Positions 1-64,000 of a stretch of 64,000 nucleotides of DNA are shown one piece after another. Numbering within the stretch: position 1 is the first letter of the stretch; every line of letters starts with the position of its first letter. The translations under genes and the position numbers were made by a program. Under the pieces are notes generated by a model, which was given only the letters and a program-made list of their open reading frames with translations, did not search any database and was not told the DNA's origin. This stretch comes from Guillardia theta CCMP2712 (lineage: Eukaryota > Protista > Cryptophyta), in the NCBI RefSeq assembly GCF_000315625.1, contig NW_005434664.1:229236-293235 (forward strand), given 5' to 3'.

Positions 1-2352
1 ATCCTCCGAGAAAGTCAGGAGGAGGATCAGTGGGGGGAGGAGGAAGAGGGGGAGGAGGGGGAGGAGGAGGAGGAGGAGGTGGTGGTGGTGGTGGAGGAGG
101 AGCAGGAGGTGGAGGAGAATCGCCTCGACGCGAGACGGCAACGACACTGGGAGCAGGAGGGATCTCCGTGCCAGAGAAGATGCGCTCTCCGAGGAGGCAG
201 AATACGCTGCGCGATCGCAACTCGTGGGAGGAGAAGGTGGAGCAGCTGATGTCTACAGTCGAGGGCCTCTCCGCCCAGACAGCCCGCCAGCTCCTTTCAC
301 ACACGGAGGGGTCTCTGCGGCAGAGCATCCTGATAGCCCAAGACGCCATGGCGAACGTGGCGCACGAGGAGAGCACGGCCTTCTCCTCGTCCTGCTTCTC
401 CTCAATCTCCCGCCCCTCGGAGTTCGCGCTCATGTCCACCAGCTCCAGGGGGCAGCTGGGCGATGACGTCATCAGCATGTCCCTGCTCCTCCAGCTCTCA
501 GACATCTCCGACATGGCAGCGTTCTGCCGGGAGGTCAGAGCCGAGCTGAGCGCTGCGTGCCAGGTGGAGAAGTCAGACGTCCTGCTGAAGAACGTCAGGG
601 CTGGCAGCGTCATCGTCGACTTCTACGTGCAAGGTCATGAGCAGGAGGACATGGTTCAGGTAGAGTCCTGCTGCTGCACCTTCTGCCCTGCACCCTCCCT
701 CCCTCCATCTCTCTTGTGCCCTCTTCTTGCCCTTGTCCTCGACCTCCTCGTCCTCGTCCCAATCCTGTTCTTCGCCTCCTTCTCATCTCCTCCTCCCCTC
801 CTCCTCCTTCTCTCTGCATTCACCTTCAACCTTCTCTTCATCATGAGATGATCCATACATCTTTCTCTCATCTCTCGCTCACGTCTCCTCTGCGACACCT
901 CTGACTGATCGCTCTCCTCTCTCTTCACTTCTCCATCTCCCTTCTCTCCTCTCTTCCAACCTTCTCCTTCCAGCTGTTGAACGAGCAGCTCCAACATCCC
1001 AACAGTCGGCTCCGTCAGGGAAGGCACACTCGTCATGCTCTCAACTTCTTCCTCCTCGCACATGCCGCAAAGCCGCTGGCCAGCATGATGCAGACCGTCT
1101 CCCTCCCTCCTCCTCACCTGCTGGACCCGGACACACTCCTTCCTCTCCATCGCTGGACGGACGGGGTGAGTCCGAGGGCGACAAACCTGTGGGGCACTAG
1201 CAAGACGCAGGTCTACGAGGAGGGGAGGAGGCGGCGAGAGGAAGAGGAAGAGGAGAGGGAGAGTGACCTTGGGAGCTTGCCGGACTCTAGCGATGACGGG
1301 AGAGGAGCGTGGGATAGGAGGGGGACAACAACCTCGGGTATGAGGATCAGGACAGCCCGTGGAGTCGCCGACATGAAGGGAGGAGGGGGAGGGAGGAGGA
1401 GGGGGGAGGAGAGAGGGAGCCAGCGTTGGAGCGGGATGCTGCGCTACCGGACAGACGAGCACGTGATCATGCCGGGGTATCGGGCGAGCACAGGAGGCGT
1501 GAATGAGGTGAGAAACGTGATGAAATGTTCAGCTGGATGAGAGCTGGGTAGGAGGAGCATCCGGTGCTGGGGACGTTCGAGGTGGTACCGATGGAAGACG
1601 CTCCGATGGATGTTGTCAGGTGAAGGAAGGGGAGGAAAACAATCAGGAAGAGAAGGGGGAGGATGAGAAGAGAAGAGAGAGGAGTGGAGCAGACTATTAC
1701 GAAGTGGGGAGAGGGATCACAGATATGAGAAGGATCAGTGGAGGGAGGAGGGAGCTAAAATATTGTATTGGCTTCAGGGGGGAGGAGGGAGGGGGGAGGA
1801 GGGGAGAGAAGAAACAGAGGAGAGGGGAGCGAGGAGCGAGGAGCGAGGAGGAGAAGGAAAAGAGGTGAATCAGATGGCAGGAAGCGAATCTGTGGGGAGA
1901 TCTCGCGCATGCTCTTGCTGCCAGAGGACGGCTTTGAGCTTCTTCAGCTCCGCTCCATCGGTCGCCGTCGCCTGCGCGCGTCTGTCCTTCTTCACAAGCA
2001 CGGGGACAGCAGCGGGGAGGAGCTGTGGAGGAAGATGAGGAAGCTGGTTCTTGCTGGAGGATGGGGTGAGAGCTGGTGATGACGAGCAAGGCAGATGATG
2101 GACGGCCGGTACATTCCCGCAGACAGAAGGCTGAGGTGAGGATGGGAGGAAGGAGGAAAAGGAGAGGGAGGAGGAGAGAATAGGTGGAGGGAAGAAACTT
2201 TGGGGCCAGGAGGCGAGTAGTAGGAGACTGCAGAGCTGAACGAGATCAATAGGTTCACGCTGCTGGATGACGCGGAGGGGAGGCAGCAGGAGGACGAGAA
2301 CGGCAGGGAACTTTTTCTGCTCTGAAAGAGAGCACAACAAAACTTTGAAGGA
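1..2352 (+). CDS. Multi-exon protein, 5' end outside window, with a SEA-like 'GSVIVDF' module
   Basis: ORF 30..851 contains 'FCREVRAELSAACQVEKSDVLLKNVRAGSVIVDFYV'. An intron ~660-973 (cag|gtagag...ccttccag) joins to 'LLNEQLQHPNSRLRQGRHT'. Further plus-strand donors occur at ~1508, 1619, 2066, 2136 and 2353. The 3' end is uncertain. Confidence 0.5.
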
Positions 2353-2539
2353 TGTAATGAATTCAGGGAGCAAGGAGAGCAGTGGAGGTCGAGGATCGAA
2401 GGGTTGACTCGTGCTAGGGGAAAGAGGAAGGGAGGGCAGAGTGACTTCAGGAAGAGAGAAGATCAGGGCAGAAGGGGTGGGAGAATGGAAGAGGAGGCAG
2501 AGAGAGAGGGAGGAGGGAGGAGGGAGGATCCGAGTTGAG

Positions 2540-4530
2540 CGGGCTTCAGCAGCCATCAGGGATGACTGAGCAGTCGATACCGTGCGAGCCCTGGAGGAGG
2601 AGAGCGTAAGGGCGAGAGCGGCTGCTGGTTGTGGAGGAGATTTACCTTGAGCTCATGAGCAGGGGGCGTCAAAGCGCCTGTCACTCTGTTCCTCTTGGTC
2701 TTATACATGGTGATCTGCACGTGGATATCAGAAGCGAGGAGGGAGCATGTAGGAAAGAAGGGAGGGCAGAAGAGAGGAAGGAGGAAGAACGACAGAGGGA
2801 GGAGGGCAGGGGAGAAGAGAGGAAGGAGGAAGAACGACAGAGGAAGGAGGGGAGGGGAGAAGAGAGGAGGAAACGTGGGGGAAGGGGGGGGGGAGGCGAG
2901 AGAAGCGATTGGGGTGCACTAGAATGAGGAGGAGAAACTTTCCTGTCGCTTCATCAGCAGATCGACGTTGTTCCTAGCGGCGATGACCTGGAAGGAGAAC
3001 GACGAATGAGACACACGACGCATCGCATGTGAAGATTAGTCAGGAAGAAGAAGATGATGAGAGGGAGAGAGGAAGAAAAGATTCGATTCAGAGGAGCGAG
3101 GGAGGACAGAGGGAAGGTGGAAGAAATTCTGAGGAGATACGGAGGAAGCAACAAGTACAAAGCAGGGAGGAGGCCACAAGTGAAGCACAGAGGAGGCGGC
3201 TGTTACCTGAATGCATTTCCTCCTTGTTCCTCGAGGGATTGGAGTAGGAGAGCCGTGCTTGTCTAGGATGGTGTGGCCAGTTTGCGAGCAGAAGTCTGCG
3301 AGAGGTTCAGGTGAGAAGGGAGGGGCAAGAGGAGAGGTAGAGCAGGACAAGAGCTCAGATGTGGGCCAGGGTAGAGGACAGAAGGAGGAGGCAGTCGGCG
3401 AATGAGGTCGAAGGTGGACAACAGAGGGCTACAGATCAAGTCTAGCAGCAGCAGCAGCAGCAGCAGCAGGAAGGTGAATGAACATGATGAAGATGACGGT
3501 GATGACCGTGAAGGGGAGGAGGAGGGTCGGGAGGGAGTACAACACAACTCACCGTCATACAACTTCGAGTCCATGTTCAGATCTCGATGGTACTTGACTC
3601 CTGTTGGAAACTTCAAATCTTCCACTCATCGTCCTGCCCCCCTCCCCCCTCCCCCTCCCTCCCTCCCTCCCTCCCTCCCCTCCCCTCCCTCCCTCCCTCA
3701 GACTTTACCGACAGCACGCATCAAGTGTTCCACACAGTCTCTCAGCTGCCTCCCACTCAAGTCTCTCCCGGCACCTGAAGGGCAGCCGTCAACCCTCCCT
3801 CAAGGCAGCTCTCTCTCTCACAGAATTCCCATGGTGTTCTTGTGTAGTTGGCATTCCGATCCCATTCTCGTGAGAGATCGTTGACGAGAATCCATGCCGT
3901 ATGCTTCTCGACCGGCTCCTGGACGCTCAGGGACTTTCTCCCTTCCCTCATCGCGCTGCTCCGACTTTCACTGGCCCTCCTCTCCTCCTCGCTGGCGAGC
4001 TTGAGCTCGTGGAGGTATTGGTTCAATTTGGATGTTCCCCGCCGAATATTCACGTCCCTCTGAGCACGAGGCCTTGATTGCGATTGCAGGAGATGGAGTA
4101 GAGCCTCTCCCTTGTTGCCTGTCAGCATAGCCCATTCTTCGATCATCTTGGGATTCGATTTGTACAGCTGCTGTACGTCCTTGAGAGCTGAGCCCATCAA
4201 TGCCCCATCCCCTTGCAGCATCACACGCTTGCCGGTTGAGGACGTATCCTCTACTAGGGCGTCTTTAGCCACCAACATCAGGGCAGCAACAAACATGAAA
4301 GCACTTGCTATTGACAACCCTGATCGAATACGAGCAGTTCCCGAGCGAAACCTCACATGCGAACAGAGCATGGCGGAGGGTGTGTTGTTTTGGCGAGACT
4401 CACAGCATTCTATGCCTTGTTGTTGATGTTCAGCAGCAGAGACTGTCGCGCTACTGCATTCAATGTCTGCAGTGTCTTCGCGTACAACGAGCGGGTGATC
4501 GTTGTTTTCGTTCCAGGGCATCTCGCACAC
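2540..4530 (-). CDS. Multi-exon membrane/secreted protein of unknown function
   Basis: ORF 3757..4530 has a hydrophobic segment (GLSIASAFMFVAALMLVA). Good minus-strand donors lie at ~3707, 3555, 3206 and 2647 with pyrimidine-rich introns. Whether all exons belong to one gene is unresolved. Confidence 0.4.
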
Positions 4531-5219
4531 AAAAACCTGACGAGTCTCACGAGAACAAGGGGAGATAACGAGGAAGAGACAAGTCAGATGTTATGCAACA
4601 AGACAAGTCAGATCTTGTCCTCTTCCCCCAACCTTGACCTTCTCCACCCCTACTGCGCTGCCATCGCCCGCCGCTATCTTCCCAAAATATGTCAACGGTT
4701 ATTTTTTGTAACCGTATCATTCGTTTGACGTTACAAATCTACTTGAGGACGTTACATTTATCGTAGCGGTGCTAATTTGGGCATGGCAAGCGATGCGGGA
4801 AGCAGGATGCAGGAGGAGGAGGGAGGTGGGGGGAGAGAGACGGCCAAGGAGGAGGATAGAGGCAGATAGATAGAGGAGAAGCATAGAGATAGATAGATAG
4901 TGATAGACGTACACATCGATTATGACAGAATGCAAAATGCAAAAAACAGAGAGACAGATTAACAAGGGAAACTGAAGTTGGGATACCGCAGCGACAGGAA
5001 GACGAAGAACATGGAGGAAGGCATTGGCGATTTTAGCTAGATTTAGAGGCGTCGTCGAAGGAGTGAAGTATCTTGTTCTGATTGCACTGGCTCAAATGAC
5101 TGCCGTGACTCTTCAACCTGGATTTGTTCAGAAGGGAGAGAGGAAGTTTGTTGGATCATATGAATAGACAGATGAATGGCAGGAGATAGAGCAAAGTCAC
5201 TTGCGATCAAAAACCAATC

Positions 5220-5796
5220 TAGGCGTTGAAGGGGTAGTACCGATGAAAGATCCGTATGATTGCTATTATGCGCAATGTGCCTTCCTGAGATGGAAAAATC
5301 TACGGGATCATCCTGTATTTTCAGAAATCAACACACTTCTAGCCGTGGGAAGCACTCCTGACAATTAGCCCCTCTTCTCGAAGATTTTCTTTTAGCTGCA
5401 AGCACTGAGATCGTCCTCTGACGCTGCTGCAGGCTTAACATGTTCACGGACTTGTGCTTCTTCTCAATCGACAAGCACTTGGGCATCAACTGTGAGCAAG
5501 ACTTGTTGTATCGTCTGTTTGCATGATGTGGTGTTGCGCAGATGCTGATGGGGGCATCAATCTTTCTGGACATAACGGCTATGTCCGGGATTGCACCAGT
5601 CTCGGGCCAGACGTTCCACCTGAAGCTGGTCTGTCCCCTTGTCATGCAGCTGAGCGCACTGAACGCGTTTGCAGGAGCAATGACCCTCTTGCCTCTCTCT
5701 GGCGTGAAGACAGCGAAAGGGAAGGGCAAGGCTGCCAAGGGCGCTAAGGCGGCAGCCAAGAGTGGGCCAACATCGTTCTACGCTGGGATGCAGTGA
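5220..5796 (+). CDS. 3' exons of a hypothetical protein (...DLCFFSIDKHLGINYADGG...AMTLLPLSGVKTAKGKGKAAKGAKAAAKSGPTSFYAGMQ*)
   Basis: GT-AG introns (~5492-5541 and ~5629-5674) splice into one continuous frame ending at TGA 5796. The start codon was not located. Confidence 0.4.
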
Positions 5797-6281
5797 AGGG
5801 CGAGCATGAAGAAGGGTGTGTTTGTTAGATAGCTTGAATATTGTTTGTATGAAGTGTTGTGTTGTGCGATGCGGGGTGCGCTGGATTAGACGATAAGTGG
5901 AAGCATCGTCGGACTCTGCTGCAAAACCAGTCGCACTGCATACTTGACATCCCATGTGGCGATGACATATCGGGATGCTCAATCCAGTCCGTGAGATGCA
6001 CCTGCCACACTCTTTCGACCTCTTGAGCACAAGCAACAGCAAGCAGGGAAACATATCCGTGCGACGATGTCAGCCCACCAGTTAAGATGTACGATCGACT
6101 TGATGTCACAAGTCCGATCTCAGGCCGTCAGGCATCGCACTCAACACGAAGGGACAAGGATTGTCGATCAATGGTGTATCGGTCACGGGCGAATGTCACA
6201 CTCAGTCAACGATGTCTTGCCTGTATTGTACTAGACTGAGTAAGCTCTCTCAGCATAAGACCGTCATGCGTTGATGCTGAG

Positions 6282-6375
6282 CTACCAAGCTTCCGCTGCA
6301 GTCGTCACATCTTGAAACGATCCTCCAGCCATACAGCACCACTTCCTCCTCATCGGCCTTCCTCGCTCCTCCCCG
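6282..6375 (-). pseudogene. 3' fragment of a family-A gene (11527-type C-terminus RRKWCCMAGGSFQDVTTAAEAW*)
   Basis: Nearly identical to rc of 11770-11865. The 5' part is deleted. Confidence 0.85.
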
Positions 6376-6482
6376 GGCTCAAGAAGGGACGACAGGGGAG
6401 GACGAGCGCGAGCTGGCGGATCAACACTATGTTTGCGGAGTCCTTCGAGGACAACGTGACGGCGGGGGCACTGGAGTGGTAA
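6375..6482 (+). pseudogene. 3' fragment of a family-B gene (10925-type)
   Basis: Encodes GLKKGRQGRTSASWRINTMFAESFE..VTAGALEW* and carries the same 3' flank as the 10925 copy. It is fused head-to-head with the A fragment at 6375. Confidence 0.85.
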
Positions 6483-6597
6483 GAGCGAGCGGGGCTGGGT
6501 AGGAGCTGAGGAGGCGATATCATCCGAGAATGGAGGATGCGTAGAATACTGTAAATAATAAACCCATCGTACAGAGAAAACTAGTGTTAAACTTTAA

Positions 6598-7190
6598 GGC
6601 AGTTCAGCGTAGTAATGCATAGTTTTTCATCAGGACGTTGACGAGCCTGACCTTTGCGGACGATGTCAGCAATTGTTTCAAGCATCACGTCGACAGTCGG
6701 AGTGGTAACTTTGTGCTGATTCAAGACGACTTGGTTCAAGTGACGCAGATCACAACAAAGCGATAACTGTTGGGATTAGTCGGGGAGCGTGGATCACTTG
6801 GACGTCGAGAAAACAAGACCCGAAAACCAAATTCGCTCTCGAGCATGGACGAGATTGTTGCTTGAAGTTCGCCCTCGAGGTGAAGGCCGGGCTTGAGATG
6901 TAAGCTGGAGATCAGTCGGCAGATCGTCGACCAAGACGTCAGCAAATCCCGCACACAGGTCCTTAGCAAGTTGAGCAGGAATGGTCGAGAGTGGCTGGGC
7001 TGGATCCGGGAGGCATGAGCGTCGGTAAGAGAAACTGTTGTCACTGACAGAACTGATTCCTTGAAGGGCACCTGGTGCTCCAGGCAGGCTGAGCGGCGGG
7101 GATCCACGGGCACCAGACGAGTCGACGAGCACCTCGAGTCGCTATCCACGAGTAGCGCAACTATCCACGATGGCCAGTGCGACAGTGTCA
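6598..7190 (-). mobile_element. Degenerate Ty3/gypsy LTR-retrotransposon pol remnant (protease to N-terminal RT)
   Basis: Frameshifted minus-strand peptides appear in gypsy order: AIVDSCAT (degenerate D(S/T)GAT protease motif), 'FADVLVDDLPTDL', 'EGELQATISSMLE..GFRVLF', then 'YRFV(V)DLRHLNQVV...TPTVDVMLETI...ITTL' (compare RMCVDYRxLN...PxIDxLL). Confidence 0.75.
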
Positions 7191-7508
7191 AGCCTCCTCG
7201 ACTCTCCTGATTGGCCTCGTATGATTTTTAACTTAACTTTGAGTAAACACTACCGAATGAAAGGAGTTGCTGATCCATCTGCTGATCCATCCTCGGATGC
7301 ACGCCTAGCTAGCAGTGGCGATCTGGCTAGTCAATGATTCTGATGAGTGATACTTTTAGTCAACTGTTTGACGGTATTCGGGGACTCACGAGTTTTACTA
7401 CATACAGGGTTGACCACCTCGAATCGTGACGTGACTCTGATACCAGCACCCTCTTCGTAAGATCTTTCAAGGCTAGACTGCACTCGAAGGGGGGGATTCG
7501 TCGAAACT

Positions 7509-7860
7509 GATCTCAACCCAGCCATCATGAGACGCTGAAAGGAAAGCACCTCTATCAAACGATGAGGTCTACCCGGCCAGTCGCCTCAAACGTGACACAC
7601 AGCCCCGTAACTTGGGATAGACTTTACTCCCTTCCACGAAACGTCACGTTCCGCCTTGGCCCGCAGATCTCAACCCAGCCATTACGAGCCAATGAGAGAA
7701 AAGCAGCTCTAACAAACGGTGAGGTCTACCCGGCCACACTCGCTCTCCCGACGTGCTGCTGCCTGGCCTTACAGGCGATCGACCGACTGGTATCGTGACT
7801 CTCGTAGCTGTTGGCCGAACCGCCGTGACATTAGGCCCCCGCATCTCCTCGTTTATAATA
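7509..7860 (+). promoter_or_regulatory. Shared upstream module of family-A genes: ~156-bp-period direct repeat plus TATA-like box
   Basis: 'gatctcaacccagccat...aggtctacccggcca' occurs at ~7509 and ~7665, and 'tttataata' at 7852-7860, about 100 nt before the ATG at 7963. The same module lies upstream of the 9579 and 14356 ATGs. Confidence 0.5.
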
Positions 7861-7962
7861 CCTTTTACATGCATGTTCCTCCGCCCCCTTGCATCGTAGA
7901 GCCTTCATATCAGACCCCTACGCTCCTGCTCCGACAGCAGCAGCCCCCCGCACCGCTGACCC

Positions 7963-8328
7963 ATGCCCTGCTCCGTCTCCCTCGTCGACCTCTCCCTCTC
8001 CCGCGCCCTCCCTCCCTCTCGTCCCCGCCCTTCCCTCAAGCTCTCTCCCGCTCAGCAGGCCTTCGTCGACGCCCACAGGCCCTCGGGCAGCCGGATGGAG
8101 GAGGAGCTGCCGGCGGGGGCAGTGAGAGTGAAGTCGGGAGGGGAGGGGGTGATGGCGGGAGTGATGGAGGCGAGGAGGCGAGGCGTGCGGGTATCAGCGG
8201 AGGACATCGGGGAGGAGCGAGGAGGGCCGATGGAAGGGAGGAGGCTTATGCTGGCAAGCAAGAAGAGCTTGGGGGCAAGGGGGTCGTTCAAGGATGTGAC
8301 GGAGGCAGCGGGGGCGTGGAGGACCTGA
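7963..8328 (+). CDS. Small intronless protein, family A, copy A1 (121 aa)
   Basis: MPCSVSLVDL...LSPAQQAFVDA...VRVKSGGEGVMAGVMEAR...SFKDVT. The frame is supported by third-position-only differences at conserved codons against family B. Confidence 0.75.
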   Translation: MPCSVSLVDLSLSRALPPSRPRPSLKLSPAQQAFVDAHRPSGSRMEEELPAGAVRVKSGGEGVMAGVMEARRRGVRVSAEDIGEERGGPMEGRRLMLASKKSLGARGSFKDVTEAAGAWRT

Positions 8329-8801
8329 AGCAGAATGAACTCAGGAGATTCAATAGGTGTATGTGTATAAGCGGGGAGTAAAATGGGTTTCTAGGAATAA
8401 ACGATGATATAGGAATTGTTTCCCGCATTATATTGTTTGATGGCTGCTGAAGTGAAAATGTTAATGTGGGTTTTCATGTCTAAAAGTACAGACTACCATT
8501 GCTGCGATTCTTTGATATGGACGGAAGTTTGCTTTGTCGCCACATTACATCACACTGAGTGAGTGGCTTTGCATTCTCGTATGTACTCATTGCACCATAT
8601 GAGAACATGATGCGTTTTCAGAGCACAAATCCTTCATCTGCACATTAGTCTGTCATTCGTGTTTCCACATGATGTTATGAGTTTGAAATCACTACGACAT
8701 GCCCTAATTGATATTTTGATGAACAATTGCTATGATCTTATTCTGGTCTAACCTCGTCTTGACGAGTCAACAAGCTCCCCACAATCGCATTCTGTGCATC
8801 T

Positions 8802-8984
8802 TTACATGCTTCGCAAGCCCGAGGGCTTGTTGGCGTCGACGAAGGCCTGCTGAGCGGGAGAGAGATCGAGACTCGCGCCGATTCGCCGGTAAGCTGCATG
8901 AAATTCTCCGCATTCTAAGAGCTCATCAGCTCCGTTTTCCTCGCTCCCCGACTCTTCAACTGCCACGCATGCTGCCACTGCCAT
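8802..8984 (-). pseudogene. Diverged or chimeric family-A-related ORF in the palindrome spacer
   Basis: The 60-aa ORF retains only 'LSPAQQAFVDANKPSG'. The rest is unrelated to family A. Confidence 0.5.
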
Positions 8985-9219
8985 CCTATTGCTACCTTGA
9001 GAGCGTTCTCTTCCTCATCTCTCCCGACCGAGGCTCCTCTCCCTCCAGCCCCTACCTGCTCCTGGCAAGCTGCTTTACAAACCAAGTACGGTTGATCGCT
9101 CTATGGTTGTTTATTCCTTCAAGCCCTATATACTCGCCCCCCATTCGCAAACACACAAATACACCTATTGTACATCCCGCTCGCCTTGTCTCCCTGACTC
9201 GCCTGGCATTTGCCTCGCC

Positions 9220-9579
9220 TCAGCTCATCCACGCCCCCGCTGCCTCCGTCACATCCTTGAACGACCCCCGTGATCGCTTCCCGCTCCCAACCATGAGCCT
9301 CCTCCCTTCCATCGGCCCTCCTCGCTCCTCCCCGATGTCCTCCGCTGATACCCGCACGCCTCGCCTCCTCGCCTCCATCACTCCCGCCATCACCCCCTCC
9401 CCTCCCGACTTCATTCTCACTGCCCCCGCCGGCAGCTCCTCCTCCATCCGGCTGCCCGAGGGCCTGTGGGCGTCGACGAAGGCCTGCTGAGCGGGAGAGA
9501 GCTTGAGGGAAGGGCGGGGACGAGAGGGAGGGAGGGCGCGGGAGAGGGAGAGGTCGACGAGGGAGACGGAGCAGGGCAT
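9220..9579 (-). CDS. Family A copy A2 (119 aa)
   Basis: Same N-terminal ~94 aa as A1 apart from one substitution. C-terminus is VGSGKRSRGSFKDVTEAAGAWMS. Confidence 0.75.
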   Translation of the reverse strand: MPCSVSLVDLSLSRALPPSRPRPSLKLSPAQQAFVDAHRPSGSRMEEELPAGAVRMKSGGEGVMAGVMEARRRGVRVSAEDIGEERGGPMEGRRLMVGSGKRSRGSFKDVTEAAGAWMS

Positions 9580-10329
9580 GGGTCAGCGGTGCGGGGGGCT
9601 GCTGCTGTCGGAGCAGGAGCGTAGGGGTCTGATATGAAGGCTCTGCGATGCAAGGGGGCGGAGGAACTATGCATGTAAAAGGTATTATAAACGAGGAGAT
9701 GCGGGGGCCTAATGTCACGGCGGTTCGGCCAACAGCTACGAGAGTCACGATACCAGTCGGTCGATCGCCTGTAAGGCCAGGCAGCAGCACGTCGGGAGAG
9801 CGAGTGTGGCCGGGTAGACCTCACCGTTTGGTAGCGTTGCTTTCCTTTAAGTGTCTCGTAATGGCTGGGTTGAGATCTGCAGGCCAAGGCGGAACGTGAC
9901 GTTTCGTGGAAGGGAGTAAAGTCTGTCCCAAGTTACGGGGCTGTGTGTCACGTTTGAGGCGACTGGCCGGGTAGACTTTACCGTTTGGTAGAGTTGCTTT
10001 CCTTTCAGTGTCTCATGATGGCTGGGTTGAGATCTGCAGGCCAAGGCGGAACGTGCCGTTTGAAGTTTCGACGAATCGAGTGCACTCTAGAAAGATCTTA
10101 CGAAGAGGTCGCTGGTATCAGAGTCACGGTTCGAGGTGGTCAACCCTGTATGTAGTAAAACTCGCAGTGAGTCCCCGACTCCAAGGGGTCGGCTCGCTGC
10201 TTGAGACCGTCAAACAGTTGACTAAAAGTATCACTCATCCGAGGCATTGGCTAGCCTGACTGGTGTCTTCCTTGACCAGAACAATCTTGCCGTCATCGAC
10301 TTGCTTGGGCTTATTCTGATGACAAAACA

Positions 10330-10820
10330 GATCAGCTGGGCCTTCATTCGTGAACGGATCAGCTACTTCTGCATTCGAGGATAGATCAGCTACTCCTTCA
10401 TGCGGTGTGACAGCCCCCGAAGCTTTTCGGGTTTCAGGCGACTAGAGCGAATTCTCAAGGCACCTCCGCTGGATCACACATAAAGGTGTAGAGTAGACAT
10501 GTCGAGCTTACTAGATCAGGGTGGCATACAACATGAGCAGAGAACAGACCCTCCTAGCTGAAGAGGCTGATCCTTATATAAGCTAAGGGAAGGACTAGGG
10601 GTACTGCTCCCTGACGCACGAGCACACTTGCCTCGTGCGAGCTCTTGCCTCTGGCAAGCTTCTGCTGCACCTCTTACCAAGAATGAGGAAACCACCCGTA
10701 CCAGCGAGTCTCGCCGTGCTAGGGCTCTGATACGGTGATAGATAAGCTACTCCTTCACTCGTGGATACATCAGGTACTTGCTCATTCGGTGATCGATCAG
10801 CTTCTTCTTCACTCGTGGAA
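10330..10820. repeat. Degenerate 27-bp tandem array (gatcagctactccttcattcg...) split by an insertion
   Basis: Units lie at ~10330, 10357 and 10384, then ~10741, 10768 and 10795. The minus strand reads as 9-aa repeats (STSEEEADR/SPNEQVPDV/STSEGVAYL...PHEGVADL). A remnant is present in the left arm at ~7255-7300. Confidence 0.7.
10408..10732. mobile_element. Probable solo LTR (325 bp) with 5-bp target-site duplication
   Basis: Flanked by CGGTG at 10403-10407 and 10733-10737. Termini are tgacagccc...gggctctgata (imperfect inverted, TG...TA). There is an internal 'ttatataa' at ~10573. It interrupts the 27-bp array. Confidence 0.7.
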
Positions 10821-10924
10821 AGTTGGGCTGCTCTGTACGATGGGTTTATTATTTACAGTATTCTACGCATCCTCCATTCTCGGATGATATCGCCTCCTCA
10901 GCTCCTACCCAGCCCCGCTCGCTC

Positions 10925-11272
10925 TTACCACTCCAGTGCCCCCGCCGTCACGTCCTCGAAGGACTCCGCAAACACAGTGTTGATCTGCCAGCTCGCGCTC
11001 GTCCTCCCCTGTCGTCCCTCCTTGAGCCCTGCTGCTACCTTCCTCGCCTCCATCACTCCCCGCATCAGCTCCTTCCCCTCCGACTCCACCCTCACAGCTC
11101 TCCCTGCTGGCTGCCTCGCCTCCTCCGCACACGGCGATGAGGGCGCGTGAGCATCGAGGTATGCCTGCTGGGAGGGGGAGAGCCTGAAGCAGGGGCGGGA
11201 GGGGCGACAGGGAGGGGAGGGGGGAGAGGGAGGGAGGTCGACGATGGTGATGGCGAGGACGAAGGGAGGCAT
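10925..11272 (-). CDS. Small intronless protein, family B, copy B1 (115 aa)
   Basis: MPPFVLAITIVDLPP...LSPSQQAYLDA...VRVESEGKELMRGVMEAR...SFEDVT, colinear with family A. Confidence 0.75.
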   Translation of the reverse strand: MPPFVLAITIVDLPPSPPSPPCRPSRPCFRLSPSQQAYLDAHAPSSPCAEEARQPAGRAVRVESEGKELMRGVMEARKVAAGLKEGRQGRTSASWQINTVFAESFEDVTAGALEW

Positions 11273-11526
11273 GCCTGCTGCTGAGGGAGCTGTGGGTGCG
11301 GAGGAGAGGCTGGAAGCTGCGGATCAAGGGAGTGGTGGGGCGGGGCAAGCCTCCGTAAGGGGTTTGAAAGACGCGACTGCTCTTGCGAGGGTCAAGAGAA
11401 GATAGAAGCCCGCCTCAGACCTTGAAGAGATCTAGAAGTTTCTTTAAAGGGTCGGAGACGTGTGGACGTAAGCAAGGCATCTTGTAACAAGGTTCTCTTT
11501 CCACCGCATCGCGAGGACGCAGACCC

Positions 11527-11865
11527 ATGCCCTGCTCCGTCTCCCTCGTCGACCTCTCCCTCTCCCGCGCCCTCCCTCCCTCTCGTCCCCGCCCTTCCCT
11601 CAAGCTCTCTCCCGCTCAGCAGGCCTTCGTCGACGCCCACAGGCCCTCGGGCAGCCGGATGGAGGAGGAGCTGCCGGCGGGGGCAGTGAGAGTGAAGTCG
11701 GGAGGGGAGGGGGTGATGGCGGGAGTGATGGAGGCGAGGAGGCGAGGCGTGCGGGTATCAGCGGAGGACATCAGGGAGGAGCGAGGAGGGCCGATGAGGA
11801 GGAAGTGGTGCTGTATGGCTGGAGGATCGTTTCAAGATGTGACGACTGCAGCGGAAGCTTGGTAG
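11527..11865 (+). CDS. Family A copy A3 (112 aa), divergent from B1 across 254 bp
   Basis: N-terminal ~90 aa are nearly identical to A1. It has a distinct C-terminus (RRKWCCMAGGSFQDVTTAAEAW) and a distinct upstream sequence. Confidence 0.75.
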   Translation: MPCSVSLVDLSLSRALPPSRPRPSLKLSPAQQAFVDAHRPSGSRMEEELPAGAVRVKSGGEGVMAGVMEARRRGVRVSAEDIREERGGPMRRKWCCMAGGSFQDVTTAAEAW

Positions 11866-12350
11866 CTCAGCATCAACGCATGACGGTCTTATGCTGAGAG
11901 AGCTTACTCAGTCTAGTACAATACAGGCAAGACATCGTGGACTGAGTGTGACATTCGCTCGTGACCGATACACCATTGATCGACAATCCTTGTCCCTTAT
12001 GACGTGTTGAGTGCGATGCCTGATGACCTGAGATCGGACTTGTGACATCAAGTCGATCGCACATCTTAACTGGTGGGCTGACATCGTCGCACGGATATGT
12101 TTCCCTGCTTGCTGTTGCTTGTGCTCAAGAGGTCGAAAGAGTGTGGCAGGTGCATCTCACGGACTGGATTGAACATCCCGATATGTCATCGCCACATGGG
12201 ATGTCAAGTATGCAGTGCGACTGGTTTTGCAGCAGAGTCCGACGATTCCCCTTATCGTCTCCTCCTGCGCACCCGCATCGCACAACACAACACTTCATAC
12301 AAACAATATTCAAGCTATCTAACAAACACACCCTTCTTCATGCTCGCCCT

Positions 12351-12637
12351 TCACTGCATCCCAGCGTAGAACGATGTTGGCCCACTCTTGGCTGCCGCCT
12401 TAGCGCCCTTGGCAGCCTTGCCCTTCCCTTTCGCTGTCTTCACGCCAGAAAGAGGCAAGAGGGTCATTGCTCCTGCAAACGCGTTCAGTGCGCTCAGCTG
12501 CATGACAAGGGGACAGACCAGCTTCAGGTGGAACGTCTGGCCCGAGACTGGTGCAATCCCGGACATAGCCGTTATGTCCAGAAAGATTGATGCCCCCGTC
12601 AGCATCTGCGCGACACCACATCATGCAAACAGACGAT
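12351..12637 (-). pseudogene. Duplicated last exons of the gene ending at 5796
   Basis: Inverted copy that begins inside an intron of the source gene, with no upstream exons. Confidence 0.55.
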
Positions 12638-12814
12638 GAACGCTGCTTGGAGTACAAGGATTTGAAGGTTAACGAGATGAGTGGCAGGAACTAAAAGTTT
12701 ATTTGACAGTGTAGCATAGTCTTGAAGTGAGTTAACAAGCACCTACTACACACATACATTGTGTATATCCAAAATTCCTTCTCGCAGACTCTTTCTCCCG
12801 TAAAACTCCAACCT

Positions 12815-13180
12815 TCAGGTCCTCCACGCCCCCGCTGCCTCCGCCACATCCTTGAACGACCCCCTTGCCCCCAAGCTCTTCTTGCTTGCCAGCATAAGCC
12901 TCCTCCCTTCCATCGGCCCTCCTCGCTCCTCCCCGATGTCTTCCGCTGATACCCGCACGCCTCGCCTCCTCGCCTCCATCACTCCCGCCATCACCCCCTC
13001 CCCTCCCGACTTCACTCTCACTGCCCCCGCCGGCAGCTCCTCCTCCATCCGGCTGCCCGAGGGCCTGTGGGCGTCGACGAAGGCCTGCTGAGCGGGAGAG
13101 AGCTTGAGGGAAGGGCGGGGACGAGAGGGAGGGAGGGCGCGGGAGAGGGAGAGGTCGACGAGGGAGACGGAGCAGGGCAT
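12815..13180 (-). CDS. Family A copy A4 (121 aa)
   Basis: Identical to A1 except DVAE for DVTE. Confidence 0.75.
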   Translation of the reverse strand: MPCSVSLVDLSLSRALPPSRPRPSLKLSPAQQAFVDAHRPSGSRMEEELPAGAVRVKSGGEGVMAGVMEARRRGVRVSAEDIGEERGGPMEGRRLMLASKKSLGARGSFKDVAEAAGAWRT

Positions 13181-13996
13181 GGGTCAGCGGTGCGGGCGGC
13201 TGCAGCTGTCGGAGCAGGAGCGTCGAGGTCTGATATGAAGGCAGAGCCCTCGAGATGCGGAGGTCTGCACCGAGATGCGTGGGGGTCAAAACCTCTTACA
13301 GGGCTGTCACGATACCGAGATAAGCCTGCTTCAAACGCTTTGACTGTGAGCGTCGATGACCGCTGCATCTGATCCCCTGGTCTCGGAGGCCACAGCCGAT
13401 CAAGGAGTGCTCGATCACAGACTCTACAATCAGTCTCAACTCGGTGTCACCAACCTACAGCACGGTGCGGATCTTTTACTCAAAGCGGATAGTTTAGTGA
13501 CACCCGGGTCACAAATCACTCAGTGTCTGTCGCCGAGCTGCCTGACGGGCCCCGGGGGCCCTTCAGTTTCGCTTTCCTAGCCGGAGCCAGTCACTGTCTC
13601 GACGAGCACACGCGGCAGCATACAAGAAGCTCAGCTACCCTTGACTCCCTCCCTTATCCATTGACATGTGCAGTCAGTCAGCTGCCACCGCACAATGATG
13701 CTTACGACTGTCACTGTATTGCCTGGCTGCGAGTCTCAAGAGCAGTCTCTGCTTCCACTCTCATGCTGCAGGAGCGAAGCTCCTCGTCCTCTACTGCCGA
13801 TCTAGTCCAGTGCCGTCTCCAACCAACCCAACGGCGATAACGCTTCGAGATTCATAGAGATGCTGATTGTTGCTCTTTGTGAATTGTTTATTCCTGCAAG
13901 CCCTATGTACTCTTAGCCTATTCGCAAACACACAAATACACCTATTGTACATCCCGCTCGCCTTGTCTCCCTGACTCGCCTGGCATTTGCCTCGCC

Positions 13997-14356
13997 TCAG
14001 CTCATCCACGCCCCCGCTGCCTCCGTCACATCCTTGAACGACCCCCGTGATCGCTTCCCGCTCCCAACCATGAGCCTCCTCCCTTCCATCGGCCTTCCTC
14101 GCTCCTCCCCGATGTCCTCCGCTGATACCCGCACGCCTCGCCTCCTCGCCTCCATCACTCCCGCCATCACCCCCTCCCCTCCCGACTTCACTCTCACTGC
14201 CCCCGCCGGCAGCTCCTCCTCCATCCGCCTGCCCGAGGGCCTGTGGGCGTCGACGAAGGCCTGCTGAGCGGGAGAGAGCTTGAGGGAAGGGCGGGGACGA
14301 GAGGGAGGGAGGGCGCGGGAGAGGGAGAGGTCGACGAGGGAGACGGAGCAGGGCAT
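13997..14356 (-). CDS. Family A copy A5 (119 aa)
   Basis: A2-type C-terminus with three substitutions relative to A2. Confidence 0.75.
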   Translation of the reverse strand: MPCSVSLVDLSLSRALPPSRPRPSLKLSPAQQAFVDAHRPSGRRMEEELPAGAVRVKSGGEGVMAGVMEARRRGVRVSAEDIGEERGRPMEGRRLMVGSGKRSRGSFKDVTEAAGAWMS

Positions 14357-15306
14357 GGGTCAGCGGTGCGGGGGGCTGCTGCTGTCGGAGCAGGAGCGTC
14401 GGGGTCTGATATAAAGGCTCTGCGATGCAAGGGGGCGGAGGAGATATGCATGTAAAAGGTATTATAAACGAGGAGATGCGGGGGCCTAATGTCACGGCGG
14501 TTCGGCCAACAGCTACGAGAGTCACGATACCAGTCGGTCGATCGCCTGTAAGGCCAGGCAGCAGCACGTCGGGAGAGCGAGTGTGGCCGGGTAGACCTCA
14601 CCGTTTGTTAGAGCTGCTTTTCTCTCAGTGTCTCGTAATGGCTGGGTTGAGATCTGCGGGCCAAGGCGGAACGTGACGTTTCGTGGAAGGGAGTAAAGTC
14701 TATCCCAAGTTACGGGGCTGTGTGTCACGTTTGAGGCGACTGGCCGGGTAGACTTCACCGTTTGGTAGAGGTGCATTCCTTCAGGCCAAGGCAGAACGTG
14801 ACGTTTGAAGTTTCGACGAATCGAGCGGCAGTCTAGAAAGATCTTACGAAGAGGGTGCTGATATTCCCAGTGTCACGCGTCAGTTTCACGTTCCGCAGAT
14901 CGGCCGGACTTCGGCGGGCCCGTCACCTTAGTCACTCACAGTACGGTCGGACACTGCCGACACCTCAGTGTGACGGAGCCTCGGCGGGAGCTGCGGAGCC
15001 TGTCACCGGGCACCCCGGTTGTGACTGCCAGGGCCACCTTCTTGGTCAGAGTCAGAGTGCGACTGTTCATTTTTCCGAATCATTAGGTAGAAACCTGCCA
15101 CGGTACTACCGGGTATGTTAAGTTACATCCGGAGCCTGGCACCTGTGTCACTGGCGAAGCTGCGGCGCCTACCGGTCACGGGCAGCCTGTTCGCCTTCCG
15201 CCTCCAACCACTGAGGATGCCCCAACTTAGAGTCAATCTTTATGTGTCATACTCCTTGACAACCTGATGGGTGTACTCTCTTTGCTAACTTCAGACCACT
15301 CACCTC

Positions 15307-17373
15307 TCATGGGCCCTCAGACGCTGCCGTTTCGCTTTTGATCTCTGGCAACGGATGAGCTACTCCTCCCTGTTTACTGTTCCCTCGCCCCTGTCTCCTC
15401 CAGTTTCCTTCTGCCCCTGCCTCTCCTCGAGCTGACGATCCTCGACTGCCATCCAGGGGAAGCTGGTAGGCCTCTCTCAGAGTCATCACAGAAGCTCCTT
15501 GCCGGAAGAGGTTGTCTCCATGGCCCGGGCGGTTCACTATCGCCATGGCATCGGCTTCCGAGAGCTCCTTGAGAAGGAGAGCATAGCTGGTGTCGTCCAG
15601 CCGACGGAGAGAAACCTTGCTGGGGGCAAACCAGCCACAAACATTCTTGATCGACGATTCGGAGGGGAGACCGATGACAACCAGGGTGGTCATGTCCTCA
15701 TCCAGGAGTCGGTCTTGCGCCTGATCCACACAGACTGATTTGAAGTTTCTTGGCACGTGCAGAACATTCCGGGCCTTGTCTCCATCTGATAAGACGTCCC
15801 TGAACATGTCCCCAAAGATACAGCCTGTTGCAAACGCATCCCAGCCGCTTTCGTGCAGCTTCTGGGAGGAATAATGTTTGAAGTCACTATGAAGGGACAC
15901 CCTACAGGCGGTTGAGGCATTCCGAGATCTCCTGTAAAGGTCCAAGAGGTTGGTGAGTTGGGCATCTTCTTGTTTGAAAGCCACGTGAGCAAGGTACTTG
16001 GTATCGTACACTTGGGGGAAGCTCCTGTGAACGATGCTTTTGAACTCCATCAGAGTGTTGGGCAGACGGCATTCAAAATGAGAGATCAGAAACATCAGGT
16101 CGTACAACCCGTTGTGTACCACCATGGGCTTCTTGCTTGATGACAGCACATTGAAAATGTGCCGAAACCCAAGACGAGATTGTAGGATCTGATGCGCTTT
16201 CTCTGTCGTACGCTTCCGCCAGCTCTCATCTCCCCGCGAGCAAACCAGCCGCATGACAAGAGGGTTGCAGGGCTCTTTCCTCGTCATCACAACCAGCTTC
16301 GGGTACTTCATCGCAACCTGCTGCTGCAGTGCAAGCCTGATGAAGGAGTTCGCACTGGGAAACATGTATTCTTCATTCCCCGCCTGCTCGCCTACACCAT
16401 TCATCCACGCATCCAGTCCATCCATGAGCCTGTTCAACAGAACAAGATCTCCCTCTCTTGTGATTGCAACAGGTCTGGACTGTCTGAACTCGCTCTTCTC
16501 CACTCCGAACTGTCTCATGACGTCATAGCGGACGTAGACCTCTCCAAGGGCATCGGTGTAAGGGATCCCATCGTAGAACCATCGGTTGAAGTCCAGCTGG
16601 CACTGCCCTATGTGAAACTCGTGGATGGTGTTGACGTCCAATGTTACCCGAGGGCTCGAGCTTGACCTGGAGGAGGGGAACACGAAGAAAGTGTAGGGTC
16701 TAGCGATCAACCCACCATTCTTCTCATCCTTGTGAAAGATGCACAGCCCTACAGATATGATGCTGTTCGAGGAAGCGACCTCTCGCATCTTCATGTACCG
16801 ATCTTCGAGGTCCTCCATCCATTGGAATTCGTCGTAGGTCTGCAACGAAGTCATCTCAAGGTCCAGAGTGTAAAATTCACAGGATGGCAGCATGCTCTCG
16901 ATCTGACTAGCAACTTGCGGGAACATCGAGCGATCGATGAAGGACTTCTTGGATTTTGCAGGTCTCCAAAGGCCGAAAGTTGATGACAATTCAGGGATAG
17001 ACTTGAGATAAGTCAAAGGGTTAACCCTCTTCGAGATGGACTTGCAGGCTTCGATCACAAGGCTTCCCACTCGTCTCAGCATCGAACTCTTTGGCATGGA
17101 GCGTCTTTCATGAACTTGATCCAACCTCCACTTGCTCGCCTCGTAGGTCGGCTTGCTGATCTTGTCAACTCCTCTGAGTTCGGTGGAGCATCGACTATGA
17201 TGGGTCCTATCCATGTCGACGGATTTCAGACCAGCATTGGAGTTGATTCTCACTGATAACGTTGGTGCCATCAACAGTAAACACATCAAGAACAAGCTGA
17301 GGGATGCCTTTGCTGATCGGCTGCAAGTCAGCATGCCTGCGAGGCGAAAGCTGCTTGCTAGCAAGGTTCCCAT
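15307..17373 (-). CDS. PARN: Poly(A)-specific ribonuclease (PARN-like, CAF1/DEDDh family) with a long N-terminal extension
   Basis: 688-aa uninterrupted ORF with motifs TLDLEMT (D,E), DFNRWFYDGIPY, R3H-like NSFIRLALQQ, VVHNGLYDL, YDTKYLA, LHESGWDAFATG, and an RRM-like C-terminal region. Confidence 0.9.
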   Translation of the reverse strand: MGTLLASSFRLAGMLTCSRSAKASLSLFLMCLLLMAPTLSVRINSNAGLKSVDMDRTHHSRCSTELRGVDKISKPTYEASKWRLDQVHERRSMPKSSMLRRVGSLVIEACKSISKRVNPLTYLKSIPELSSTFGLWRPAKSKKSFIDRSMFPQVASQIESMLPSCEFYTLDLEMTSLQTYDEFQWMEDLEDRYMKMREVASSNSIISVGLCIFHKDEKNGGLIARPYTFFVFPSSRSSSSPRVTLDVNTIHEFHIGQCQLDFNRWFYDGIPYTDALGEVYVRYDVMRQFGVEKSEFRQSRPVAITREGDLVLLNRLMDGLDAWMNGVGEQAGNEEYMFPSANSFIRLALQQQVAMKYPKLVVMTRKEPCNPLVMRLVCSRGDESWRKRTTEKAHQILQSRLGFRHIFNVLSSSKKPMVVHNGLYDLMFLISHFECRLPNTLMEFKSIVHRSFPQVYDTKYLAHVAFKQEDAQLTNLLDLYRRSRNASTACRVSLHSDFKHYSSQKLHESGWDAFATGCIFGDMFRDVLSDGDKARNVLHVPRNFKSVCVDQAQDRLLDEDMTTLVVIGLPSESSIKNVCGWFAPSKVSLRRLDDTSYALLLKELSEADAMAIVNRPGHGDNLFRQGASVMTLREAYQLPLDGSRGSSARGEAGAEGNWRRQGRGNSKQGGVAHPLPEIKSETAASEGP

Positions 17374-17629
17374 GGATCGCTCAGAGAGGCTATCATTCTT
17401 CCTCTAGTCTCCTGTATAGTTCCATCTACTCTTATGTCTTCTGTGCTGGCAGCAACTCCTTCTTTCCTCTCCCCCTCCCCTCATTATTGCCCATGTCCGT
17501 CGACATGGTGAACTTGGGACGAGGCCATTTGGAATCCGTCCCTTCCTCAGTTTCATTCATGAGGACAACTTGGTTTTAAAACTCTTCCTGTCATATTCAA
17601 AATTCTAATTGGGAATTTTGACAAGACTC

Positions 17630-18400
17630 AACAGTGACTCCGGGCCCGAGCGGTGACTCTCTCGTCAGCGACCGTACCCGGTGACCCGCCGGGCCGCCGC
17701 ACGCACTGCCCCACTGATGCAACCGGTTGAACCGGCCCGGGGATTTTTAATCAATCACGGCAGCCCGCGGCCGCCGGTAAACTTTGAAAGGCTCAGTGAG
17801 TCACTGTCCGACGGACCGTACTCACGGTCGCCGGCCCGCCCGCGCCGGCGCCGCGGCGCGGCCCGCCGGGGCCGGGGCCACTGGCGGCGGCAAGGGCCGG
17901 AAGTTTGAACTTGTTGAGTAACTGAGTCGACGAGCGGCGATCGGACCCGAGGCACCCCGTGACCGTGCCGTTCACTCACTCGGACCGTCGCCGGACGTTG
18001 CCAAGTTGAACCGTTGAACCGTGCCGGCCCGGCCCGGGCCGCGGCGCGTCCGACGGACCGTGCCAATACTACGGGCCGGGCGGCGCCGCGAGCCCGGCTC
18101 CGGCCCCCGGGAGCCCGGTGATCGGACAGCGGCCTCCGATGATGCCGCCGCCGCGGCGCGCAGTGCGCCGCGGGCCCGGGGCCCGCCCGGCCGGGACCCC
18201 AGGAGCGGCGCCCGGCCTGGTGATCGGACACTGCGGCGGCCCAGCCCGGTAAAACGGGCCCGTCAGGCTTGCCAAGAAGTTGCCGCGCCGGCGGCGAATA
18301 CTGAAATTGACCGGCACTCGAAGGTTGCGAGGCTGTATCGGAGCCTCGGAGGCAACCGTTGCAACCGTTGGCTGTAAGCCCCCCGCTGGTTTGTCGGGGA
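17630..18400. promoter_or_regulatory. Very GC/CpG-rich non-coding island
   Basis: Dense ggcccggg, ccgcgg, gtgact and aaccgtt words, lying between the divergent PARN and B2 genes. Similar islands occur at ~14880-15180, 19770-20030 and 49630-50900. Confidence 0.4.
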
Positions 18401-18596
18401 GCAGTCACGAGACGGCAGGGTCGAGATGGTCTAGAAGGTTCTTACGAAGGGTCAGACGGCCTTCTACCCCGAAGAAGATTCAAAATTAAAAACAAATATC
18501 CGGGGAGATACCTGGGAGATACCCTCGACTTCTTCATCTCGCCCTCCTCTGCAGCCTGCTCTGCAGCCTCGTGCTACTGGTATCATCCGCCACAGC

Positions 18597-18944
18597 ATGA
18601 CACGCGTCCTCGCCATCACCATCGTCGACCTCCCTCCCTCTCCCCCCTCCCCTCCCCGTCGCCCCTCCCGCCCCTGCTTCAGACTCTCCCCCTCCCAGCA
18701 GGCATACCTCGATGCTCAGGTGCCCACGTCGCCGTGTGCGGAGGAGGCGAGGCAGCCTGCAGGGAGAGGTGTGAGGGTGGAGTCGGAGGGGAAGGAGCTG
18801 ATGCAGGGAGTGATGGAGGCGAGGAAGGCAGCAGCAGGGCTCAAGAAGGGACGACAGGAGGGAACGGGCGCGAGCTGGCGGAGCCAAGTGTTTGCGGAGT
18901 CCTTCGAGGACGTGACGGCGGGGGCACTGGAGTTTCATGCATGA
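18597..18944 (+). CDS. Family B copy B2 (115 aa)
   Basis: MTRVLAITIVDLPP...VFAESFEDVTAGALEFHA*, a paralog of B1. Confidence 0.75.
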   Translation: MTRVLAITIVDLPPSPPSPPRRPSRPCFRLSPSQQAYLDAQVPTSPCAEEARQPAGRGVRVESEGKELMQGVMEARKAAAGLKKGRQEGTGASWRSQVFAESFEDVTAGALEFHA

Positions 18945-19346
18945 GCAAGAAGGGGAGTGTCGGAAGACAGTTGCAGCCTTGACGCGAATTGAGGATGTAC
19001 GATGTAGGATAGATGTAAGTTAAGCGAGGGAACGATTGAATAAATTCATTTATACAATCATACAATTCTGATAACCTTTCAATGTGCATGTTTAAACCTC
19101 TACAGTTGTGAAAAACAGCCTTGAAATGTGCATGAATACATGATGTCAATATCAAATTCCTTCAAATCAGTTGTTCGAATACCTTTTTTCGCTTGGAATT
19201 GTGAAATTATTTTGGCTGTTGTGAAACACAAATCAAAAGGTTCGCCCGAGTTGAAATACACTCATATCACTATGTTTATTCCCATGCTTGAGCTTACATC
19301 TATCGTACATCGTACCTTCCCCACCTCTATTTAGCTTGATCAAAGC

Positions 19347-19693
19347 TCATGCATGAAACTCCAGTGCCCCCGCCGTCACGTCCTCGAAGGACTCCGCAAA
19401 CACAGTGATCCGCCAGCTCGCGCTCGTCCTCCCCTGTCTCCCCTTCTTGAGCCCTGCTGCTGCCTTCCTCGCCTCCATCACTCCCCGCATCAGCTCCTTC
19501 CCCTCCGACTCCACCCTCACACCTCTCCCTGCCGGCTGCCTCGCCTCCTCCGCACACGGCGATAGGGCGCGTGAGCATCGAGGTATGCCTGCTGGGAGGG
19601 GGAGAGTCTGAAGCAGGGGCGGGAGGGGCGACGAAGAGGGGAGGGGGGAGAGGGAGGGAGGTCGACGATGGTGATGGCGAGGACGCGTGTCAT
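19347..19693 (-). pseudogene. Family B copy B3 with a 1-bp frameshift; inverted partner of B2
   Basis: 347 nt versus 348 nt for B1 and B2. It reads 'gcgccctatcg' where B1 reads 'gcgccctcatcg'. The N- and C-terminal halves fall in different ORF-track frames. Confidence 0.8.
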
Positions 19694-20075
19694 GCGAGGG
19701 AGAGTCTGTTGCAGTCGTGTTGAAGTTGCACGAGCTCGTTGAGGAGTAAGCAAGGGCCACTGGACTGGTGATCCCCGGGACTGCAAGTTTGACTGTCAGC
19801 GCCAGCTCAGCGGCTGTAAGTCTCTACGGCAGTACCGGACCAAGTTTCCAAACGGTGTATGTTTTAATGGGCCTCCGGAACCTTCGGAAGTTCCGACCGA
19901 CTCGGAGTCGGCCGGTAGTTGCCGCCGCCCCGGCGACCGCAGTGAGCGGCGAGAGCGGCGCCGTGGTGACCGGGCCGGGCGGCCACGGCCGGGCCGGGCC
20001 GGGCCGCGACTGATCAGTCAGGGCCGGATGAAAAAAAACGCGCGCAATTTTCAAGTTTGTGGCCTGCAGAATTTC

Positions 20076-21300
20076 ATGGCAGGGATCTTTAACAAGAGTC
20101 GTCGAAGCCGATTTATAGCCAAGACAAACACAGAGTTCAAGACCAAGAAATCATCAAAATGTGCTTTCTTTGACGAGAAGTCATTTTTCAAGGAGGACAG
20201 AATGGAAGAAGTTTTTGATTTGGAAAATCCCAGGTTGATATGAATTGGAAAATTTTGAGTCCCATCTTACCAAAGCAGGGAGATGAAAAATCCTCCATCA
20301 TCAGATACTAAACCAGGCAAAAATCAAACACACCGAAATCTGTCACACTTTGATCAAGACGAGGATGCCAAGAAGGCAAAGCCAGACGGTATATCGGAAC
20401 GACAACTCGTGCTCAACCAAATGGCGAATGCAACTACACGATTTGTGAATAGTGGAAGGTATTCTGTGAATGAATCATTCTGCTTGGTGCTGAAAATCAG
20501 TGCTTTGTGTTGTGTATGCAAGGAATGAATTTCTGCTGTCTAATGAGAGGCAGTCAGCACTCAACTATTACAATTGCAAGAATATTTTTCGGATCGTCGA
20601 GAACAAGCGCTTGGCATCGACGGATCACTTGGAGAAAGAATTCCAACACAAGCTTAATCATTTTCAAAACAGAAGCAAATGGGTTTGTTGCGATACATTT
20701 GTTCAAATTGAACTGAATCCAGGTGAAAGGTCATACATCAATTGCGAAAACACCTGCGGGCCGCTGGCTCTTCAGGATGCTCTCCAGAAGATCGAGCAGT
20801 TTTCTATAGCCCTGTACCAGAGCCGAGAGCAGGCAATTTTTCAACAAGTACAATGGCGGTCAAATCGGACGATCAGCCTTCTTTGAATGAACGAGCGGGT
20901 TTGTTGAGCTGTTGTTATCGAAAGAGACGAGACTTGGAGGATCGACAACCCAGTTCACATCTTGAAGATGATTCGAAGTCAAATTTACTGACAAGCAGCA
21001 AACATCACACTTCTCATTTAGCAGCCTCGCCAGGTTATCTTGAAAACATTTTCAAGACCTTCGAGTCACTAAGACCCTTCCGAAGCTTTCCCGTTTGAAC
21101 TAAAAATATCGGAACCTCATCACACAACGCCACCAGACAACTCAGCTCAACTGTCAAGGTAATGTCTCAGCCCCATGACTGAAATCAAGTACTGATGTCT
21201 TTGACTGCTCTGTTAGCTCATTAGAGCCGAATTCGGGGGACTGCTTTCAATCTCCATCTTTCACCATTTCAGCCAGTCTTGAGCTACCCGACTTGTCGTG
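20076..21300 (+). CDS. Multi-exon hypothetical protein
   Basis: A series of short plus-strand ORFs separated by ~45-nt GT/GC-AG intron-like gaps. No motif recognised and the limits are approximate. Confidence 0.4.
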
Positions 21301-21365
21301 AGCACAAAGTTGCATTCTGCTGCAATGAAGTTGAAAAATTTCATAACCAACTTTGAAATTGATGT

Positions 21366-22635
21366 CTACACATGTTTTGATTCGATCAACCCAAGCTTCG
21401 ACAATATCAGACACGCGATCTTTCTTCCCCCCTGAATGCTTGGCTCAACCCGAGCAACATAGTCTCTGGTATCCTTTCCATCGAGCGCATCGGCTAGGTG
21501 AATGGGCACCACCTCTCTTACTCCTGGAATTTTGACCTTTGACACGCCGAGTTCGAAAGCAATCCGCATTCTGTACTGAAGAATCCCAGGAGCGCAGTGA
21601 TAGCACAGGCAATAGAGGGCACTGTTTGCCCAACTTTGGTTGTTTTGCTCGTCTAAATTGTAAACCATGCACACTGCAATCTTCTCTGATGTAAGATCGA
21701 GCACAGCCGGCAACATTATTACCTTTGCTGGCTTGCGATTCTCAACTAGCTTTTTGACGTACTGCCATCGCGAATGAGGGACAACAAACTCAAGTTGGTC
21801 AGTCAGAGCACCGATTGCAGTTGATAGCGGAAGATCATCTGAAGGTACAGAACGGACGGGTGCAGCCATCCCAGCAAGAACCTTTGGCGAACATCTTGTC
21901 AAGACAGATTCTATCAGCACAAGTGTTTAACACCATGGAGTGATCATGACTGTAAGGAGGGCGATGACTGTGCAGATGGAGGGAGCAAGGGCGATGTCGT
22001 TTCCTCCGACAGAGACGACCAGATAGTCTCTCTCTGTCAAGTTCTGCCTGATCAGTTCATCTTGCGCTTGGAGGCTACCGCATGCGGGCATGCAGCAGCA
22101 TTGGAAGCCGCCGGTGCGAGACGTCAGGGTGGTTGCCTCGACGGCTGATAGGAGGTGAGCAGTGAGCAAGAGGGGCACAAAAGAGATGCTTGCTCACCCG
22201 TGTTGACGACGAACGACTTCACCTTCTTGTCAGCGAGCTCATAGTTCATCCAGTAACACACGTCCTTGACCATCACGGTTGGTTCAAGTACTGCCTCGTA
22301 CCCGTTCACGGCAGCAGCGGTGAACGCCCCCCTGGTTTGATCTTCGATCAGCGACTGCGCAGACTGTCCGCCTCTGAACAGCCAGTGCTGAGACAGCATC
22401 AGTCAGCACAGCACATGCTGCTGCTGCAGGAACACGGCAGGACCTTGTTGTCCAGGGTAGAGTCCCCCGCAAGGAAAATGGCAGCGGCGTCAGATCCATG
22501 GCTCCTCCGTAGACTGGGAGCGGTCAGAGGGGAAGGAGCGCAGAGCACGCTCGGTCACCTCGCGATGATGCTCTTCAGGTAGCTCTCATCATGTCCGTGA
22601 TATGTCGAGTAGTACGCGCCTCCCGGCACCGCCAT
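21366..22635 (-). CDS. SGNH/GDSL-type hydrolase (multi-exon)
   Basis: Spliced N-terminus MAVPGGAYYSTYHGH...IFLAGDSTLDNK (block I GDS), VVSVGGNDIA (block III GxND), and a C-terminal VEPSIQGG. Confidence 0.8.
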
Positions 22636-22879
22636 GGCTGACTGGAGCCTTTGCAGGAGGGTGGGCAACGGACGGGGCGCAAATGCCAACTGGGCGGAAA
22701 GGGGAGATGGGAAACATGGAGGCGAGACGGGGGAAAGGAACAGGTTGAAGCAGCTTGATCGGAGAGAGGGAGGAGATGTGAATGAACATGTTCGTCATGG
22801 ATACAACAATCTTCCCTTTCAATCGTCTTTAGTTTCCTTGTTGCAGCGCTATGCTACCCTCTCCTACACGACATCGCCG

Positions 22880-23299
22880 TCAATCCTGGCGGGCATGCGC
22901 CGGCGTCTTGGAGAGCCAGAAGAGCCAAGAGAGCAGGAGGATCTGAGCAGACGCTCTGAGCATGTGCGTGCCTGTCAGCCCGTAGCTGAGCCGCACGTTG
23001 CCTAGGGGGACGTCATGGGAGAACATGTAGACGTTAGCAGGAGTCATCAGGATTGTCAGCCAGAAGAGCGACCGCGCTGCTAGAGGGGAGAAAGATGTTG
23101 CCAGCCATCCTCCCAGCGCCAGCTCGGCGACGCCAGTCCAGAGCACGTGGAAGGCTGCGCTGCCAGGGATGTAGGGGGGTACGATCTTGCAGTAGTTCTC
23201 GAAGGTGGATGGTGATGAGGTCTGCGGGAAGTGGGCGGTGCTTGCCAAGCAGTAGAAGCCTCCCAGAAAGATGCACGATCCAGCCCTTGCAAGACTCAT
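22880..23299 (-). CDS. DoxX-like small membrane protein (139 aa, intronless)
   Basis: Pattern AHF...YCKIVPPYIP...WTGVAELALG...PANVYM with about four hydrophobic segments, typical of bacterial DoxX-family membrane proteins. Confidence 0.7.
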   Translation of the reverse strand: MSLARAGSCIFLGGFYCLASTAHFPQTSSPSTFENYCKIVPPYIPGSAAFHVLWTGVAELALGGWLATSFSPLAARSLFWLTILMTPANVYMFSHDVPLGNVRLSYGLTGTHMLRASAQILLLSWLFWLSKTPAHARQD

Positions 23300-23638
23300 G
23301 GCGACACCGATGATGCGATGAAGGGGATGACGGGATGACGATGAGGTTGAAGGGAACTTATCCTTCTGTGCGCAAGTCATCAGCAACAGTGAAGTTACAG
23401 CATGAAGACAACTGTCACCTGATAGCAAGCTGCTTCTTCAAGCTGGTGAGGATAGTAGATGTTACAGATCTCAACCTTCCTTGGTCTTGCTCTCTCTCTC
23501 TCTCCCTCCTCTCCCTCTTCCCCTCGCTCCCCTTAGTCAGGTTGTCAGAGCTTCAGTTTATAAGGAGTACCCCCTACCCCCTCATCCCCACTCTTTTACC
23601 GTGACCCTACCCCCTTCGTCCAAGGCATAAGCCCCGAC

Positions 23639-28784
<5,146 letters not shown>

Positions 28785-29107
28785 GTCTCCAGCTGGAGAG
28801 CAGCTGACGCAACTTGCCCCGACCCTCTCGTCATGGTGTCAGACACCAGACAGGTAGAGGAAGAGACTGGCGGGATAGGAGCAGGACCGCTGGATGTGGT
28901 AGGAGAGGAGGAAGAGGAAGAGGGAGAAGGGTAGGAGGAGGGAGGAGGGTGGGAGGAGGAGCGGTCGACAATTCAAGATGTTCACTCTCATACAGTAATT
29001 GACATATTTACACTGAAACTTTCCTCCCCTCCTCCTCAAAATTTCGCCAGCAGAGGCACAAAAACGAGACCAGCGCTCTCCTCCCCTCGCCAATTCGAGC
29101 TTCTGGC

Positions 29108-32100
29108 TCAGCTCCCTCGTCCTCTGGCGCTTCCAGGGCTACTTGTGGTCGCCACTTTCCCTTCCTCCTCCGCCTTCTCCGGTCCTGCAGGGGGGCAGGT
29201 AGTCTCTCCTCCCCCCCCTCTCCCTCCTCCTCTCCCTCCTCGAAAACTTCTGCCTCCGTATCCCCTCCTCTTCCCCCTTCCTCTCTTCACTTCCCCTAGC
29301 GCAACAGGAGCAGGAGCAGGCAGAGCAGGAGGAGCGGGAGTAGGAGCAGGAGTGGGAGCAGGAGCAGGAGTAGGAGCAGGAGCAGGAGCAGGAGCAAGAG
29401 CAGGAGCTTCGGAGCCCCCTGCGCTCTCCTCAGTTCCTACCGACATCTCCCGCGCCTCCTGCCGTTCAAGACTCTGGCTCGAGTCTTCCGACCGGTTCCT
29501 CGCCCTTCTGACCTTATCCTCGAGGCTCACAACCGAGTTGTAGTGCTCGCCCCCGCTGTACTCGTGCATGTGGTAGCTCAGGCGCAGAGGCGGGCCCCCG
29601 TACTGGGGGTGCGTCTCCGGGTCGGGGAACTGCTGCTGCGACATGTCGTGGCGGAGGACGAGGATGTCGCGCTTGAGGACGTGGCAGAGGGCGATCAGCT
29701 CGTGCTGCCCGCCCCAGGCGTTGGTCTTCTCGATCCTCCGGCAGTAGGCCTGGAACGCGTTCGCGCTCGCATTCTTCTCTAGGGACAGGAAGTGTCGAAA
29801 GTGATCCTCGTGCTCTAGCATGTACTCCGCTGCCAGCCGACGTAGCGACTTGTGCGTGTGCTCTGTCGGGTATCCCGTCCTCTTGAGCTGGTCGGAGATC
29901 GCGGAGAAGAGGCAGTGGCCGTCTGCTGGGATCTCCACGAGCCGCAGCCCCTGCTCAGCCAGCTGCTTCGACAGGATCCTCGACTCCATCTCCCGATTCT
30001 TACGAGTTTTCTTTCTCACCTTGACCACCTTTGGACCCGCCTGCTCGCCCTCCGCCTTCCTCTTCTTCGACGACTTGCAGTCCAGGCACAGCCACTTGCC
30101 GTTGACCCTGACCTTGACGCATTCCACGTGGGCCGTCCGGTTGCACCTGAGACAGTTGACCATGGTGCTTCCTTCTTTGACCTCCCCGCACACGCACTCC
30201 GCTGTCATCTTCGACTTGGCTCGCATGCCTTTCTTTCCGCCTTTGAGCTTCTTCCCAGCAACATTCTCCGGCTCCTTCTCCTCGTGCCCGCTGCTACCGC
30301 AGATGAATCGAATCTTGATCTTTCGCTTGTCCAACTTGTTTCCAGCCTCCGACATTGCCAGAAGATTGTTGACGAGGCCACTAGCATTGGCCTGTGACAA
30401 CTTCCTCTTTCGAGGAGGAGGCGAGGGCTCTTTATCGCCTTCCTTGTCTGCTCTCTTTGCTCGCTCAAGAAGTCGAGCCGACAATCTCCCTGTCCTGCCG
30501 CCTTCGAGCCCTCCCCCGCCCGTCTCGACTCCCCCTTGATCACTCAAGGCAAAAGGCGGCAGCTTCCTGCCTGCTTCTTCATCCCCGACCGCCAAGTTGC
30601 TGCTCGTGTCCAGCGTAAAATCTGGAGCTCCTGCAGAGACCGAGAGAGAAGGAGGTGCTCGCTCAACCTGATCTTTAGGCTTTGAACAGGCAGAGAGAGC
30701 AAACGGAGCAAGAGGCAGCGCAGGCTTCTCCTTTTCTGTCCCCTCTTGCTTTGACTCCTCTTGACCAGATTGTATGCCCTCTTCTTGCAAACCAGACTGC
30801 AATATGATCGACCCAGACTGCATGTTTGGTTCCTGCTCCTGCTCCTGCTCCTGCTTCTTCTCAAGATTTGACTCACTCATGTTCCGATCAAGCTTGCCAC
30901 CCTCATCAACCTCGTTCTCGTCAACTTGCTTCAGTTCATTCTTAGATTCATTGCTTTCCCCGCGCTCATCAGCGCCCGAGTGCACTTCTGTCTCTGTTCC
31001 GTCAACTCCCATCTCCACCTCATGTCTTTCGCTTAGTAGACTTGCACCTTCATCGCCATCCTCTTTCAACGAATTGTCCGTTTCCTGTAAAGAAGCCGCA
31101 GAATTGTCTGGCTGATCTGCAGCTTCTTTACAGGAATCCTCACCTTGTTCCCCCTCCTTCCCCTCCTCGGCTCCCTCCTCTTTCCCTTCGTCTTCCTCAA
31201 GACCCTGAACGCTCTCCTCGTCGCAGATGACCTCCGGTGTCTCCTCCTCATTTCCTGGCATGTTGACTTGTAGCAACTCTTGGGTTGGCACGTCACTCTC
31301 GTGAGTATCAAGCTTTCTAGCATCCAGCACATCACTTCTCTTCTCTTCATTCTGTAAATCTTCTGTGACGTTAGATATTGGGTCCTTGGCCTCATGTTTT
31401 AAAGTGCTTTCGCTCACTTCTTCACTTGCTTCATTTCCTCTCTGAAGATCTGCTACTTTGTCATTCTTCTTCTGACCAGTCAAGTCACTATACACATCAT
31501 TCGTTCCCTCCACTCCAGCGACAATTGCGTCATTGTTCTCGTTTCCTTCAGCATCCCTTTGAGCGTCCTCACCTTGTTCCCCCTCCTTCCCCTCCTCGGC
31601 TCCCTCCTCTTTCCCTTCGTCTCCCTCAAGACCCTCGACGCTCTCCTCGTCGCAGATGACCTCCGGTGTCTCCTCTTCATTTCCTGGCATGTTGACTTGT
31701 AGCAACTCTTGGGTTGGCACGTCACTCTCGTGAGTATCAACCACTTGAGATTCATTCTTCATTCGGTGCTGCAGTGGTGCCTCCTCTTGTTGATCGCGAT
31801 CTTGGTGCACATCCTGCTCAGAGATAAGTCCTGCAATCTCTTGATTGAAATCAGTGTTGGTCTGCATAGTAGCATGTTCATTGCGCACTGGTCTCTCATC
31901 ATCTTGTTGGTCTGCATTCAAGGTAAAGATGTCAGTACCTCCATCTTGCTCTGCTTGGTTTCTGCATTTGTAAGGGGCTTGCTCGCATCTGCTCTTTCAT
32001 CCTGTGACGACATCTGACTCGTTGGGGGTTCAGCAATGCACACTTGTTCGGAGTCGCAAAGGGTCTGATAGGTACTTGCTGCCTCGCTGCCTTGAATATC

Positions 32101-34356
32101 ATTTTCAATGCCCTGGCATGAGAGCGCGCTGGAAGTGCCCTGCTCTATATCCACTTGCGTTCCATCCTTCGACATCTGAGCTCCTCCACAATCATCCACT
32201 TCAAGCATATGCTTGCGATCCACAGGTGAAATCTCAAGCTGCTTTGAATTTTCTGAATATTTTTTGAACAAATCTTCCCCCGGTTCTTCATTTGTACTCA
32301 CGTCATTGTGGCCAGCAGTTGTGTTGCCTTGATTTTCATTTTTTGATTGTGGAATTCCATCTTCGCTCACCTGCTCCTGTTCTCTATGGTTGTCTACGCT
32401 GACATCCCGTGGAATATTGTAAACATTCTGATTCTCATCCCTCACCGACTGCTGCAATTGATCGTCCTGTGTGTCGAGCTTCTGGTATGGATCAACTTGC
32501 GTTTTGGTGTCTGAAGAAGTATCTCGTTTCACATCCATCTTTCCGAGAGCAGCAACACTCCTATCATTGTTGTCGGTCTTATAAAGGTGCTCAAGACCTG
32601 TGACATACCACTGTCAGTGCGCGCAAGGGATAAGGAAAACGTTCTCACCAGGCGAAGTCAAAGTGATTGTTCTGATGGAGGACTTCCAGCAGCAGAGTTG
32701 TCGCAGCCAGTCACCGCTTTCAAGCTCGCTGAAATCTAGATTGCTCAAATATTTTGACAATCTCTTCTTCCGTAGGAAGTGCGACAGATCCAAGTCTTTG
32801 TTAGGGAGGTGGCTGATTGCTAGGCGGTCGCTTTCAAGTCGATAGATACATCCTGACGTCTGGGAAAAAGATGTATCATCGAAGAGATCTCGCAGTAGCT
32901 GGCAAAACTTTGGTTTCTGCACATTCGCGCCAAATCTGGCATAACAAATTTTGTTAGTTGAAACCAAAATTCTAATCAGATAACGTACCATTCTGCCATC
33001 TTCAATGTAAGCTTGTAGCATTTTAGATTTGTCTTCGTTGCACCATTTCATGTGGTTTTCAAATCTACCATGGGTGATGTAATTCCAGCACCTATCTGTA
33101 TGTTTTGGCCCACAGTTGTTCTTCGTCCAGTACAATCCAGAATCATCAAGCTTTAGGCTCAACGGCCTTGTAGGATCCTTCACCATGACTGATCTAGAGA
33201 TCTGCCCAGTACGATGAGCAGACGGCATGACAAAATTTGAGAAACATACCTGAATCAAATGCTCTGTGTGAGCTGTTTCACAGTCAAGCGTCCACTGAAT
33301 GGTCGTGGCAGAGGTTTCGCATACTGCTTCCGAATCATCATCGGAGGGCTGTGGATCGATAGAAGAGCGCTTGGCATCAGTCTTCTTAGTTTGTTTGCGT
33401 CCCGGCGTTGTATTTGCACTGCTCGGCCTCAGTTTAGCACTATCGGTTTCTTGGTTCTTGGGCCCGGAGCAGGATTTCGGCTCTTGTTCCATCCTGGGTT
33501 TTGCAGCTTTGGCCTTCAACCTCAGCGATTCCCTCCTAGGTCGAGGTGCCTCAACCTTGGGCGATGATACCTTGCAGTTTTCGTTGGCAGATTTGGAATC
33601 ACGTTCAGAGACTTCCTCTTGACACAATTCTTCTGAAAAAGGGAGGGAGCTTTCGGTAGAGCATCCAATTTTCTCTTCTGTGTCCACATCCGATCGATTT
33701 CCTGACTGAATCGTTCCAGAGCTGATGGAAGAATTCATATCTTGTTCAGGACAGCCAGAATTCTCTTGTTGCTTCATTTTAACATCAGATTCGGAGACAA
33801 CAGAGTTGCTCGAATTCGAGGTAACATTTAAGGACTGCGAGTGTTTGAAGTGATTTGTTAAGTTTTCTTCACACTCAGTTGTGATACTTCCCTTCTTGCT
33901 GGTATTGCTTGGGCACGACTTCCTTTTTGTGTTTCTGCCTAACTCATCATGCCCATTCACTCTACGAGGAGCCTTTCCATTGAAAGGAAGGGCTTCCGTG
34001 TCTCTTGACCGTCTTGATCCACCTTTCTTCGTCTTGGTCGAGTCTCCTTGGTCAATATCCATTGAGTCATGATCACCGTCATCATTCTTACTCGTTGGCT
34101 GAATGTCTCTGTCCGTTTCATCGCTCTGCGATGAACAAGATTGATTTGATCCCCTTTGATCAGCAACATTAATCTGTGTATTGTGGGCCAATGGCGAAGC
34201 AGTACATGGCCCTTGCGTCAACGAGTCTTGATCGCAATCAGGCTTTTGTGGTTGGCATGATTCTTCTGATGTAGATCTCTCCACTCCCTGAGAGTCATTC
34301 CCAGTCGCACGACGTGCCGGCTCTTCAACTTTCAGCGAATCCACAAGCTCATCCAC
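29108..34356 (-). CDS. Large acidic low-complexity protein with a PHD finger and an OTU (OTUD6/Otu2-like) deubiquitinase domain
   Basis: PHD: CVC...MVNCLRCNRTAHVECV...WLCLDC. OTU: EIPADGHCLFSAISDQL, WGGQHELIAL, LSYHMHEYSGGEHYNSV, followed by an RGG-rich tail. Upstream ORFs 31918..32538 and 32614..34356 are probably further exons, and the gene may extend to ~35540. Confidence 0.85.
31137..31740. repeat. 175-bp in-frame internal duplication (31137-31311 and 31566-31740)
   Basis: Peptide DTHESDVPTQELLQVNMPGNEEETPEVICDEESV...GEQGED occurs twice with a period of 429 nt. Confidence 0.95.
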
Positions 34357-37300
34357 TGACCCATCGGTGAGTGTGGTGATTGCTTCGATACCTGTTGAAA
34401 GTTTTCACGAAGAGCAGAGGACATGCCAATTTATACCTTTGCCTTCTAATTCCATGACATGTCCTGCTGATATCATCCCATTCGAACGCATGTTGAGGTC
34501 TACAAGAATGAAATCATTACAATCAAAAGCAAAGAGAAACAAGCTTAGCATTACCAACGGGTTGCTTCAAAGGACTAAGTAGGCAAGTAGCATCTTTGTC
34601 TGGGCATAAACCCCCGCCATCTCTCTCAGATTTGTTCTCAGACAGAGCAAATTTGCCAGAGGATGCGATGCGTCGTCCAGCATTCAAATGCATCGAGATC
34701 TGATTCGAACTTGGCATATTGGAGTGTCTCTTCTCTTTCAAGAAGTCAGTCTTTGCATCTGTATGACAATGTGGAGTTGCAAGCTCGTAGACGGCTGACT
34801 GAAACTCAGCCATTCATCTCCACAAAGGTTTGATCTAATTCTAACCCAAATCTCAAGATTGACAGGTTTGCACCAATTGAATTGTGCCGCATTCGTAGAT
34901 CCAGCGATAAGGCATGTTCCTGCAGCAGCAACAGAATAAGATCCAGGCGATCCTTTCCGTAATCCTTTGCTCTTAGGCACGCTTGAAAATGCGGGAACAA
35001 GAAAGCAACGAACACTCTTGCTCACAAAAGGAAACCTCAAACTCACAACACAATCCCTGAGTTCTGGAGGAAGTCAACGACATGTGCGTGTTTGCTTGAA
35101 ATGTGAAGGCGTTTTGTGCGTGCATCTCATCAAAGACTGGATTTTCGTGATTGGGTTGTTGTACAGCCACTTGACTGCTGACATCAAAGGATGAAAGATA
35201 TATACTGTACAACATCAGCACATTGCAGTTCACAGGAAAAGTGTGTTTGAACAATTTCCTATAAGTTCCTAGACAGCTACGCTCGATCAGGCAATCCTAT
35301 GAATGCAATTGTAGGGAGTTGTGGATTTTCCCAGCACAATCGATTCAAGAAACGACAGATACTTGAGCATCCATCATCAAGAAGACAACACGATCGTCCA
35401 TCGCATATTGAGCCATAGCAATGAAGCAACGGATCACACGAGGAAAGCAGTAGAAGAGGAGGTATGCCGTAATGGTGCAAGGACATAGCAAAGTGTATGT
35501 GCATACTGCATGGCGCGGAAGAAAGGGCAGTGGGTACATGAAAGTTTGGTGATGAGGGGTGGGCAGGAAGCTGGTGGGGTGGTTAAGCTTGGGTTAAGGG
35601 GTGGTGGGGTCAGGAAAGGTATTCATAGATTTACTAGACTCGGGTAGGGTGGTTCATTTCAAGGGGTAGGTTTGATTGTGATAGGGTTGGTCCTAACGAG
35701 AGGGTGGGGATGACGAGTTGGGGTTGGAACAACTCTTTCATTGAGGGTGGTACTCATGTATCAAGAAACTATAAGTGGGACAATAATGAATAACACCATA
35801 CCTTGATGGAGGACGATTAACAAAAGAATCGCTGGGGTGTTGTCTAGACAAAGTTAAGGAGGAAAGCAGGGGGTACCGGAGAGCAACCCGGATGATCTGA
35901 TTTCAAAGGGGTGGGTACTGGAATGAGATAGACTGTACGGAGATGAGGATAGAGTACGGGTGATATATCTATGACGCAAGTGGAAAGGGGGTGGGTAGTA
36001 CCCCATTTCCGAACAAGGACGAAAGGTTGGGGGTGAAAAGGGGGCTGGTGGGTAAAATTTTAGCTAATGGTGGGGGTGGGGGTTATAAACATTGGAGGTG
36101 GTGGGTCATGAGGCGACATCATCTCGCCCCATCAAATCGGAAGGGTAGGTGAAATTTTGTTAGGGGTACCAACTAGTCCCTATATGATAGGACTATGTGA
36201 TAGGATCTGCTAGGTCCTTCTGGTGCTATCTTGGAGTTTACTACCCCTCCACCCTCCTCCGAACCCCTTGTGCAATATTGCTCTCGAAGACCCTCAAAAC
36301 AGGTCCACCCCACCCTGAATCATCCAAACACACCAACCCATCATATTGTCTTCAAATTTCAGGCGTAACTACCGGTGCTTCTGTAGTAGATTGCTTTTTG
36401 TAGCCTCTACCACCCACCCCTCCACTGGCACATGAACGTACCGAATCTGGAAACACGGTTTTGAAATTATGGCCTCAAATTTCTCCCTGTTTAAAAATTT
36501 TTCCCTGAGGCAGGCTTGCCAGTGATCTGAGCCGGGCCTGTCCGATCGGAGTCACCACTGATGGCAGTGCAGTCTTGTCGTTGCTGCAGTATCGGGCTCG
36601 CCTCAGATATTTGGATACAAGGCGACAAAAAGACAGCAATGAGACACTTGAGACATTAATCATGACCCCTCCCTTTCCCCTTCATTGTACCCCTATCCTT
36701 CCCACAGATCCTCGTCTGTCGCCTTAGACCGACGAGTATCACCCTACCCATCCTTTTAAGATAAAAGTACCCCTACATCAACCTGACGCCGACTAGCCCT
36801 ACCCCCGTTTCTCCAACGCGCTCGCTTTTCCCTACCCCTACCCTTCCTCCCTTCCTTCGCATGAGCTCCTGAAACAGATCTTAGAACAGTGGTACCTTGC
36901 CTAAGAAAAGTCTTATGTCTGTCAAGAGTGATTTTGGATATCCTTGTAGCTAAGGCTTTAGACGTAACCTGCCCTGAGCGAGACAACCTCCCAGTGTTGC
37001 GTCCCTGAACCTCTCCCACCCTACCTACCTCGAGAGTCCTGCGACTCCCTGAATAGGTAAGCAGGGTATAACCCCAACATTTCATGACCAGTGTGGGGCC
37101 TACCCTACTTCTGGGCTAGCCATCCAACTGTTAGAAGCTTTTCGGGTGGTTGAAGGATACTATCAGCAAATATTGTATTGCATTTACTATAGAATAGACT
37201 AGCTATGAAGGTATGTTTGGATTGCATTTTTTCACACTACCCACTACCACATTTCTTCAAGTACCCCACCCAGGAAATACAGATCCTTGGTACCCCTACC

Positions 37301-37563
37301 CCATCATTGGAAGGACCCGTACCCGTCTGGATCAGCGGAGGCCATCTAGAGCACCAACAAATTTTGACCAATCCGTCCAAATATTCAATATTTGGAATAA
37401 ATGTATGAATTCCTTTATAACATCACGAGGAGACTCATCAAAATTTGACGTTAAAATTTTCAAATTATCTCTAAAAATGTAAATTTTACTTGCATTGTAC
37501 CCCCTTCGGTAATCCTTCTCGGCACATAAAGAGTGAAGTCGGCGGCCGCACTGTTACCCCGCC

Positions 37564-40072
37564 ATGCGCGCGATTCTCCTGTGCGCGGCGATGGCCGGCG
37601 CCGCCGCCTTCGCCCCCGCTGGCCAGAGTCCTCTCATGCGGCGCCAGAGCACCTTCCATGGTGCACAGGCTCCCTCCGCGTCCTCTCTCAAGCTGGGAAG
37701 CTCCGTACGCCGCACTCCCCGCCTCCGCGCTGCTCCATCTGTCCAGATGAACACGGCCACCGGCAGGTAGGATCATGTGAAAACATAACTGTAATGCCTT
37801 CGTGCCATGATGTCGATCAATATTTTTTGATGCTCTCCTTTCCTTCTACGCTATTCATCAAGGATTGTTTGTTTCATCCGACTTTCGTCGTGAACTTGTG
37901 TAGTTCGTACGAATCAATTCGCTCGGATGTTTCACAACGAGACCTTTCTAGTGCATGCTTGCTGACACTCGTCAATGCAGGAAGACTGCTCTTGATCGCT
38001 ACCGCAACATCGGTATCATGGCGCACATTGACGCCGGCAAGACCACCACCACCGAGCGTATTCTCTTCTACACCGGAAAGTCGTACAAGATCGGAGAGGT
38101 TCACGAGGGAGGAGCGACAATGGATTGGATGGCGCAGGAGAAGGAGCGCGGTATCACCATTACCTCTGCTGCCACTACCTGTTTCTGGAAGGATCACCGC
38201 ATCAACATCATCGACACCCCCGGTCACGTTGACTTCACCCTTGAGGTCGAGCGTTCCCTCCGTGTTCTTGACGGAGCTGTTGCCGTGTTCGACGGAGTTT
38301 CTGGAGTTGAGCCTCAGTCGGAGACTGTGTGGAGGCAGGCGGACAAGTACGGTGTCCCCAGGATGTGCTTCATCAACAAGATGGATCGCATTGGAGCCAA
38401 CTTCTACAAGGCTGTCGACTCTATCATCGAGCTCTTGGGAGCTACCCCTCTCGTTCTCCAGCTTCCCATCGGCATGGAGTCTGACTTCCAGGGAGTCGTC
38501 GACCTGGTGCAGATGAAGGCGATTGTGTGGAACGGCGAAGAGCTCGGAGCCAAGTTTGACGTTGTTGACATCCCTGCTGAGCTCAAGGACAAGGCCGCCG
38601 AGTACCGCGCAAAGCTCGTGGAGCAGGCCGTGGAGCTGGACGATGATGCCATGATGGCGTACCTCGAAGGAGAGGAGCCTGACGTTGATACCCTCAAGAG
38701 GCTCATCCGCAAGGGAACCATCGAACAGAAGTTTGTTCCCATCGTTACTGGAACTGCGTTCAAGAACAAGGGAGTTCAGCCCCTCCTCGATGCTGTTGTC
38801 GACTACATGCCTTCCCCCCTCGACGTTCCGCCCATCCAGGGTATCAACCCCAAGGACGAGAGCCCCATGGAGCGCAAGTCGTCTGACGAGGAGCCCTTCT
38901 CCTGCCTTGCCTTCAAGATCATGAACGATCCGTTCGTCGGCTCGCTCACCTTCACTCGTATCTACTCTGGAGTCATGAGCAAGGGAACCAGCGTCCTCAA
39001 CTCTGTCAAGGGCAAGAAGGAGCGTATCGGCCGTCTCCTCGAGATGCACGCGGTCGACAGGACTGACCTCGACGAGGCCCGTGCTGGAGACATCGTTGCC
39101 CTCATCGGCTTGAAGGATACCACCACCGGAGACACCCTCTGCGATCCCGAAAAGCCTGTTATCCTTGAGAAGATGGACTTCCCCGAGCCTGTGATCAAGG
39201 TTGCTGTCGAGCCCGCCTCTAAGAAGGAGCAGGACAAGATGACTGAGGCTCTCATCCGCCTCGCTGCCGAGGACCCCTCCTTCCGTTTCTCCCGCGATGA
39301 GGAGTCTGGCCAGACTGTGATCGAGGGTATGGGAGAGCTCCATCTTGAGATTATCGTCGATCGCATGAAGAGAGAGTTCAACGTCGACTGCAACGTTGGT
39401 GCCCCCCAGGTTTCCTACCGTGAGGCCATCACTCAGTCTGCTGAGATCGACTACACGCACAAGAAGCAGTCTGGTGGTTCCGGACAGTTCGCCCGTGTCA
39501 AGATAAGGTTCGAGCCCCTTCCTGACGGTGAGACCGGCTTCAAGTTCGAGAGCGAGATCAAGGGAGGATCTGTCCCCAAGGAGTACATCCCCGGTGTGAC
39601 GAAGGGTCTTGAGTCTGTCATGAACAACGGTATCGTTGCTGGCTTCCCTGTCATTGGCATTAAGGCCGTTCTTCTTGACGGAGCTTACCACGAGGTCGAT
39701 TCCAGCGTGCTGGCCTTCGAGATCGCCGCTCGTTCGGCCATCAAGCAGGGTCTGTCGAAGGGGAAGGCAAGGTTGATGGAGCCCATCATGAAGGTGGAGG
39801 TGATCACTCCCGAGGACCACATGGGCGATGTGATCGGAGACATCAACTCTCGTCGTGGCCAGATTGGCAACTTGGGAGAGCGAGGAAACATGAAGACCGT
39901 CAAGGCCTTCGTCCCCCTCGCCGAGATGTTCCAGTACGTGTCCACCCTCCGCGGCATGACCAAGGGACGTGCGCAGTACTCCATGGAGCTGGATCACTAC
40001 GAGCTTGTGCCCCCCAACGTTGAGAAGGACCTCATGGGTCAGTTCAAGCGCAAGGAGGATGATGATGATTAG
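37564..40072 (+). CDS. fusA: Plastid-targeted elongation factor G (exons 37564-37766 and 37981-40072)
   Basis: [30 protein letters not shown] and [11 protein letters not shown] motifs. Exon 1 encodes a signal peptide, the AAA-FAP motif and a Ser/Arg-rich transit peptide. The intron is gtagg...aatgcag. Confidence 0.97.
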
Positions 40073-40376
40073 ATGTAGGGCTCGTCTGTTTGCGAGTAAA
40101 ATTAGACCTGTGACAAGACTGTTTGCACACTTTTATTTTCTTGCAGCTTTCAACCTCTTGAAACGAAGGAGAAGATGCATCCTTGTACCCCTTGGTTGCT
40201 CTGAGAAACCACTGCGTGACAAATCTTTTCCATGTCATCGATTGTACCTGCATGTTCCTCAACACAGCTTGCACTCTGCCGATCGTCTGTGTCGGGATCA
40301 CCTGGTTGTACAGGGTGTGGTGAGACGAGGGTCAGCAGACCAACTCAGCTCACCGCTAGCAGTTCGTTCATGGGTA

Positions 40377-41575
40377 TCAGGGGACGGCAGTTGAAGGCTT
40401 GCAAGGCCCTGTGCTCGACGTCAACGGACGGCACAAGAGCAAGGAGGATCGACGACTTTGAGTTTTCGTTTGCAAGTTTCCTGGGCTCTGCAGAGGAAGC
40501 AAAGGAATGTGTGAGCACCGAGAGGGAGAGGGAGTGGGAAGGGCAGAGGAAAGAGGAGAGGGAAGGGAAGATGGGGAGGGGAGGAAAGGGGAGAGGGGGG
40601 GAACAGGGAGAGGTCGACCTTGCTGCTTTCTTGCTTTCTGCGAATGATACTCTGTCGCCATCTGCTGTAGCCGATTTATGCTGGTCAGCCGCCGCTTGTT
40701 CGAGTCGGATAATCTGTTGAGATTGCTGGGTATCGTTTGTTTGCTGCTGTTATCTACATCTTTCAATTTCTTGTCTGGCACGGTTGCGCTCTTGCAATGA
40801 TCTAAGTTTTCAAGCTTCCTCTTGGCTCCGCACGAGCTCCCTTCCCCCTTGACCGCCTTCACTGCCTCGGCTTTGTGCGTGCCCTTTGCCTTCGGGTTCC
40901 TCGAGTTGCTCGCTGACGGCGAGCCCTGAGAGCATCGGATGAGTCGGAGAAAGCGAGGGGGCAGAGAGCACAGACACCTCGTCCTCTGACAGAGGAAGGA
41001 AGTCGTCAAAGTCTTGCAGCAGGTCATGGTGGCCTCGGAAGAGAACCTTAACCTGTCGCCAACAGTTGGTATCGCTGCGCGAGTTCAGATTCCTCGCACC
41101 TGCTTCTTCGCTTCATCTAACGACAAAGAGTCCTCCTGGAACTTTCCGAGGATGCTGACGAACTTTTCCATGATGCCGGGTTTAGTCTGCTCGAACCTAT
41201 CGCGGATCTTCTTCACCAGGTCAAGCGCAACCAAGTACTTCTCAGTCTTGATATGATGCTCCACCGGAAGGAACAAGTTGAACCCAACGATCAGCGCGTT
41301 CGACTTTCCCGAGAAGATCTTCTTTATTCGCTTCACCACCAGTTGCGTCGAGATCCTGCAAGGAAAGTCAGCCGCGTGCCGTCTCGCCGCCCTCCTCGTC
41401 CGGTCACTGACTTTTGATGCTTGAACTCCTCGATTGTCTCCAGAAATTCGGAGAACTCGTTCTTAGACAGCTCTTTCTCCACCGCATGAAGGTAATCCAT
41501 CGCTACATCCACCGACGGCCCTGCCTTCATGTGGTCTTCCACCCCCTGCGAGCGCTGCGCCGCTACCGAAGCCAT
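40377..41575 (-). CDS. Small protein with two PAH (paired amphipathic helix, Sin3-like) domains
   Basis: AMDYLHAVEKEL...EFLETIEEFKHQK|ISTQLVVKRIKKIFSG...LIVGFNLFLP, then LDLVKKIRDRF...FVSILGKFQ...VKVLFRGHHDLLQDFDDFLP. Confidence 0.85.
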
Positions 41576-42426
41576 GGCCACAAGCCCCGCTCAAGTTGAC
41601 TCCTGCCTAACGTTCTCACGAGTCAGGGGCGGACAGAGCAAGAGGAGGGAACAAAGAAGGAGGGTAGACTTTGCACAGCTGAGAACTGTACAGGAGGGCT
41701 GTTCCATATGTCTTGAGGATTGACATGCATATCGTGGAAACAATCTCTACGACCCAGTCTACCTCCACACTCTAATGCTGGACTCTCAGGTCTTGCACAG
41801 ACTCGTTAATATCATCCCTCCTCCTCCTGCTCATTCGCGTCCTCATCGCCTTTGAGGCTCTGATCCCCAGCATTCTGCTGCTACAGTGACAAGCTTCCTC
41901 GATGTTCCGCCGTCCATCATGCGGAGCTGCAGGCTCTCCTGACTCTATAGACATCGCAACTGGCATAGTCGCATAGTTTATCCATCATCCTCGTTGTGAC
42001 TGTCACTGCAGTCCCCTCCCTTCATTCTAAACCAATCCTCCGATGGCGCTACCCAGCCCCCCCAGCGCTCTCCCTTCTTCCACATCCATGGCATTCCAAC
42101 CATCCAATGTGGTTTAGCCACGTTTCTGACATTCCCAACATCATAATCTTTCCTCTTCTGCTCAACAAAATCCTGATGCTGCTTCTGCCCAACCTACCAT
42201 CATTCAACCCACATCTTTGTTGCTTCTCCGACTATTTTCGTCTGCTCTATCACCATCATATGTATGGCACAGTCCAGTCGACTGCAAATCCTCTCCTTTT
42301 CCCTTCTCTCATATTTTCTATAGCTTCGTCCTCTATCTTGGACTCCCTTCCCCTCCTCCTCCTCCTCCTCTTCCTCCATCTCATCTCGCATCTCTCGAGC
42401 CCTCCTTACCGCCTTCCTTTCTGGGA

Positions 42427-42462
42427 CCCTACCCCTACCCCTACCCCTACCCCTACCCCTAC
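42427..42462 (+). repeat. (CCCCTA)n microsatellite
   Basis: Directly visible, about six units. Confidence 0.9.
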
Positions 42463-43610
42463 GCTTCCTCACCCCACTACGGACTACCCCACCCAATGAG
42501 CACCCTGCTGCCCGTCTCAAGACCTCACTACCCCCGAATCACCCTCACCCTCCCAAGCATCAATGAATTCCGACACCCTACCCAATTGAATACTCGCTAT
42601 GTACCATGTTCCAGGTTGAAATATCCCTACAGGAATTGAGTACCCTACCCATACAAAGTCATTATTCTAAAATACCACCCCTGATCATGATACCACCCCA
42701 ACTCACTAACCCCGTCTTCGTAACTACCCCACCCCCAGGGATGATTCTGCAGCCCCTGTTCAGCAAAAGAGAACAGAAGTTGACTAGGAGAAAGGAACTG
42801 CCCCGGGGTCCTGACTCCTAGGACGCCTCAGGGTGATCCTATGAGGTATGTCGACTTTATATAGTATCTCAATTATGAAAATGTGGAGATGGTGAGGGCA
42901 AGGGAGGGAGACTTTTGGGTGTTCGCTGCCCTTTGGACTCACAACTATTGAACGTAACAGTTTTCCTCTGCCTTTAAATTTACAACAGAATTTGTAGGAG
43001 ACAAATTGAGGCAGACTTGAATTAAATAGTCAGAGAATCTCCTTGTTGAGCAATAAAATTATTGAGTAAAGATATTTGAGTGAAAACGTGTTCTGTGACA
43101 ATGGAGGGAGGAGAGGGAGGGAGAGGGGCAGGAGGAGGGAGAGGGACGTAGGGAGGAAGAATGTTGGCGCCGAGTTCTTGAGGACTTGGCATCATAGGAT
43201 GAGGATGGGATCGTGGATGACAGATGGACAGAGAGAGAGCTCGGATAGTGAGCGGGGGAAGCCTGATGAGACGCAGATTGAGATTGAGGTAGCATGCGAG
43301 AGATTGAGTGGAGATTTCTGCATCCTGGATTGGATTTGGCTGGATGAGAATCGAGACGAGGAGAGGAGGAAGCATTATCAGAAGCAAGTAATCGTATACG
43401 AGGTATACAAAAGCATGTGTGGGGAGATTTCAGGTTTGCATCGGTTTGAGGGTTTGAAGTGGATGGGAATGATATGAGAGAGTGAAGGGGCAAGATAAGT
43501 TGGAGGATAGGAGCTCTCATAACTGGATTGAACTATCACGCTGGAGATAAGAATACAACGCGTTTCCTGCTTCTGCTCTTCACTCGTTCACTTTCAACAA
43601 CCCCCCCCCC

Positions 43611-44395
43611 NNNNNNNNNNNNNNNNNNNNNNNNNNNNNNNNNNNNNNNNNNNNNNNNNNNNNNNNNNNNNNNNNNNNNNNNNNNNNNNNNNNNNNNNNN
43701 NNNNNNNNNNNNNNNNNNNNNNNNNNNNNNNNNNNNNNNNNNNNNNNNNNNNNNNNNNNNNNNNNNNNNNNNNNNNNNNNNNNNNNNNNNNNNNNNNNNN
43801 NNNNNNNNNNNNNNNNNNNNNNNNNNNNNNNNNNNNNNNNNNNNNNNNNNNNNNNNNNNNNNNNNNNNNNNNNNNNNNNNNNNNNNNNNNNNNNNNNNNN
43901 NNNNNNNNNNNNNNNNNNNNNNNNNNNNNNNNNNNNNNNNNNNNNNNNNNNNNNNNNNNNNNNNNNNNNNNNNNNNNNNNNNNNNNNNNNNNNNNNNNNN
44001 NNNNNNNNNNNNNNNNNNNNNNNNNNNNNNNNNNNNNNNNNNNNNNNNNNNNNNNNNNNNNNNNNNNNNNNNNNNNNNNNNNNNNNNNNNNNNNNNNNNN
44101 NNNNNNNNNNNNNNNNNNNNNNNNNNNNNNNNNNNNNNNNNNNNNNNNNNNNNNNNNNNNNNNNNNNNNNNNNNNNNNNNNNNNNNNNNNNNNNNNNNNN
44201 NNNNNNNNNNNNNNNNNNNNNNNNNNNNNNNNNNNNNNNNNNNNNNNNNNNNNNNNNNNNNNNNNNNNNNNNNNNNNNNNNNNNNNNNNNNNNNNNNNNN
44301 NNNNNNNNNNNNNNNNNNNNNNNNNNNNNNNNNNNNNNNNNNNNNNNNNNNNNNNNNNNNNNNNNNNNNNNNNNNNNNNNNNNNNNNNNNNNNNN
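43611..44395. other. Assembly gap (N)
   Basis: Run of n. Confidence 1.
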
Positions 44396-44972
44396 GTGAC
44401 CGCTCTGTTTCATAGCACACTTGTTTGAAGAATAACAAGCCCTGCCTCGGATGACTCTTGTTGTTGACACAGAAGGCATCCAACATAAAATGCCTTTGAG
44501 TCCAACGTGATTGAAAAGGCAGCAACCCCGTCGGGGATCCATGAGCTATGCAAGCGAGAACGAGGCGCGCGAGGAGTGAAGAGGAGACGAGCCAAGAGGA
44601 GGAGAGCGCGAGGTTGGGGGAGAATGGGGAAATATCTGTGAGATTGGATAAGAGAGGCTAGGAGGAGGTGTGATCAGAGACAGGCTCATGTGACGTTGAG
44701 GGAAAGTCCGATCCTGAACTCATGTTGAACTAGTACAGAACATCTGCAATGCTTATGGACAGTCACGGTCTGACTTGTTGCATTGCTTGACAGAAAGATG
44801 CGGTTATCCCGCATGCTCCTTCACTTATATCTCATCGGCTCCGCGTCGTCGTTTCATGTCACCCCTCATCCCCCCCCCCCCTCCCTCCCCCGGTATCGTT
44901 TCCCTCTGTCTGATGTTTCTTCCCTCTCCTCCTCCACCTGGCCTGACTCTCCTCATAGTCTCTGCAGGGAGC

Positions 44973-45838
44973 ATGATCATCTGTCTCGGACCCATCTGCT
45001 TTCCCATCTGGCACATTCTACCAGTCCTCTTCCTGCTCTTCGCAAAAGCAAGATCCGTCTTCTGTTGGCTGTTCGGGTACCCCCAGCCTGGAGCGGAGGA
45101 AGGCAAGGACAAGATCGAAGGAGGAGACGAGGATAAGAATGTGGACGGGGCTGTTAAAGCTGAGGAGGACGGAGGGAACGATACAGGTTTGCGGCAGCGG
45201 AAGAAGAACCCTGAGGTGCTCAAGGTTGAGTCCACGGAACACTGGGAGCGCCTGCTCAAGGTCAGATGAACCCCCCTCCTCTTCTCCGCTCCCCCCCCTC
45301 TCCCTCTCCCTCTCTCTGTCCCCTTCCCTTTTGCAGATTCGGACTCTCCTTCCCCTCTGTATCAATCTTGCTCTCCTTCTCATCCTCCCTGCTACTCTTC
45401 TCATCTTGGTTGAGTCATCTCCCCTCTGCGGCTTGTCTCTTCCTCAGTCTCCTCTTCCCTTCGTCTGTCATCCCTCCACCATCCTCCTCCCTCCCTTCCT
45501 CTCCCTCACCCCCTTGGCTCTTGTCCATCTCCGCTCCATCCCCTCCTCTCACCCTCTCCCAGGAGTCCAAGGACATGTGCGAGCCCCTCGTCGTCGACTT
45601 CACCGCGCGGTGGTGCAAGCCCTGCAAGCAGGTGGCCCCGTTCTTCGAGGAGCTCAACAAGAAGCACCGAGGCATCTTCGTGAGTGTCGATGTTGACGAC
45701 CTGGACGCTGTGGCTGCGGAGGCTGGAGTGACGGCCATGCCGACGTTTCAAGTCTACAAGAGGGGGAAGAAGGTGAAGGAGGTAACGGGAGCGTTCAAAG
45801 AGGACCTGGAGAACCTCGTTGTCTCCCAGTGCACCTGA
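44973..45838 (+). CDS. Thioredoxin with an N-terminal hydrophobic anchor (exons 44973-45260 and 45563-45838)
   Basis: VVDFTARWCKPCKQVAP...VDVDD...GVTAMPTFQVY, with N-terminus MIICLGPICFPIWHILPVLFLLF. The GT-AG intron is phase 0. Confidence 0.9.
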
Positions 45839-45999
45839 AGGTCCGGCCAGGGGAAGCGATCTCGATGCTGCTGTCATTTCTCGGGCAGGAGGAGGAAGAG
45901 AGCAGCGGAGACAAGGAGCCTGATGGACACGCAGCCTCCCCCGTAGGGTGTGACCAACATGTAAAACTCTCAACTTGTAATCAATGAATCGTAAACCAG

Positions 46000-48900
46000 T
46001 CTCACTGCGTCAGAGTCCCTTCTCTCATGTTGAGCTTCCTCCGCAAACTGCTCAGGTTTGTGTTGCCATGCGTATATACATGTCTGTCCAGGTGAGGCGT
46101 GTTCCTCTTGATGACATGTCAGTGCTGGCACATCGGATGCACTTATCTTACCTCTTGGAGACTCTTCCGCAGCCTCTCCAGCTCCTTCTCTGCTGCCTCC
46201 TTGTCTGCTACAGCCGTCTGCAGCTCTCGAACCATCTCCTCCTGATGGAACTTTGCAGCCTCACTCTTCACATGATGGAGCATCACGGTCTGCGGTCAGA
46301 GTGAGCATGGAAAGATCCTCCCTCACCTTCTCCCTCATCACCTTCTCAAGCTTGTTCTCTACGATGTGCAAGCTCTTGTAGAGCTCAGTGATGGTCTTAT
46401 CCATGAGAACAGCCGTCTCGTCAACGTACTTGCTCGCCTTCGCCTCCTGGTAGCTCAGAGCTCGTCTGGCCATGGAGGAGGACAAGGAGGAGGAAAGGTT
46501 GGTCTTCTGGGGAGATCGGGTGCGGGTTTGTCGACGAGACAAGTCTGCGCTTGAGGTTTGACCAGCAGTGGCAGGGCGAGAGAACTTCTCTGCCTGCGCC
46601 TGCTTTCCACTCTCCTTCCTCTTGTGCCCTGCACCCCCGTTCGCCTCCGCCGCCTCCTCCTCCTCCTCCACGTTGCGAGCGGTGTGGGGCCTGTGAGGAG
46701 CGTCAGGTTGGAGGGATCGGCTGCTCCAGCAGACCTGAGGCGCTTTGAGAGGTGCAGCCTTGACCCCTCCCACCCGTCTGAGGGCCTCAAGTCTTCGACC
46801 TCCATCCTGCGATCCAGGGACGCGCCGGTCCGAGCCCCCAGCAGGCGCTCCTGCGCTGCTACTCCTGCGCTTGTGCTTCACCGGCAAGCAAGAGACGGGC
46901 CTGCTGTCACCTAACTTGAGCTCGAGGGTGCTGAGAAGCTTGTGGAAGTGCGGCTTGATGAAGACAGAGGTCAAGTCATCGCATGTGATGGAGTTCAGCT
47001 CCGTCAAGGATTTCCTGCCAAGAGCTGTAAGAGCACGGGAGGAGGCTGGGAGGAGAGGGCTGGGAGGAGAAAGGCTGGGAGGAGAAGGCTGGGAGGAGAG
47101 GGCTGGGAGGAGAGGGCTGGGAGGAGAGGGCTGGGAGGAGAGGGCTGGGAGGAGAAAGGCTGGGAGGAGAGGGCTGGGAGGAGAGGGCTGGGAGGAGAGG
47201 GCTGGGAGGAGGAGGCTAGGAGGAGAGGGCTGGGAGGAGAAAGGCTGGGAGGAGAAGGCTGGGAGGAGAGGGCTGGGAGGAGGCTGGGAGGAGAAGGCTG
47301 GGAGGAGAGGGCTGGGAGGAGAGGGCTGGGAGGAGAGGGCTGGGAGGAGAGGGCTGGGAGGAGAGGGCTGGGAGGAGAAAGGCTGGGAGGAGAGGGCTGG
47401 GAGGAGAAAGGCTGGGAGGAGGAGGCTGGGAGGAGAAGGCTGAGAGGAGGAAGGCTGCTCGTCTCACCTCGATCTGCAGTCATTCGCGATCTCATTCACG
47501 AGTCTCGCCACTGAGATGCCCTCCAGCCCCAGCGAGTGCAGCCCCTCGATGAAGTCGTTGCGAAACCAACCCGAGCCAGCCGTCGGTCGGCATCTGCCCG
47601 CCAGTTTGTTGAACACTTGCCTCACTCTCTTCGCCGTTGCCTCGTAGTCCTCCCGCTCTGACGCGCTCCCCTCCCCGTTCACACCGTTTGTCTTGAGCGA
47701 TCCCTCCTTGTCGGATCTCTCCGTCGTGGAGCTCGACTTGGAGGAGAGGTAGGAGTGAGGGCGAGAGAAGGGGGAGAAGAAAGGGCTTCGAGGATCGAAG
47801 GAGTGCCTCCCCCGCTGCTCCAGGCTCAGCCGCGAGCGGATCTCCTCCTTGCTCTGCGACAGAGACACCTGCTCCCAACCCGCGCTGGACAGCGTGAAGT
47901 TGGCGGCCCCGCAAGGCCCCAGCTTGATCCCCAGCATGTCTCGGAAGCACTCGAGGTGGCCGATGCAGATGATCTTCACCTCCTGGCGACTGACGACCCA
48001 ACGCAGGAAGCGCAGGATCCTGCGAGCAAAGTCAAGAGGACGCGGGGGAGGAGCTGTGGGCGCGGAAACCTCTCTGAGGACAGGAAGTTGCCCTTCCTCT
48101 GCTTGTCGTACCAGTCGTCGGGCAGCAGGCTGAAGTCAACTGCAAGGAACGAGATCAAGAGGAGCCAGCGGGTGGAGAGAAGGCCACCCTGACCTTCAGG
48201 GAACTGAGCAGACAGCAGGTGGGCCGGATGGCCGGTGTCGCAGGGCCCGGAGCTTATCTCTTGTAGGTCAGGATGAGCGATGGCAGTCACGCTGGGGAAG
48301 TCAGGGATGCTCCTCATGATCTCCATCAACTGCCACGTAGAGTTTCACTCGAGCTGCATGCGTGTCATCAACAGCCACACCGCTTGCGCTGTTTGCAGTG
48401 TCCTCCGCAGCGGCGAGACAACGACGAGCTGTGCTCTCTGAAGAGAAATCGTGTCGGGGATGCGTCAAGAAAGGTTCAGCACCACCTTGTCTTTGCCGTT
48501 GAAACCAAGCGCATCTCTCAAGATCGCCAAATGTCTCAGACCTCTTGCCTGCAGAAACGTGAGATATCAGACGTGCACGTTGGGGCGACGAAAAGAGAGG
48601 AAGGATTGGCATGAGAATGAGCATGAACATGCAAGGAGGGAGAGGAGGAGAAGGAGAGAGGAGGAGGAGGAGGGAGAGGGAGAGGAGGAGGGAGAGGAGG
48701 AGGAGGAGGAGAAGGAGGAGGAGGAGAAGGAGGAGGAGGAGAAGGAGGGAGTGGAGGAGGGAGAGGAGGAGGAGGAGGGGGTGCAGACGAGGGTGGAGGA
48801 GGAGTGAAAGGATTTTGTCAGGGCAGGGAAGGAGAGCTCCTAACGACTCACTTGACTCCAACCATTCTCGGTGAGAACGGGGTCACGGGTGCCCCAATCA

Positions 48901-49119
48901 GCGAAGCTGTTGTGCTCTGCCTCACCATGGCTTGCGGTGGTTCGCGTCAGTTGAGCGCATTTCTGCGCCGCATGCCCATCACCGGATGAAGATGACGCTC
49001 TTCGGGGCCGTCAGCTTCGTCAGGAACTGAGAGGCTGAAACTCTGATGGGTGAGGTAGAGTCACAGTCGCCGACGTCGAGCCGCAGCAGTTTGCCGATCT
49101 GACTCTTCCTGTAGGACAT
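46000..49119 (-). CDS. Histidine-phosphatase superfamily (phosphoglycerate-mutase-like) protein with a C-terminal extension and coiled coil (multi-exon)
   Basis: Spliced SVIFIR|HGEAEHN...RDPVLTENGWSQ|ARGL, LVVVSPLRRTLQTA, PDLQEISSGPCDTG, VDFSLLPDDW and IICIGH. Later 'VRQVFNKL...DFIEGLHSLG' is weakly EF-hand-like and is followed by a heptad-rich end. Both ends are approximate. Confidence 0.8.
47040..47445 (+). repeat. 14-bp minisatellite (gggctgggaggaga)n in an intron
   Basis: Directly visible tandem array between a minus-strand donor at ~47467 and an acceptor at ~47015. Confidence 0.95.
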
Positions 49120-50157
49120 CGGAGCCGAGCGCAGCTGGTCTCGTGCTCAGCTCTTGTGCGTCGAGCTCCAAGGTCGCTACGAGTGTTCAGGGCTGGTGAT
49201 GGCTGGAGACGAAAGGCGGGTGGTAAGGACACAAGGAAGAAGAAGGAGGAGCATCTGAGTACCTGAGGCTTCTGAAAACATTGAGATTACAGTTCAATCG
49301 GTCTAAAACAAGGTCATCAGGCATCCAGCCATGGAGGTCGGCCCTGCTCCTGGCACAAACACAATCAGGACCTTGTCTGCATGGAATGAATCTTCATGCC
49401 ATCCACATAACCAACACAGTTACAGCCCGAGCAGGCAACTTCAAGTTGAGTATCTATCATTGTACCATGATGCCGCCGGTTCAATCAAAACACAACAAAA
49501 GCTGGGAGATCACATTGAAAGGTAAACAAACATCTTACAACAGTGGAAGCCATGGTTGACTTTTCTTACCAACATCTTCATGCACACCCGGTGATTGACT
49601 GAGCTCATTTGACACTCAAGGACAGACTCGCTCTCCGGCGAGACCGTCAACCCGACCGACCATCATCATCATCATCTATCTGAGTAGTGAAACTTGAAAG
49701 CCTCCCGGCTGCACCTTCACCCCTCCTCGCTTTCTCCGCCCGCGGCAGTGTCACTATGCCATCATGGATGGCGCCATCGGTCCGTCCGGATACTGATGAT
49801 TCCCTCCAAAAGCTCACTTCGAGCCAACGGAAACGGCCCAGCTTCTCACTGGCTTCCGACTCATGGCAGGCCCTGAGCGGCGGGGCACCCGGGCCGCCCG
49901 GCCCGCCTGGCCCAACTCAGGGCCTTTACTCCCGAGTCCGACAAAGTTAACCGTTGAACTGAGTAACTTCAATGATATCAGTACGCCGGAGGACAATCCG
50001 ACTGAGGAGAGTCCGGCGCCGAGGCCCGGCGGCCCTGAGGCCGAAAGTTGCCACCCGTCCGTGCCGATATCCGACGTCCCGCGGGGTCGCCGGGATGATC
50101 AGTCGCCGGGGCCGGTCCGAACCGGGGCCCGGCGATCCGCGGCTCCAGACGGGGCCC

Positions 50158-50257
50158 NNNNNNNNNNNNNNNNNNNNNNNNNNNNNNNNNNNNNNNNNNN
50201 NNNNNNNNNNNNNNNNNNNNNNNNNNNNNNNNNNNNNNNNNNNNNNNNNNNNNNNNN
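50158..50257. other. Assembly gap (100 N, unsized)
   Basis: Run of n within a GC island. Confidence 1.
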
Positions 50258-53200
50258 AGGACCTGGCATCCCCGGGACTTTACTCAAACTTGAAAGGTCA
50301 CCGCCGTACGCCACTCAGGGCGCCGGAATCACTGTCAGGAGAGTCGAGGACGCCGAGCGATCCGCCAGCCACCACAGAAAGCGCAACGCATCGTCCTGCA
50401 AGAGGCCGCGCCATCAGTCACGCGGCTGGCGATGCCATGATGACCGCGAAGAAAGGCCGCCTTTGGCGGGACGTGCTGAGCATATGCATTACGATGCCCT
50501 CGGACTCCCGGATCTTCCGCTGTGCTGCTGCTTGCAGCCTGTTTCAAAGCCGTTTGCTCCCGGACGGTCCGAGCGACTCGAGGTCCGGTATTCCATGAAC
50601 TGCCTGATTGGCAAGTTGGCGGCCGGGCGAACGGGCAACGGTCACGGCCGCCGCCGCCGGGCCCGACTCTCATGATACGGCCGGCACCGCCGGTAAGGCT
50701 AGCAGGGGTCATATTCAGAGGGAAAAAACGGGTGGTGATTTTTACAACCGTCTGAACTGCCATGATTGACTGGGCGGAACTTTGGACAATGGCCGGGTCA
50801 GGGTCAGCAACGGTTCCGATCACGGTACCGTACGGCAGTACCCCTCCAGTCCCCATCAAGTTCAAGTTCCCACAGATGGTGCCGGTCGCGGCGGCTGACT
50901 CAGTCACACGGTGCGGTAACACTACTGTGTAAAATTGAAATGGCGCTGGTTCAAGTTGTCGATTAAACAGCCGCAAAACCTGGCGGTGCAAGGGGTTACA
51001 TAGATAGGTCCTTAGCGTTGCGTTGCGTCTCATCTTAAAACACTTATACGACCCCCTCCAGTCATGATGGGCCTTTATAAAATGAAAGCCGATACTATGA
51101 TCATACTTTTAAAGCCTTCCTTGCGGCCCACTGGGTCCATGGTCAACAAATCTTCCCATTGAAGACAAATAAAATCTAGCACCCTCTCCTATTCATCTGC
51201 CGCTGCTAACTTTCACCCTGTACCGTGAATTCAGCAGTACGAGCAAACACGCTCGCAGTAGCAATTTAAATTTGATGTATGATTAAAACAGTTCTGAACA
51301 CCTGAATTGGCCTCACTACCGGCCTATAGAGGTGTACCAGTAATGCGGCCTTTCAGTATGACTGCTCCTTCGCCTCCCACAAGTAATTGCTAGAAGTGTT
51401 GTAAAGTTGTACCGAGGGTAAGTATCTCCATATCAATCTCAGTGTACTCGGAACGCTGCAGGGATGCGGCTACTCATTTATAACAATTATACCATGAACA
51501 AACGTCCCCAACTACCCCCTACTTTCTCCCTGCCCCCACGTCCGACCGTCTCCCTCCGTCTTCTTCAGACGACATGACGAGCAAACCCACATAGTTACTC
51601 TCCTTGCTTTAAGATATTAGGGTATCAAATAGGAAATCGTTTACCTTGCCCCCCAAACGTATCTTTTCGCCGCACCTTGGCACTACGTTGCTGTTACGTC
51701 CAATGGTGAGAACCCGTACCCCCTCACCTTGCTCGAATTGCTTTATCTGCCCCAACAACGGGCTTCATCTAACCACCCACCACCCTTTTCCTCATCTTAG
51801 TACCGGTCCGATAGAGCACTCTCAATTCCAACTCATGTAGGTGCTCTGCAGTGCCGTGTGTCCCAACACACCACCCCTACCCCCCTTTTTCTGGTCGAAG
51901 GGTCGTATCTGACCCTGGGAGATCAGTATCTCCCCACTGCCCCTAATGTTGCCTTGACAAGCAAAATGTATAACCTAAAATAGCATTCGAAGGGCAGACA
52001 ATCATGCAAACAAACGACGTTTGACTCTACATCTGTTTTAAAATCTCGCACTTAAGGGCACCCTGCCGTACAAAATTGAATTAGATCGCCGTGAGATTCC
52101 ATTGGTTATCTTCGAAAGAACAACTTATCGGAGTTCTCCTACTACCCTTAAAATATTTGTTTTTAATCGTGAATCGGAGTGGGGTGGTCGCCGAGAGGCA
52201 TAATACGACCGCATCCCAGTACCCCTCCTTTCCTATGAGTTCATGGTGATGACTCTGGTAGGGTATCCAGGTCCTTGGCGACAAGGGGTACAGGCGGGGC
52301 GTAAGTAAAGAAAGATCCCTGGCGTTGTCACCACCCCTCACTCGGTGATCGAGAAGGGTAGGTGGACAATTTTGTATGGTGCAGGGGAGGGAATGGGGGG
52401 GGTGGGGGTGTGTAGTCGGTGGTTTTTAGGTAAGGTGGTTCCGTCCCTTGTTGGCCAATGCACAAACTTGTTGAAGCAATGCTGTGGGGGGGAGGGAGGA
52501 GCTAGCGGGTGGGTCAAGGTGAAGGAAGAGAGCGCCATGCTGAAAGATCTGCAAGGAGAGAAAATTCCATTAAAAGTTTCGTAGAAAAATCACGTAAATT
52601 CGATTGTGGACGCAGTCAGAGAAGTCCGGAAAGGGGACAACACGGAGCCTATTCGAGGCATTGGCTCCAAAACTCATGATGACAGAGGTAGCATATTTCA
52701 GACAGCTTGTTACAATACATCAGAAGAGATATTTAGTGGAAATATAGAGCACAGGAATATGTTTGTGTGAGCCTGAATTGCTCAAGCGAGAGATCGCAAA
52801 TCGAAACTTTTTGGGACATCAATTTATGGACTTAGAACAGACTGGATGAGATACCTGGAGCGGGTAGATTTAAAGATTACTGTCAATCGCATTCTCGTCT
52901 TAGGTTCCCATTACCTCAAATATATATTCATTGAGCCAACTTTAGTCGTGACACTGTATGTTCTGAATGTAACTACTTGCCAACGACTTGCCAAAGACGG
53001 ACTCTGATCTACTGAATTTATAGCACGATTCAAGCTCCACAACAAGTATGCACAACCTCAAGTCTTTGAGGGAGATTTTATCTGAAAATGGTTTGCTTCT
53101 ACACGTCTGTCAGGAAATGTATGACAGTTTTGCTCAGGGATGTCAAGCGGATTAGAAAGCACTGAAACGGGGATTTGTCAGATGACACCGTCTCTGATGA

Positions 53201-53371
53201 ATAATAAGACTGTGTCCTCTATGTCTCTATTGCACAATAGCTACATTCTGACGGGAGACAGCATGGTATGTCCAGCGAATATCTGATGTTGGGTTCTGAA
53301 GTGTTTCAAAACAGACTTCGGACCATGAGAAGAATTTCTGGTTGCAACGGCAGGCTGCTACAAGTCGACCA

Positions 53372-54596
53372 ATGGATGTTAACATGGATTCATTCGAAAA
53401 ATCGTCGCATGAAATGGACTTGACAGCAGATACTTTCTTGCAACAAGCTGCTTACATCAACGTGCTAGCGCAGAACCCTATCCTCGTGCCAGGTATCCAT
53501 AAATGCTTCACTCGACCAGATTGGGTCACTCAGCCTGTTATAGGCGACTTCTCCCAAAGAATCGCATGGGCTGGTAACTGCGGTTTGGACAATTCAAACA
53601 AGCATTTTTTGAGTAATCCGAATCAGACCTCCTTCATGAGTGTCCTCGAACGGTAAATTGTTTCTTCCTTCACAGAGGCTTGATCGTGCTGACATTTTCC
53701 TGCCCTTCTTGTGCGAATTGTATTTACAGCAAGCTACCTGAGAATCTTCTGTCGCCTTTTGGAAGCTTACCCCCACTCTCTTCCATAATGCCCGCTAGTG
53801 TTCCCCAAATTCTGGGCAGCGCGACGATGATCGGTCAAGCACTACCTGAATCTCAAGACCCCACGGAACTCTATCATAAATACAAGGAACAGATCATGAA
53901 GCAAGAGAGCAAGATAAAGGAAGCATCGGGTTTGTGCTCTGCCTCAAGGGCTTCTCTTTGTAACACCGAAGGGTTCCAGGATCCGAGAGCTCTGAGCACG
54001 AGGATTCGGTAGTTCTCAGTGAACAGGCATCCTCCGACGATATTAGCAAGGTGAAAAGTTTTTCACTTCTCCAACGATGTTTTCTTTGACGCCAAAATAG
54101 GCTGTTGTGGCATCAGTTGGCAGGAGGAGGAGGCGCAATGCCACTGATGATGTGACTATCTTCCCACGCAGAAAGGCAGGGCAGGTTTGTTCGAGATTTT
54201 GATCGCTCTCCATTACCATGACCTTTGATCTGTGAACAGGACAAGCTGGGTAGAAACAGACCGCCGATTGTTATATCTCTGCCAATGTGATTTCTTGTTT
54301 GGGAAATCAAAGGGTTGTAACATTCTGATTTAGGCTACAAAGATTGTTCGACCTCCCCCAACGGGCAGCGAGCAAGAAACTTGTAAGCTTGATTTCATTG
54401 CTTCATCGGCACGGTGCTGACACAAGCAAAGGGCATATGCACCACAGTAATGAAGAAAGTTTGCCGAAGATTGGGAGTTTGCAAGTAAGTGCAAGTCTGA
54501 GGGTCCAGATTTTTTTTTCGTGACTTTGATTTTAGGTGGCCGTATAAGGAGAGCAAAGCCAGGAAACTGTCTTCCGCTGTTACTTCGTCTGATTGA
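53372..54596 (+). CDS. RWP-RK domain transcription factor (multi-exon; 5' exons may start near 52677)
   Basis: Splicing four small exons in 54255-54596 gives PPIVISLPMLQRLFDLPQRAASKKLGICTTVMKKVCRRLGVCKWPYKE. A short coiled coil lies upstream (YKEQIMKQESKIKE). Confidence 0.85.
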
Positions 54597-54944
54597 AGAG
54601 CGGACGGCCTTTTGCCTCTTTCTCTATGTCCTCAATATCGGGACTGTGATTTAACAGCTGTCTATATATTATTTTGAAAATTAGATCTGTTTTGTGTTGT
54701 ATAGCTAGTGTGAAAATCGTAAGCCAAATAGGGATGAAGATATAAATATTATGGCATTTCCCCTGTACGTACTCCCAAAGAATCAATCAAAATTTTACTC
54801 TTTCTAAACATCACAGAGGTCCTGGTAGGCTGACTGAAATATCAAGATCTCGATTGCTCGGAGATCTGCGATAAGCTTTACAACCATTCACAAAAAATAG
54901 GAGAAGCCAACTTGTTCGATAGCCCGTGCGATCGCCACATGTAG

Positions 54945-56614
54945 ATGGCAGCCGATCCCCCAAGCACAAACCCCATGATGATATCTTCAAAACTGAGGGG
55001 AGGGAGGAGGAAACATACATCAGATCTCGTGTCAAAACACTTGGAGTGAAAGCTGACCGGTGATGGTACGTTATCGTCCGAGCAATGCCAATCAAGAATG
55101 CAACTAATGGAGGAGCTAGAACCTTTCAGTAGACGTGAGTGCTTTACAAGCGTGTCAGTAGCTACCATGAGCCGAAAGAGCGAAGACAAGGCTGCCGTAG
55201 AGGACATGGAATGGAATTCGCAGTGGAGAAACTGGGACAGGAAGACCAGGCCTGCAGCTGCACTGACGTCATCTTCACTGTGGAGGATGATCTCAACAAA
55301 CCGCTCGAGGAAGCATGTCCGGATGGGAAGGATTGTCTGAGAACAAGAGAAGGCAAAAGAACGTCAAGTAAGAAATCGGGTTCGAAAGAGGGTGCAGAAT
55401 GCTGGGCAGGGCAGGGCAGGGCAAGGAAGCAAAAGGAGAGGAGAATGGAGGGCGGGAGCGGAATAGGAGAGCAAGAAATAAGCTCTTTACAGACCTCGAA
55501 TCTCGAATTTCCGCTGGGGTCGAATGACACTTGACGCCATCCCACTGGCACATAGCTGCAGCTGGTGAGATCCAAGGATACAGGAGGATAAGGAGCAGGA
55601 GCAGGAGCAGGGATACCGATGAAGCAAGGGCGAAGGGACCCTGCGACCTTCTTCCCAACAACCTGCACAAGGAGTATGAGGATATGCTAAGAGGCCAGTT
55701 GCCAGCTTACAACAAACAGGAACGTTGCTGCTGCTGTCTCGCAGAATGCAAGGAAGACAGTGATGCTTCGCTTTGTTTTGCTCTTCTTCAGCCAAGAGAC
55801 CTGGCTGCAGAGTGAGGCGGAAGGACGCAACAAGGCCATGTCGACTTGCCGTCAGAATGACCAAGGAAGGGATCACCCATGAAACAATGACAAGGTCGGT
55901 ATCGGTAACGATTGACGGTTTTACCTGCAACTTGCTCAGGAGAACAAGGAGGGCACGCTGTTGCTGACTGGAAAACTTATGCTGGGCCCGTTCTTGTAGT
56001 CGGTGACATTTCGTTGGTAACTGCCAAGACAAGGGCAGTCCCGTCAGCTGCTCTTGAGACACTCTTCAAAGAACATGACGCACGGGTCGATGTAGGTGTC
56101 TGCCATCTGAGCGACGATGATGAGGAGCAAGGGGGGTAGGAAAGAGAGCACAAACGTGGTGAAACTGATACAGAACGCTTCAGCGGGAGCGTGGAGAGTG
56201 GGTGGGAGCGTGGAAGGGAAACGTACTTCGAGCACCTTCGATCCCGCTCAGCCAGATATCCTATCCTGTCTTCGAAGTGCTCGTACTCTGAAACAAGCAG
56301 CGGATCACATACAGGTAAAAAGGAGGAATCCAGCAAAGTCAAGCATTGACAAGAGCAGCAAGTCGAAGGGATCATCTTGTGCCTCGAGAGGACCTTCCCG
56401 AGTATTTACAAGCATTATGAAGACGAGAAAGGCGGGGAGAGTACAGGAGGAGGAGGAGGCAAGGAGTTTGCGATGGCGGGGCAAGGAAGGGAACATGCTG
56501 GTGAGCATGCTTGTCTATCTGGAGAGAATGCACAGCAGACGCGTGCGGCCGACAAGGGAGGTACACGAAGAGAGTGCATGGCCCTGCATCAGGACGTGGA
56601 TTTTTGGCCTCTAA
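54945..56614 (+). CDS. Multi-exon hypothetical protein
   Basis: Chain of plus-strand ORFs with coding-like composition separated by intron-like segments. No motif recognised. Confidence 0.35.
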
Positions 56615-57187
56615 TCACCTGCCATAGCGCTGTAGAGCTCCTCCTTCCCACGTCTCCCCTCCTGCCCCTGTTCTCAAGACTGCTTCGCCTTGAACCCCTC
56701 TGCGGCAGTAGCTTCTTAAATCTAAAATACACTTGATGCCCTAAGTAATAGATTATTGATCTTCTGGAGCGGACTCGTGAATCTTATGTTTCCTGTGAGT
56801 GACGCGGCCGGGCCCGCATGCCTGCCTCCGGCCCGGGTTCGAGTTCAGTGCCTTTGGTAACGGTCACCGTTTCTCAGAATAACGGCCAACCGTCCAACCG
56901 TTTTGGAGAGGGGGTTGATGATAGGTGGGGTGGGTGAAAGAATGGGGTGGTGCAGTATGGTTCATGGGGGGGTGCGATTTCATGCCATGTAGTTCAGAGG
57001 CAAGAGGTCGGAGGTAGCAGCTTTTTAATTATAGTTAAACTTAGCAAATCATCTTTCTTTAGAGGGTTTCTAAAGTAGCACCCCTTTGCCATTGCTCAGC
57101 AGGGTAGCCTTCGAGTAGGGTAGGGTACTTCTAGCAAAAGTTTGTGTTTCTTTTTTGATTTTTTTCCCGCCTTCCGCTGGGCTGCCA

Positions 57188-60100
57188 TGAAACGCATCGC
57201 AGACAGCGACAATATGCCGCTGAGAGGCGGGAGAGAGCATGCCATACGATTGTTGTGAAGATGCTCCTTATATGGTAGAAGGAGGATCGCGAGATAGTCT
57301 AGATAGATTCATTCGTGTGAGGCAGAGTCGTCGAGGATCAGAGCTAGTTAGCAACATATTTCGCATTAGACTGGGGGAAACCCCATGTTCAGAAGAATTT
57401 CTTGATTTGTGTATTGGACTCTTGCAACTGAATGTATGGTGGAGATGTACGGTGATCTTGAATTAGAGGAATCATCCTTGCAACTTGTTTCTTCCTGATC
57501 TTGGAGCAGATGGGTGCCGGTGCATCGTCGTCAAGAATAGAGCAGCTTCAGAGACAAATCGCCATGGAAGCCGCGAAACGCAAAGTAAGCAATTTTTTTC
57601 ATCCTGTCGATTGCATGCGGTGTTAACATGGACATCTTCAGAAGGAGGATCAGCTGATGCTTGAAGATCCAGAAGTCGTCAACGTCTTGAAAGATCAAGT
57701 GCAGCAATGCCTTTTCCAAGTTCGGAAGCTCAATTCCCTTCTTTCATCGGGAGAATGCAAGCCCGACAGTCCAGAATTGAAGGTGCCCTCTTTACACTCT
57801 TGATCTTGTCTTTTCTTCTTCGTGTTTTCAACTTATCCCCTGTGCCTTCTTGTCAAACGTTCGAACAGAATTTGATTGTAGAAATTGCAGCAAGGTGTTG
57901 AAGAATTGAGAAAAATATTGAGTGCACCATCACCCAAGAAGAAAGCAGAGCCTTCGTCAGAGTCTCCTTTAAATGGCAATGAGGTGAAATCGACAGAAGA
58001 AGCTCCGGCGATCGGGCAAGGAAGAACAGAACCCCGTGACCCTGGAGCCAAACAAGATGTCTCTCAGAACCCAGATGAGTCAAAAATTAAGGAGGATGTG
58101 CCGGAAAGCCAGGGAGAAATTTCTACGATAAATGAAGGTACCAGGTGTGTTCTAACAATGAGATACTGAATTCGCAGACTCAGGTAAAACTGGGACGGAA
58201 TCGAATGTTGCAGCAGCTGCATCAACAACAAAAGTGACAGAGAGCACTGACCAAACCTCTGATGCTTTACCTGTTCCTGAACAAGAGCACCCTAAGACGC
58301 AAGGGGATTCTCCTCCATCTGTTAAGGAAGGCTCAACCAATCAACAAGCAGAGGCACTCTCCTCGCCTCAGGTGGCCCAAGCTTCGACGCCTGCTGCTGA
58401 GCAGGTGATTGAGACAGTGGCAGAGGATGAATCTGCTCCTGTTGCTGAGCAACGGGAGTTTTCATCGGAAGGTGTCTCGCGTTCTGCTGATGAAATAGTA
58501 TCCGTCACAGCTGATCCGCTTCCAAACGATGAACAGGGGGGTGCATTTGAGAATCACACGAGTGAGTTAGTTTCAGTTGGTGATATTCAGAAGCAGAAGG
58601 CAACGCCTGGATCAGCAGACGCTACGGCTGAAACACAACCCACTGCTACCACGATTGAGGCAATAGGATCTACAGCAGTTGACGAGAAAAAACCTCTAGA
58701 AGTCCAAGAACCTTCTGCAGCATTAAATGAGCAACAGTCTCCAGCTGTAGTAGGAGATCGAGAGAATGCAGCGTTATTGGCCGGAAACGAACAAAAAGCA
58801 TTGAATGAAGGTGACTCTGCCGCATCCACAGTAACCGACGCGACCGGTCAGGAAGCTCGTATAGCAACAGAGGAGAAGGAATCAAAACCAGATAATTCAG
58901 AGGAATCCGTGATATTGGAGCATGTGCAATACGCTGCGGAAGATACAGCAGCTCAGGACAAGGCTCAGACGCAGGCACCAGCCGAGGACAAGGCAGCGGC
59001 GGGTACAGTAGCTGTGGAAAAGGCAGCAACGGAGACTGCAGCAGCGGAGGAGAATGCTCCAGTAGAGGCAACGGCCGATGAGAAGGCGGCAGTAGAGGCA
59101 GCAGCAGCGGAGGAGAAGGCTCCAACGGACGCGGCAGCAGCGGAGGAGAAGGCTCCAGTAGAGGCAGCACCCAATCCGGCGGACGCAGCGATCGAGGACA
59201 AGGCGGCAGTAGAGGCAGCGGCAGCAGTCGAAGAGAAGGCTCCATCAGAGGCAACAGCAGTCGAGGAGGAGGCTCCGGCGGACGCGGCAGCAGTCGAGGA
59301 GAAGGCTCCGGCGGAGGCAGCAGCCGAGGAGAAGGCTCCAGCAGAGGCAGCAGCAGTCGAGGAGGAGGCTCCGGCGGACGAAGCAGTAGAGGAGGCCGCA
59401 GCTGAAGCGGCAGCAGCGGAGGAGAAGGCTCCGACAGAGGCAGCAGCAGCACCCACTCCGGCGGATGCAGCGGTCGAGGACAAGGCGGCAGTTGAGGCAG
59501 CGGCAGCGGAGGAGAAGGCTCCGGCGGAGGCAGCAGCAATCGAGGAGAAGGCTCCAGTAGAGGCAACAGCAGTCGAGGAGGAGGCTCCGGCGGACGCGGC
59601 AGCAGCCGAGGAGAAGGCTCCAGTAGAGGTTCCAGTAGAGGCAGCGGCAGCAGAGGAGAAGGCTCCGGCGGAGGCAGCAGCAGCTGAGGAGGAGGCTCCA
59701 GTAGAGGCAGCAGCAGTAGAGGAGGCAGCAGCGGACGCGACAGCAGCGGAGGAGAAGGCTCCGACAGAGGCAGCAGCAGCGGAGAACACTCTGGCGGACG
59801 CAGCGGTCGAGGACAAGGCGGCAGTTGAGGCAGCGGCAGCGGAGGAGAAGGCTCCGGCGGAGGCAGCAGCAATCGAGGAGAACACTCCGGCGGAGGCAGC
59901 AGCAGAAGCAGAGGAGAAGGCTCAATTAGAGGCAGCAGCGGAGGAGAAGGCTCCGACAGAGGCAGCAGTGCAGGATAAGGCTCCGGCGGACGCGGCAGCA
60001 GCTGAGGAGAAGGCTCCAGTAGAGGAGGCAGCAGCGGAGGACAAGGCACCTGGTCATGCAATTGAATCTGTGGAGAAATCTGAAGAGCAAGCATTGGCAG

Positions 60101-60714
60101 CATCCGCTTCTGAGGAGCAGGTATTGGGAGGGGCTGTTGCCAGGGAAGCAGAAACAGCAGCAACTGACGTCTCTGAGCCGGTTGAACAAGGCTCAGGAGA
60201 AAAGGCTGAGGTGACGGGATCTGCTGCAACTGATGATCAGGGTGAGGCGACGGCATCATCAACCTCTGAAGAGCAGAAAGCTCCTCCTTCAGATTCTGTG
60301 GGGCAGCCAAAGGGAATGTCATCTCCAGAAGCAGAGCAGCAGATGCCGGCTGGAGATGAAACCAAGGAGCAAGCGCCGCCATCACTCACTCAGGAGCATC
60401 GAGCACCGTCAGCGACAGCAGCAGAAGAGGGTCAGACTCTAAACGAGCAACCGACCGAAGTGCCTCAGGCGTCAGCAACAGGTACAGAAGAGACGAGAGC
60501 AGCAGAAGGAGCCAGTGAAGAGAAGCTGACATCTTCGGTATCAGAAGAGCAGCAAGCGTCGGTGCCCTCAGCCGATGGTGAGCAGGCAGCGGCCGCAACA
60601 GCTGCAACGGACCATTCTTGTGAGCAGTCAGCTTCCGTGCCGGAGCAAGCCGAAGAGAAATCATCTACAAATCCTGCGATGATTGCTGAGCTGGTATCTG
60701 CTTCAGCGAAATAG
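57188..60714 (+). CDS. Large acidic Ala/Glu-rich tandem-repeat protein (several small 5' exons and a long last exon)
   Basis: 826-aa ORF 58234..60714 with many AAAEEKAP(A/V/T)E units at ~58980-60050. Upstream ORF 57885..58169 is joined by an intron at ~58138-58177. The start is uncertain. Confidence 0.75.
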
Positions 60715-60949
60715 ACCATCTTTTCTCTTGAAGTGCAAGCATTATCAGATGCAAAGAGCTGGAAGCAAGTTTGCTGGTTTTTGACATGCGTAGTACATAG
60801 ACGAGCATGGAAAACAGACTGGTGAATCTGTGAGTTGATAGATTTTGCATCAGCTGAAGTCTAGATGAGAGGGACGAGGGATCTGTTGTTTTGTATTCAT
60901 TATCTCTGCATTCATTATCTCTGCATCGGGGACTCCAAGACGGCCTTAG

Positions 60950-62405
60950 GTCGAAGATTACTTTAGAATTTCATCTGCTAGAGCAGATAGTTAAAACTCA
61001 GTTAATGAGTAGTATTTATCTTCTTTCATTTGGTAAACGCCCTGAAGGCGATTTCTTCAAGTCAGCAATCTAGGGCTAGTTGTAAGAGTGATTGATTGCA
61101 CTGGACTCAAGAAACGAAAGGAGATCAGTCGACACATTCATTTCTTCCAAGCATAATCCGCAAACAACAACAATGCCATGCTTAACATGAAAATATATAG
61201 AAACGTTGGTTTCAGATTTGTCCCATTATTGCAGTTGTTGGCAAAACAGCACGTAACGCTCCTGTGCCGTATGACAAATATCACCATTCTACTTGGCAGG
61301 TCGAAACGGTTTTTCACCTGTAGGCATAATTGTTTGTTGGAGGCACGTATGTTGTGTACTGCAATGATTGTACATCAGGTCATCCAAGCAGAAATTCATG
61401 GTGATACGGACTTTTTTGAGCAGAGAAGTCTCAACTTGATCTTCGGACGTGAGCTCATCTACGATCTGACACAAGCATCTCAGCATAGGCTACGTAGAAC
61501 GAGTCTATCGTCTTACATTCTTCATGATCTGACACGTTTCGAACCGGAAGCCTGAAACTTGATGTTAGAGCCATTGCAAAGGATTGACGTCAAGTCATGA
61601 TACATCCGTACGAGCAAACTGCTGTCGCTGGGAGACCGCTGATCATCAGATACTCTGACTGGTGCAAAGCGCAAGATACCTTGATTCGGGCCTTCGCAGC
61701 TCTTCCCGCACACGGGGGTGTTTGAGATTACCAGCTTGCAGCATGTCAGGCTCGCTGATCAGATCCGATGTTTCACTCACATCGTCAATGTTGGAGGTCT
61801 TGTAGGTGTTCTCCTGGAGGCCACAACCATCAGTTGTGAACGCAGTGGTTGCCTTGCAGCAATCATGGGAATATCACAAGGGCCTGAGTTGAAAGCAGTG
61901 CACTGGTGCAGTCCACTGTCGTTGTGAGCACTGCAAACTGACTGTCAGGAGACGACACAAACATCAAAAACGAGGACATACTTTGACTTGCAGTGATACG
62001 ATCGGCAGAGTAGCATGTCAGGCAACTTACTCCACCTGTACAACTATCAAGGATCGACATGACTCGCAACACACAGTCACCAGCAAGGAGAACGGCCAAG
62101 TACAGGTAGACGGTTATTTCGAAGGATTTCATTTGTGTCGTGGAAAGGTCAAGTTGGAGAATTGAGGAATGAATAAAGACGAAAGAAGACAACAGTAAAG
62201 TTCAGTACAAACAGAATGATCGCAACAGGTCACAATGGTGACTCAATCGCGCGGTTTCGTAGAAGGGACCCGATGCCAGAACAATACGGTGTAACGAGTC
62301 AGATTCTACCGGGCTGGGGAAGAGAGGTTTGTTGCAAGGGCTGGACGGTTCAGCAAGGTCCAGAGGGTCTCCAGGAGGAGGAGCGGGAGCCAACACGGTG
62401 GTCAC
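60950..62405 (-). CDS. Multi-exon hypothetical protein
   Basis: Several minus-strand ORFs (62202, 61863, 61522, 61289) with donor-like sites between them. No motif recognised. Confidence 0.3.
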
Positions 62406-62801
62406 TGAGCCTGAGAACTTGAAGGAGCGAGGGCCCGGAGTAGGCGGTGAGTGGGGAGGAGGAGCCAGGAGGGAGGAGCTGAGAGAGGGGAGGAGAGAGG
62501 AGGGAGGAGCTAGGAGAGGGGAGGAGAGAGGGGAGGAGGAGAGGAGGGCAGAGCTAGGAGAGGGGTAGGAGAGAGGGGAGGAGAGAGGGGACGCAATCGT
62601 ACCATCGTCCGAGGCTGATCACCGAGGACAGCGGGAGGATAGCGCTGGGAGGACTTCGAAGAGGGGAGGAGAGAGCCAGGGGGGGGACGAACGAAAGCAT
62701 TGCGCAGAGTTTTTTGACCGCACCTCTTGAAAGGACAAAAAAAAACAAAATGTAATGTTGTAAAAGTTACTTTTTTTATTGTTTTTTTGATCCCCCTAGC
62801 C

Positions 62802-64000
62802 ATGGTGGAAACAACCCAGGCCCACCTCCTCTGCCGCCGCCGCCATCTCCATCCCCCCCTCCTCTTCTTCCCTCGCCATCCTTCTGCCCTCCTCCTTCTC
62901 TCTCTCCTCCTCCTCTCCATCATCAGACTCAGCGACACAAGCTGCACTCCCAGGTTGGCGATCCGCATGCTCGTAGAAGTGCTACCTGAAACGAGCCTGA
63001 CTTGATTGATCAGCAGAGGTTTCCTTAGGATCAGGGGGGGGGCAAGCTCTATGGAAGTACGCAGGAATGGCTCCTCCATGCTGCTGGTACTCAGAGAGCG
63101 CATTGCAGGACATGCAGGGCTGGTCGGGCGTTCAATCAGGATTCGAATCTCCTATGAAGCCGATGGTGATGGTCCTCGAGACCCCATGCAGGAGCCACGT
63201 GTCCTACTTCGGCTTCATGTTCGAAGTGAGCGCAAGGTCTGGCGGAGAGATGGAAAGGAGAGATGAATTGTTCTCATGGGGATTTGGCCCAGGAAGCAAA
63301 CGATACACATCACAGACCTTCAAATGGCTTCTTCCACCATCCTCCCAGGACCCTTCTTGTATGATCTCCATCATGGCTGCTTCTGACAGTTGTCTCTTTG
63401 CTGTATATGGTCCTTTCTAGCTGTCTCTGTGCTTCACTGGTTGCCCTCCTCTATTTCAATGCTTGTTGTTTCACCTTGTGATCCTATCTGACAATCTTTC
63501 TGATGTCCTTGCTTGTCTAAGTTTGATGCTGCAGATACAGAGTGTACGTTACAAAGAACGCATGCGGTGAGAGCGTGGACGATGCAGAATATGAAGATGG
63601 GATTCGCGGTGTCCTCAACGAGAAGGATGCCTGGAAGAAAGTCTCAGAGGTGAAGGACTGTTGGAAAGTTTTCGGTCTGCTCTGATGTTGCGTTAGGTTC
63701 AAACTTCTTTGCCGTGAGCATGCACAGCATGTGAAGCGCACGACGATGACGAGGGAGAGGCAGGTCGAAGCTGAAGGAGTACGCGAGCTTGAAGCTGTCG
63801 CACCCGATCATCTGCCATCCTGGTCAACTCGTCGGTGAGCACGCCTGTTGTGCTTGGAAGAGTGACAAAGTTTGGAGAAGGTTTGACCTGGGAGGGAGGG
63901 AGGGAGGGAGGGAGGAGGCAGGGAGGGAGGGAGGGGGAGGGAGGGAGGGAGGGAGGGAGGGAGGGAGGGAGGGAAAGAGGGAGGGAGGGAGGGAGGGAGG
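62802..64000 (+). CDS. 5' part of a multi-exon hypothetical gene running off the window
   Basis: gccATGG at 62802, plus-strand donors at ~63226, 63650 and 63835, and a final (GAGG)n intron tract. Confidence 0.4.

What the first reader, a model, noticed from the sequence alone, without database searches (positions are those of the whole stretch)
6282..19693. Unrecognised family of ~115-aa intronless genes expanded to about 11 copies and fragments in one locus
Seen: five intact family-A ORFs (7963+, 9220-, 11527+, 12815-, 13997-), two intact family-B ORFs (10925-, 18597+), one frameshifted B, two 3' fragments and one diverged fragment. A and B share colinear motifs VDL, (K/R)LSPxQQA(F/Y)xDA, VRVxSxG..MxGVMEAR and SFxDVT. 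Conserved codons differ at third positions (tct/tcc, gcc/gca, gac/gat, gcc/gct), which argues for purifying selection on this frame. I recognise no domain. Inference: a lineage-specific family of short Pro/Ser-rich, motif-bearing proteins. Being intronless and TATA-containing among intron-dense neighbours fits rapid-response genes under dosage selection.
Basis: partly seen in the sequence, partly recalled or inferred. Interest (0 to 1): 0.85.

Follow-up and report, generated by a model that had tools for sequence, protein, structure and literature searches.

The report
Cryptophyte-only family of small disordered proteins
The eleven copies and fragments in this locus belong to a real, transcribed family of about 80 intronless genes for small, basic, mostly disordered proteins found only in the cryptophyte algae Guillardia and Hanusia; their function is unknown, and their only multi-domain relative is a cyclic-nucleotide-binding protein.

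Summary
The window is Guillardia theta CCMP2712 scaffold C10. It carries five intact A genes, two intact B genes, one frameshifted B and three fragments, at the stated coordinates.

The family is not confined to this locus. A family profile finds 84 matches on 32 scaffolds, mostly in small tandem or inverted clusters.

Evidence that these are real genes:
- Stranded RNA reads cover A and B in sense, without splice joints.
- dN/dS between clusters is 0.37-0.50, with bootstrap intervals below 1. Shifted frames give about 0.9-2.
- GC3 exceeds GC1 and GC2.
- At least five or six paralogues have well-supported orthologues in the Hanusia phi transcriptome.

Inside the window the selection signal is weak: A-B 0.70 (n.s.) and B1-B2 1.27.

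An exhaustive profile search of 1.84 billion proteins found the family only in Guillardia, Hanusia and three environmental contigs. Pfam, PDB and the ESM Atlas give nothing.

AlphaFold predicts two short helices in an otherwise disordered chain.

One distant member, GUITHDRAFT_153906, carries all four family motifs directly in front of a cNMP-binding domain, and Hanusia conserves this arrangement. My working model, which is inferred, is that the small proteins are CNB-less, microProtein-like binding modules.

"Rapid-response, dosage-selected" is untested. TATA boxes and intron-dense neighbours are only partly true.

The parts
7963..8328 (+). A1, intact 121-codon gene with tail type 'LMLASKK...AWRT'
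   Evidence: ORF. 100% match. Sense RNA from A-type copies, and RNA contigs carrying this tail.
9220..9579 (-). A2, intact 119-codon gene with tail type 'LMVGSGK...AWMS'; convergent partner of A1
   Evidence: inverted repeat I2, 98%. An RNA contig of run X2 runs on into this tail.
11527..11865 (+). A3, intact 112-codon gene with a third tail type ('RRKWCCMAGG...'); head-to-head with B1, 254 bp apart
   Evidence: Stranded reads and a 172-nt RNA contig cover its specific tail. The orthologous environmental copy L032 is 95.5% identical with no indels.
12815..13180 (-). A4, intact 121-codon gene; inverted copy of A1 (99%)
   Evidence: I1, 430 nt, 99%.
13997..14356 (-). A5, intact 119-codon gene; direct copy of A2
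   Evidence: D1/D2, 97-99%.
10925..11272 (-). B1, intact 115-codon gene
   Evidence: Sense-strand RNA reads over 10812-11167. Hanusia orthologue P0010 at 63% identity.
18597..18944 (+). B2, intact 115-codon gene; convergent partner of B3
   Evidence: I10, I13, I14.
19347..19693 (-). B3, a B copy broken by a 1-nt deletion after about codon 43 (pseudogene or sequencing error)
   Evidence: spacing 8425 versus 8424. The alignment shows the gap. The two halves lie in two frames.
6282..6373 (-). 3' fragment of an A3-type gene (last 30 codons plus stop)
   Evidence: I12, 99% to 11774-11998. Translation.
6441..6482 (+). 3' fragment of a B-type gene (last about 13 codons)
   Evidence: I15, 100% to 10831-10953. 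Translation.
8808..8885 (-). Diverged fragment that keeps only motif 2 ('LDLSPAQQAFVDANKPSG')
   Evidence: E 0.0012. Translation.
7509..7962 (+). 5' flank/promoter block shared by A1, A2 (9580-10034, -) and A5 (14357-14781, -). It contains a TATA-like box at 7854-7861 and a 98-nt repeat.
   Evidence: I5, I6, D4. Found nowhere else in the genome. TATA position.

Best explanation
Shown:
- The locus is a recently duplicated and rearranged array, mostly convergent inverted pairs.
- It belongs to a genuine, transcribed, intronless, protein-coding family restricted to the Guillardia/Hanusia cryptophytes.
- The genome holds about 80 copies in small clusters. Several paralogues predate the split of the two genera.
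- The products are 65-140 residues, mostly basic (pI about 9-11 in 16 of the 19 members measured; B1 6.6), and predicted to be largely disordered.
- Four conserved modules define the family. Module 1 is an N-terminal alternating hydrophobic stretch (SxSLVDLS). Module 2 is a basic run followed by F/L-K/R-L-S-P-x-Q-Q-A-Y/F-x-D, a capped helix. Module 3 is V-R-V-x-S-x-G-x-E-L-M-x-x-V-x-E-A-R, a second helix. Module 4 is a C-terminal S-F/W-E/K-D-V-T.

Inferred (about 0.3 on its own): all four modules also form the whole N-terminal region of one conserved cyclic-nucleotide-binding protein, GUITHDRAFT_153906. The region ends exactly where the cNMP-binding domain begins. The free-standing proteins therefore most likely act as CNB-less, microProtein-like binding modules. 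On this model they fold on contact with the same partner(s) as that N-terminal region and compete with, or substitute for, the cNMP-regulated protein. Local duplication and exchange of C-terminal tails would adjust dose and specificity.
For: Organism and annotation: GUITHDRAFT names; 87.1 Mb, 669 contigs.

Family size: 30, 56 and 84 matches with increasingly diverse queries.

Restriction: an exhaustive HMM search of 1.84e9 representatives gave 16 hits. All are Guillardia, Hanusia phi or environmental contigs, except one weak phage tail-fibre repeat.

Coding:
- dN/dS is 0.37-0.50 between clusters with bootstrap CI below 1. Frames +1 and +2 of the same alignments give 0.9-2.2.
- GC3 is 0.72-0.88, above GC1 and GC2, in all but two low-GC members.
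- An ATG sits directly before module 1 in every member.
- The environmental orthologue has a CDS 95.5% identical without indels, against flanks of 86-92.5% with indels.

Transcription: raw stranded RNA reads cover A at depth up to 86 with antisense 0.57 or less. They cover B1 at depth up to 9.9 with antisense 0.35 or less. The read orientation was calibrated on a neighbouring spliced gene. Spliced-RNA contig sets carry all three A tails. No joints fall in the CDS. Homologues are present in the Hanusia and MMETSP transcriptomes.

Age: the tree has five strongly supported Guillardia-Hanusia pairs and one at 94/85.

Structure: AF2 gives pLDDT 63.5 and pTM 0.22. Only H29-37 and H61-72 are confident.

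Fusion: P0026 has PF00027 at E 7e-9. The family profile matches it at E 3.8e-23. Its Hanusia orthologue is 63% identical and keeps the modules. The alignment places modules 1-4 in residues 20-137.
Against: The mechanism rests on a single domain fusion; no interaction was shown. The homodimer prediction returned 'no answer'.

The direction of evolution is unknown. The CNB protein may simply have acquired a common module.

Selection inside this locus is weak: A-B 0.70 (CI 0.39-1.16) and B1-B2 1.27. Some copies here may be drifting.

There is no protein-level evidence. The clade containing A (A, C30, C86) has no Hanusia sequence.
Confidence: 0.5

Rival explanations
1. Small basic nucleic-acid-binding proteins, chromatin-associated or ribbon-helix-helix-like. 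The strand-plus-helix modules would pair in a dimer and contact DNA or RNA. The CNB fusion would then be a cNMP-controlled nucleic-acid binder, analogous in logic to bacterial CRP.
For: pI is about 9-11 or above in 16 of 19 members measured. A basic run sits directly before module 2. The alternating hydrophobic stretches followed by helices resemble beta-alpha units of ribbon-helix-helix proteins; this resemblance is from memory, not tested. A CNB-plus-output-domain architecture is compatible.
Against: No Pfam DNA-binding family matches any of 28 members, even at E up to 5. AF2 does not pack the helices. The linker between the helices varies from about 10 to 45 residues. B1 is near neutral (pI 6.6).
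Confidence: 0.15
2. Generic protective or scaffold disordered proteins (LEA-like stress proteins, condensate clients) whose copy number serves bulk dosage. This is closest to the first reader's 'rapid-response, dosage' idea.
For: Predicted disorder. Many near-identical copies, three of them sharing one promoter block. Intronless short mRNAs.
Against: Conservation is concentrated in four short, position-specific modules kept across about 20% identity and across genera. That pattern points to specific binding rather than bulk physico-chemical action. No expression-condition data were available.
Confidence: 0.15
3. An ORF carried by a transposable element or an integrated polinton-like virus, amplified by transposition.
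For: Multi-copy with frequent inverted arrangements. G. theta is reported to hold many polinton-like virus insertions (abstract of PMC12220804, listed).
Against: Near-identical copies occur only within a cluster, while copies on other scaffolds are 20-60% identical. The A flank is unique to this locus. The ORFs of 170 aa or more that were scanned up to 32 kb show no transposase, integrase, capsid or ATPase domains. PHROGs gives nothing. Orthologous paralogues are stable since the Guillardia-Hanusia split.
Confidence: 0.04
4. Not protein-coding. The ORFs would be accidents of GC-rich duplicated DNA, or the convergent pairs would serve as hairpin/dsRNA (siRNA) sources.
For: All three frames are open over long stretches in this GC-rich DNA. 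Convergent inverted pairs recur. dN/dS within the locus is not significantly below 1.
Against: The dN/dS signal is specific to the proposed frame, and GC3 behaves as in coding sequence. Motifs are conserved at 20% identity and across genera. RNA is almost exclusively sense.
Confidence: 0.04
5. Rubisco/pyrenoid-associated helix proteins related to the CsLinker sticker motif.
For: Module 2 of two distant members hits Pfam PF24429 (CSLinker motif) at E 0.0028 and 0.013. CsLinker is a disordered protein whose roughly 10-residue helices bind RbcL (PMC11570498).
Against: Scores of 15.5-17.6 bits lie far below the 27-bit cut-off. Only 2 of 28 members hit. The motif occurs once per protein, so there is no multivalency. 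No N-terminal hydrophobic signal peptide is evident for the cryptophyte plastid route (by eye only). The PDB profile search did not list any CsLinker entry.
Confidence: 0.03

Closest known systems
microProteins (e.g. Id proteins, LITTLE ZIPPER, miP1a/b); a concept recalled from general knowledge
   Same: Small proteins of about 140 aa or less. They are homologous to just one interaction region of a larger multi-domain protein and lack that protein's functional domain. Here modules 1-4 equal residues 20-137 of GUITHDRAFT_153906, without its cNMP-binding domain.
   Different: No binding or inhibition has been shown. There are about 80 small copies against one long protein, so the direction of descent is open. 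The shared region is an undescribed, largely disordered module, not a known dimerisation domain.
PKA regulatory-subunit N-terminal linker and the heat-stable inhibitor PKI (analogy from general knowledge)
   Same: A disordered, basic, helix-bearing segment placed N-terminal to a cNMP-binding domain. Alongside it exist free-standing small disordered proteins that carry a comparable segment.
   Different: No sequence similarity was found; no RIIa or any other PKA-related Pfam match appears. There is one CNB domain rather than two, and about 45 residues separate module 4 from the Pfam CNB match. The kinase link is pure conjecture.
Pyrenoid linker sticker motifs (CsLinker, Pfam PF24429)
   Same: A disordered protein with a short, roughly 10-residue helix as the conserved element. 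Weak sub-threshold profile hits fall on module 2.
   Different: The hits are below the gathering score. There is one motif per protein instead of six repeats, and no evident plastid-targeting signal (for CsLinker features).
Taxonomically restricted (orphan) multigene families in tandem or palindromic arrays
   Same: Genus-level restriction, local birth-and-death, near-identical neighbours consistent with gene conversion, pseudogenes and fragments.
   Different: This family is demonstrably older than the Guillardia-Hanusia split and is under purifying selection, so it is not a very recent de novo family.

Membership tests
Any Pfam-A family | Score at or above the family's gathering threshold | tested here: not met
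   A, B and 26 other members have no family above cut-off. The best hit is CSLinker at 17.6 bits against 27.
CSLinker motif (PF24429) / pyrenoid linkers | Several tandem repeats of the helix motif per protein (multivalency) | tested here: not met
   Module 2 occurs once per protein in all aligned members. CsLinker has six repeats.
CSLinker motif (PF24429) / pyrenoid linkers | Plastid targeting and Rubisco binding | not testable with these tools
   No targeting predictor or binding assay was available. The N-termini lack an obvious hydrophobic signal peptide, judged by eye.
Cyclic-nucleotide-binding proteins (PF00027) | Presence of the cNMP-binding beta-barrel domain | tested here: not met
   A and B have none. 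Only the distant member P0026 has it (E 7e-9).
microProtein (functional class) | Small size, and homology to one region of a larger multi-domain protein whose other domains are missing | tested here: met
   Members are 66-138 aa. The family profile hits the P0026 N-terminal region at E 3.8e-23, and the alignment is colinear through module 4.
microProtein (functional class) | Physical interaction with, and interference with, the larger relative or its partners | not testable with these tools
   The only complex job, an A homodimer, returned 'no answer'. This is not evidence either way.
Transposable element / integrated virus ORF | Hallmark genes or terminal repeats alongside, and dispersed near-identical copies | tested here: not met
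   No such Pfam domains in the ORFs of 170 aa or more that were scanned across the first 32 kb. The A flank is unique to the locus. Copies on different scaffolds are 20-60% identical.
Ribbon-helix-helix DNA-binding proteins | Beta-alpha-alpha fold forming an intertwined dimer; match to RHH profiles | tested here: inconclusive
   No RHH Pfam hit at E up to 5. The AF2 monomer shows helices but no packing. The dimer test gave no answer.

The most novel reading that the evidence does not exclude
The four-module region would be a previously undescribed output or partner-binding domain of a cyclic-nucleotide sensor in cryptophytes. The roughly 80 free-standing genes would be a massively amplified set of CNB-less competitors or decoys. 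Such a microProtein system, on a scale not described in protists, would tune a cAMP/cGMP pathway and would be diversified by exchange of C-terminal tails within palindromic arrays.
Probability: 0.2. Interest if true: 0.65.

Novelty: new variant of a known kind. Interest (0 to 1): 0.45.

Why it matters
Cryptophyte nuclear genomes are full of unannotated 'hypothetical' genes. This work turns one set of them into a defined family with a profile, about 80 members, orthologues in a second genus, evidence of transcription and of selection, and a single informative domain fusion.

If the link to the cNMP-binding protein reflects function, it offers an entry point into cyclic-nucleotide signalling in an algal group where almost nothing is known. 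It would also be an example of large-scale amplification of a truncated regulatory module.

The locus is also a clear case of birth-and-death evolution in convergent inverted gene pairs. It shows three alternative C-terminal tails, and at least two of them (the A2/A5-type and the A3-type) are older than the split from an environmental relative.

If the link is not functional, this remains an ordinary taxonomically restricted family of modest interest.

Tried and rejected
- Homodimer prediction for A residues 1-82: verdict 'no answer', score 0.00. This is not evidence for or against binding.
- ESM Atlas look-alikes for A and for the N-terminal 140 residues of P0026: no usable hit. Structural rows all have TM 0.32 or less.
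- PDB profile search: best E 0.13, unrelated proteins.
- PHROGs: nothing below E 0.05.
- Pfam on 28 members: only sub-threshold CSLinker hits in two members. I treat these as probably chance after reading PMC11570498.
- P0019, a 1815-aa tail-fibre-like repeat protein (E 2.8e-4): its repeat 'LHLT(S/P)xQNTF(L/I)D' mimics module 2 by chance.
- Long open frames upstream of several members (up to 360 codons): low-complexity or N-gap read-through, not extra domains.
- Other fusions: only the C61 cNMP fusion is real.
- Literature search for six GUITHDRAFT identifiers: no paper mentions them.
- AF2 of P0026 with a shallow alignment: the CNB domain is poorly modelled (pLDDT 59), so nothing can be said about docking of the N-terminal region.
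- Fold search was not run, because both models are of low confidence (pTM 0.22 and 0.27).
- Candidate short linear motifs recalled from memory were not testable here and are offered only as leads: SUMO-interaction-like 'VDLS', Atg8-interaction-like 'WEDV', MAPK-docking-like basic-x-F-K-L, and kinase pseudosubstrate-like 'RRRCF'.
- Earlier scan notes searched by words and by sequence: nothing.
Full report
**Observation**

- Five A genes: 7963-8328+, 9220-9579-, 11527-11865+, 12815-13180-, 13997-14356-.
- Two B genes: 10925-11272-, 18597-18944+.
- One B copy at 19347-19693(-), whose two halves lie in different frames.

The repeat finder shows that the A copies are 96-99% identical. In A1, A2 and A5 the identity extends over about 450 nt of 5' flank. 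Most copies sit as convergent inverted pairs: A1/A2, A3/A4 and B2/B3. The B3 frameshift is a 1-nt deletion. The direct-repeat spacing drops from 8425 to 8424, and the alignment shows the gap.

The three fragments are also real:
- 6282-6373(-) encodes the last 30 codons of an A3-type gene.
- About 6441-6482(+) encodes the end of a B-type gene.
- 8808-8885(-) keeps only motif 2.

The count of 'about 11 copies and fragments' is therefore correct.

**Whose genome, and how big is the family**

The window is G000:C10:229236-293235 of an 87.1-Mb, 669-contig assembly. Database hits name it Guillardia theta CCMP2712. Several family members are deposited there as 'hypothetical protein GUITHDRAFT_147366/110595/110596/107747/115595/153397'.

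The family is not a single-locus expansion. The genome was searched in six frames with three queries:
- A1 alone gives 30 matches.
- A 13-member profile gives 56.
- A 28-member profile gives 84, on 32 scaffolds.

Matches typically fall in groups of 2-7 and are often inverted pairs (C30, C49, C21, C13). One copy abuts an N-gap (C665), so the count is a lower bound.

Every member has an ATG directly before the first conserved module, and an open frame of 65-140 codons.

**Is it coding?**

Nei-Gojobori dN/dS was computed in the proposed frame.
- Between clusters it is 0.37-0.50: A-C30, A-C86, B-C151, C46-C151 and within C151. Bootstrap 95% intervals lie wholly below 1.
- The same alignments read in frames +1 and +2 give 0.9-2.2.
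- Inside the window the signal is weak: A-B 0.70 (0.39-1.16) and B1-B2 1.27 (n.s.).

GC3 (0.72-0.88) exceeds GC1 and GC2 in all but two low-GC members.

An environmental metagenome contig (L032) is orthologous to this locus. Its CDS is 95.5% identical to A3 with no indel. Its flanks are 86-92.5% identical and contain indels.

**Is it expressed?**

A raw stranded RNA-seq run (X17) was sampled at about 6% of its reads.
- It covers the A gene body at depth up to 86, with antisense depth 0.57 or less.
- It covers the 3' half of B1 at depth up to 9.9, with opposite-strand depth 0.35 or less.
- Intergenic bins have no coverage.

The library's orientation was calibrated on the neighbouring gene at 12236-12680. 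Its 46-nt intron reads GT..AG on the minus strand, and its reads have the first mate on the minus strand.

Contig sets X1-X3 contain that spliced form, so they are RNA. They also contain 395-525-nt contigs colinear with the A CDS, running on into either the A1/A4 tail or the A2/A5 tail. One further contig covers the A3-specific tail.

No splice joint falls inside any CDS. The genes are therefore transcribed, in sense, and intronless.

Independent support comes from family members in the Hanusia phi (EukProt EP00960) and MMETSP transcriptomes.

**Phylogenetic range and age**

An exhaustive profile search of 1.84 billion cluster representatives gave only 16 hits. They are G. theta proteins, Hanusia phi transcripts, three metagenome-derived proteins and one spurious tail-fibre repeat protein. 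A second word-seeded search with the broader profile added only further Hanusia and environmental sequences.

A maximum-likelihood tree was built.
- Five Guillardia-Hanusia pairs have starred support: B with P0010, C18a with P0018, C49c with P0017, C212b with P0024, and the two cNMP fusion proteins.
- One further pair, C46c/e with P0011, has 94/85 support.
- Copies within one scaffold cluster together.

The family therefore had several members before the two genera split, and it has since expanded by local duplication. The clade containing A (A, C30, C86) has no Hanusia sequence in hand.

**What the protein looks like**

Alignments A2-A4 define four colinear modules:
1. An alternating hydrophobic stretch just after the start (SxSLVDLS).
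2. A basic run followed by F/L-K/R-L-(S/N/T)-P-x-Q-Q-A-Y/F-x-D. The S/N/T-P-x-Q pattern looks like a helix N-cap; this is inference.
3. V-R-V-x-S-x-G-x-E-L/C-M/L-x-x-V/I-x-E-A-R.
4. Near the C-terminus, S-F/W/L-E/K-D-V-T.

Linkers vary from about 10 to 45 residues and are rich in Ser and Pro.

AlphaFold2 with the 24-sequence alignment gives mean pLDDT 63.5 and pTM 0.22. Only two confident elements appear, helices 29-37 (module 2) and 61-72 (module 3). The rest is modelled as coil.

Of 19 members measured, 16 have pI about 9 or higher. B1 is the exception at 6.6.

Pfam, PHROGs, PDB sequence profiles and the ESM Atlas recognise nothing.

**The one informative relative**

A distant match on scaffold C61 lies in a 323-codon intronless ORF, L051:3709-4677(-). 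This ORF is exactly GUITHDRAFT_153906 (P0026). The match has E 3e-5 with the first profile and 3.8e-23 with the broader one, whose alignment already includes this N-terminal region.

P0026 carries a Pfam cNMP-binding domain at residues 171-266 (E 7e-9). Its Hanusia orthologue P0027 is 63% identical and conserves modules 1-3. The module-4 position is more diverged there.

In alignment A4 all four modules fall in residues 20-137 of P0026. They end where the helices that lead into the cNMP-binding domain begin.

AF2 of P0026 shows three helices in that region, at 18-35, 49-63 and 82-97. The cNMP-binding domain is poorly modelled with so shallow an alignment.

No other domain fusion was found among the long open frames I checked.

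**How it most likely works**

Shown: a conserved, expressed family of small, largely disordered proteins, whose conserved parts are short helices and strand-like motifs. One family member places this region in front of a cyclic-nucleotide sensor domain.

Inferred: the region is a partner-binding (output) module that folds on binding. The free-standing proteins are CNB-less versions that engage the same partner(s). They would act as competitors or constitutive substitutes, as microProteins do.

I give this about 0.3. I give the statement that this is a genuine protein-coding family about 0.9.

Rivals:
- A small basic nucleic-acid binder (0.15).
- A generic protective or dosage-type disordered protein (0.15).
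- A transposon or viral ORF (0.04).
- Non-coding DNA or a dsRNA source (0.04).
- A Rubisco-linker-like helix (0.03).

The transposon idea fails on three counts. The A flank is unique to this locus. No hallmark domains were found in the large ORFs scanned across the first 32 kb of the window, which instead encode CAF1, XPA-like and OTU/PHD proteins. Identity is high only within clusters.

The dsRNA idea is not supported by the almost purely sense RNA.

The CSLinker hits are far below threshold: 15.5-17.6 bits against a 27-bit cut-off, in 2 of 28 members. The proteins also lack the repeats that make a linker.

Correct: a lineage-specific family, no known domain, intronless, and coding in this frame.

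To correct:
- The family is genome-wide and shared with Hanusia.
- Some members are already deposited as hypothetical proteins.
- A TATA-like box at -109/-110 is present only upstream of A1, A2 and A5.
- The immediate neighbours are not intron-dense in what I could see.
- 'Rapid response under dosage selection' remains untested.

**Novelty and score**

This is an undescribed protein family (no Pfam model, no literature) of a familiar kind: a taxonomically restricted, tandemly amplified small-protein family. The conserved fusion to a cNMP-binding domain and the scale of amplification are the unusual features. Interest is moderate (0.45). It would rise if the cNMP link proved functional.

Noticed in passing
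L051:3709-4677 (-) = G000:C61, GUITHDRAFT_153906: A 323-aa intronless protein. All four family modules lie in residues 20-137, directly followed by a cNMP-binding domain (PF00027). The Hanusia phi orthologue is 63% identical.
   Followed up: yes
window 12236-12680 (-) and inverted copy 5510-6148 (+): A duplicated, transcribed gene of unknown function with a 46-nt GT-AG intron (about 12473-12518). RNA contigs come mainly from the 5510 copy and extend upstream of it. In the contig sets its depth is 1.4 to 6 times that of the A genes. The spliced frame gives only a 75-codon ORF with no recognisable domain.
   Followed up: partly
window 15307-17373 (-): A single uninterrupted 688-codon ORF with a CAF1-family ribonuclease domain (PARN-like; E 4.5e-67). 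It sits between the A and B parts of the array, and is an intronless neighbour in an intron-rich genome.
   Followed up: partly
window 7639-7736, 9807-9904, 9964-10061, 14584-14681: A 98-nt element (88-100% identical) repeated in the shared 5' flank of A1, A2 and A5, and duplicated 157 nt apart upstream of A2. It may be a promoter module. The whole flank occurs nowhere else in the genome.
   Followed up: partly
L031, L032, L033 (metagenome contigs: ENA PRJEB17505 samples, JGI 3300013131): Environmental contigs carry family genes. L032 and L033 hold loci 82-95% identical to this array, flanks included, so a close relative of G. theta is present in those samples. L031 holds a variant of the C151 subfamily. 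L032 combines an A1-like upstream region with an A3-type tail, which points to exchange between copies. The L033 copy is frameshifted near codon 18.
   Followed up: partly
window 5510-6576 versus 10831-12637: A large inverted duplication (four colinear arms, 98-100% identical) in which the stretch 10954-11773, holding most of B1 and A3, is missing from the left copy. This is what left the two 3' gene fragments.
   Followed up: partly
L020 (G000:C665:1-1082): A family copy on a 1-kb contig runs straight into a block of Ns. Family arrays coincide with assembly gaps, so the copy number is probably underestimated.
   Followed up: no
window 23802-24677 (+) and 29111-31921 (-): Downstream neighbours are ordinary cellular genes: an ORF with a weak XPA C-terminal match (E 7e-5) and a 937-codon ORF with OTU protease and PHD finger domains.
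   Followed up: no
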